Source: Opitutales bacterium (GTDB taxonomy: Bacteria; Verrucomicrobiota; Verrucomicrobiia; Opitutales; UBA953). From it: a stretch of DNA of 41,333 nt. This document shows positions 1-41,333 of the stretch, one piece after another; position 1 is the stretch's first letter; each line of letters opens with the position of its first letter. The stretch lies in assembly GCA_044375965.1 (NCBI GenBank), contig JBILLR010000001.1, positions 1-41,333 of the forward strand, written 5' to 3'. Under the pieces are notes generated by a model. The model had not been told where the DNA came from. It ran no database searches and was given only the letters and a program-made list of their open reading frames with translations. A program made the translations under genes and the position numbers.

Positions 1-954
1 CTCTTGGAATCCAGTACGTCGACTTTCTCAGGTGCGGCCCGGGAGGCGGTGCTCTCGCAGCTGACTCGTTACCATATCCTGCTCGGACAGAGCCGCATCG
101 CGCTCGCCGTCAACCAGGAGCGCATCGACCTCGATGAGGCCGCCTTCTTCCCGCAGATCCAGAAACTGCACCTGCTTGACCGGCTCGGCCTCAAGGAAGA
201 CTTCGACAAGCAGCTCAAGCTGATCTTCACCCGCTACGCGGCGAACTCCGCCGCGATGCTCGCGCTCGCCAACTTCGCGGCCGAGAAAGGCTACTCCGAA
301 CTGACCGGCGCGATCGCCATCGCCGCCGACCAGCAAGGCTTCGAACGCGTGACCTTCGCGATCCTCCACCTCGAGGCCTTGGTCAAGGGACCTGAGCCGA
401 CCCAGGCGATCGCGCAGTACCAGCAGATCGTCTCGGCCGACCGCACCTATTTCAAGGCGAAGGAACCACTCGTGCTCGCCTTGCTCGGGATCGCGCACCA
501 CGCCCGGATAAAGGCCGACGCCAAGTCCGCCAAGATCGACCGCGACACCGGCAACCGTTATCTGGAAGAATTCCTCAAGGCGAAGGACCTCGGCCCCGAG
601 GCCTATCGTTCCGTCGGCCGTCACCTGCGCGCGATCCGCGCCGGCGAACCCGCCGTCCGCGTGCTCGAAGCCGGCGCCGCGAAGCATCCGCGCCACTCGC
701 AGCTGCGCGCCGATTACATCTCCGCCCGCATCCTCGCCGGCCAGACCGAAGCCTATGGCTCCCGCCGCTCCGTCGCCGACGAACTCGAGACGCTGCTCAC
801 GCTGCGCCGCCCTTCCCCGCTCGTCTGGCAGGAAGCCGCCTCATGGCTGCGCACCGAATCGAAGCTGCCGCCGGAACGCCTGCGCAAACTGGAGGCCGCC
901 TGCGCCGCCCTCGTGCGCAGCAACCTCGATCCCGAAGCCCTCGCGGGCTTCTGA
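1..954 (+). CDS. hypothetical alpha-helical repeat protein, C-terminal fragment (5' end outside window)
   Basis: Frame is open from nt 1 (no in-frame stop), with TGA at 952-954. The Ala/Leu/Glu/Arg-rich, helix-like sequence has no motif I recognise. Third-position G/C bias matches neighbouring genes. Confidence 0.55.
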   Translation, partial: LLESSTSTFSGAAREAVLSQLTRYHILLGQSRIALAVNQERIDLDEAAFFPQIQKLHLLDRLGLKEDFDKQLKLIFTRYAANSAAMLALANFAAEKGYSELTGAIAIAADQQGFERVTFAILHLEALVKGPEPTQAIAQYQQIVSADRTYFKAKEPLVLALLGIAHHARIKADAKSAKIDRDTGNRYLEEFLKAKDLGPEAYRSVGRHLRAIRAGEPAVRVLEAGAAKHPRHSQLRADYISARILAGQTEAYGSRRSVADELETLLTLRRPSPLVWQEAASWLRTESKLPPERLRKLEAACAALVRSNLDPEALAGF

Positions 955-961
955 TCCGCCG

Positions 962-1378
962 ATGGACCTCGCGCGCCGCCGCTCCGAGCTCATCGCCGAG
1001 CTCGAGCCTTTCTCCGACCACCACGAACGTTTCCAATACGTGATCGACCGGGCGAAGTCCGCGCCGGCGCTCCCGGCCGACCTTAAGCTCGAAGCTTTCC
1101 TCATCGAGGGCTGCACGTCCAATCTCTGGCTGGTCCCTTCGCTCGAAGACGGCGTCTGCCGTTTCCGCTGCGATGCCGACTCGCTCATCACCAAAGGCGT
1201 AGCGAGCCTGGTCTGCGAATTCTACGACGGCGCCGCGCCGGCGGAGGTCGCGGCGACCGACGCCGACTTCCTCTCGGCCGTGGGCATCACCCAGCACCTG
1301 TCCCCGAACCGCCGCAACGGCCTGACGAACCTGGTCGGCAAGATCCGCGCCTTCGGCCGGCTCGCGGCCGGTTCCTGA
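962..1378 (+). CDS. sufE: SufE-family cysteine desulfuration (sulfur acceptor) protein
   Basis: ATG at 962 lies inside the 755..1378 ORF. The upstream part of that ORF is Arg/Pro-rich and overlaps the previous CDS. The product 'MDLARRRSELIAELEPFSDHHERFQYVIDRAK...FLIEGCTSNLWLV...ITKGVASLV...HLSPNRRNGL' matches SufE/CsdE hallmarks, including the acceptor Cys in the 'EGCxSxxWL' context. Confidence 0.85.
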   Translation: MDLARRRSELIAELEPFSDHHERFQYVIDRAKSAPALPADLKLEAFLIEGCTSNLWLVPSLEDGVCRFRCDADSLITKGVASLVCEFYDGAAPAEVAATDADFLSAVGITQHLSPNRRNGLTNLVGKIRAFGRLAAGS

Positions 1379-1460
1379 TGAGCCCCATCGCCGGGGCTTA
1401 AGAGAGGGGATATGCGTGCTTGGGATTTGCGCCGTACGTGTTGTCCCTTGAGATGAAAGC

Positions 1461-2402
1461 ATGAGCCAGCCGGAATCCGCCGCGCCCGACCGACGTCTGT
1501 TCGGACTTTGCCTGGTCACGCTCGCATGGTCGGTGCTCGTGCTCCAGGCGGGCGGCTTCACGACCAGCATCCAGGCAGGGATGGCCTTCCTGGACTGGCC
1601 GCTCTCCAACGGCTCCGTCAACCCGCCGGGCTGGCTGACCGAGATCGACAAGTTCGCCGAGCATTCCCACCGCCTCGCGGCCACGGGCCTCGGCCTGCTC
1701 TGCGTGATCATCGCCGTCGCGCACCGCCTGCGCGAGACGCGGACGGTCGTCCGCCGCGCGGCCTACGCGCTCGTGGGCCTCGTGGTGCTCCAAGGTCTGC
1801 TCGGCGGCCTGCGCGTGCTCCTCGACCAGCTCAACATCGGCGGCGACGGCAACTTCAAGGCCGCGGCCTTCGCCGTCGGCCACGCGGTCAACGCCCAGCT
1901 CACGCTCGCGCTCCTCGCCTTCGTCGCCCTCGCGCACAGCGCCGCCTGGCATCGCGCCGGGCAAGGCGAAGATCCTGCGCCCTTCCGCGCCGGCCGCTGG
2001 GCCGGGGGCCTGACGCTCGCGGTCATCGTCGGCGGCGCCGTCATGCGCCAAGGGCGCTTCACCGCCTGGGTGACGTCGCCCGACCAAGGCCTGTTCATTC
2101 CCTCGGTCGGCGAAGGCGTCGTCTGGTGGATCAACCTCGCGCACCGCGGCGGCGCCGTGCTGGCGGCTTCCGCCGTGCTGTTCTTCGCCTACCGGCTCGC
2201 CCGCCATGGCTATCCGCTCCTCCGCTGGGGCACCCTCGTCGCCTTGGTCGGAGTCCAGGTCCTCCTCGGCGTCCTCAGCCTCCGCCTCTACGACAACCCG
2301 CATGTCCGCACGGTCCACCTGGTCGTGGGCGCCGCTTTGTTCTCGTCGCTCTGCGCCGCGGTCGCCCTCGCGCATCGCCGCGCACGGACCGACGCCGCCT
2401 GA
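1461..2402 (+). CDS. ctaA: heme A synthase (COX15/CtaA family)
   Basis: 313-aa polytopic membrane protein with conserved His-containing segments ('FAEHSHRLAA', 'NLAHRGGAV', 'TVHLVVGA'). It lies immediately upstream of ctaB. Confidence 0.8.
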   Translation: MSQPESAAPDRRLFGLCLVTLAWSVLVLQAGGFTTSIQAGMAFLDWPLSNGSVNPPGWLTEIDKFAEHSHRLAATGLGLLCVIIAVAHRLRETRTVVRRAAYALVGLVVLQGLLGGLRVLLDQLNIGGDGNFKAAAFAVGHAVNAQLTLALLAFVALAHSAAWHRAGQGEDPAPFRAGRWAGGLTLAVIVGGAVMRQGRFTAWVTSPDQGLFIPSVGEGVVWWINLAHRGGAVLAASAVLFFAYRLARHGYPLLRWGTLVALVGVQVLLGVLSLRLYDNPHVRTVHLVVGAALFSSLCAAVALAHRRARTDAA

Positions 2403-2458
2403 GCCGCCGCGACGGATTTGCCTTTAACCCTTCGCGTAAACCCGCCACGACAAGACCG

Positions 2459-3367
2459 ATGAGCGAACGCGCCGGATCCGTGCCTGCCGCCTACTGGGAG
2501 CTGACCAAGCCCCGGCTGTCGTTCCTCTCCGTCCTCACGTCCCTCGCCGGCTATTTCTGCAGCGGCCCCGCGCAGCCGACCGACGCCAAGGTGCTCGTCT
2601 CGCTCGCCCTCGGCACGGCCCTCGCCGCGGGCGGTTGCGGCGCCGTCAACATGTGGTGGGAAAGCGAGGCCGACGCGAAGATGGAGCGCACGCGCAACCG
2701 CCCGATCCCCGCGGGCCTCCTCCGCCCCGGCGCCGCGCTGCTCTTCGGGATGCTCCTGCTCGGTCTCGGCGTCACGCTCGTCTGGGTCGGCGCCAATCCG
2801 CTGGCCGGCGCGCTCACCGCCGCCACGGCCTTCTCCTATCTGTTTCTCTACACGCCGCTCAAGACGCACACTTCATGGTGCACGCTCGTCGGCTCGCTGC
2901 CCGGCGCGATTCCCCCGATCATCGGCACGGCCGCCAAGCTCGGCCACGTCGACCGCATGGGCTGGCTGCTCTTCGCGCTCCTGTTCTTCTGGCAGGTGCC
3001 CCACTTCATGGCCCTCGCGGTGATGTGTCGCGAAGACTACGCCCGCGGCGGCTTCAAGGTCGCCACGGTCGACGATCCTTCCGGCCGCTCCGCCGCGATC
3101 TGGGCGATGGCCTTCATCCTGCCGATGCTCTTCGCCGCGGGAATGATCAACCAGACTTTCTTCGATCCCGCCTGCACATCCTCCCTGCGCGGCTGGGCCA
3201 GCCCCTACCTGTGGATCTCCGGCCTGGCCGGCGTCTGGTTCTTCAAGCTCACGCTCGAATTCGCCCTGCCGAACCGACGCGCCGACGTCGCCAAGCCGCT
3301 CTTCCTCGCTTCGATCCTCTACCTGCCGCTCGTCCTGTTGACTCTGACGCTGAGCCGGGTTTTCTGA
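2459..3367 (+). CDS. ctaB: protoheme IX farnesyltransferase (heme O synthase)
   Basis: ATG at 2459 lies within the long 1508..3367 ORF. 'YWELTKPRLSFLSVLTSLAGY' and 'NMWWESEADAKMERTRNRPIPAG' are typical UbiA-superfamily CyoE/CtaB motifs. The protein is multi-TM. Confidence 0.9.
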   Translation: MSERAGSVPAAYWELTKPRLSFLSVLTSLAGYFCSGPAQPTDAKVLVSLALGTALAAGGCGAVNMWWESEADAKMERTRNRPIPAGLLRPGAALLFGMLLLGLGVTLVWVGANPLAGALTAATAFSYLFLYTPLKTHTSWCTLVGSLPGAIPPIIGTAAKLGHVDRMGWLLFALLFFWQVPHFMALAVMCREDYARGGFKVATVDDPSGRSAAIWAMAFILPMLFAAGMINQTFFDPACTSSLRGWASPYLWISGLAGVWFFKLTLEFALPNRRADVAKPLFLASILYLPLVLLTLTLSRVF

Positions 3368-3371
3368 ACGC

Positions 3372-3953
3372 ATGGACACCCGCGCCGCCAAGGAGACATT
3401 GCGCGCGGAATTCAAAGCCCGCCGGACCGCGCTCACGCCCCGCGAACTGCAGGTCGCCGGCGACGCCGCCGCCCGCCTGATCACGCAGCTTCCGGAATGG
3501 AAGCAGGCGCAGACGGTCTGCCTTTATGCGTCCTTCGGCGGCGAACTGCCGACCGACGCGCTCCTCGCCCTCGCCCTGCTCGAAGGCAAGCGTCTGCTGC
3601 TGCCGCGCGTGACGAACAAGACCACGCTCACGCTCCACGAAGTCACGGACCTCGGCGCGCTCCAGCCGTCGCGGCTCGGCATCCGCGAACCCAAGCCTTC
3701 CGCGCCGGTCGCCGCGCTGGCCGACGCCGGCCTGATCCTCGTCCCGGGACTGGGCTTCGACGGCGCCGGCCGGCGCCTCGGCTTCGGCGGCGGCTTCTAC
3801 GACCGGCTCCTGGCCAAGCCGCCCCGCAAGACGTTCCTCCTCGGCCACGCCCACGCCTTCCAGGTCGTCCCGCGCCTGCCGGACGAGCCGCATGATATCA
3901 AAGTCAAGGCGGTGGCCACCCCGCAGGGCGTGATTCGCTGCCGAGTGCGCTAG
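3372..3953 (+). CDS. 5-formyltetrahydrofolate cyclo-ligase
   Basis: 193 aa. Family-typical elements are the N-terminal 'KETLRAEFKARR', 'LYASFGGELPT' and the C-terminal 'LVPGLGFDGAGRRLGFGGGFYDRLL'. It starts 4 nt after the ctaB stop. Confidence 0.85.
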   Translation: MDTRAAKETLRAEFKARRTALTPRELQVAGDAAARLITQLPEWKQAQTVCLYASFGGELPTDALLALALLEGKRLLLPRVTNKTTLTLHEVTDLGALQPSRLGIREPKPSAPVAALADAGLILVPGLGFDGAGRRLGFGGGFYDRLLAKPPRKTFLLGHAHAFQVVPRLPDEPHDIKVKAVATPQGVIRCRVR

Positions 3954-3984
3954 CGGGTTTGCCAAGCGGGGCGATTCGTGTCCG

Positions 3985-6900
3985 ATGGAGGGTCCGATGT
4001 CCGCCCCCCGACCAGACGCGATCCGCCTCCGCGGCGTCCGCCAGAACAACCTGAAGGGCTTCGACGTCGACATCCCCGTCGGCAAGCTGGTCGTGGTCAC
4101 GGGCCTCAGCGGCGCCGGCAAGTCCTCGCTGGTCTTCGACACGCTGCACGCCGAGGGGCAGCGCCGCTACGTCGAGACGTTCAGCCCTTACGTCCGCCAA
4201 TTCCTGGAGCTGCTGCCCTCGCCGGCCCTCGACTCCGCGGAGAACGTGCGTCCGTCCGTCGCGATCAAGCAAGGCAACGCGGTCCGTACGTCGCGGTCGA
4301 CGGTCGGCACGATGACCGAGCTCTGCGACTGGTTCAAAGTGTGGTTCGCCCATCGCGCCGAACTCGTCGATCCGGCCAGCGGACAGGTGATCGTCCCGCG
4401 CGGGCCCGACGCCGCCTGGCAGGATTCGCTCGCCCGCTTCCCGGACCGTTCGCTCTCCCTCGCTTTCGCGGTCGCCAAGCCGGAGTCGCTGGGCTGGCCC
4501 ACCATCGCGGACGAATTCGCCAAAGCGGGCTTCAGCCGCGCCTTCGCCGCCGGGCGCCGCATCCGCCTCACCGAGGACGAGATCCCCGCCGACGCGACGG
4601 AACTGCTCGTCATCCAAGACCGCGTGACGGTCTCCCCCGACCAGGCTTCGCGCTTCCATGAGGCGGCCCTCGCGGCCTTCCGCCTCGGCGGCGCCCGTCT
4701 CCGCCTGCTCGACGACCAAGGCAACGAGCTGTCCCGCTACAGCGAGGCGCTCGAGTCGCCCGTCGACGGGCGGAAATTCCGCCCGGCCTCGCCCGCGCTC
4801 TTCTCCTTCAACTCGCCGGTCGGCGCCTGCCCGGAATGCCGCGGCTTCGGCCGCGTCATCGGACTGGACTGGAATAAGATCATCCCGAATCCCGCGTTGA
4901 CGCTCGCGGAAGGCGCCATCGCGCCGTTCCAAGGGACGGTCTACGGCGAGTCGCAGAAAGACCTCGCGCGGGCCTGCCGCAAGGCGGGCATCCCGCTGGA
5001 CGTGCCCTGGAAGAAGCTCTCGGCGGCCCATCGTAAGTTCATCGAACATGGCGAGCCGGGCTACGTACCGGGCGAATACGATTCGATGTGGTATGGCGTC
5101 CGCGGTTTCTTCCGCTGGCTCGAAGGCACGACCTATAAGATGCACGTGCGCGTGTTCCTCTCGCGCTGGCGGGCCTACGAGTCCTGCCCGCAGTGCCACG
5201 GCCGTCGCTTCCGCGAAGAATCCCTTTTGTGGCGCTGGCAGGGCAAGTCGCTGCCCGAACTCTATTCACTCCCGGTCTCCGACCTGCGCGCGATGCTCGC
5301 GCCGCTGGCACCCAAGGATTCGCGCCATCCCGCCGACCACGCCCTCGAGGCCATCCTCGCGCGCCTCGGCTACCTCGAAGCCGTCGGCCTAGGTTACCTC
5401 GCCCTCGACCGTCTCTCCCGCACGCTCTCCGGCGGCGAAGTGCAACGCGTCAATCTCACGTCGTGCCTGGGCGCCTGCCTCGCCGACACGGTCTTCGTCC
5501 TCGATGAGCCGAGCGTGGGCATGCACGCCCGCGACCTGGCCCGCATGGTCGGCATCCTCCGCAGCCTCGTCGACCAAGGCAACACGGTGGTGGTCGTCGA
5601 ACACGACGAGTCGGTGATGCGCGCCGCGGACTGGCTCATCGAGATCGGACCGCGCCCCGGCGCCGAAGGCGGACATCTGCTCTACCAAGGCGAGCCGAAG
5701 GGCATCCTCAAGGTGAAGGAGTCCGCGACGGGCAACTGGCTCTCCGGCCGCCGCACGCCCGAGACCCGCACCCCGCGCCCGGTCGGTGACACGACGCCGC
5801 GCCTCCGCGTGGCCGGCGCGACGGTCAACAATCTCCGCGACTTCGCCTGCTCGCTGCCGCTCGGACGCCTCGTCGGCCTCTGCGGCGTCTCCGGCTCCGG
5901 CAAGTCGACGCTCCTCCACCAGGTCATCGGCCGGCGCGACCCGGAATCCGGCGACGAGGCGACGGAACTGAAATGGGTCAAGTTCGACCGCGAGCCGGCC
6001 GAAATCGCCCTCGTTGACCAGTCCCCCGCGACGCGCACGCCGCGTTCCAATCCCGCGCTCTACGTGGGCGCCTGGGACGCGATCCGCACCTTGCTCGGCA
6101 ACTCGCCCGAGGCCAAGGCCGCCGGGCTCTCGCCGTCGCACTTCTCCTTCAACGCCGGCGAGGGCCGCTGCGAACGCTGCGGCGGCGCGGGCTGGGAGAC
6201 CGTCGAGATGCAGTTCGTGTCCGACGTCGCCCTGCCCTGCCCCTCCTGCAACGGCAGACGCTTCCGCGACGAGGTGCTGAGCTTCCGATATGACGGAAAG
6301 TCGGTCGGCGACCTGCTCGCGATGTCGGTCACCGAGGCGCGCAAGTTCCTCGGCGAACGCACGCCGGCCTCCGCCCAGCTCGCCTGCCTCGAAGAAGTCG
6401 GCCTCGGCTACCTGTCGATGGGCCAGCCGCTCACGACGCTCTCCGGCGGCGAAGCCCAGCGCCTCAAGCTGGTCCGCTACCTTTCCAGGATCGATGCGCG
6501 CAAGAGCGGCGCGCTCCTGCTCCTCGACGAGCCGACGACCGGACTGCACCGCGAGGACGTGGCTCGCCTGATCGGCCTGCTGCACCGCCTGACCGAGGCC
6601 GGTCACTCGCTCATCGTGGTCGAACATCACCTCGACGTGCTGCAGTCCTGCGACTGGCTCCTCGAGATGGGCCCGGAAGCCGGCCCTGCCGGCGGCCGCC
6701 TCGTCGCCGAAGGCACGCCCGCCGACGTCGCCCGCGCCGGCTCGGTGACGGGACGCTTCCTCGCCCGCGGCGACGACGCCTTCGCCCAGGCCTCGCCCGC
6801 CGCCGGCAGGCCGCGCCCGACCTCGATCTCCCTGCGCGGCGCGCGCGAACACAACCTCAAGGACGTCTCGCTCGAGATCCCGCACGGCTCGCTGACGGTG

Positions 6901-9510
6901 ATGACCGGCGTCTCCGGCTCCGGCAAATCCTCCCTGGCCTTCGACATCCTCTTCGCCGAAGGACAGCGCCGCTTCCTCGAATGCGTCTCGGCCTACGCCC
7001 GCCAGTTCGTCGAACAGCTCCCGAAGCCCGACATCGATTCGCTCACCGGGCTGCCACCCACGGTCGCCATCGAACAGCGCGTGACGCGCGGCTCCGCGAA
7101 ATCGACGGTGGCCACGGTCACCGAGGTCGCCCAATACCTGCGCGTGCTCTTCGCCCGTGCCGGCGTGCTGCATAGCCCGACGACGGGCGAGCCGCTCGAG
7201 GAGATGACGGAAGACGCGGTCGTCCGCCTGGTCGCCAAGCAGGCGAAGGCCTTGAAGAAGGGCTCGCTGCTCGTCGCCGCCCCTCTCGTCCGCGCCCGCA
7301 AGGGCCACCACCGACCGCTCGCCGAATGGGCTGAGTCAAAGGGCCTGCGCCTCCTGCGTTGCGACGGCCGGATGCTCAAGGTCGAAGGCTTCGAAGGGCT
7401 CGACCGTTACTCCGAACACGACGTCGACGCGGTCTTCGGCGAACTCCGCGCCGACGGCCTGATCCGTCTGCCCGACGAGACCGAGGAATCCGGCGAGAAG
7501 GCCCTCCGCACCCTCGTCCGCCAAGCGCTTGCGGCCGGTAAGGACGCCTGCGTGCTTCTCGCCGCCGACGGACGCCAGGTCGCCTACCTTTCGACGTCGC
7601 GCAGCGACCCCGCCACGGGTGAGTCTTTCCCCGAGGTCGACCCGAAGCACCTCTCCTGGAACTCGCCTCGCGGCTGGTGTCCGGACTGCCGCGGCCACGG
7701 CCTCGAAGTCTCGACCTTCTCCTCCGACGAGGAGGAATCCATCAACGAGAACGCCATCGCCGACCGCGTCGGCGACACCGTCTGCCCGACCTGCCACGGC
7801 GAACGCCTGGGTCCGATCGGACGCTCGGTGAGGCTCCTCGGACCGAAGGGCCGCTCGCTCTCCCTGCCCGGACTGCTCCGGCTGCAGCCGGACGAATCCC
7901 TCGCCTTCCTCTCCGGCCTCAAGCTGGAGGCCCGCGAGAAGGCCATCGTCGGCGCGCTGCTCCCCGAGATCGGCGCCCGCCTCCGCTTCCTCGACTCGGT
8001 CGGTCTGGGCTACCTCGCCCTCGACCGCGGAGCCGACACTCTCTCCGGCGGGGAAGCCCAGCGCATCCGCCTCGCGGCGCAGCTCGGCTCGACGCTGTCC
8101 GGCGCGCTCTACGTGCTCGACGAACCGAGCATCGGCCTGCATCCGCGCGACAACGACCGCCTGATCGGTTCGCTCAAAGGCCTGCGCGACCGTGGTAACA
8201 CGGTCCTGGTCGTCGAACACGACGAAGACACCATGCGCGCGGCCGACCTGGTCGTGGACATGGGCCCGGGCGCCGGCGTCCACGGCGGCACGATCGTCGC
8301 GCAAGGCACCGCCGCCGCGCTCGAGAAGCGCGCCGACTCCGTGACGGGACGTTTCCTCAAGGAAGCGATTCCGCATCCGCTCCGCGGTGCGCGCCGCCCC
8401 GTCGCCGGCAAAGGCGCGCCCGCCGCATGGGTCAGCCTCAAGGACGCTTCGCTCCGCAACCTCAAGGGCTTCGACGTCCGGATTCCCGTCGGCCGCCTGA
8501 CCGTCGTCTGCGGCGTCTCCGGCGCCGGCAAGTCCACCCTCGTCACCGACCTGCTCGCACCGGCGATCCGCGCGGCCATCGCGAAGAAGAAGGACGGACT
8601 CACGGGCAAGGAGGCGCTGAGCGCGGTCTCCCATGAAGGGAAGCCGGCCTTCGCCGCGCTCTCCGGACTCAAAGGTTTCCGCCAGCTGGTCGTCGTCGAC
8701 CAGGAACCGATCGGCAAGACGCCGCGTTCGACGCCCGCGACCTACGTCGGCGCCTGGGATCTCATCCGCGAGCGCCTCGCCTCGCTGCCCGAAGCGGCGA
8801 TCCGCGGACACGGGGCGGGCTTCTTCTCCTTCAATACTTCCGGCGGACGCTGCGAAGCCTGCTCCGGCGCGGGCCGCATCAAGCTCGAGATGAGCTTCCT
8901 CCCCGACACCTACGTGCCTTGCGAGGAATGCGCCGGCACCCGCTATGGTTCCGCCGCCAAGGCGATCCGCTGGAACGGGAAGTCCGCCGCCGAACTGCTG
9001 GCGATGACGTTCGAGGAAGCCGCCGCGTTCCTGTCGTTCGACGCGAAGCTGGGCGACCTCTGCGGACTCATGGTGAAGACCGGCCTGGGTTACCTGACGC
9101 TCGGCCAGAGCAGCCCGACGCTCTCGGGCGGCGAAGCCCAGCGCCTCAAGCTCGTCAGCGAACTCGCCCAAGGCCTGCCGACCTTCCGCGAACGCTCGCG
9201 CGGCGAGATCCGGCCCAACCTCTACATCCTCGAGGAACCGACCATCGGGCTGCATCAATCCGACTGCCGCCGTCTCATCGAACTCCTGCACGCGCTCGTC
9301 GACCAAGGCCACACGGTCGTGGTCATCGAGCATCACCCCGACGTGATCGCCGAAGCCGACTGGGTCCTGGAGATCGGGCCCGAAGGCGGTAACGCCGGCG
9401 GCCAGCTCGTCCACGCCGGCGACCCGGAGTCCCTCGCGAAGCTCAAGAAGTCGCCGACCGCCCCCTCGCTGCGCCAGACGCTGGAACGGGGTCGCCTGGC
9501 GAAGGCCTAG
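3985..9510 (+). CDS. uvrA: tandem-duplicated UvrA-like excinuclease ATPase (two complete UvrA units, four ABC modules, 1841 aa)
   Basis: Four Walker A motifs ([36 protein letters not shown]), four LSGGE signatures and four Walker B/H-loop segments. There are paired CxxC zinc modules, and UvrA-specific strings ('AEGQRRY/F', 'VAIEQ', 'RTPRSNPA'). The second unit begins near nt 6820 ('[13 protein letters not shown]'). An alternative start ATG at 3997 is possible. Confidence 0.85.
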
Positions 9511-9583
9511 GATTTTGCCGCCGAAGCCCTGCGGTTCCCTTTGACCCCGGCCTGACGATGCTTATCTCCTAGGCTTCCGCCTG

Positions 9584-10339
9584 ATGTCCTCCCGCTCCCT
9601 CCTCCTCGGCGTCAACATCGACCACGCCGCGACGCTCCGCCAGGCGCGCTATCGCGGCGCGCACCAGTCGCCGCATGCCGAGCCCGACGTGGTCGCCTTC
9701 ACGCGCGAGGCCCTCGCGGGCGGCGCGGACGGCATCACGCTGCACCTGCGCGAGGACCGCCGTCACATCCAGGACGCCGACGTCCACGCGATCGCCGCCA
9801 TCCCCGGCGTCCGCCTCAATCTTGAGATGGCCTGCACGCCCGCGATGACCGCCTTCGCGCTGAAGCTACGACCCGCCGCGGTCTGCCTCGTCCCGGAATC
9901 CCGCGAAGAGGTGACGACCGAGGGCGGACTCGACGTGGCCGGCCAGCTCGCGCGCGTCAAGGAGACGACCCGCGCGCTCAAAGCCGCCGGCATCGAGGTC
10001 TCGCTGTTCATCGGACCCGACGTCCCGCAGGTCGAAGCCGCGGTCGCCGTCGGCGCCCCGGTCATCGAACTCCATACGGGCGCGTTCGCCAACGCCTGGA
10101 AATCGCCGGCCGCCGCCCCCGAACTCGAACGCCTCCGCGCGGGCTGCGAACTCGCCCATCGCCTCGGGTTGATCGTCAACGCCGGCCACGGCATCAATTA
10201 CGACAACATCCGCGCGATCCTCACGCTCCCACATCTGCACGAGCTCAACATCGGCCACTCGATCGTCGCCCGCGCCCTGTTCACGGGCATCCGCGGCGCG
10301 GTCTCGGAGATGAAGGGTCACCTCAAGCCGTCGGCATGA
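9584..10339 (+). CDS. pdxJ: pyridoxine 5'-phosphate synthase
   Basis: 'LGVNIDHAATLRQAR', 'ITLHLREDRRHIQDADV', 'ELHTGAFA' and 'VNAGHGINY' are classic PdxJ motifs. Confidence 0.95.
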   Translation: MSSRSLLLGVNIDHAATLRQARYRGAHQSPHAEPDVVAFTREALAGGADGITLHLREDRRHIQDADVHAIAAIPGVRLNLEMACTPAMTAFALKLRPAAVCLVPESREEVTTEGGLDVAGQLARVKETTRALKAAGIEVSLFIGPDVPQVEAAVAVGAPVIELHTGAFANAWKSPAAAPELERLRAGCELAHRLGLIVNAGHGINYDNIRAILTLPHLHELNIGHSIVARALFTGIRGAVSEMKGHLKPSA

Positions 10340-10731
10340 ACCTCGAAGGCGGCAACGTGCTCGGCGTCGGCGTGGACCTCACGGAGGTCGACCGCATCCG
10401 CTCGGCGCACGGGAAGCATGGCACCGCCTTCCTCGACAAGGTCTTCACGTCCGCCGAACAGCAGCTCTGCCTCGCCAAGGCCGACCCTTATCCGTCGCTG
10501 GCCGCCCGCTTCGCCGCCAAGGAGGCCGCGAGCAAGGCCTTCGGCACGGGCCTCGGCGCGGAACTATCGCTGACAAGCGTGAGCGTGCTCAACGGGCCCG
10601 CCGGCGAACCCGTCGTCGTGCTCGACGACAAGGCCCGCGCGCTGCTGGCCGCCAAAGGCGCTTCGCGCCTGCTCATCTCGCTGACGCATACCGACACGCT
10701 GGCGCAGGCCTTCGCGGTGCTGGTCCGCTGA
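10336..10731 (+). CDS. acpS: holo-[acyl-carrier-protein] synthase
   Basis: 131 aa with 'GVGVDLTEVDRI' and 'RFAAKEAASKAFGTG'. Its ATG overlaps the pdxJ stop (ATGA at 10336-10339). Confidence 0.9.
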   Translation: MNLEGGNVLGVGVDLTEVDRIRSAHGKHGTAFLDKVFTSAEQQLCLAKADPYPSLAARFAAKEAASKAFGTGLGAELSLTSVSVLNGPAGEPVVVLDDKARALLAAKGASRLLISLTHTDTLAQAFAVLVR

Positions 10732-10735
10732 CACC

Positions 10736-12226
10736 ATGAGCTCCGCCCGCCTCCCGGTCCTTTCGTGCGCCGAAGCCGCCGCGGCCGAAGCAGCGTTCAT
10801 CGGCGGCGATACGAAGCTGTCGTGGGAGCTGATGAACCGCGCGGCCCGCGGCGTCGGCGACGAGGCGCTCGCCCTGCTCGGACGCAAGGCGGAGCGCATC
10901 CTGGTCCTCGCCGGCAAGGGCAACAACGGAGCCGACGCTTTCCTCGCCGCGTTGCACTGCGCGCGCCCAGGCACGGAGATCGTCGCGGTCTTCCCGGAGG
11001 GCGGCCCTTCCCGCCCGCAGGCCCAGCGCGCGTGGTCCGTCCGTAAGAAAGGCGTCCGCATCGGCATCGTCGCCGCGGCCAACCTCCGCCAGCTGGCGGC
11101 GCACGAGTTCGACCTGATCTTCGACGGCATCCTCGGACAGGGCTTCCGCTCGCCCCTCTCGGCCGAGCTCCGCGCCTTCCTCCGCGTCTCTGACTCGCTC
11201 CGCGGCCTGCGCGTCGCGATCGACCTGCCCAGCGGCCTGGGTGACGATGCGACGGGGCCTTCCTTCCGCGCCGACCTCACGGTGTCCATCGGCTGCCTGA
11301 AGCGTCCTTTGCTTTCCCTAAAAGCCGCTCCGTTCGTCGGCCGCCTCCGGGTCCTCGACATCGGCCTGCCGCTCGGTGAGACCGAAGAGGCGTGCGTGAC
11401 CGCGGCTTCCCTCGCCACGCTTCGCAAGCCACGGCGTGCGCGCAGCGACAAGCGTCACCAGGGTCGTGTCCTCATCATCGGCGGCTCCGATCACATGCCT
11501 GGGGCCGTGCTGATGAACACCGCGGCGGCGCTCCGGTCCGGCACGGCGCTGGTCACGACCTGCCTGCCGGAATCCGTCCGCGCGAAAGCCGCCGTCGCCT
11601 ATCCCGAAGCGATGTGGCGCGGGATGCGCGCCGGCAAGGACGGCACGCTGGCGGCCGTGAACCTGAAGGAAATCCGTCGGCTGCTCACAGCCAAGGACGC
11701 GATCCTGCTCGGCTCAGGCATGGGTGAGAAGGCCGCCGGACTTATCCGCGTGGTCGCTTCGGCCGTGACGGGCGCGCTCGTGCTCGACGCCGATGCTCTC
11801 CGTCCGACGGTGATCGTCGCCGCGAAGAAGGCGTCCGTCCGCGTGCTCCTCCCGCACGCCGGCGAATTCAAACGCCTGAGCGGACGGACGGCCTCCGTCG
11901 CGACCGCCCGCGCCTACGCTCGCCGGACGAAGAGCATCGTCGTGCTGAAAGGCCCGCGGACCTGCGTCACCGACGGACTGCGCGTGCTCCACATTCCCTT
12001 CGGCGGACCAGTGCTCGCCCGCGGCGGTTCAGGCGACCTGCTCGCCGGCATCGTCGCGTCGGTCCTGGGGCGCCGCCACGAGCTCGCGCTTTCGGCCTTT
12101 GATGCGGTGGTGCTGGCCGCGACCTGGCATGCGCGCGCCGCTGACTGGCTGAGGGATAACCAGGGGGAAGAAGCGGTGAGAACCACCGAGCTTCTGGCTG
12201 GGTTGTCACCGGTCTTGCGCGACTGA
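10736..12226 (+). CDS. nnr: bifunctional NAD(P)H-hydrate repair enzyme (epimerase / ADP-dependent dehydratase)
   Basis: N-terminal YjeF_N motif 'VLAGKGNNGADAF'. C-terminal carbohydrate-kinase-like domain with 'RVLIIGGSDHMPGAVLM' and 'GGSGDLLAGIVAS'. Confidence 0.9.
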   Translation: MSSARLPVLSCAEAAAAEAAFIGGDTKLSWELMNRAARGVGDEALALLGRKAERILVLAGKGNNGADAFLAALHCARPGTEIVAVFPEGGPSRPQAQRAWSVRKKGVRIGIVAAANLRQLAAHEFDLIFDGILGQGFRSPLSAELRAFLRVSDSLRGLRVAIDLPSGLGDDATGPSFRADLTVSIGCLKRPLLSLKAAPFVGRLRVLDIGLPLGETEEACVTAASLATLRKPRRARSDKRHQGRVLIIGGSDHMPGAVLMNTAAALRSGTALVTTCLPESVRAKAAVAYPEAMWRGMRAGKDGTLAAVNLKEIRRLLTAKDAILLGSGMGEKAAGLIRVVASAVTGALVLDADALRPTVIVAAKKASVRVLLPHAGEFKRLSGRTASVATARAYARRTKSIVVLKGPRTCVTDGLRVLHIPFGGPVLARGGSGDLLAGIVASVLGRRHELALSAFDAVVLAATWHARAADWLRDNQGEEAVRTTELLAGLSPVLRD

Positions 12227-12248
12227 CCCGGCCACGCTGGCTGGCGGG

Positions 12249-13334
12249 ATGCAGCCGATCCCGACCGACCCGCTCGCGCAACGCGTCCTGCTCAACGGCC
12301 TCAAAGGCATCGGGCCGGTCACGGTGCGACGGCTGCGCGAGGCCTTCGGCGGCGACCTCTCCGTGGCGCTCGGGGCGCCGGCTGACCATCTCGCCAAGGT
12401 GGCAGGCATCAGCCGGCCGGTCGCCGCGGCGATCGCCGCGCGCGATTTCGACTGGGCCAAGGAGATGGGGCGCGTCCGGGACCTCGGCTTCCGCCTGCTC
12501 AGCGAGCACGACGAGGCGTGGCCCGTGCCGCTGGCGCGCCTCTGGGATCCGCCGCTCGTGCTCTACGCCGAAGGCGGGAACTTCCCGACCGAGCGCGCGG
12601 TCGGCATCATCGGCTCCCGGCACTGCACGACCTACGGGGCTTCGCTGGCGCGGTCGTTCGCCCGCGACCTCGCGCAGCAGGGCTGGTGGATCGTCAGCGG
12701 CCTGGCCCGTGGCATCGACACCGCGGCGCACGAAGGGGCGCTGGACGTCTCCGGACGTACCGCCGCGGTCGTGGGTCATGGTCTCGACCTCACCTTCCCG
12801 CCGGAAGCGGTGCGCCTCCGCGCGCGGATGAAGGCCGACGGCTGCGTGCTCTCCGAATTCCCGCTCGGCCGGCCGGCGGACCGGCAGACGTTCCCGCAAC
12901 GCAACCGCATCGTCGCGGGTCTCGTGCGCGTGATGGTCGTGGTCGAGACCGACGTCGACGGCGGCAGCATGATCACCGCGCGCTTCGCCGGCGACCTCGG
13001 CCGGACGCTCTGCGCGGTGCCGGGCCGTGCGGATAGCCCCGCGAGCCGCGGCTGCCATGCGCTCATCCGCGACGGCGCCACGCTCGTGGCTTCGGTCGAC
13101 GACATCCTCACGGAACTCGGCGAAAGCCGCGGTCAGCCCGCCTTGGCCTTGGTCGCCGACCCGCCGGAGTTCGCCCGTTGGCTGCCGCACTTCGCCGGCG
13201 GAGCGGCGCACGACGCCGAAAGCCTGGCCGCGCTCGCGGACTGCGGCGTCGCCGAGGCCGCGGTGAGCCTGACGATGATGGAGATCCGCGGCGTGCTGAC
13301 GCGTCGGCCGGACGGCCGCCATGAACGCGCCTGA
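12249..13334 (+). CDS. dprA: DNA processing protein DprA (Smf)
   Basis: Typical DprA motifs: 'GIIGSRHCTTYG', 'VSGLARGIDTAAHEGAL', 'FPQRNRIVAGL', 'GGSMITARFA' and 'PGRADSPASRGCHALIRDGA'. Confidence 0.9.
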   Translation: MQPIPTDPLAQRVLLNGLKGIGPVTVRRLREAFGGDLSVALGAPADHLAKVAGISRPVAAAIAARDFDWAKEMGRVRDLGFRLLSEHDEAWPVPLARLWDPPLVLYAEGGNFPTERAVGIIGSRHCTTYGASLARSFARDLAQQGWWIVSGLARGIDTAAHEGALDVSGRTAAVVGHGLDLTFPPEAVRLRARMKADGCVLSEFPLGRPADRQTFPQRNRIVAGLVRVMVVVETDVDGGSMITARFAGDLGRTLCAVPGRADSPASRGCHALIRDGATLVASVDDILTELGESRGQPALALVADPPEFARWLPHFAGGAAHDAESLAALADCGVAEAAVSLTMMEIRGVLTRRPDGRHERA

Positions 13335-13335
13335 C

Positions 13336-14040
13336 TCAGCGTGGCGGGAGATTGCCCTGATTCGCCGGCACCGGCGCGGTCAGCGGATTACCCATCATGT
13401 AGTCGAGCACGGCCTTCGGCTTGGCGAAACAGTCGCGCAGGCAACCCATCACCGACCTCCAGCCTTCGCCGAAGGCGGCGGGATACGCCGTCGAGCGCAG
13501 ACCGACGCGGTCGGCCTGCCAGAGGGCGCGCACGCAGTGCCAGCCTTGCGACACGAATACGATCTCATCCTCGGGATAATACGCCTTGGCCCGCAGAACG
13601 GAATCCAAGGTGCGCCAGCCGTAAGGGTCTTCGACGATCGGACAGGTCACGCCCGCCTTGCGCAACCTTTCGGCCATCGCACGCGCATGGACGTCGGTGC
13701 CGGAAGTCACGATGAGCCTCACCCGTCCGGAACGCGCGAGCTCCGCCGCGGCGGCGATGCGCGGACGGAAGGTCCCGGAATGCTCCGTCGTGCCATGGAC
13801 GAACTCGTCGGTACCGAGCAGGACGAGCACCGCCTGACCGGAGACGTCGTCAGGCGTGGCCGCGAAACGGCCCCAACCCGCCGACCAGACCCAAGCGTTG
13901 GTGGCGACGAGGATCAAGGCCAGGAGGGCGATGACCACCCCCACCCCTCGTTTGAGCCAGGCAGACATAAAACGAAGGATTGCCTCCGGATTGCCCTTGG
14001 CAAGGGGCCTATCCGGGTCGGTTTGCCTAAATTTAGGCAT
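13336..14040 (-). CDS. SanA/YdcF-family (DUF218) membrane-anchored protein
   Basis: N-terminal TM segment. 'GWRTLDSVLRAKAYY...IVFVSQGWHCVRALWQA' parallels E. coli SanA 'GFRTLDSIVRTRKVF...IIITQRFHCERALFIA'. The ATG at 14040 is preferred over the TTG at 14043 used in the ORF track. Confidence 0.75.
   Translation of the reverse strand: MPKFRQTDPDRPLAKGNPEAILRFMSAWLKRGVGVVIALLALILVATNAWVWSAGWGRFAATPDDVSGQAVLVLLGTDEFVHGTTEHSGTFRPRIAAAAELARSGRVRLIVTSGTDVHARAMAERLRKAGVTCPIVEDPYGWRTLDSVLRAKAYYPEDEIVFVSQGWHCVRALWQADRVGLRSTAYPAAFGEGWRSVMGCLRDCFAKPKAVLDYMMGNPLTAPVPANQGNLPPR
14024..14039. promoter_or_regulatory. perfect 16-bp palindrome TGCCTAAATTTAGGCA (candidate operator or enhancer site)
   Basis: The sequence is exactly self-complementary. 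It lies in the only AT-rich patch of this region, overlaps the first codons of the SanA-like gene, and sits roughly 85-90 bp upstream of the predicted sigma-54 start site. Confidence 0.35.
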
Positions 14041-14092
14041 CAATAGGTTGCCGAAAGCCCGTATTAGGTCATTTTAGGAAAACATCATCCAA

Positions 14093-14107
14093 TGGCACGG
14101 ATTCTGC
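14093..14107 (+). promoter_or_regulatory. candidate sigma-54 (-24/-12) promoter TGGCACG-GATT-CTGC
   Basis: Matches the TGGCACG-N4-TTGC consensus at 10 of 11 core positions, with the invariant GG and GC correctly spaced. It is intergenic, 16 nt upstream of the ATG of a sigma-54-dependent activator gene. Confidence 0.45.
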
Positions 14108-14122
14108 CTACTTTTACTCATC

Positions 14123-15613
<1,491 letters not shown>

Positions 15614-15657
15614 TCTTTGCCAGCCGGCGGGAAAAGCATTGTTTGGTGGCTCACCCC

Positions 15658-16308
15658 ATGAGCACCACCTCCCCCCTCCGCACCACGCTGCTGGCCACGG
15701 CCGCGTTCTTCCTGAGCTCGTACGCCGCCTTCGCGGGCGAAACGATCCAGATGTTCGACGGCAAGTCCCTCGCCGGCTGGAAAGCTTCGACCACCGCCCC
15801 CGAAGGCACCTACAAGGTCGTCGACGGCGTCCTCGAAGTCCGCGGCGGCAAGGCCGACCACCTCTTCTACGTCGGCGCCGACGGCCAGGCCTCTTTCACG
15901 AACTTCGACTTCAAGGCGAAGGTGAAGACCTACGACAAGGCCAATTCTGGCATTTACTTCCACACCCAATATCAGGCCGAGAAGTGGCCGAACCTAGGCT
16001 ATGAATGTCAGGTAAACGCGACCCACGGTGATAAGAAGAAAACCGGCGGCCTTTACGCCGTCCGCGACGTGATGGACACGCCGGCCGCCCCGGACAACGA
16101 GTGGTTCGACTATCGCATCCGCGTGGAAGGCAAGCGCATCCAGATCTGGATCAACGGCAAGCAGACCGTCGACTTCACCCAGCCCGAAGACTGGACTCCG
16201 CCCAAAGGCATGCCCGGCCGCAAGCTAGGCTCCGGCACCTTCGCCATCCAGGCCCACGACCCGGGCTGCAAGGTCGACTACAAGGACCTCGTCGTCGAGC
16301 GCCTCTGA
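15658..16308 (+). CDS. secreted DUF1080 (3-keto-disaccharide hydrolase-like) domain protein
   Basis: Signal peptide 'LLATAAFFLSSYAAFAG'. Typical DUF1080 jelly-roll strings are 'FDGKSLAGWK', 'NFDFKAKV', 'NSGIYFH', 'GYECQV', 'NEWFDYRIRVEGKRIQIWINGK' and 'GTFAIQAHD'. The ATG at 15658 is preferred over the track's TTG at 15643. Confidence 0.8.
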   Translation: MSTTSPLRTTLLATAAFFLSSYAAFAGETIQMFDGKSLAGWKASTTAPEGTYKVVDGVLEVRGGKADHLFYVGADGQASFTNFDFKAKVKTYDKANSGIYFHTQYQAEKWPNLGYECQVNATHGDKKKTGGLYAVRDVMDTPAAPDNEWFDYRIRVEGKRIQIWINGKQTVDFTQPEDWTPPKGMPGRKLGSGTFAIQAHDPGCKVDYKDLVVERL

Positions 16309-16330
16309 GCGGACGGACGATGAAAGCGAA

Positions 16331-16357
16331 AGGCGGACCGCACGGTCCGCCTTTTTT
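16331..16357. terminator. intrinsic terminator hairpin between convergent genes
   Basis: Stem GGCGGACC/GGTCCGCC with a 4-nt loop, followed by TTTTTT on the plus strand. It lies between the DUF1080 stop (16308) and the minus-strand stop (16369). Confidence 0.7.
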
Positions 16358-16368
16358 GCGCCTACGCT

Positions 16369-17241
16369 TCAGGCGAGCGCGCGCTCGAGTTCGGCGATAA
16401 GCCGCGCCCGCACGGGCTCGGCCAGAGCCGACAACCGCCGCTGCTCCTGCTCATACTCGACGCGGCCTTCCGCCGTCTCGATCGTGACAGGCTTGAGGCC
16501 GATCGCGGAGAAGTCGTAAGGGCTGGCACGCATGTCGACCGACCGGGCGACGTGCGCGAGTTCGAACGCATCCGCGGCGAGCTCGACCGAGACCCATGGC
16601 TGCGCCTTCATCGCCCACTTGAAGAGATCCATCGTGACGTGCACGCAACCGGGCTGCTCGTTCTCGACCCGCGCCTCGAGCGTCGGCGCGAGCTTGTTGA
16701 GCGGCCGGGCGCCCGGCGTGAAGAAACGGAAGGCGTCGTGATGCGTGCAGCGCACGGGCAGCGCCCGCACGACGGCGTCGGTGCCCTCCGCGCCGAGCCG
16801 GAGCGGCCACGCGGCATGGCGGCGCTGTTCGGCTTCCCCGTAGACCATCGCCCATTCGTGGAGTCCGAAGCAGGCATGGAACGCGGGGCGCGCCGCGACG
16901 GCCCGGCAGAGCTTGAGGCTGAAGGCCAGCCGTCCGGCCTGCGCGACGTCCGGCAAGGCGACGCGCACGAGCCCGTCGGTCCCGCGGATAAAACGGCGGC
17001 CGTCGGCGAGTTCGTCCGCATCGGCCAGCGCGACGCCGGCGCCCGGCGTCCAGCGACGCAACGCGGCCAAGCGGTAGGGATAATAAGTGAAGAGGAAGTC
17101 TTCGACGGGGTCGGACACGCCTTTCCGCGCGCGCTCGCGGCGCGCGTCGACGAGCCGGTCCGCGCGGGCCTCATGCGCGGCGCGCCGGGCGCGCCATTCC
17201 GCCCCCCCCAGCGTGACCTGACTGGCGGCGACGACGTTCAA
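16369..17241 (-). CDS. conserved hypothetical protein (family I recall being annotated as '3-methyladenine DNA glycosylase'-like; function unverified)
   Basis: The conserved-looking core has 'DPVEDFLFTYYPYR', 'GLHEWAMVY', 'CTHHDAFRFF' and 'VHVTMDLFKWA'. There is no ATG or GTG upstream of the core. The only plausible start is the TTG at 17241, overlapping the upstream TGA (TTGA), which gives 290 aa. The Arg-rich extension of the ORF to 17469 overlaps the upstream gene. Confidence 0.55.
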   Translation of the reverse strand: MNVVAASQVTLGGAEWRARRAAHEARADRLVDARRERARKGVSDPVEDFLFTYYPYRLAALRRWTPGAGVALADADELADGRRFIRGTDGLVRVALPDVAQAGRLAFSLKLCRAVAARPAFHACFGLHEWAMVYGEAEQRRHAAWPLRLGAEGTDAVVRALPVRCTHHDAFRFFTPGARPLNKLAPTLEARVENEQPGCVHVTMDLFKWAMKAQPWVSVELAADAFELAHVARSVDMRASPYDFSAIGLKPVTIETAEGRVEYEQEQRRLSALAEPVRARLIAELERALA

Positions 17242-17813
17242 TCGAAGCGGCGATGATGCGCGGCGACCTTGATGTATTTCTCGGCCCAGCCAGGCAGGGC
17301 CGCCTGTTCGTCGGCGGTCAGGGCGCGCACGACCTTGGCCGGCGAACCCATGACGAGCGAGCCGGGCGGGACCTGCGCGCCCTTGGTGACGAGCGCGTTG
17401 GCGCCCACGATCGAACGCGCGCCGATGACCGCGCCGTCGAGGATGGTGGCGTGCATGCCGATGAGGCACTCGTCGCCGATGACGCAGGCGTGGATCATCG
17501 CGAGATGGCCGACGGTCACGCGCGCGCCGACCTTGGCCGGCAGGCCGTCGGCGACATGCAACACGGCGCCGTCCTGGATGTTGCTGCCTTCGCCGACCTC
17601 GATCGGGGCGATATCACCGCGGAGCACGGCGCAGGGCCAGATGCTGGCCTTGGGGCCGACGATGACGTTGCCGATGACGACCGCCTTGGCGTGGACGTAG
17701 GCCGAAGCATGAATCGTGGGACCGAGAGACAGGTTACGGGTCAGCTCCTTGGAAAGCGCCTCATCGGGGCTCGGGACCTCCTCGAACTGTCCGTTTTGGT
17801 AAAAAGGGTTCAT
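17238..17813 (-). CDS. gamma-carbonic-anhydrase-like left-handed beta-helix protein (YrdA/PaaY-like)
   Basis: Hexapeptide repeats with 'IWPCAVLRGD', 'NIQDGAVLH', 'VTVGHLAMIHAC' and 'LVMGSPAKVVRALT', closely parallel to E. coli YrdA. The start is either ATG 17813 or GTG 17831. Confidence 0.85.
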   Translation of the reverse strand: MNPFYQNGQFEEVPSPDEALSKELTRNLSLGPTIHASAYVHAKAVVIGNVIVGPKASIWPCAVLRGDIAPIEVGEGSNIQDGAVLHVADGLPAKVGARVTVGHLAMIHACVIGDECLIGMHATILDGAVIGARSIVGANALVTKGAQVPPGSLVMGSPAKVVRALTADEQAALPGWAEKYIKVAAHHRRFD

Positions 17814-17899
17814 CCAGTGAGAATTAAGCACCTCCCTCTGCCAGGAAAGGCCTAACCGCCCCGACCACCCCCCTTTGGCCAGATTTAACCCGAAAAACG

Positions 17900-17931
17900 C
17901 CCACCCCTGCCCCTCCCCCTACCCCTCCCCC
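17900..17931 (-). repeat. G-quadruplex-type G-run array (C-rich on plus strand)
   Basis: The minus strand reads GGGGGAGGGGTAGGGGGAGGGGCAGGGGTGGG: six G-runs of 3-5 nt with 1-2 nt loops. It lies in the divergent intergenic region between the LbH gene and rplU. Confidence 0.8.
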
Positions 17932-17996
17932 TAATCTACAGACAATTCCCCTTGCCAACCCCCCTCGAGTCCGTTTGCTCCGACCTTCCGACAGCC

Positions 17997-18311
17997 ATGA
18001 AGGCCACATTTATCACCTCCGGTCGCCAATTCACCGTCACTCAGGGCGACATCCTCATCGTCAACCAGTATCCTGGTAAGAACGAGGGCGACGTCCTCAC
18101 CTTCGACCAGGTCCTCCTGGTCGGCGAAGGCGCCTCCGCCAAGATCGGCACCCCGACCGTCGCCGGCGCGAAGGTCACCGCCAAGATCCTTGAGAACAAG
18201 CGCGGCGAGAAGATCGACATCTTCAAGCACCGCCGCCGTAAGGGCTACTACCGCCGTCGCGGCCACCGCCAGGAACTGTCGGTGATCAAGGTCGAGTCCA
18301 TCTCTGCTTAA
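17997..18311 (+). CDS. rplU: 50S ribosomal protein L21
   Basis: ATG at 17997. '[22 protein letters not shown]...VLLVGEG...[42 protein letters not shown]' is the typical L21 sequence. Confidence 0.95.
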
Positions 18312-18330
18312 CCCTTAACGTCCTCCCACC

Positions 18331-18600
18331 ATGGCAACAAAGAAAGGCGGCGGCACTTCCTCCAACGGCCGCGACTCCACCTCCAAGCGCCTCGGCGTGA
18401 AGCTTTACGGCGGCGAATTCGCCACCGCCGGTTCGATCCTCATCCGTCAGCGCGGCACCCGCATGAATGCCGGCCGCAACGTCGGCATGGGCCGCGACCA
18501 CACCCTCTTCGCCAAGGCTGACGGCATCGTCCGCTGGGACGCCGAGCACCGTAAGGTCGAGATCGTGCCGACGACCTCCACCGCCTGCGCGATCAAGTAA
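18331..18600 (+). CDS. rpmA: 50S ribosomal protein L27
   Basis: '[61 protein letters not shown]' is canonical L27. It starts 19 nt after rplU. Confidence 0.95.
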
Positions 18601-18620
18601 GCTGCTCCGGCAGCCTTCCG

Positions 18621-18653
18621 AGAAGCCGACCACAAGGTCGGCTTCTTTGTTTT
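18621..18653 (+). terminator. intrinsic terminator of rplU-rpmA
   Basis: 11-bp stem AGAAGCCGACC/GGTCGGCTTCT with loop ACAA, followed by TTGTTTT. Confidence 0.8.
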
Positions 18654-18720
18654 ACGGACAGACCGACGACGCCCCCGCCCCGGGAGCGTCCCGCGGAAAG
18701 ATGTCGACCGTCGGGACGGA

Positions 18721-18984
18721 CTAGACGGCGCGACGGCGGAGCATCTCCAGGGTCGAACGGAAGAGCGATCGGGTGGAATCGGCGTACACGGGGTCGTGCA
18801 CGACGTAGTCGCAGACGCGTTCGATCGCCTGAGGATACGTCCCGCAGTCGCGTAGTTCAAAAGCGAGCAGCTGGAGTTTCTCAAGCGACTGATGAATCAC
18901 GTCGGCGTCGGCTTCTTCGCGGAAACCGTATTCCGGGTCTTCTTCCGTCTCCCGGCGAAGGGTGATGGCGTGGGTGAGGTGCAT
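18721..18984 (-). CDS. hypothetical small acidic protein (87 aa)
   Basis: ATG-initiated ORF with genome-typical G/C third positions, 93 nt downstream of the MATE gene on the same strand. I see no recognisable motif. Confidence 0.4.
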   Translation of the reverse strand: MHLTHAITLRRETEEDPEYGFREEADADVIHQSLEKLQLLAFELRDCGTYPQAIERVCDYVVHDPVYADSTRSLFRSTLEMLRRRAV

Positions 18985-19077
18985 CGGGGTGCGACCTCAA
19001 GGGTAACCAGGGGGCACGCCTCGCAAGGCCGGGCATGTTAAGTTCTTTCGACCGAAAAGTGTCGGCGAGGTGACGCC

Positions 19078-20442
19078 TCAGGCGTCCACGTCGGTCTGGG
19101 CGGAGCGTCGGAACTTCCAGCCCATCACCAGCGAGACCAGGATGAGGCCCGTCGCCAAGGCGATCCAGATGCCCGCGGCGCCCAGGCCCCAGCGTCCGAC
19201 GGGCAGGCCGAAGAGTCGGAAGCCGGCCGGGAAAGCCAGGGCCAGCGCCAGCGGCAGGCAAAAGAGCCAGTAGACGATGAAGACGCTCCACGATGCCCAT
19301 GCGGCCCGGTTGACCGAGCGCAGCAGGTAAGCCGCCACGACCTGCACGCCGTCGAAGGGCGCCCAGATGGCCGCGAAGATGAGCAGGCTCGAGGCCAGCG
19401 CGGCGGTCTCGGTCCCGGCCACGCCATACGTGTCCATGAGCAACGGCCGCAGGAGGATCATGGCGAGTCCGTAAGCCCCCATCATGACGCCGCCGAGGAT
19501 CATGGCGCCGAGACCGACGGCCTGTACCTTGCGCGCATCCTTGGCTCCATAAGCCTCGCCGACGCGGATGCCCGCGGCGATGCCGAGTCCGAGCGGAAGC
19601 ATGAACGCGGCGGAGGCGGTGCTGATGGCGACCTGGTGCGCGGCCTGCGCGGTGGCGTTGATCCAGCCCGCCATGACCGGCACGACCGCGAAGATGCCGA
19701 CTTCGCTGAGGCTATGCAGCCCCGCCGGCCAGCCGGTGGCGAGCAGGCGACGGAAGACGGCCATCTGCAGTCCGTCCGCCCAGCGCACCTCACCACGGCC
19801 CGGCGTAAGCCAGAGGCCGATGAGCATCAGGATGCGGGAGACGAGCGTGGCCCAGCCGGCTCCCGCGAGACCCAAGGCCGGAAAGCCCCAGTTCCCGAAC
19901 ATCCACAGCCAGTTGAAGAAGACGTTGGCGAGGATGCCAGCCGCCAGCCAGGCCAGCGAGATCCACGGCTGATGCTGCGAATCGCGATGCCCGCGCAGCG
20001 CATGGAAGGCCAGGCCGGGCACCATCGCCCAGGCCATGATGACGAAGAAGTCATGCGTCTCGGCGGTGACCTGGGGCGAGGAACCGAGCAGCGGCAGGAA
20101 GCGTGCCGCCCAATGGGTGAGCCCGGCGGTGACCACGCCCAGCACGAGCGCGAGCGCCATGCCGTGCCTCAGGATGGCAGGCGAAGATTCCGCGACGCCG
20201 GCGCCGTTGTCTTGCGACTGATAGACCGCGATGGCTCCGACCACGCCGATGCCGAAGACGTAAGGGATGTAGTTGAGGTTCGAGGCCAGGGCCGACGCCG
20301 CGAGCGCGGTCTCGCCGAGGTGACCCGCCATGGCGACGTCCACGACGAACATGAGTCCGTAGCCGAGCATCCCGAGCATGATCGGGACGGCCAGCTTAAG
20401 CGTGGGTCCGAGTTCCGAGCGGATGGAAGGGGCGGCGGCCAA
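19078..20442 (-). CDS. MATE-family multidrug/metabolite efflux transporter
   Basis: 454 aa with about 12 TM segments. The N-terminus 'LKLAVPIMLGMLGYGLMFVVDVAMAGHLGETALAASALA' is typical of NorM/DinF-type MATE proteins. The only available start is the TTG at 20442. Confidence 0.85.
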   Translation of the reverse strand: MAAAPSIRSELGPTLKLAVPIMLGMLGYGLMFVVDVAMAGHLGETALAASALASNLNYIPYVFGIGVVGAIAVYQSQDNGAGVAESSPAILRHGMALALVLGVVTAGLTHWAARFLPLLGSSPQVTAETHDFFVIMAWAMVPGLAFHALRGHRDSQHQPWISLAWLAAGILANVFFNWLWMFGNWGFPALGLAGAGWATLVSRILMLIGLWLTPGRGEVRWADGLQMAVFRRLLATGWPAGLHSLSEVGIFAVVPVMAGWINATAQAAHQVAISTASAAFMLPLGLGIAAGIRVGEAYGAKDARKVQAVGLGAMILGGVMMGAYGLAMILLRPLLMDTYGVAGTETAALASSLLIFAAIWAPFDGVQVVAAYLLRSVNRAAWASWSVFIVYWLFCLPLALALAFPAGFRLFGLPVGRWGLGAAGIWIALATGLILVSLVMGWKFRRSAQTDVDA

Positions 20443-20478
20443 GCCCCCAAGAGGAAAGGATTACCCTTCCGTTGCGAG

Positions 20479-21960
20479 TCAGTTCTTCGGGATGCGGTTC
20501 AGCGTGTAATACGCGTCCGCATGGTCGAGCGGTTCCCCGGCGGCCGAACGGATGCCGTCCGCATGGAGCTCGTGGATGTAAAGTTCCCGGCGGCCGTCGA
20601 CCTTGAGCCGCACGCTGAGGCCGTCCGCGGCGACCTGGGCCGAGACGATGGCGTTCGGCGCGGCCTGAATCTCATCGCTGCCATAGGCTCCCGAATAGAA
20701 AAGTGTGTAGTTGCTCATGCGGTAGGAGGCGAGGTCCCCGGCTCGGGCGACGTCGACGGGCTTGGTGAAGACGAGTTCGAAGCCGTCCGGCCTGGCCTTC
20801 ATCTCCTTGATGGAGAAGGGCACGGTGCCGTTGTAGCGGAGCCGCTGCAGGCCGTAGGCCTTGGTGCCGAGCGACGACCATCCACGGCTGGTCATCCCGA
20901 CCATGAGCGAACCATCCGGGGCGAAGTTGAGTCGGACGATGCCGGAGGCGAAACCGCCGACGAACGGGAAGCAGGCGCCCTGATACTCGCCGTCGACCTT
21001 CTCCATGAAGACGCGGCTGATCTTGGCGTCGGTGAACTCGGCCACGAGCATCTGGCCGTCGAAGGGCCCGAACTTTCCGCCGGCGTCGCACGTGACGAGG
21101 TCGGTGCCGCTGCGTCCGACTTTGTTATAAGGCATCCAGACCGCCGGGGGACGCATCTCGGGCAGGGCTTTCATGGCTTCCGGATAAGGAACCTTCTCGG
21201 GGACCTTGGCGGAGAGCTTGAGCGGAGATTCCGGACGGTCCTGCGAGGCGATGCCTTCCGGGTTCAGGAAGAAGGCGCCCTTGCGGAGGTGATAGATCGG
21301 GGTGGTCGGGATCCACGTGCCCTGCTGGTCGACGCAGAACATGTCGCCGGCGAGGTTGGTGCCGAGTCCGCACGGCGAGCGCATGCCGGCCGCCATGGGC
21401 ACGAACTTGCCGTCCTTATCGAGGACGCCACCCCAGCCGCGCCAAGGGGCCTTGTTGTCGGAGTGGTCGCCCATGTCCAGATTGAGGGTGACCCATAGCT
21501 GACCCAGGCCGTCGCGCTTGGGTCCGTAGGCGTAGCCGTGATAGGCGCCGGAGACGTTCCAACCCGCGCCCGCGGTGAGGTATTCGTCGGCGACGCCGTC
21601 GCCGTCGGTGTCGCGCAGACGCGTGGTCTCGGTGCGTTGGGTGACGAGCAGGTCCTGGCCGTCGCGCAGGAGGCCGAGCGGCTCATGCAGGCCCGAGGCG
21701 AAGAGCTGGTAGCTGACCTTGTCGGGCTTGGGGGCGAGGACGCCGTCGAGCAGCCAGACCTCGCCCTTGCGGATGGTGAGCGCGAGCTTGCCGTCGGCGG
21801 TCCAATCCATGCCGCTGACTTCGAGCGCGAGGCCGTCGCCCGGCTTCCAATCCTTGGCGCGCGTATCGGCGGCGGTGCTTGCCGTCAGGATGTCGGCGAT
21901 GTCGTAAGACGCCCCGGAAAGCGAAGCGGCGGCGAGAAGGGCGGCGAAGGTGGCTTTCAT
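20479..21960 (-). CDS. exported beta-propeller protein resembling glucose/sorbosone-dehydrogenase-like ('PVC membrane-bound dehydrogenase domain') proteins, with C-terminal Ig-like domain
   Basis: The ATG at 21960 overlaps the upstream stop (ATGA). Signal peptide 'MKATFAALLAAASLSGA'. Blade-like repeats are present, with 'DTDGDGVADEY', 'GMRSPCGLGTN' and 'APDGSLMVGMTSRGW'. The family call is by resemblance only. Confidence 0.65.
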   Translation of the reverse strand: MKATFAALLAAASLSGASYDIADILTASTAADTRAKDWKPGDGLALEVSGMDWTADGKLALTIRKGEVWLLDGVLAPKPDKVSYQLFASGLHEPLGLLRDGQDLLVTQRTETTRLRDTDGDGVADEYLTAGAGWNVSGAYHGYAYGPKRDGLGQLWVTLNLDMGDHSDNKAPWRGWGGVLDKDGKFVPMAAGMRSPCGLGTNLAGDMFCVDQQGTWIPTTPIYHLRKGAFFLNPEGIASQDRPESPLKLSAKVPEKVPYPEAMKALPEMRPPAVWMPYNKVGRSGTDLVTCDAGGKFGPFDGQMLVAEFTDAKISRVFMEKVDGEYQGACFPFVGGFASGIVRLNFAPDGSLMVGMTSRGWSSLGTKAYGLQRLRYNGTVPFSIKEMKARPDGFELVFTKPVDVARAGDLASYRMSNYTLFYSGAYGSDEIQAAPNAIVSAQVAADGLSVRLKVDGRRELYIHELHADGIRSAAGEPLDHADAYYTLNRIPKN

Positions 21961-24068
21961 TTCCAGAGGTAGGTGAAGACGCGACGGCCTTCGGCTGTGG
22001 ATTCCTTCACGTCGACGACCATCCCCGCGGGATGATGGATCGTGGGCCGGAAATCCGGCGTGGGCGCCCAGGTGACGGTGCGGCGCAGGCCGTTCTCGAG
22101 GCCTTCGAAAGCCTCTGCGACCTTCACGCCGCCCTGTTCGTTCAGGAACGTGGGGTTTCCCTTGGCATCGAGACGATAGCCGAGGAAACGGCCGGTGGGC
22201 TTGGGCCAGGCGACGACCTGTTCGCCGATGGGCTTCTCGAACGTCGGGAAGCGCGAGAACCATGTCAGGTAGGCGTCGAAGAAACGTCCCTTCCACGCAA
22301 GGCCGGGGCCGCCCTTGTCGCCGTCATACGCGAGGTGCACGCCGGTCGGGAAGCCGACGAGGATCGCGCGCACGCCTACGCCGTCGAGGAACGCACGCTG
22401 GACCACGGGACGGTCCTTGGGCACGATCTCGAACTCACCGTTGCGGTTCTGCGGGAAGCCTTCCGGCTCCCCGTTGGCGCTCTCGGCGAACTTGTAGATC
22501 GCGGCGATCTGCTTGTCGGTGTCGCCGCCGAGGATGGTCGGGTTGAACGATTTGCCTCCCGGCCAGAACGATGGCATCAGCGTCCCCGGACGATACCCTG
22601 CCGGGTTGATGAGATACTCGCGGAGCCAGCCTTCCTGAAGGCGCGCGGCGATGTTGCTGATGTCGGGTCCTTGGATGCCCAACGAGGGACGATCACCCCA
22701 ACGGTGGCAGGTGATGCACCCTGCGCCCCCTTGCGTGCCCAGCAGTTTGCGCCCGGCGGTGTCGTCGCCGCCTTCGAACTTCAAGGCCGTCCGCGCATCG
22801 GCGACGCCGAGGAGCTTGGCGAGGTCCGCCGTGGCGGCGCCGAACTGCGGCATCTTGGTCTTCAGGTAAGGACGGATCCGGGTCTCATCCCCCTTATAAT
22901 GGCTCGTGAACAGCTCGGCGCCTTTGGCGTCGGCGCGCGGAGCAAGCACCTTGGCCAGCCACTCGGGGCGCAGCTTGCCGCCGATGCCGGTCAAGGGCGG
23001 CGGATAGCGGCCGGTGTCGCCGAGGTTATGGTCACCTTGGAAGTAGGGCTTACGCGCGGCGTCCGGACCGCCCAGACCATCGCGCTCATGGCAGGCGACG
23101 CAGTTGAGGGCGTGCAAAGTGAGGTCGGCGGCGAGCTTGGGCGAGGCGACTTCGTCCTTCCTCGCGAGGAAGAGCTTCAACGAGGCGCGCTGGGCCTCGC
23201 TGAGCGCATAGCGCGGGCCGTTGGCATGACCGGCGTCGAGACAGCCCTCTTCGTTCTTCTTCAGCGCCACCGGCTTGGCCGCGGCGTCCTTCGGCAGGTC
23301 GTGACAGGCGGCGCACCGGGCGGCGATGACGGCCTTGCGGCCGGCGATCGCGAGGTTCTTGTCGGCGACGACGGAGACCACCGGGTTGTCCAGGCGTCCG
23401 TCGCTGCCCTGGAACTCCAGAAGGTAGCCGGCGATGTCGATGGCATCCTGCTTGTCCATGGACGTCTTGGGCATGCGTCCGTCGGTCCGCACCTTGAGCG
23501 GGTCGAGGATGAAGGCGCTGAGGCTATCGAGGCTGTACTTCGCCTTGAGATCGCCGAGAGCGACGCTTCGGTGCGTGAACTCGGAAGCCTTGGGCGCGCC
23601 TTCCGGCGGCACGAAATCCTGGCCAGGCGCATGGCACGCGACGCAGCCAAGCGTATTGAAAAGGTCGCCTCCGCGACGTCCGTTCACATGCAGGATCTTG
23701 GCCGGAGCCTTGGCGGCGGCCTTCGGCTTGAGCGAGGCGAGGTAATGTTCGATCGCGACGAGCGCCTGGGCGTCAGCCTTCGCCAGCACCTGCGGCATGA
23801 CGGTGCCGGGGTGGGCCGACGCGGGATCAGCGATGAATTTTTTGAGCCACTCGGAGCGGACACGCTGGGTCACGGTCGCAAGGGCGGGGCCACGCAGGGC
23901 CGGCAGGCCGGTCTCGCCACCGTGGCAATTGACGCAGCCCAGCTCGTTATAAAGCAGCCGACCCCCTTCGGCCGTCGGCGTGGCGGCATGGAAGCGCTCG
24001 AACCCGGTGACCAAAGGTTCGGCATGCAGCGCGACGGCGCCGAGCAGGATGGCGAAACGCAGCATCAT
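21957..24068 (-). CDS. exported multihaem c-type cytochrome (5 CxxCH motifs) with C-terminal domain of unknown function
   Basis: The ATG at 24068 overlaps the upstream stop (ATGA). Signal peptide 'MMLRFAILLGAVALHA'. Haem motifs are CVNCH, CVACH, CAACH, CVACH and CITCH, with candidate Met ligands in 'GTVMP', 'DGRMPK', 'KTKMPQF' and 'GTLMPSFW'. Confidence 0.8.
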   Translation of the reverse strand: MMLRFAILLGAVALHAEPLVTGFERFHAATPTAEGGRLLYNELGCVNCHGGETGLPALRGPALATVTQRVRSEWLKKFIADPASAHPGTVMPQVLAKADAQALVAIEHYLASLKPKAAAKAPAKILHVNGRRGGDLFNTLGCVACHAPGQDFVPPEGAPKASEFTHRSVALGDLKAKYSLDSLSAFILDPLKVRTDGRMPKTSMDKQDAIDIAGYLLEFQGSDGRLDNPVVSVVADKNLAIAGRKAVIAARCAACHDLPKDAAAKPVALKKNEEGCLDAGHANGPRYALSEAQRASLKLFLARKDEVASPKLAADLTLHALNCVACHERDGLGGPDAARKPYFQGDHNLGDTGRYPPPLTGIGGKLRPEWLAKVLAPRADAKGAELFTSHYKGDETRIRPYLKTKMPQFGAATADLAKLLGVADARTALKFEGGDDTAGRKLLGTQGGAGCITCHRWGDRPSLGIQGPDISNIAARLQEGWLREYLINPAGYRPGTLMPSFWPGGKSFNPTILGGDTDKQIAAIYKFAESANGEPEGFPQNRNGEFEIVPKDRPVVQRAFLDGVGVRAILVGFPTGVHLAYDGDKGGPGLAWKGRFFDAYLTWFSRFPTFEKPIGEQVVAWPKPTGRFLGYRLDAKGNPTFLNEQGGVKVAEAFEGLENGLRRTVTWAPTPDFRPTIHHPAGMVVDVKESTAEGRRVFTYLWK

Positions 24069-24991
24069 GCGGTCTCGCGGACGCACTTCTCGACGTAAGC
24101 GCGCGACTCGTTGATGAGCGCGGTGACCTCGGCGGTGGTCGGCATGACGGGGATGCCGCGCGGCGTGGGATGCATGAACAGCTCCACCTGGCCGTTGAAA
24201 CGGATGTCGCGGAGGGCCTTCACGATCGGGCGGTAGTCGAGCTTGCCGCGGCCGGCCATCTGGCGGAGCTCTTCTTCCTTCGAGGCCTTCTTGAAGATGC
24301 CCTCGGAGTGTTCCTGGAAATACATGAACGGCAGGTTGCGCGCGCCGAGGTCGCGGAGCAGCGCCGGGATCTGGTCGGCCCACTCGTGCAGGTGGTGGGG
24401 CGCGAAAGCCACGCCCAGCGCGGGCGACTTGTTCAGCTCGGCGAAGGCGCGGAGGGAGTCCGGATGATGCAGGGCTTGGTTCGAGTGGTTCTCGATCGCG
24501 ATGCGCACGCCCAGCTCCTCGGCCTTGGCGGCATGCGGCTTCATCTCTTCGAGGAACTTGGCGATGGCCGCCTTGGCCGCGGCGCCGGAGGGATTCTTCG
24601 GTCCGGTGCTGCCGCAGACGACGGTCGTGCCGCCGTGCCGCTTCACCCAGGCCATCTCCTCCTGGAGCTTGAAAGGCCCGAGGGGATAGCGGGTGCTCAC
24701 GCCGACCTTCACGCCATGCTTCTTCAGCAGGGCCGCGAAGGCTTCGTCGCCGAGCGCGGCGGCCTGCTCACGCTGGTCGCCATGCACCTTGCACCAGATG
24801 TCGAGCGACTCGCTGCCGGTCTTGGCGACCTCGGGCAGCACCTCGGCGAGCGGGGCGTAGCCGTACATCGCAGATGACAGCACGTAGCGCAGGCGGAAAG
24901 GCTCCGCGGCTTGGGCCCGCAGAGCGGGCGCGGTGGCGACCGCGGCGGCGGCGAGGCCGGCGGAACGAAGGAAGTCGCGACGGGATAGCAT
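24065..24991 (-). CDS. TAT-exported xylose-isomerase-like TIM-barrel protein (sugar phosphate isomerase/epimerase family)
   Basis: ATG at 24991. Twin-arginine leader 'MLSRRDFLRSAGLAAAAVATAPALRAQA'. 'RIAIENHS' and the overall pattern are typical of the AP_endonuc_2/TIM-barrel family. Confidence 0.8.
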   Translation of the reverse strand: MLSRRDFLRSAGLAAAAVATAPALRAQAAEPFRLRYVLSSAMYGYAPLAEVLPEVAKTGSESLDIWCKVHGDQREQAAALGDEAFAALLKKHGVKVGVSTRYPLGPFKLQEEMAWVKRHGGTTVVCGSTGPKNPSGAAAKAAIAKFLEEMKPHAAKAEELGVRIAIENHSNQALHHPDSLRAFAELNKSPALGVAFAPHHLHEWADQIPALLRDLGARNLPFMYFQEHSEGIFKKASKEEELRQMAGRGKLDYRPIVKALRDIRFNGQVELFMHPTPRGIPVMPTTAEVTALINESRAYVEKCVRETA

Positions 24992-24995
24992 GAAC

Positions 24996-25685
24996 TTACT
25001 TCTTGGCGACTTCGGCCTCGAGCATCTTGATCCACGGGCCGACGAACGCGCCATTGTCGTGGAAGGTGCGGCCGCTGACCATGTGGCGGTCGATGACGAC
25101 GGGGGCGTTGACGAAGATGCCGCCGCAGACCTCGAGGTCGAACTTGCACTTCGGTACGGTGGCCATGCGCAGGCCCTTCACGATGCCGGCGCGGGCGGGG
25201 ATCTCGACGCCGTGGCAGACGCTCATCATCGGCTTCTTGTTCTCCCAGAACCAGCGCGTGGCGGCGAGCAGGGCCTCGTCCTCGCGGATATACTCCGGAG
25301 CGCGGCCGCCGCTGAAGAAGATACCGACGTATTCCTCCGGCTTGATGTCCTTGAAGGCGATGTCCGAGTTGATCGTGTAGCCCTCCCACTCCTTGGTGAT
25401 CGTCCAGCCGGGCTTCACCTCGTGAAGGACGGTCTGGTAGACGCGCTTCTCGGGCGTCGCGAACACGGGCTGGAAGCCGGCTTCCTGCAGGCGGTAGACC
25501 GGATACATCGTGTCGAGCAGCTCGGTGGCGTCGCCGATGACGATCAGCACCTTGGGCTTCTTGGCGTTCTCGGGCTTGTCGGCGCCCGAAGAGATCGAGG
25601 CCTGGTTCTTGTTGTCGATGAGCCCGGCGGCGACGGCGAACGAGCACAGGCCGAGCAGGCCGACGGTGAGGAGGCGGAGTTTCAT
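24996..25685 (-). CDS. exported DJ-1/PfpI-family protein
   Basis: ATG at 25685. Signal peptide 'MKLRLLTVGLLGLCSFAVAAG'. Typical PfpI strings are 'KVLIVIGDATELLD', 'FFSGGRAPEY', the nucleophile elbow 'MMSVCHGVEI' and 'VVIDRHMVSGRTFHD'. Confidence 0.8.
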   Translation of the reverse strand: MKLRLLTVGLLGLCSFAVAAGLIDNKNQASISSGADKPENAKKPKVLIVIGDATELLDTMYPVYRLQEAGFQPVFATPEKRVYQTVLHEVKPGWTITKEWEGYTINSDIAFKDIKPEEYVGIFFSGGRAPEYIREDEALLAATRWFWENKKPMMSVCHGVEIPARAGIVKGLRMATVPKCKFDLEVCGGIFVNAPVVIDRHMVSGRTFHDNGAFVGPWIKMLEAEVAKK

Positions 25686-25768
25686 GGGGGTAGCAGGACT
25701 ATATCCTTTCTTGCCCGCAAAGTCATTACAGGTATGATGCACTAAATGTAAGGTTTTTGGTCAGACCC

Positions 25769-26932
25769 ATGCCCTCTCCCTCCCATCGTCGCGCGCCGCG
25801 GGTCGCCCTCCTCATCGAGACCACCCGCACGTATACGCGCGAACTCCTCGCCGGCGTCCGCAGCTACGTGGCGGCGCACGGCCCTTGGTCGACCTACCTC
25901 GAACTCCGCGCCCTGGACTCCTCACCCCCGACCTGGCTGAAGGACTGGGACGGCGACGGCATCCTCACCCGCACCTTCAGCGCGGAGACCTCCAAACTTG
26001 TCGCCGCCACCGGCCTGCCCGCGGTCGAGCTGCGTTCCACGCACTTCGCCGGCGGCCGCCCCTTCGTGGGCTGCGACAACGAGGACATCGGCCGCATGGT
26101 GGCGGAGCACTTCTATGAGCGGGGCTTCCGGCACTTCGCCGCCTACAGTCAGCGCAACGAGCAGTTCTTCGTCGAGCGCGTGGCGAACTTCAAGAAAGTC
26201 GTCCGTACATACGGACTTCGGTGCCATGAACTCCCCGAGGACCACCCGGAACGCGCCCCGGACTGGGAGCAGAGCCAGGCCCGCCTGATCCAATGGATCG
26301 CGCAGCTGCCTAAGCCGGTGGGCATCTTCGCCTCGACCGACCAGCTCGGCGTGCGCCTGCTCGAGGCCTGCCAGACCGCCGGCGTGGCGGTGCCGGAAGA
26401 GGTCGCCGTCGTCGGCGCCGAGAACGAGGAGACGCTCTGCAGTTTCACCACCCCGCCGCTTTCCAGCGTGCGCTACGACGGTCATGCCGTCGGCTTCGCC
26501 GCCGCGGAACTGCTTGACCGGCTCATGCGCGGGAAGTCCTCCCGGGCCAAGCCGACGCTCATCGCCCCGAAAGGCATCGAGGTGCGCGGATCTTCCGGCG
26601 AGCGCGTGATCGGCGATCGGCTGGTGGCCCGGGCGGTCGCCCTCATCCGCGAAGGCGCCGCGCGCGGCCTCGACGTCAACGAACTCGCCGCGAAACTGGG
26701 CGCTTCGCGCAGCACCCTCGACCGTCGCATGAAGGCGGCCTTGAAGCGCTCGCCGAAGGACGAGATCCTGCGCGTGCGCTTCGCGGAGGTGGAACGTCTC
26801 CTGCGCGAGACGAACCTGACGATCGACCTCATCGCCGAACAGACCGGCTTCACGCACAGCCATTACCTGCAGGCGGCTTTCAAGGCCCGGACGAAGCTTA
26901 CGCCGGGCAAGTTCCGCCGGGCCCAGGCCTGA
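25769..26932 (+). CDS. XylR-like transcriptional regulator (periplasmic-binding-protein-like sensor domain + AraC-type HTH)
   Basis: 'RVALLIETTRTYTRELLAGV', 'WDGDGILTR' and 'GVAVPEEVAVVGAENEE' indicate a LacI/PBP-like fold. The C-terminal 'IDLIAEQTGFTHSHYLQAAFKARTKLTPGKFR' is an AraC HTH. The ATG at 25769 is preferred over the track's TTG at 25757. Confidence 0.85.
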   Translation: MPSPSHRRAPRVALLIETTRTYTRELLAGVRSYVAAHGPWSTYLELRALDSSPPTWLKDWDGDGILTRTFSAETSKLVAATGLPAVELRSTHFAGGRPFVGCDNEDIGRMVAEHFYERGFRHFAAYSQRNEQFFVERVANFKKVVRTYGLRCHELPEDHPERAPDWEQSQARLIQWIAQLPKPVGIFASTDQLGVRLLEACQTAGVAVPEEVAVVGAENEETLCSFTTPPLSSVRYDGHAVGFAAAELLDRLMRGKSSRAKPTLIAPKGIEVRGSSGERVIGDRLVARAVALIREGAARGLDVNELAAKLGASRSTLDRRMKAALKRSPKDEILRVRFAEVERLLRETNLTIDLIAEQTGFTHSHYLQAAFKARTKLTPGKFRRAQA

Positions 26933-28003
26933 TCAGCGGCGCAGGCCGACGACGTCCTCGGGCTCGGCCCAGGCGAAGACCTTGGCCTTGGAGCCCACCC
27001 GCTGACGGGGGTTGGCTTCGGCGATGCGGAGGACGGTGCCCTCCGGGGTCTTGAAGTCGTGCAGGGAGACGTCGCCTTGGAAGAGCGAGGCCACGATCTC
27101 GCCGGCGAAGGCGTTCTCGTCGGGCGCCATGAAATCGAGCTTCAGGCACTCCGGACGGATGCACACCGTGATCGCGTCGCCGGTTGCGGGCGGAGCATCG
27201 GGCGTGGCCAGCGCACCGCGGACTTCGCCCACGGGAGTCTCCGCCACGAACTCGCCCGCCCCGACCTGCGTGACCTTGCCGGGCACGAGGTTGGCGGCGC
27301 CGAGGAAAGACGCGGTCCAGCTGTCCGCGGGCCGGCGGTAAAGGTCGATGGGACGGCCGGCCTGCACGATGCGGCCGGCGCGCATGACGGCCAGCCGGTC
27401 GGCCATGGCATAAGCGTCCTTCTGGTCGTGCAGCACGCAGAGCACCGTCACGCCCGTCGCGCGCACCAAGGCGCGGATGGCCTCGCGGACTTCCAGGCGC
27501 GAGGCGGCGTCGAGGTTGCTCAACGGTTCGTCGAGCAGCAGGACGGACGGGCGGAGCGCGAGGGCGCGGGCCAAGGCCACGCGTTGTTGCTGGCCGCCGG
27601 AGAGTTCCTGGGGACGCCGTTCCGCCCAGGCGTCGGCGCCGACGAGCCGGAGGGCTTCGAGGGCGCGCGTCTTGACCTCCGCCGCGGCGAGTTTTTCCGC
27701 ATCGAAGGAGAACGCCGCGTTCTCGAGCACGCTCAGGTGCGGGAAGAGCGCGTAGTTCTGGGGCACGAAACCGAAACCGCGGGACGCGGCCGGCGTGAAC
27801 GTGATGTCGCGGTCGCCCAGCAGCATCGAACCGCCCTGGGATTCCTGCTGGCCGGCGAGCAGCTTCAGCAAGGTCGTCTTGCCGCTGCCCGAGGGACCGA
27901 GCAGGCAGCAGAGCGTCCCGGACTCCACGACGAGGTCCACCCCGTCTAGGACGACGGCGGATCCGAACTGGCGGCGCAGGCCGGTGAGGCGGAGGGTGGG
28001 CAC
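26933..28003 (-). CDS. ABC transporter ATP-binding protein (PotA/FbpC/MalK-like, with C-terminal TOBE-like domain); no cognate permease or binding protein adjacent
   Basis: Walker A 'GPSGSGKTT', Q-loop 'VPQNYALFPHLSV', signature 'LSGGQQQRVALARAL' and Walker B 'LLLDEPLSNLD'. The start is probably GTG 28003 ('PTLRLTGL...'); the track uses TTG 28039. Confidence 0.85.
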   Translation of the reverse strand: MPTLRLTGLRRQFGSAVVLDGVDLVVESGTLCCLLGPSGSGKTTLLKLLAGQQESQGGSMLLGDRDITFTPAASRGFGFVPQNYALFPHLSVLENAAFSFDAEKLAAAEVKTRALEALRLVGADAWAERRPQELSGGQQQRVALARALALRPSVLLLDEPLSNLDAASRLEVREAIRALVRATGVTVLCVLHDQKDAYAMADRLAVMRAGRIVQAGRPIDLYRRPADSWTASFLGAANLVPGKVTQVGAGEFVAETPVGEVRGALATPDAPPATGDAITVCIRPECLKLDFMAPDENAFAGEIVASLFQGDVSLHDFKTPEGTVLRIAEANPRQRVGSKAKVFAWAEPEDVVGLRR

Positions 28004-28128
28004 GGGCCGAACGTAGGCCGAAGCCCCGCCGGGGCGCAAGGTCGCCCGCCGACTGTGAATGCTTTCCGCCCGGACTTCGGCTTCCCACGCTTGCCACCGG
28101 GCCGGTTTCGGGCAAGTTGACGGCTCCC

Positions 28129-28737
28129 ATGCGTAACGACGACGAAGACGAGGACGAGAAGACCCCGGCCGCCCCCAAGGACGGCGGACCGAGCGCCATG
28201 CTCATCCAGAAGAAGTTCCTCGAACAGCGGAAGATCTTCCTCTGGGGCGCCGTCGAGGACGCCTCCGCGCGCGACATCGTCGAAAAGCTCCTTTACCTGG
28301 ACGGCATCGACCCGGGCAAGGAGATCACCTTCTACATCAACACCCCCGGCGGCTCCATCACCTCCGGCATGGCCGTCTATGACACCATCCGCATGATCTC
28401 CTCCCCCGTGAAGGTCGTCGTGACCGGCATGGCCGCCTCGATGGGCTCGATCCTCCTCCAAGCCCCCAAGGAGAAAGGCAATCGCCTGCTCTTCCCCCAC
28501 TCGCGCGTGATGATCCACCAGCCGCTCATCATGGGCCGCATCCAGGCCACGGCCGTGGACATCCACATCCAGGCCCAGGAGATGGAACGACTGCGCACCG
28601 AGCTCAACGAGATCCTCGCCAAAGCCTCGAAGCAGAAGATCGAGAAAGTCACCAAGGACACCGACCGCGACTTCTACATGACCGCCAAGGAGGCCATCGA
28701 GTACGGCCTCGCCGACGCGATCGTGAAGAAGCTCTGA
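28129..28737 (+). CDS. clpP: ClpP-family serine protease subunit with atypical acidic N-terminus
   Basis: ATG at 28129. Catalytic contexts 'GMAASMGS' (Ser), 'RVMIHQP' (His) and 'DTDRDFYM' (Asp), plus 'YINTPGGSITSGMAVYDT'. The N-terminus 'MRNDDEDEDEKTPAAPKDGG' replaces the canonical axial-loop sequence. Confidence 0.85.
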   Translation: MRNDDEDEDEKTPAAPKDGGPSAMLIQKKFLEQRKIFLWGAVEDASARDIVEKLLYLDGIDPGKEITFYINTPGGSITSGMAVYDTIRMISSPVKVVVTGMAASMGSILLQAPKEKGNRLLFPHSRVMIHQPLIMGRIQATAVDIHIQAQEMERLRTELNEILAKASKQKIEKVTKDTDRDFYMTAKEAIEYGLADAIVKKL

Positions 28738-28753
28738 ACCCGACCGCACGCGC

Positions 28754-29647
28754 ATGGGCATCGGCGACCGGGCCTACATGCGGAACCAGCGCCTCGCGCG
28801 GGAACCGATCTCGGTCACCGCGTGGGTAGTCGGCGCGCTGGTGGCGTTCTTCATCCTCGGACTGATCCAGGAATCCGCCGGCGCGGACTTCCTCGGCTGG
28901 GCGATGCTCCGCGAGAGCGCCCCGCAGGCTTGGCAGTGGCTGACCCACGGCCTGCTGCATGACGGCTTCTGGCACCTGCTCGGCAATTGCCTGATCCTTT
29001 GGTGGACGGGCGCCATCGTCGAACGCGAGCAAGGTCCGCGCGCGCTCCTCGCCGTGCTCGCGGCGGGCACCCTGTTCGGCGCGTTCGCCTGGGTCCTCAC
29101 CGGCCTCGGCGGCGACCGCAGCGGCCTGCTCGTCGGCGTGTCCGCCGGCGTCTACGCGCTCATGCTCGTGGCGCTCCTCGACAAGCTCGACCACCAGATC
29201 ACGCTGCTGCTGTTCTTCTTCCTGCCGGTGACGCTCAAGGTCCGCTGGCTGCTCATCGTCATTTCACTGTTCACGTTCCTCGGCTGGGCTTTCGCCGAAC
29301 TCCCCGGACGCCACACGTGGCCGCAGTGGCACGCCGCGTGGAATGACTCGATCGCCCACTCGGCCCACCTCGGCGGCCTGCTCCTGGGCTGGCTCGCCTG
29401 GCGGCACTTCCAACGGACAAATGCGGGGCCCAGCTACGCTCAGATACAGGAACCGATGGAAACCGAAGCCCCGAGCCCTGCTTTCGAGACACCCCCCGAG
29501 GAAAACACCCCAGGACGTCCCCTCACTTCCGCCCAAGCCCGCGCGGAAATGGACAAGCTTCTCGACAAGATTTCCGCCGGGGGATTCGGCTCGCTCACTG
29601 CTGGCGAGAAACGTAGGCTTGAAGAACTCAGCGCCCGCCTACGCTGA
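28754..29647 (+). CDS. rhomboid-family intramembrane serine protease with C-terminal cytoplasmic tail
   Basis: 'WHLLGNCLILW' (HxxxN), 'GVSAGVYALM' (GxSxG catalytic Ser) and 'HSAHLGGLLLG' (catalytic His). Multi-TM. It starts 16 nt after clpP. Confidence 0.85.
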   Translation: MGIGDRAYMRNQRLAREPISVTAWVVGALVAFFILGLIQESAGADFLGWAMLRESAPQAWQWLTHGLLHDGFWHLLGNCLILWWTGAIVEREQGPRALLAVLAAGTLFGAFAWVLTGLGGDRSGLLVGVSAGVYALMLVALLDKLDHQITLLLFFFLPVTLKVRWLLIVISLFTFLGWAFAELPGRHTWPQWHAAWNDSIAHSAHLGGLLLGWLAWRHFQRTNAGPSYAQIQEPMETEAPSPAFETPPEENTPGRPLTSAQARAEMDKLLDKISAGGFGSLTAGEKRRLEELSARLR

Positions 29648-29664
29648 GACCCCACCCCACTTTT

Positions 29665-31857
29665 ATGCGACTCCGCTTTTCCCTCCTGCCGGTTCTCCTG
29701 GCAGCGCTGGTCTCGGCCCAGACCGGCGGCTTCACCACCACGCAAGCGATGCAGAACGAGACGCGCGCCACGGCCGCGCTCCTCGAGAAGCTCCACATCA
29801 GCAAGAAGGACATGGGATCCATCGACATGAACGCGGTGGTGCGCGCCTACTGCGAGAACCTCGACGGCGCGAAGATGTACTTCACGGCCGAAGAGGTCGA
29901 CGAGTTCGTCACCCGCTACGGCAAGACCCTCGACCTCTATCTCCAGCGCGGCAACCTGACCCCGGCCTTCGAGATCTTCGCTTTGTTCAAGAAGCGCGTC
30001 GCCGAACGCACGGCGGCGAACCTCGCGGCGCTCGACCAGCCCATCGACCTGACCCAGACGGGCACTTTCCCGCTCGATCGCAAGAAGGCCGAATGGCCCG
30101 CGACCCCGGCCGACGCCGACGAGCTCTGGGCCCGCCGCCTGCGACTCGACATGCTCTCGGAACTGCTCGGCGAGGACCGCCCGGGCAAGACGACGAAGGA
30201 GGCCGCCCTCCCTGAGATCACCCCGGCCAAGACGCAGGAAGCCGTCGCCCGGCTCAAGAAGCGCTACGAGAAAGGCCGCACCTACCTGGACTTCGACCAG
30301 CACGAAGTCGAAGAGATCTTCCTCAACTCCTACTCCGGGCAGTATGACCCGCACTCGACCTTCTTCTCCCAGCAGTCGCTGGAGGAGTTCGAGATCGCGA
30401 TGCGCAACTCGCTCGTGGGCATCGGCGCCACGCTTTCCGACGAAGACGGCACCTGCGTCGTCAAGGACCTGCTGCCGGGCGGACCGCTCGACCTCTCAGG
30501 CCAGGTGAAGCCCGGCGACAAGATCATCGCGGTCGGCCAGGGCGAAGACGGCGAGATGGAAGACATCGTCGGCATGCGCCTCTCCAAGGCCATCAGCCGC
30601 ATCCGTGGCAAACAAGGCACGACCGTCCGCCTGCTCGTCGACATGGCCGGCGGCGGACGCAAGACCGTCACGCTCAAGCGCGACCAGATCAAGCTCGTCG
30701 GCCAGATGGCTTCGGCCAAGGCGATCGAAGTCCCCAGCGCGGGCGGCACCGCCCTCCTCGGGGTGATCGAACTGCCCTCGTTCTACGGCAAGAACCAGGA
30801 TGGCTCCGGCTCGAGCCCCTCCGCCGACATCGAGCAGCTGATCATCAAGTTGAAGAAGATGGGCATGAAGGCCCTCATCATGGACCTCCGCAAGAACGGC
30901 GGCGGCCTGCTCAACGAAGCCGTCGACATCTCGGGCCTCTTCATCCCGAAGGGCTCCGTCCTCCAGGTACGAGACAGCCAGGGACGCTCCGAAGATTACC
31001 GCGACGAAGACGAGAAGGTCGCCTGGAACGGTCCGCTGGTCGTGCTCACCTCCAAGCTCTCCGCCTCGGCCTCCGAGATCTTCGCCGGCGCCATGCGCGA
31101 CCACCGCCGCGGCATCGTGGTCGGCGACATGACCACCCACGGAAAAGGCTCGGTCCAGAACATCATCGAGCTGAGCCGCTTCGACCGGAACCTGAAGTCG
31201 GCCGTGAAGGTGACCATCCAGAAATGGTATGCGCCCAGCGGTTCCTCCATCCAGCTCAAGGGCGTGCCGGCCGACATCGTCGTCCCCTCGGTCTACTCCG
31301 TGCTGCCCGTCGGCGAGGGCGACCTCGAGCGAGCGCTGCCCTGGGATTCCGTCACCCCCACGCTGACCAAGCCCGACGAGGGCGACTGGCTGAAGGCGAA
31401 GCTCTCCGAGGGGCTCATCGCCCAGCTCGCCGCGAACTCGGCCCGCCGCCAGTCGGAGCTCCCGGAATTCCTCACGCTCTCCCGCACGATCGACTGGACC
31501 AAGAGCCGCCAGGTCCGCAAGGAGGTCTCGCTCTCGCTCGACCAGCGTCGCACCGAGCGCAAAGACGACCTGGATTTCCGCGAGCAGGTGCGCCGCGAGC
31601 TGACCGACTACGCCAAGACCTCCTTCAAGGCCAGCGAGGTGAAACTCGACGCCGCCATCGAACAGGAGAAGAAGGAAGGGCCCGGCGCCGCCGCCAAGCT
31701 GAAGCGCAGCGCCCGCATGCGCGACCCGCTCGAAGACGAAGACTGGCCGGAATACGATATCCAGCTCCAGGAAGCCCTCCGCATAGCCGCCGACTGGACC
31801 GCGCTCACGACCGGCTCCGTCGCCGTCGCCGCGCCGAAGGAAGAGAAGAAGAAGTAA
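29665..31857 (+). CDS. prc: tail-specific (C-terminal processing) protease, S41 family, Prc-like
   Basis: Signal peptide. PDZ region 'GIGATLSDEDGTCVVKDLLPGGPLDLSGQVKPGDKIIAV'. S41 catalytic region 'LVVLTSKLSASASEIFAGAMRD...THGKGSVQ'. At 730 aa it is the long Prc type. It starts 17 nt after the rhomboid gene. Confidence 0.85.
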   Translation: MRLRFSLLPVLLAALVSAQTGGFTTTQAMQNETRATAALLEKLHISKKDMGSIDMNAVVRAYCENLDGAKMYFTAEEVDEFVTRYGKTLDLYLQRGNLTPAFEIFALFKKRVAERTAANLAALDQPIDLTQTGTFPLDRKKAEWPATPADADELWARRLRLDMLSELLGEDRPGKTTKEAALPEITPAKTQEAVARLKKRYEKGRTYLDFDQHEVEEIFLNSYSGQYDPHSTFFSQQSLEEFEIAMRNSLVGIGATLSDEDGTCVVKDLLPGGPLDLSGQVKPGDKIIAVGQGEDGEMEDIVGMRLSKAISRIRGKQGTTVRLLVDMAGGGRKTVTLKRDQIKLVGQMASAKAIEVPSAGGTALLGVIELPSFYGKNQDGSGSSPSADIEQLIIKLKKMGMKALIMDLRKNGGGLLNEAVDISGLFIPKGSVLQVRDSQGRSEDYRDEDEKVAWNGPLVVLTSKLSASASEIFAGAMRDHRRGIVVGDMTTHGKGSVQNIIELSRFDRNLKSAVKVTIQKWYAPSGSSIQLKGVPADIVVPSVYSVLPVGEGDLERALPWDSVTPTLTKPDEGDWLKAKLSEGLIAQLAANSARRQSELPEFLTLSRTIDWTKSRQVRKEVSLSLDQRRTERKDDLDFREQVRRELTDYAKTSFKASEVKLDAAIEQEKKEGPGAAAKLKRSARMRDPLEDEDWPEYDIQLQEALRIAADWTALTTGSVAVAAPKEEKKK

Positions 31858-31882
31858 GCCCCGCTCTTCCCCCGGCCCGATC

Positions 31883-31913
31883 AGACCGCCCACCCAGGCG
31901 GTCTTTTTGTTTT
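31883..31913 (+). terminator. intrinsic terminator after prc
   Basis: Stem AGACCGCC/GGCGGTCT with loop CACCCA, followed by TTTTGTTTT. Confidence 0.8.
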
Positions 31914-31939
31914 AGTTACGTTCGCCGCAGCGCGGCCTG

Positions 31940-32003
31940 GTAGGGCTGACCACCCTTGGTCAGCCGTTCGCCGCGGTTGAGCGAGGGCGCTCAACCCTAC
32001 CCA
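31940..32003 (+). repeat. REP-like structured repeat, copy A (two GTAGGG-headed hairpins in convergent orientation)
   Basis: The element reads GTAGGGCTGACCACCCTTGGTCAGCC ... GGTTGAGCGAGGGCGCTCAACCCTACCCA. The left arm matches 33471-33496 with 1 mismatch, and the 29-nt right arm is identical to 33499-33527. Copy A carries a 9-nt insert, GTTCGCCGC, between the arms. Confidence 0.8.
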
Positions 32004-32244
32004 ATGCCTGACGCAAAGGCCGCCCGGAAACCGGATGATTGGCTGCAAAACCATTCCACCATCGATGCAGCCGTGTGTCACCGATGCAGCCATCTCCCAT
32101 CCAATTCAGCCCCTGTCCCGCGCCTCCCTTGCCAACGTGTCAACAGGCCAACTCGTCAACTAACGGTCATTTCCATTCAGCCCTCCATGCTCCCCCTCCC
32201 TTCTTTGATTTGCCGACCTGCTTCCTGCCCGACAACTTTACCCC

Positions 32245-33390
32245 ATGCTTTCCCCTGAAGCGCTGACCTACGGCACTCTGCTGATCGCCGGCTTCCTGGC
32301 CCTTCGCCGCAATCGTCGCACGGGTCTCGCCCTTCGTCGCCAATACGGCGTCGTCGAAGGCCGGCCGGTGCAGCTCCACACCCTCACCAACGCCCGTGGC
32401 ATGGAAGTCTCGGTCTGCGATTATGGCGCTACCCTGACCTCGATCCGTGTCCCCGACGTCCACGGCCGCCTCGGCGAAGTGACCCTGGGCCTGCGCTCGC
32501 TCGAAGACTACGTCGCCGGCAACCCGTTCCTCGGCAGCACCGTCGGCCGCTACGCCAACCGCCTCGCCGATGGCAAGCTGACCCTCGACGGACAGACCAT
32601 CGCGCTCGCCCAGAACAACAACGGCAACCACCTCCACGGCGGCGTGCGCGGACTCGACAAGCGCGTCTGGTCTTCCGAAGCCGTGCGCACGGAGTCTGCT
32701 TCGGCTGTCCGCTTCACCTACGTGAGTCCCGCCGGCGAAGAAGGCTACCCCGGCACGCTCAGCGTCACGGTCACCTACGCCTTGGCCGACGAATCCGACG
32801 AGCTCACGATCGATTTCACGGCGACCACCGACGCCCCGACGGCGTGCAACCTGACGAACCACGTGTTCTTCAACCTGGCCGGCCAAGGCAGCGTCCTCGA
32901 TCATCAGGTCACGCTGCGCGCCGACCAGCTCGTGCCGGTCAGCCCCGCGCTCATCCCGACGGGCGAACTCATGGACGTGAGCGGTACGCCGTTCGACTTC
33001 CGCAGCCCGCACGCCATCGGCGAGCGCATCGGTGCCCCGCATGATCAGCTCCGCCGCGCCCGCGGTTACGATCACTGCTACGTGCTCGGTCCGGACAAGA
33101 TGCTCAAGCCCGCCGCATTCGTGAGCGAGCCCACCAGCGGTCGTACGCTCGAAGTCCTCACCGACGCCCCGGGCCTGCAGTTCTATACCGGCAACTTCCT
33201 CGCCGGCACCGTCCAGGGCCGCTGGGCCAAGCCCTTCGCCTTCCGCCAAGGCTTCTGCCTCGAGCCCGGGCTCTTCCCCGATTCGCCGAACCAGCCGGAG
33301 TTCCCTCGCCTCGGCTACCCGAGCGGCATCCTGCGCCCAGGCGAACGGTACTCTCAGAAGCTTGTCTTCCGCTTCGGTGTCTGCCGGTAA
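32245..33390 (+). CDS. galM: aldose 1-epimerase (mutarotase)
   Basis: Classic GalM motifs: 'GSTVGRYANRLADGKLTLDG', 'NNNGNHLHGG', 'SPAGEEGYPGTLSVTVTY', 'TNHVFFNLAG', 'GYDHCYVL' and 'GFCLEPGLFPDSPNQPEFP'. The conserved core begins near aa 40, so the alternative start GTG 32368 ('MQLHTLTN...') is possible. Confidence 0.9.
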   Translation: MLSPEALTYGTLLIAGFLALRRNRRTGLALRRQYGVVEGRPVQLHTLTNARGMEVSVCDYGATLTSIRVPDVHGRLGEVTLGLRSLEDYVAGNPFLGSTVGRYANRLADGKLTLDGQTIALAQNNNGNHLHGGVRGLDKRVWSSEAVRTESASAVRFTYVSPAGEEGYPGTLSVTVTYALADESDELTIDFTATTDAPTACNLTNHVFFNLAGQGSVLDHQVTLRADQLVPVSPALIPTGELMDVSGTPFDFRSPHAIGERIGAPHDQLRRARGYDHCYVLGPDKMLKPAAFVSEPTSGRTLEVLTDAPGLQFYTGNFLAGTVQGRWAKPFAFRQGFCLEPGLFPDSPNQPEFPRLGYPSGILRPGERYSQKLVFRFGVCR

Positions 33391-33397
33391 TCAAAAG

Positions 33398-33425
33398 GTA
33401 GGGTCGGCACTGCGTGCCGACCTAG
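33398..33425 (+). repeat. GTAG-headed 9-bp-stem hairpin (REP-like unit)
   Basis: GTAG-GGTCGGCAC-TGC-GTGCCGACC-TAG, starting 8 nt after the galM stop. Confidence 0.6.
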
Positions 33426-33426
33426 C

Positions 33427-33452
33427 AAGCCGCCAGCCCGGGCGGCTTTTTT
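33427..33452 (+). terminator. intrinsic terminator after galM
   Basis: Stem AAGCCGCC/GGCGGCTT with loop AGCCCG, running into TTTTTT. Confidence 0.75.
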
Positions 33453-33470
33453 GTTGGGCGCGTTCGCGAG

Positions 33471-33527
33471 GTAGGGCTGACCAACCTTGGTCAGCCGGGG
33501 TTGAGCGAGGGCGCTCAACCCTACCCA
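33471..33527 (+). repeat. REP-like structured repeat, copy B
   Basis: GTAGGGCTGACCAACCTTGGTCAGCC-GG-GGTTGAGCGAGGGCGCTCAACCCTACCCA, near-identical to 31940-32003 and in the same orientation. Confidence 0.8.
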
Positions 33528-33553
33528 AAGCCCAGCTCAAAAGGCGACCTTAG

Positions 33554-33577
33554 CTAGGGCAGCACGCGGTGCTGCCC
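33554..33577 (+). repeat. TAGGG-headed 9-bp-stem hairpin (REP-like unit)
   Basis: CTA-GGGCAGCAC-GCG-GTGCTGCCC. It lies in the convergent intergenic region between galM and the Gfo/Idh/MocA gene. Confidence 0.55.
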
Positions 33578-33624
33578 CTGCCTCGAGACAAACGGCGGCG
33601 ATGGCGTCGCATCCCTGCCTTTAG

Positions 33625-34632
33625 TTACCTCGCGACTTCCGCGCGGGCCTGGGCGAGGACGGCGGCGAGCTTCACTTCGACGCCGCCCCGGCGCTTGCTC
33701 TCGTCGGCGGCTTCCATGAACGCATAAAGCTCGAGGGTTTCTTCGGGAGAGACCGGTGCCTTGCCGGTGCGGAACATCTTCACGATCGCTTCGAGCAAGA
33801 CCTCATAACCGTCGAACTTGCCGATGGCGGCTTCGCCCTTCTCACCGACGGCTTTGCCGCCATAAGGTCCGCCCTTCGCCTTACGGTCTGCTTCGCGGAA
33901 GATGCCCACGCGTCCGTCGCCCCAGCTGCCGGTGACCTGGATGAATCCTTCCGGAGTCTTGTCGCGCCTTACCGAGACGCAACCCGTGCCCATGACGGCG
34001 AAGAGGCTTTCGCAGCCATGGACGCCATACCAGTAGAGATCGGGGTGGTGCGACTCAAGGCTCGCGGGACTGGTCGCATAGGCTGACCTCACCTTGCCAA
34101 TCGAGCCTTGGGCGACGGCCTGCGTGCCGGCGGCGAAGCGGAGCGACGACGAACAGAAATAGGTCACGCCGGCCTTGCGCGCGGCCTCCTGGATGCGGAG
34201 GACGTCGGCGAGCGAGCCCGCGATGGGCTTGTCGATGAAGACGGGCTTACCGGCCTTCAGCACCGGCAGAAGCTGCTCGAAATGCACGCGGCCGTCGTTG
34301 GACTCCAGGAGCACGAAATCCACCTGCGCGCAGAGCTGTTCGATGGAACCCACGATCTCGACGCCCATGGCCTTGAGTTTCATCGTGTATTCCGGGACGC
34401 GCGAGGTGCTCTCCGGGATGTCCTTGCTGCCCTGCGCGAAAGCGTGCGTCACGCGGAAGCCCGCGAACTTGGCGGCGTCGGCCGGATTCTTCGGGCCTTG
34501 GTTGAGCACTGTCGTGAAAGCCACGACGTGCGAGGTGTCCAAGCCGATGATACCGACCCTCTTCGGCGCTTCTTTGGCGTACAGGGACGTGATCAAGACG
34601 AGCGCGCAGGCGAAGAGACGGGGTAAGCTCAT
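33625..34632 (-). CDS. secreted Gfo/Idh/MocA-family oxidoreductase
   Basis: ATG at 34632. Signal peptide 'MSLPRLFACALVLITSLYA'. The Rossmann start is 'RVGIIGLDTSHVVAF', with 'DFVLLESNDGRVHFEQLLPVLKAGKPVFIDKPIA' typical of the family. The ORF extension to 35139 overlaps the LysE gene. Confidence 0.85.
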   Translation of the reverse strand: MSLPRLFACALVLITSLYAKEAPKRVGIIGLDTSHVVAFTTVLNQGPKNPADAAKFAGFRVTHAFAQGSKDIPESTSRVPEYTMKLKAMGVEIVGSIEQLCAQVDFVLLESNDGRVHFEQLLPVLKAGKPVFIDKPIAGSLADVLRIQEAARKAGVTYFCSSSLRFAAGTQAVAQGSIGKVRSAYATSPASLESHHPDLYWYGVHGCESLFAVMGTGCVSVRRDKTPEGFIQVTGSWGDGRVGIFREADRKAKGGPYGGKAVGEKGEAAIGKFDGYEVLLEAIVKMFRTGKAPVSPEETLELYAFMEAADESKRRGGVEVKLAAVLAQARAEVAR

Positions 34633-34682
34633 GCCTATGGTTAACTTCGCGCGGTCCGGCTGACAAGCCCGCGGGTCGACGG

Positions 34683-35315
34683 TTAATGCGAAGCTTCGAG
34701 CAATTGCCAGGCCCGCCAGGCCATCAGCAGGCCGAGCGCCGACCAGAGTACGCCGAGCGCCCGATCGACCCCGCGGATCGTCGCCGGGTTCTTCAGAAGC
34801 ACGCGCAGACGATCGCCGACCAAGGCGTAAGAACTCATCACGCCGACCTCCGCGCCCAGGGTGCAGAGCAAGAATACGCCCGTGGTCGACCAAGCGAAGG
34901 CATCGGACGGCACGCCCGCGGCCTGGATGATGATCAGGAAGAACGGGATCGTCTTCGGATTCGAAAAGTTCACCCAAGCCCCGCGCAGGAAAAGCCGGCC
35001 GGCTCCGCCTTCGGATCCGGAGGATTCCGGCAGGCTCGAACGCGGTCGGGCGAGATGACCGACGCCTAGATAGAGGAAGTAAGCCATCCCGGCCGACGCG
35101 ACGACCGTCAGCGCCTGCGGCGCCTGGAGCGCCAACCACCGTGTCCCATAGAGGGCCAGGAAGAGGTGCGGCGTCTCGCCCACGGCGAGGCCCAGCGTAT
35201 GCCAGAAGGCGCGGCGCTGGCCGTAACGGAGTGACGTCTCAATGGTCGACAGCGCCGCCGGCCCGGGCGAGAGGCTCGCGGTCAGGCAGGCGGCGATGAG
35301 CAGACCGACGTTCAT
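34683..35315 (-). CDS. LysE/RhtB-family amino-acid exporter
   Basis: 210 aa with about 6 TM segments. The N-terminal 'LSPGPAALSTIETSLRYGQRRAF' is typical of the LysE family. Confidence 0.85.
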   Translation of the reverse strand: MNVGLLIAACLTASLSPGPAALSTIETSLRYGQRRAFWHTLGLAVGETPHLFLALYGTRWLALQAPQALTVVASAGMAYFLYLGVGHLARPRSSLPESSGSEGGAGRLFLRGAWVNFSNPKTIPFFLIIIQAAGVPSDAFAWSTTGVFLLCTLGAEVGVMSSYALVGDRLRVLLKNPATIRGVDRALGVLWSALGLLMAWRAWQLLEASH

Positions 35316-35321
35316 CCCCGC

Positions 35322-36728
35322 TCAGCGGAGGGACTGCTTCCAGCGCGCGATCTCACGGGCCACGGCCCTGGGGCCGGGCATGCCCGTGTTCTCACGCGCG
35401 GCGAAGCCACGCTTCAGGCTGAAGACCTCGCGCCAGCCCTTCGTGAACTCCTTGTCGGCGGTCAGCGCGGCGGCGTCGGAAAGCTTGTCGAGCGGCAGGC
35501 CGGACTTCTCGGCGAGGGCGACGAGGCGGCCGACGGCGTGGTGCGCGTGGCGGAACGGCATGCCCTTGCGGACGAGCCAGTCGGCGAGGTCGGTGGCGAG
35601 GAGCGCGGGATCGGACGCGGCGGCGAGGCAGCGCGCCTTGTTGAAGGTCGTGCCCGCGAGCGTGGCGTCGGCGACGGCGACGGACAGGATGAGCTGGTCG
35701 GCGGCGTCGAAGAGCGGCGGCTTATCGTCCTGCAGGTCGCGGTTATACGTGAGCGGCAGGCCCTTGGTGAGCGAGAGCAGGTGCGTGAGCGAGGCCTGGA
35801 AACGGGCGGCCTTGCCCCGGAGGAGCTCCATCGAATCCGGATTGCGCTTCTGCGGCATCAGCGACGAACCCGTCGAGAATTCGTCGGGCAGGCGCGCGAA
35901 GCCGAACTCGGCGGAAGACCAGAGGACCATGTCCTCGGCCAGGCGGGAGAGGTGGACGCCGCAGAGGGCGGCGGCGAAGCAGAACTCCGTGGCCGGATCG
36001 CGGTCGGCGACGGCGTCCATGGAATTACGGGTGACCTGCGGGCGGCCCTTCTCGTCGACGAAGCCGAGCAGCTTCGCGGTGACCTCGCGGCGGATCGGCA
36101 GGGTCGTGCCGGCGATGGCGCCGGAGCCGAGCGGGCACCAGTTGGCGGAAGCCTTGGCGGCGGCGAGGCGCGCGCGGTCGCGGCCGAACATCTCGGCGTA
36201 GGCGAGCAGGTGGTGGGCGACGGAGACGGGTTGGGCGCGTTGCAGGTGCGTGTAGCCGGGCAAGATCACGTCGGCGTTGGCCTCGGCGAGCTTCACCAAC
36301 GTCTTGAGCAGCGAGACGAGGGCTTCGTCGGCGACGTCGCACTGGTCCTTGATCCAGAGACGGACGTCGGTCGCGACCTGGTCGTTACGCGAACGGGCCG
36401 TGTGCAGCTTGGCGGCGGCGGGGACCCGCTTCGTGAGCGCGCTCTCGATGTTCATATGCACGTCCTCGAGGTCGCGGCTCCAGACGAACCTGCCGGCGGC
36501 GATCTCCTTGGCGATGGCGTCGAGCCCGCGCAGGATCGCGTCGCGCTCCTTCTTGGTCAGGATCCCCGCCTGGGCGAGCATCGTGGCGTGGGCCTTCGAG
36601 CCGCGGATGTCCTGGGCCCACAGACGATGATCGAACGAGACGGACTCGCCGAAACGCAGCATCAGTTCGGCAGGACCGGCGCTGAACCGGCCGCCCCAGG
36701 TGGCCTGGGCTTTCTTCCTTGCGGACAT
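35322..36728 (-). CDS. argH: argininosuccinate lyase
   Basis: '[23 protein letters not shown]', '[10 protein letters not shown]' and the fumarate-lyase signature '[16 protein letters not shown]'. 468 aa. Confidence 0.95.
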
Positions 36729-36773
36729 GACGAACCAATGCCCCCGGGAGGGCGTTCAGGCAAGCAAGGACGC

Positions 36774-37145
36774 TCAGCGGCCGGCCGGAGCGGGCGCAGC
36801 CTGAGCGGCGCTCCTGGCGGGCGTGGCCATGCCACGGGCGCCGTCGACGCGGATCACGATCTCGCCGGGCTCGGCGACGCCCATGCGTTCACGGGCCTGG
36901 TCACGGACGAATTCCGGGTCGCGACCAAAACGATCGACATAGCGGTCGGTCTGGCCGCGCGTACGCTCGAGCGCCGCGTAGGCCTGCTCTTTCTGGCGCT
37001 CGCTGGCTCGGAGGCCTTCGAGGCGCGCGACTTCGTCGCCGTAGGTCGACCAGGTGAAGGCGAGCACGGTGCAGAAGAGGATGAACGACGCCCAGAGAAA
37101 CAGCTTCTCGGTCTGCGGGTTACGGGAAGAAGGCTCGCTATCCAT
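36774..37145 (-). CDS. septum formation initiator-like (FtsB/DivIC family) protein
   Basis: 123 aa. A single N-terminal TM segment ('LFLWASFILFCTVLAF') is followed by a coiled-coil segment and 'VRDQARERMGVAEPGEIVIRV', typical of FtsB-like proteins. Confidence 0.65.
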   Translation of the reverse strand: MDSEPSSRNPQTEKLFLWASFILFCTVLAFTWSTYGDEVARLEGLRASERQKEQAYAALERTRGQTDRYVDRFGRDPEFVRDQARERMGVAEPGEIVIRVDGARGMATPARSAAQAAPAPAGR

Positions 37146-37202
37146 GACGACCGCGCGAGTGAAAGCGGAAATCGAATACGGAGCGAGGGGAAAATGGGCC
37201 GG

Positions 37203-37688
37203 TCAGCGGACGACCGCGGCGGCCTTGGCCAGCGAGCCGCTGAACTCCATGAAGGCCCAGACGACGACACCGGTGACGGAGACGTAGAGCCAGACCGGGA
37301 AGACCCAGCGCGTGAGGCGCTTGTGCTCCTCGAGGCGGCCGACCTTGGCCAGCCAGACCGCCCGCAGGACGAAGGGGGTGACGACGATGGCGAGGATGAC
37401 GTGCGGGATGAGGATGAAGAGGTAGAGCGACTTGAGCCCGGCCCAGGTCGAAGCAGCGTCAGGGGCGTAGGTGACGTTGGTCCGGCCAAGAGCGACCCAC
37501 AGGTGGACCTTGGAAGCCAGGTAGACCGCCAAGAAGAGCGCCGAGGTCATGACCGCCCACTTCATCGCCTTGCCATGCCCCTCGCGGTCGCCTGCCTTGA
37601 TACGGAAGATGCCGACCAAGAGGAAGACCGTGGCCAAGCCGTTGAGTCCGGCGACGGCCCGGGAGAGGATTTCGGTGGTGGAAGCCAT
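37203..37688 (-). CDS. DUF420-family membrane protein
   Basis: The ATG at 37688 is preferred over the track's TTG at 37736. It has four TM segments. 'LNGLATVFLLVGIFRIKAGDREGHGKAMKWAVMTSALFLAVYL' resembles the DUF420 family, often linked to haem-copper oxidase loci. Confidence 0.7.
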   Translation of the reverse strand: MASTTEILSRAVAGLNGLATVFLLVGIFRIKAGDREGHGKAMKWAVMTSALFLAVYLASKVHLWVALGRTNVTYAPDAASTWAGLKSLYLFILIPHVILAIVVTPFVLRAVWLAKVGRLEEHKRLTRWVFPVWLYVSVTGVVVWAFMEFSGSLAKAAAVVR

Positions 37689-37790
37689 GCCCCAGCAGAA
37701 GGGGTTTCCCGCGAAATGCCAACCTTTCGCGGGCAAGACAGCCCAGCCGAAGGTAACTAAACCGAAGTGTCGCGGTTCTATTCATACCCC

Positions 37791-38759
37791 ATGAACCCCA
37801 CCCTCCTCACCTTACTGGCAGTATCCCTGCTGGCGGCCGGCCCGGCCCTCAAGGTCGCCGACAGCGCCCCGCCCGCCCAGAACAAGGTCACGATCACCCT
37901 CCAGGGGGATAAGCGGGTCATCGAATCCAACGGCATACCGGACCACAAGGTCGCCTCGTTCCCCAACCGGGGTAACCCTAATGCCATCTCCGAGCAGGAA
38001 TACCGGCTCGAGGTGCCCGCTCGACCCCAGCCGGCGACCGAGCAACCCGGCCGCTTCCCCTACGCCTGGGGGGTCGCCCTGAACGGCGTGGTCTTCGACC
38101 CCGGCACCGCCGAAGTCTTTAACGATGGCGACCGGAGCAACCTTTGGCGCTACGAGGCGCTCAAGAGCAACACTGAGATGGGCACGACCCCCCGGATCCC
38201 GACCGGACTCGGCCTCGATCAGAACCATGGCCACGTCCAGCCGAACGGAGCCTACCATTATCACGGCCTCCCTACCCTGCTCATCGCGAGGCTCTCCGGC
38301 GGAGAAACAAAGATGACCCATGTCGGTTGGGCGGCCGACGGCTATCCGGTCTACGCAGTCTACGCCTACGCCGACCCGGTCGATCCGAAGAGCACCCTCA
38401 AGGCCATGAAGAGCAGCTATCGCCTGAAGACGGCCGAGCGGGGCGGCGACGGGCAGGCCAGCCCCACCGGGAAGCCCGACGGCTCCTTCGCCCTCGATTA
38501 CGAATATGTTCCGGGCCACGGCGACCTCGATGAATTCGGCGGGCGCACGGGCGTGACCCCGGAATTCCCGCAGGGCACTTATTACTACATGCTGACCGAG
38601 GACTTCCCGTTCATCCCGCGCAAGCTCAAGGGCACGCCAGACCCTTCGTTCAACAAGATGCGCATGGACGCCCATGCGAATCTCGGCGGCCAAAGCGGAC
38701 CCGGCGCGAAGGGCGGCAAGAAGGGCAAGAAAGGTCCGCCGCCGAACGGACCGCAGTAA
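37791..38759 (+). CDS. secreted YHYH-motif protein
   Basis: The ATG at 37791 is preferred over the track's GTG at 37767. Signal peptide 'MNPTLLTLLAVSLLAAGPA'. Contains 'IESNGIPDH' and 'HVQPNGAYHYHGLP' (YHYH family). The tail is Gly/Lys/Pro-rich. Confidence 0.8.
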   Translation: MNPTLLTLLAVSLLAAGPALKVADSAPPAQNKVTITLQGDKRVIESNGIPDHKVASFPNRGNPNAISEQEYRLEVPARPQPATEQPGRFPYAWGVALNGVVFDPGTAEVFNDGDRSNLWRYEALKSNTEMGTTPRIPTGLGLDQNHGHVQPNGAYHYHGLPTLLIARLSGGETKMTHVGWAADGYPVYAVYAYADPVDPKSTLKAMKSSYRLKTAERGGDGQASPTGKPDGSFALDYEYVPGHGDLDEFGGRTGVTPEFPQGTYYYMLTEDFPFIPRKLKGTPDPSFNKMRMDAHANLGGQSGPGAKGGKKGKKGPPPNGPQ

Positions 38760-38769
38760 GCGGACATGA

Positions 38770-38796
38770 AAAAGCCTCCCGATGGGGAGGCTTTTT
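38770..38796. terminator. bidirectional intrinsic terminator between convergent genes
   Basis: Stem AAAAGCCTCCC/GGGAGGCTTTT with loop GATG. The A-run and T-run on either side allow function on both strands. Confidence 0.75.
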
Positions 38797-38816
38797 GGTC
38801 GGCGGCCAGCGGAAGC

Positions 38817-39749
38817 TCAGGCGCCTTGTTTAGGGTCGAACTTCTTCTTCGGCTCTTCGGCCGGAGCCGGAGCGGTCTTCGTGCCGCCCGGGAATCCTGG
38901 CAGGCTGAAGCCCTTGCCTTCGACGAGCTTGAGGCGACGACGGACGTCGGCCGGAAGCTTCTCGACCGCCGCCTTGTCGGTCACGTCGCCTTCGAAGATC
39001 GTCTTCCCGTCGCGGTCCTTCACCACCGCGCGCTTCTGGCCGTCCTTCTCCTCGAGCGAGACGGAGCCTTCGCCGTCGGAGGCCATGGAGTGCGACGAAC
39101 TCTGCGCGCCGTTGCCGAAGCTGAACGAGAACGAGTGCGACGAGGACGAAGCGCCGGAACGGGCGCGGAGTTCATCGACCGTGGGGATGCGGGAACGGGC
39201 GCCGGGCGCCGGCATGATCCCGGCGCGCATATCTTCCAGCTGACGGAGCAGTTCGTCCGGCAGCGCCGCGCCCGGGGCGATCCGCAGACCAGGAGGTGTT
39301 TCGACGGTCCCGGCGCGACCGGGGCGGCCGACGACGACGCGCTCATCCGGACGGGCGCCCAGGACGATCTCGACGACCATCGGTTCCGCGGCGCGCACGA
39401 GCGTGAGCTTCGCCTTGTCGCCGGGCTGGCGCGTGCGCACGAGCGCGCGGAATTGTTCGGCGTTGAACAGCACCTGGTCGTCGAGGCGGGTGAGGACGTC
39501 TCCTTCTTCGACCTTGCCGACCGAAGGGCCCTGCGGGTCGATGAAGCCGACCTCGATGCCGACGCCCGCGGGAATGGAAGCCGTCGCGTCCTCGGAGCGC
39601 GGACCGACGTTGAGTCCGGCGTAGGCGAGCTTGGCGGCGACGGCGGCCTTGGCCGCCGGAGCGGCTTCGGTCTTGTCCTTCGCCTCCGCCGTGCCGACGA
39701 GACCGGCGAGCAGGAGCATGTGGAGCGGAATCTGGCGGAGCGTGTTCAT
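38817..39749 (-). CDS. secreted PDZ-domain protein (no protease domain evident)
   Basis: Signal peptide 'LHMLLLAGLVGTAEA'. PDZ-like segment 'GIEVGFIDPQGPSVGKVEEGDVLTRLDDQVLFNAEQFRALVRTRQPGDKAKLTLVR'. A Ser/His-rich low-complexity stretch follows. It is the last gene of the ECF sigma operon. Confidence 0.7.
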   Translation of the reverse strand: MNTLRQIPLHMLLLAGLVGTAEAKDKTEAAPAAKAAVAAKLAYAGLNVGPRSEDATASIPAGVGIEVGFIDPQGPSVGKVEEGDVLTRLDDQVLFNAEQFRALVRTRQPGDKAKLTLVRAAEPMVVEIVLGARPDERVVVGRPGRAGTVETPPGLRIAPGAALPDELLRQLEDMRAGIMPAPGARSRIPTVDELRARSGASSSSHSFSFSFGNGAQSSSHSMASDGEGSVSLEEKDGQKRAVVKDRDGKTIFEGDVTDKAAVEKLPADVRRRLKLVEGKGFSLPGFPGGTKTAPAPAEEPKKKFDPKQGA

Positions 39750-39792
39750 GGTGGGCCTTTATGAGATGAGCGGAGCAGGACGGAGGAATTGT

Positions 39793-40212
39793 TCAGTTCG
39801 TCTCAAGCGGAAGGAGCGCGAGCCGGTCGTTCGGACGATAGTGGATCAGGCGGGCGTCACCCTGCGGATCTTCCCAGCGGGTGGTGTCCTGCCAGCGCAC
39901 GCGCACCGGGCGGGCGAAGGAGCCGTCGTTCATGCGCACCGGGCGGAAGAACTGCACGTCGGGCCGCGTCTGCTCGACATGCACGAGCTGGTAGGAAGGC
40001 GCCTCGGCTTCGGCGAAGCCGCCGAGGAAAGCAAAGGCCGCCAGGAAGACCGCGGCCAAGGCGGCGAAGCCGACGGACCAGGCGATGACCACGCCGCGAC
40101 GTGCGGGCTCGGCGTCGAGTTCGGCGGCGAGCCGGGCCGTCACGGCGGGGCCGGGCGGGCGCGGACGCAAAGCAGCGAGGGCCTGTTCGAGGTCGTGGTC
40201 GGGATCAGTCAT
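39793..40212 (-). CDS. putative single-pass anti-sigma factor
   Basis: The ATG at 40212 overlaps the sigma gene end by 8 nt (ATGACTGA). It has a short cytoplasmic N-terminus, one TM segment ('VVIAWSVGFAALAAVFLAAFAFLGGF') and a periplasmic domain. The role is assigned by position and topology only. Confidence 0.5.
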   Translation of the reverse strand: MTDPDHDLEQALAALRPRPPGPAVTARLAAELDAEPARRGVVIAWSVGFAALAAVFLAAFAFLGGFAEAEAPSYQLVHVEQTRPDVQFFRPVRMNDGSFARPVRVRWQDTTRWEDPQGDARLIHYRPNDRLALLPLETN

Positions 40213-40708
40213 GGGTGCGGGCGGTGATGTTTCGGCGCAGGGCCTCCATGGCATAGCGCCACCGCGAAGCCGCGGTGTTCGGGGAAATGGAAAGTTGTCC
40301 GCCGATCTCGTCGAAGGTCAGGTCGCCCCAGACCTTGAGCACGACGACTTCGCGCTGCTCATCGGGCAGCAGCTTGAGCGACTCGGCGAGGGCGGCCAGG
40401 CGCGGATCGGCCTCCGGCTCGAACCAGGTCACGGTCTCCATGCCGTCGCCCACGGCCTTCTCGCGGAGGGCGCGGCGGTCGGTGCGGCGCAGCAGGTCCA
40501 GCGCCGAGCGACGGATCGAAGTCACCACGAGGGCGTTCGGATTGCCGGGCAGGTGACGTTGATGTTTCCAAAAGCGGACAAATGCCTCCTGCAGGACGTC
40601 GTCCGCATCGGCTTCGCTCCGGGTCCATTGGCGCGCGACCAACCGGAGCCGGGCGCCGTGTTCGGCGAACCAGGCCCGCCAATCCTGAGCGGAATGGGCG
40701 TCGTGCAT
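40205..40708 (-). CDS. ECF-type RNA polymerase sigma factor (sigma-70 family, group 4)
   Basis: Region 2 'ADADDVLQEAFVRFWKH'. Region 4 'LPDEQREVVVLKVWGDLTFDEIGGQLSISPNTAASRWRYAMEALR'. Confidence 0.9.
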   Translation of the reverse strand: MHDAHSAQDWRAWFAEHGARLRLVARQWTRSEADADDVLQEAFVRFWKHQRHLPGNPNALVVTSIRRSALDLLRRTDRRALREKAVGDGMETVTWFEPEADPRLAALAESLKLLPDEQREVVVLKVWGDLTFDEIGGQLSISPNTAASRWRYAMEALRRNITARTHD

Positions 40709-40830
40709 GCTTGTTGCTTAGAAAGCGGACCGAAGGGCGGTTTTTGTCTCCCGAGACCGTATCTTATGAAGCCGCCCTAAATCGTCAAAGCAGTTGCGAA
40801 ACCTCCCCGCCCCGCCTAATTCCCGGTCAG

Positions 40831-41333
40831 ATGCCCACTCCGCCCGTCCAGCCGCCTGCGAACGGTTTTTTCCGTTCCCTGATCCGCTGGTTCGATGCGG
40901 ACTATATCCCGGAAGGAATCGAAGCATTGCAGAGCACCCCCAAGAAGGTCGATTGGGCCCGCTCCATCCCCTTCATCATCCTCCATCTGGCCTGTTTTGC
41001 CGTCATCTGGGTCGGCGCCAGCCCGATCGCCGTCTGGACCGCGGTCGGCCTGTACTTCTTCCGGATGTTTGCGATCACGGGCTTCCTGCACCGCTACTTC
41101 TCGCACAAGACCTTCTCCACCTCCCGTGCCTTCCAGTTCGTGATGGCCGTCTGGACCGCCTTGGCCGTCCAGCGGGGCGCCCTCTGGTGGGCCTACACGC
41201 ACCGTCACCACCACAAGCATTCCGATGAAGAAGAGGACAAGCACTCCCCCGTCGTCGACGGCTTCTGGTGGTCGCACATCGGCTGGATCACCTCCAAGAA
41301 GAATTTCCCGACCGACTATTCCAAGATCCCCGA
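40831..41333 (+). CDS. membrane fatty-acid (acyl-CoA/acyl-lipid delta-9-type) desaturase, N-terminal fragment (3' end outside window)
   Basis: This CDS is not in the supplied ORF track because no stop is reached. My own translation from ATG 40831 is 'MPTPPVQPP...IPFIILHLACFAVIW...GFLHRYFSHKTF...WWAYTHRHHHKHSDEEEDKHSP...FWWSHIGWI'. It carries histidine boxes HRxxSH and HRxHH. Confidence 0.85.
   Translation, partial: MPTPPVQPPANGFFRSLIRWFDADYIPEGIEALQSTPKKVDWARSIPFIILHLACFAVIWVGASPIAVWTAVGLYFFRMFAITGFLHRYFSHKTFSTSRAFQFVMAVWTALAVQRGALWWAYTHRHHHKHSDEEEDKHSPVVDGFWWSHIGWITSKKNFPTDYSKIP

Follow-up and report, generated by a model that had tools for sequence, protein, structure and literature searches.

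What does a verrucomicrobial operon do when its four products, a DJ-1/PfpI-family protein, a TIM-barrel protein, a pentahaem c-type cytochrome and a beta-propeller, all carry export signals? We addressed this for an Opitutales locus within a window of 41,333 nt (the whole stretch of DNA that was analysed). A sequence-only reading had put the operon forward as a candidate periplasmic carbohydrate-oxidation module, and the comparisons described here support that reading.

Organization of the operon and its control region

Four intact open reading frames were found on the minus strand in the order DJ-1/PfpI, TIM barrel, cytochrome and beta-propeller. They were as tightly packed as previously described, with ATGA stop/start overlaps at 24065-24068 (TIM barrel/cytochrome) and 21957-21960 (cytochrome/propeller) and a 4-nt gap at 24992-24995 between the DJ-1/PfpI and TIM-barrel genes. 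Pfam matched the families that had been assigned to the DJ-1/PfpI, TIM-barrel, cytochrome c, MATE and regulator genes, and the motifs SVCHG, SRRDFLRSAG, DTDGDGVADEY and five CxxCH were all present in the translations. The lengths given earlier for the cytochrome and propeller (704 and 494 aa) had included the stop codon and were corrected to 703 and 493 aa. The features of the locus were:

25769-26932, plus strand: XylR-like regulator, 387 aa from ATG 25769 (Pfam Peripla_BP_3 6e-34, HTH_18 5e-18, PBP1_XylR weak)
25686-25768, between the divergent genes: control region of 83 bp with promoter-like hexamers on both strands (promoter scan)
25751-25763, minus strand: conserved 13-mer TGACCAAAAACCT in the divergent control region, putative operator
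24996-25685, minus strand: DJ-1/PfpI-family protein, 229 aa (Pfam DJ-1_PfpI 1e-27)
25626-25685, minus strand: Sec-type signal peptide of the DJ-1 protein, residues 1-20, followed by a linker of ~25 aa
25209-25223, minus strand: nucleophile elbow SVCHG of the DJ-1 protein, Cys157-His158 (motif in the translation)
24065-24991, minus strand: xylose-isomerase-like TIM barrel, 308 aa (Pfam AP_endonuc_2 8.6e-17, and TAT_signal)
24905-24991, minus strand: twin-arginine leader of the TIM barrel, MLSRRDFLRSAG..., containing SRRDFLRSAG
21957-24068, minus strand: pentahaem c-type cytochrome, 703 aa (Pfam Cytochrom_C 5.8e-28, 98.5 bits, in three stretches)
Residues 1-16 of the cytochrome, minus strand: signal peptide (from sequence)
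23922-23936, minus strand: CxxCH 1, residue 45 (motif)
23631-23645, minus strand: CxxCH 2, residue 142 (motif)
23301-23315, minus strand: CxxCH 3, residue 252 (motif)
23088-23102, minus strand: CxxCH 4, residue 323 (motif)
22704-22718, minus strand: CxxCH 5, residue 451 (motif)
21960-22433, minus strand: C-terminal beta-rich domain of the cytochrome, residues ~546-703 (AF2 model)
20479-21960, minus strand: secreted beta-propeller, 493 aa, candidate catalytic subunit of a dehydrogenase (AF2 and Foldseek)
21580-21612, minus strand: DxDxDG-type loop DTDGDGVADEY of the propeller (motif)
21520-21543, minus strand: putative general-base His141 in YHGYAYGP (alignment to YliI)
21367-21387, minus strand: Arg194 in GMRSPCG (alignment to YliI)
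19078-20442, minus strand: MATE efflux transporter, 454 aa, TTG start (Pfam MatE 3e-37; TIGR00797 above cut-off)

The regulator combined a periplasmic-binding-protein-type sugar sensor with an AraC HTH. Its longest open reading frame began at TTG 25757, and ATG 25769 is the most likely start, with which the 83 bp originally measured to the operon held. The putative operator TGACCAAAAACCT was present in the window in a single copy (chance expectation 0.01), with TGCATCATACCTGTAATGAC ~20 nt downstream of it on the minus strand. Each of 22 related loci, that of Chthoniobacter flavus among them, likewise had one copy of the 13-mer. Wherever its position was compared with mapped gene coordinates, it lay between the regulator and DJ-1.

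The MATE gene started 36 nt downstream of the propeller stop, with no terminator-like site in this gap, and is probably co-transcribed with the operon in this window, as had been suggested. It nevertheless fell outside the conserved module: among close Opitutales loci, 38/39 had it 3' of the propeller, compared to 0/30 among distant ones. The window also held a secreted DUF1080 gene 4 kb from the operon (15643-16308).

Conservation of the module in Verrucomicrobiota

Our survey took in 80 loci in verrucomicrobial genomes, representing the orders Opitutales, Chthoniobacterales, Limisphaerales and Verrucomicrobiales, and each ratio counts only those loci where the contig extended far enough. The cytochrome adjoined the propeller in 59/59 loci, whereas the TIM barrel was kept in 48/52, DJ-1 in 41/47 and a divergently adjacent regulator in 29/46. 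Synteny in relatives had been set as a test of the proposed module, and since gene order was kept in four verrucomicrobial orders, the grouping goes beyond chance. The module was also carried by the cultured Chthoniobacter flavus Ellin428. Propeller identity between orders was at least 70%, which suggests a housekeeping-like substrate. Among the loci compared, the conserved core contained no DUF1080, transporter, kinase or glycoside hydrolase gene, which is unusual for a glycan-utilization locus. Variant loci had sulfatases, a GH32 fusion or FAD_oxidored genes inserted in or beside the operon, and no sox genes (SoxA/Y/Z/B) or recurrent neighbours outside the core were found in the loci examined. 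To our knowledge, no system of this composition has been characterized experimentally.

Export signals were a further check set for the proposal, and the leaders of the TIM-barrel, cytochrome and propeller proteins were conserved in orthologues. The description of the operon as fully exported was accurate for this window but did not hold as an ancestral trait, as the DJ-1 signal peptide was confined to the window's own Opitutales clade and orthologues elsewhere were predicted to be cytoplasmic.

Proteins of the module and their relatives

The AF2 model of the propeller protein (pLDDT 82.7, pTM 0.86) comprised a six-bladed-type propeller at residues ~19-376 and a C-terminal beta-sandwich at ~380-493. 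Its top Foldseek matches, 2ism, 1cq1, 3a9g and 6jt5, were PQQ sugar dehydrogenases (TTHA0570, sGDH, PaeASD and CcPDH, respectively; E 6e-11 to 1e-8, target-normalised TM-score 0.58-0.74, identity 13-16%), and the modelled fold is clearly similar to that of PQQ six-bladed dehydrogenases. The best structural matches were PQQ soluble glucose/aldose dehydrogenases rather than lectins or hydrolases, the non-redox families against which the original proposal was to be checked. Aligning a 131-sequence family profile with Escherichia coli YliI by hhalign (probability 87%, E 4.6e-7) placed His141 opposite the general-base His, and Arg194 opposite the RNPQG Arg. Across the family, R194 was conserved in 132/132 sequences, Q213 in 129/132 and H141 in 114/132. 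Judged by a signature of nine PQQ-binding residues in CcPDH numbering (bioRxiv 10.64898/2026.07.10.737718) plus the metal ligands, the PQQ site was partly recognizable: the RNPQG Asn and Gln were replaced (N229 by Ser, Q231 by Cys), and one of the two blade-6 arginines was present. The conserved Q213, R343, R359 and R174 could serve as ligands of the PQQ carboxylates.

Like the PQQ soluble sugar dehydrogenases (A. calcoaceticus sGDH, E. coli YliI/Asd, Pyrobaculum PaeASD, Thermus TTHA0570) and CcPDH (CAZy AA12), the window protein has the propeller fold, aligned general-base His and RNPQG Arg, and a periplasmic or secreted location. In bacteria, such enzymes have adjacent cytochrome c4/c551 genes, a pairing with a cytochrome that also appears in this operon; in CcPDH, a quinohaemoprotein pyranose dehydrogenase, the cytochrome acceptor is reportedly a fused domain. 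Unlike these enzymes, the window propeller had an extra C-terminal beta-sandwich, only partial conservation of the PQQ/Ca site and, as partner, a pentahaem cytochrome of 703 aa that itself has a beta domain. It also gave no match to Pfam GSDH (PF07995), which was approached by 2/43 orthologues at E 0.11, values outside family membership, but reached (E<1e-3) by 24/61 more distant multidomain propeller relatives (best 3.8e-9).

The nearest sequence family was that of the PVC-type haem-binding CxxCH proteins (TIGR02604 'Piru_Ver_Nterm' + HEAT + TIGR02603; DUF7133), for which we know of no established mechanism. They have in common with the window pair the DxDxDG loop, the propeller core and the logic of a propeller combined with c-type haem, but they carry one C-terminal haem domain, where this operon encodes a separate five-haem subunit and no HEAT repeats. 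The window propeller scored below the cut-offs of both TIGR02604 (29.1 vs 122.2 bits) and DUF7133 (22.1 vs 27 bits), and all 43 orthologues matched DUF7133 weakly (best 3.5e-8). Judged by these profile scores, it is a divergent relative of TIGR02604/DUF7133 and not a formal member.

The cytochrome had the CxxCH and Met-Pro motifs and signal peptide of a multihaem c-type cytochrome, with predicted haem attachment; its five CxxCH and four Met-Pro motifs were invariant in 40 orthologues. In the AF2 model, the haem region was helical and residues 546-701 at the C-terminus formed a beta domain, for which no significant fold match was found. A SoxX-like domain spanned residues 449-524, around the fifth haem (TIGR04485, 71.9 vs a cut-off of 61 bits). 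We rejected a SoxX identity because this match covered one 78-residue domain of the pentahaem protein and sox genes were absent from the loci examined.

The TIM barrel scored above the gathering threshold of AP_endonuc_2 (PF01261; 62.1 vs 31.1 bits) and is predicted to be exported through its SRRDFLR leader (TIGR01409, 19.2 vs a cut-off of 16.7). R4, R5, E167, H199/H200, E227 and H274 were invariant in nine orthologues. A profile of these orthologues gave only weak matches among PDB sequences, to TM0416 and D-tagatose 3-epimerase (E 6e-3 to 2e-2), and detected no similarity to a lyase among the PDB sequences covered. Of the canonical metal-site residues, the weak TM0416 alignment kept the first Glu plus one His, but not the Asp and last Glu. 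The DJ-1 protein, with its Cys-His elbow, belonged to DJ-1_PfpI (PF01965; 97.4 bits vs a gathering threshold of 26.6), though not to the narrower NCBIfam PfpI subfamily TIGR01382 (111 vs 139 bits). Its nearest solved relatives were Arabidopsis DJ-1D (2e-35) and PfpI/PH1704.

Domain fusions were found among relatives. Four single polypeptides (P0301, P0363, P0384 and P0348) carried a region homologous to this cytochrome (E 1e-51 to 3e-85) ahead of a propeller homologue, an arrangement that matches the gene order and directly supports the suggestion that functions fused elsewhere are split here. Fusion partners of propeller relatives included cytochrome c (8), plastocyanin/azurin or cupredoxin (3-4), 3keto-disac_hyd/DUF1080 (17), ThuA (6) and AP_endonuc_2 TIM barrels (2), as well as PA14. 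On Bacteroidota plasmids, a DUF1080 gene was the immediate upstream neighbour of a propeller-cytochrome or propeller-cupredoxin fusion, and these genes lay beside fucosidase, rhamnosidase and SusC genes. DUF1080 proteins act as alpha-lyases and hydratases on 3-keto-glycosides (bioRxiv 10.1101/2024.03.25.586180), the periplasmic 3-keto-glycoside dehydrogenases LacABC and ThuAB depend on cytochrome c (PMC8121099), and a TIGR02604-type Chthoniobacter-like protein, Lac161_ORF7 (AGW45552), cleaved lactose in vitro (PMC5342196).

Proposed function and its alternatives

We propose, at about an even chance of being correct, that the operon encodes a periplasmic glycoside dehydrogenase of two subunits, linked to cytochrome c, whose product goes to a keto-sugar lyase or isomerase. 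The secreted propeller, which we take to be very distantly related to PQQ-type soluble sugar dehydrogenases, would oxidize a carbohydrate or glycoside. Its dedicated pentahaem cytochrome c would receive the electrons and relay them to the aerobic respiratory chain. The putatively metal-dependent TIM barrel, exported by TAT, would act on the keto-sugar product, most likely as a keto-glycoside 1,2-lyase or isomerase. With oxidation at C3 followed by elimination, the module would be a respiration-coupled version of the oxidation-elimination-hydration ('3-keto-glycoside') route of glycosidic-bond cleavage. DJ-1/PfpI may be an accessory enzyme for a reactive carbonyl product, exported only in this Opitutales clade; a role as periplasmic dicarbonyl scavenger is weakened by the cytoplasmic appearance of most orthologues. 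A sugar-like ligand would lead the XylR-like regulator to turn on the operon through the conserved putative operator.

Known oxidation-elimination-hydration systems (Bacteroides BT2156-BT2160, Alistipes AL1-3) are likewise periplasmic with a TIM-barrel 'sugar phosphate isomerase' partner, and are linked to the window propeller through relatives fused or adjacent to DUF1080 and ThuA. LacABC and ThuAB deliver electrons to cytochrome c, as proposed here (PMC8121099; bioRxiv 10.1101/2024.03.25.586180). In contrast, the oxidant in these systems is a Gfo/Idh/MocA NAD or FAD GMC enzyme and not a beta-propeller, the window TIM barrel resembled solved structures no more closely than at superfamily level, and the operon itself lacked DUF1080, the one in the window being 4 kb away. 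DJ-1/PfpI had no counterpart in BT2156-BT2160, AL1-3, LacABC or ThuAB. Also counting against the proposal are the sub-threshold family scores, the partial PQQ site, the metal-site residues that the TIM barrel lacks in the TM0416 alignment, a conserved core without DUF1080, transporter, kinase or glycoside hydrolase, the high propeller identity between orders and the predicted cytoplasmic DJ-1 of most lineages. That sGDH-type enzymes oxidize C1, not C3, speaks against C3 oxidation in particular.

An unlikely alternative is a classical sGDH/YliI-type aldose dehydrogenase, which would convert free sugars to lactones at C1 and send electrons to the cytochrome purely for energy, with the TIM barrel as an isomerase/epimerase, not a lyase, that provides or consumes a sugar, and no glycosidic bond cleaved. 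The closest structural relatives of the propeller all oxidize C1, or C2/C3, of free sugars, its catalytic His and Arg align with those of YliI, ketose 3-epimerases are the only solved profile-level relatives of the TIM barrel, and the core lacks DUF1080. Reducing-end oxidation has also been proposed for PQQ six-bladed propellers beside c-type cytochromes (bioRxiv 10.64898/2026.07.10.737718). Against this, the module has no lactonase, the GSDH family itself is matched only very weakly, and propeller relatives are recurrently joined to or placed beside DUF1080, ThuA and TIM barrels of keto-glycoside processing.

We consider carbonyl-stress defence or keto-sugar salvage quite unlikely. Here, the dehydrogenase and TIM barrel would convert reactive sugar derivatives (osones such as glucosone, Amadori-type or dicarbonyl sugars), with DJ-1 as the central glyoxalase/deglycase-type enzyme. 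CcPDH, the AA12 match of the propeller, is said to prefer 2-keto-D-glucose; DJ-1 is the first gene, is widely kept and is nearest to glyoxalase-III-type DJ-1D, and both the unusually high conservation between orders and a core without transporter, kinase or glycoside hydrolase would fit. However, DJ-1 was dispensable in several loci (L063, L077, L064/65 and L047), a cytochrome with five haems is costly for a detoxification role, the regulator belongs to the sugar-catabolic XylR type and the fusion partners point to glycoside cleavage. Very unlikely is oxidation of a non-carbohydrate periplasmic substrate (alcohol, aldehyde, sulfur compound or metal) with an incidental link to sugar enzymes, as the SoxX-like fifth haem domain and the remoteness of the propeller from sugar dehydrogenases might suggest, given a SoxX match limited to one domain, loci without sox genes or recurrent non-core neighbours, and a TIM barrel, XylR-like regulator, DUF1080/ThuA/PA14 fusions and CAZyme neighbours that point to carbohydrates.

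The cytochrome-linked glycoside dehydrogenase has a bolder form, possible but rather unlikely, in which TIGR02604/DUF7133 propellers would be an unrecognized class of respiratory glycoside dehydrogenases, with a lyase breaking bonds non-hydrolytically, electrons conserved in the respiratory chain, and a cofactor site that might differ from canonical PQQ/Ca. For two decades, the annotation of such propellers in PVC bacteria has gone no further than 'putative membrane-bound dehydrogenase'; the genomes of these bacteria are full of uncharacterized 'dehydrogenase + CxxCH', DUF1080, ThuA and TAT-exported TIM-barrel genes. The propeller family has >6,000 close relatives, in ~3,500 representative clusters at 50% identity. 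As the module is present in cultured C. flavus Ellin428, the hypothesis is directly testable. In freshwater, soil and sea, PVC bacteria, Verrucomicrobiota among them, play a major part in degrading complex and sulfated glycans. If the module performs cytochrome-linked oxidative glycoside cleavage, this would provide a function for a very large dark family, carry the oxidation-elimination-hydration pathway, a recent discovery, beyond gut Bacteroides into aerobic bacteria of the environment, and couple glycan cleavage directly to respiration.

Gene layout, control and conservation of the operon

The operon consisted of four intact genes on the minus strand:

24996-25685, minus strand: DJ-1/PfpI protein, 229 aa
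24065-24991, minus strand: TIM barrel with a TAT signal, 308 aa
21957-24068, minus strand: cytochrome, 703 aa
20479-21960, minus strand: beta-propeller protein, 493 aa

The tight packing described in the sequence-only reading was confirmed in full: the TIM-barrel stop overlapped the cytochrome start in GCATGATG (ATGA at 24065-24068), the cytochrome stop overlapped the propeller start in AAATGAAA (21957-21960), and the DJ-1 and TIM-barrel genes were 4 nt apart. Each motif that it had named was found (SVCHG, SRRDFLRSAG, DTDGDGVADEY and five CxxCH, the latter at cytochrome residues 45, 142, 252, 323 and 451), and Pfam and NCBIfam returned the families it had assigned: DJ-1_PfpI, AP_endonuc_2 with a TAT signal, three Cytochrom_C stretches, MatE, and Peripla_BP_3 plus HTH_18 for the XylR-like regulator. 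G+C content did not differ from that of the flanks; with the genome at 67% G+C, the large plus-strand ORFs overlapping the operon are shadow ORFs. Elsewhere in the window, a plus-strand ORF of 1841 aa (3985-9510) carried UvrA DNA-binding and UvrA interaction domains with several ABC ATPase/P-loop regions; its length, about twice that of a standard UvrA, suggests a UvrA-like protein that arose by duplication or fusion.

ATG 25769 is the probable start of the regulator, giving the 83-bp divergent spacing originally proposed. Promoter-like hexamers were present on both strands of this region, together with a 13-mer, TGACCAAAAACCT / TGACSAAAAACCT, at 25751-25763 on the minus strand, between the regulator and DJ-1. 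The window held one copy against 0.01 expected by chance, and the 13-mer occurred exactly once per locus in 22 related loci from four orders, Chthoniobacter flavus included, lying between regulator and DJ-1 wherever its position was compared with mapped gene coordinates. It was followed by a second conserved block, TGCAYCATA...TGAC, overlapping the operon promoter at its -35 region. Together these elements provide good evidence for a conserved operator, a candidate site of the XylR-like regulator, and for co-regulation by this divergently transcribed protein.

The propeller belonged to a very large and highly conserved group, with more than 6,000 matching proteins and identities of 70-96% among the best 120. 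A genome scan for the propeller found 80 loci, all in Verrucomicrobiota (Opitutales, Chthoniobacterales, Limisphaerales and Verrucomicrobiales). Counted where the contig was long enough, the cytochrome gene lay directly upstream of the propeller gene at 59 of 59 loci, the TIM barrel was a neighbour at 48 of 52 and DJ-1 at 41 of 47, so that the grouping seen in the window extends over four orders; the divergent regulator was present at 29 of 46. The cultured Chthoniobacter flavus Ellin428 had the complete arrangement, with the regulator beside DJ-1, TIM barrel, cytochrome (CfE428DRAFT_3207) and propeller. The MATE gene was rejected as a component because it was clade-specific (38/39 loci of close Opitutales relatives versus 0/30 distant loci), and no recurrent neighbours outside the core genes were found in the loci examined. 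Operon genes 85-93% identical to those of the window also occurred on contigs titled 'Polynucleobacter meluiroseus', 'uncultured Klebsiella sp.' and 'Akkermansia muciniphila' (loci L010, L017, L032 and L034), which are probably mislabelled or mis-binned MAGs.

Propeller and cytochrome

No PDB sequence matched the propeller, whether searched as a single sequence or as a 43-sequence profile, and its matches to DUF7133 and TIGR02604 fell below threshold. Its AF2 model (pLDDT 82.7, pTM 0.86) comprised a propeller and a C-terminal beta-sandwich, for which Foldseek placed soluble, PQQ-dependent sugar dehydrogenases at the top (TTHA0570, sGDH, PaeASD, CcPDH/AA12 and S. coelicolor Adh), in agreement with the resemblance first suggested. 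A lectin, hydrolase or lactonase was rejected, since the SMP30, LRE and NHL families ranked lower and relatives fused to cytochrome c or cupredoxin point to redox chemistry. Kinship with sGDH was visible only by fold search and with a much more diverse profile: in hhalign, a shallow orthologue profile gave no alignment to YliI, and 131 diverse representatives aligned to E. coli YliI over 312 columns (probability 87%, E 4.6e-7). In that alignment His141 corresponded to the general-base His in GNHFGGRL, Arg194 to the Arg in RNPQG (where Ser and Cys replace Asn and Gln) and Gln213 to the EHG/EQG position, and only one blade-6 Arg was present. In a set of 132 family members (35-54% identity), R194 and G214 were conserved in all 132, followed by W361 (130), Q213 (129), R343 (119), H141 (114), R359 (109) and R174 (105). 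These aligned and conserved residues suggest that the propeller retains an sGDH-like catalytic pocket. That the invariant Cys197/Cys209 pair forms a disulfide or serves a cofactor was discarded, as no co-variation of these cysteines was seen across the wider family. PQQ six-bladed propellers have been described beside c-type cytochromes and inside CAZyme clusters, and a nine-residue PQQ signature has been defined (Voutsinos et al., bioRxiv 10.64898/2026.07.10.737718).

Searching 1.84 billion representatives exhaustively yielded ~3,500 propeller relatives at E<=1e-3, with 839 reaching E<=1e-30; a large share were multidomain proteins. In four of these relatives (P0301, P0363, P0384 and P0348) a cytochrome homologue (residues ~30-620, E 1e-51 to 3e-85) preceded a propeller homologue in a single polypeptide, in the gene order of the operon. 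The operon can thus be read as a split version of fused proteins, as had been supposed, and these polypeptides indicate that cytochrome and propeller are two halves of one enzyme. Pfam domains in 61 multidomain relatives included GSDH (24), 3keto-disac_hyd/DUF1080 (17), cytochrome c (8), ThuA (6), plastocyanin/azurin or cupredoxin (3-4) and an AP_endonuc_2 TIM barrel (2), with PA14 and Laminin_G_3 also represented. That relatives are fused to periplasmic electron carriers of two unrelated types, cytochrome c and cupredoxin, argues strongly that the family is a redox enzyme.

In the cytochrome, all five haem sites and the four Met-Pro motifs were invariant. Its fifth haem domain (residues 449-524, window ~22497-22724) was SoxX-like, scoring 71.9 bits against a TIGR04485 cut-off of 61; this equivalog score could mislead automated annotation, and the protein is clearly not SoxX. 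A role in sulfur oxidation was rejected because the match was confined to the domain and the loci examined had no sox context. The conserved C-terminal beta domain had no Pfam match and no significant Foldseek match, the best weak hits being FABP-like barrels (TM 0.35) to an AF2 model of moderate confidence (pLDDT 68.8). The window cytochrome also contained a 17-aa insertion, APRADAKGAELFTSHYKGD (residues ~376-394, window ~22890-22950), missing from most orthologues, giving length forms of 703 aa with it versus 686 aa; AF2 confidence there was very low. Taken together, we consider it quite likely that the pentahaem cytochrome and the propeller make up a dehydrogenase for sugars or glycosides that acts in the periplasm and is linked to cytochrome c.

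TIM barrel, DJ-1/PfpI and export

The TIM barrel was a clear AP_endonuc_2 member, remote from all solved structures; its best solved match, TM0416/D-tagatose 3-epimerase, was weak (E 6e-3), and of the TM0416 metal site the first Glu and one His were kept but the Asp and last Glu were not. Its twin arginines were invariant in orthologues, and the short leaders of cytochrome and propeller were conserved. The claim that the operon is fully exported stood for the window, where DJ-1 has a Sec signal peptide (25626-25685), but not elsewhere: this leader together with its ~25-aa linker was restricted to the Opitutales clade of the window (comparison of loci L001-L044 with L048-L081). DJ-1 in a sister clade (L029, L032, L033, L039 and L044) kept the linker without the hydrophobic core, which was either lost or never present. 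All orthologues from Chthoniobacterales, Limisphaerales, Verrucomicrobiales and Opitutaceae started a few residues before the fold and are presumably cytoplasmic. Full export would thus be a recent, clade-specific state, and the location of DJ-1 seems to have switched from one side of the membrane to the other inside a single order.

DJ-1 was PfpI/YhbO-like, with a Cys-His pair, and its closest solved relative was the glyoxalase-III-type Arabidopsis DJ-1D. Both DJ-1/PfpI and ThuA have class-I glutamine-amidotransferase-like folds; a profile-profile comparison of DJ-1 as a possible ThuA analogue found no similarity. DJ-1 is probably an accessory component.

Substrate and pathway

In the literature searched we found no description of the module and no characterisation of TIGR02604, DUF7133 or this gene combination. 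Cleavage of glycosides can proceed through three successive steps, C3 oxidation, 1,2-elimination and hydration, with DUF1080 proteins as alpha-lyases and hydratases and an oxidant possibly re-oxidised by cytochromes (Nasseri et al., bioRxiv 10.1101/2024.03.25.586180). BT2156-2160 is a periplasmic system, and LacABC and ThuAB are cytochrome-c-dependent 3-keto-glycoside dehydrogenases (Liu et al., PMC8121099). A protein with TIGR02604, HEAT and cytochrome c domains from a Chthoniobacter-like cosmid cleaved lactose (Km 1.8 mM) and was read by its authors as a new beta-galactosidase family (Cheng et al., PMC5342196); cleavage by oxidation would fit as well.

Plasmids of Bacteroidota (Runella, Chondrinema) encoded a DUF1080 protein immediately upstream of a propeller fused to either a cytochrome or a cupredoxin, with genes for fucosidase, rhamnosidase, SMP30 lactonase and SusC close by. 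DUF1080, ThuA and TIM-barrel domains, fused to the propellers or encoded beside them, tie the propeller family to keto-glycoside processing. In variant loci, carbohydrate-related genes were placed in or beside the module, apparently independently: a sulfatase between TIM barrel and cytochrome (L018) or in place of DJ-1 (L063), a sulfatase-GH32 fusion with an unassigned TAT protein (L064/L065) and, at three loci of Chthoniobacterales (L047, L052 and L059), a gene for a secreted FAD_oxidored protein (PF12831) immediately upstream of the cytochrome gene. The inserted sulfatases and other carbohydrate genes may hint at sulfated substrates.

We regard a carbohydrate as the probable substrate. As the conserved core includes no transporter, glycoside hydrolase or DUF1080 gene, three other readings keep some probability. 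Set beside the fusions to keto-glycoside-processing domains, C1 oxidation of free aldoses is unlikely; a role in carbonyl stress or keto-sugar salvage is rather improbable; and a non-carbohydrate substrate has only a slim chance.

Further sugar-oxidation capacity nearby is indicated by an aldose 1-epimerase (32245-33390, plus strand) and a Gfo/Idh/MocA oxidoreductase (33625-35139, minus strand) a few kb away, the latter with a long, Arg-rich and probably mis-started N-terminus. The window also encoded a secreted, stand-alone DUF1080/3-keto-disaccharide-hydrolase-family protein (15643-16308, plus strand, 221 aa, Pfam 8e-40) ~4 kb past the propeller gene. Synteny of its gene held at every close Opitutales locus and was absent from distant loci; the protein could supply the hydratase or alpha-lyase step absent from the operon. 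That the dehydrogenase and the TAT-exported TIM barrel constitute a respiratory variant of the oxidation-elimination-hydration pathway is our tentative proposal.
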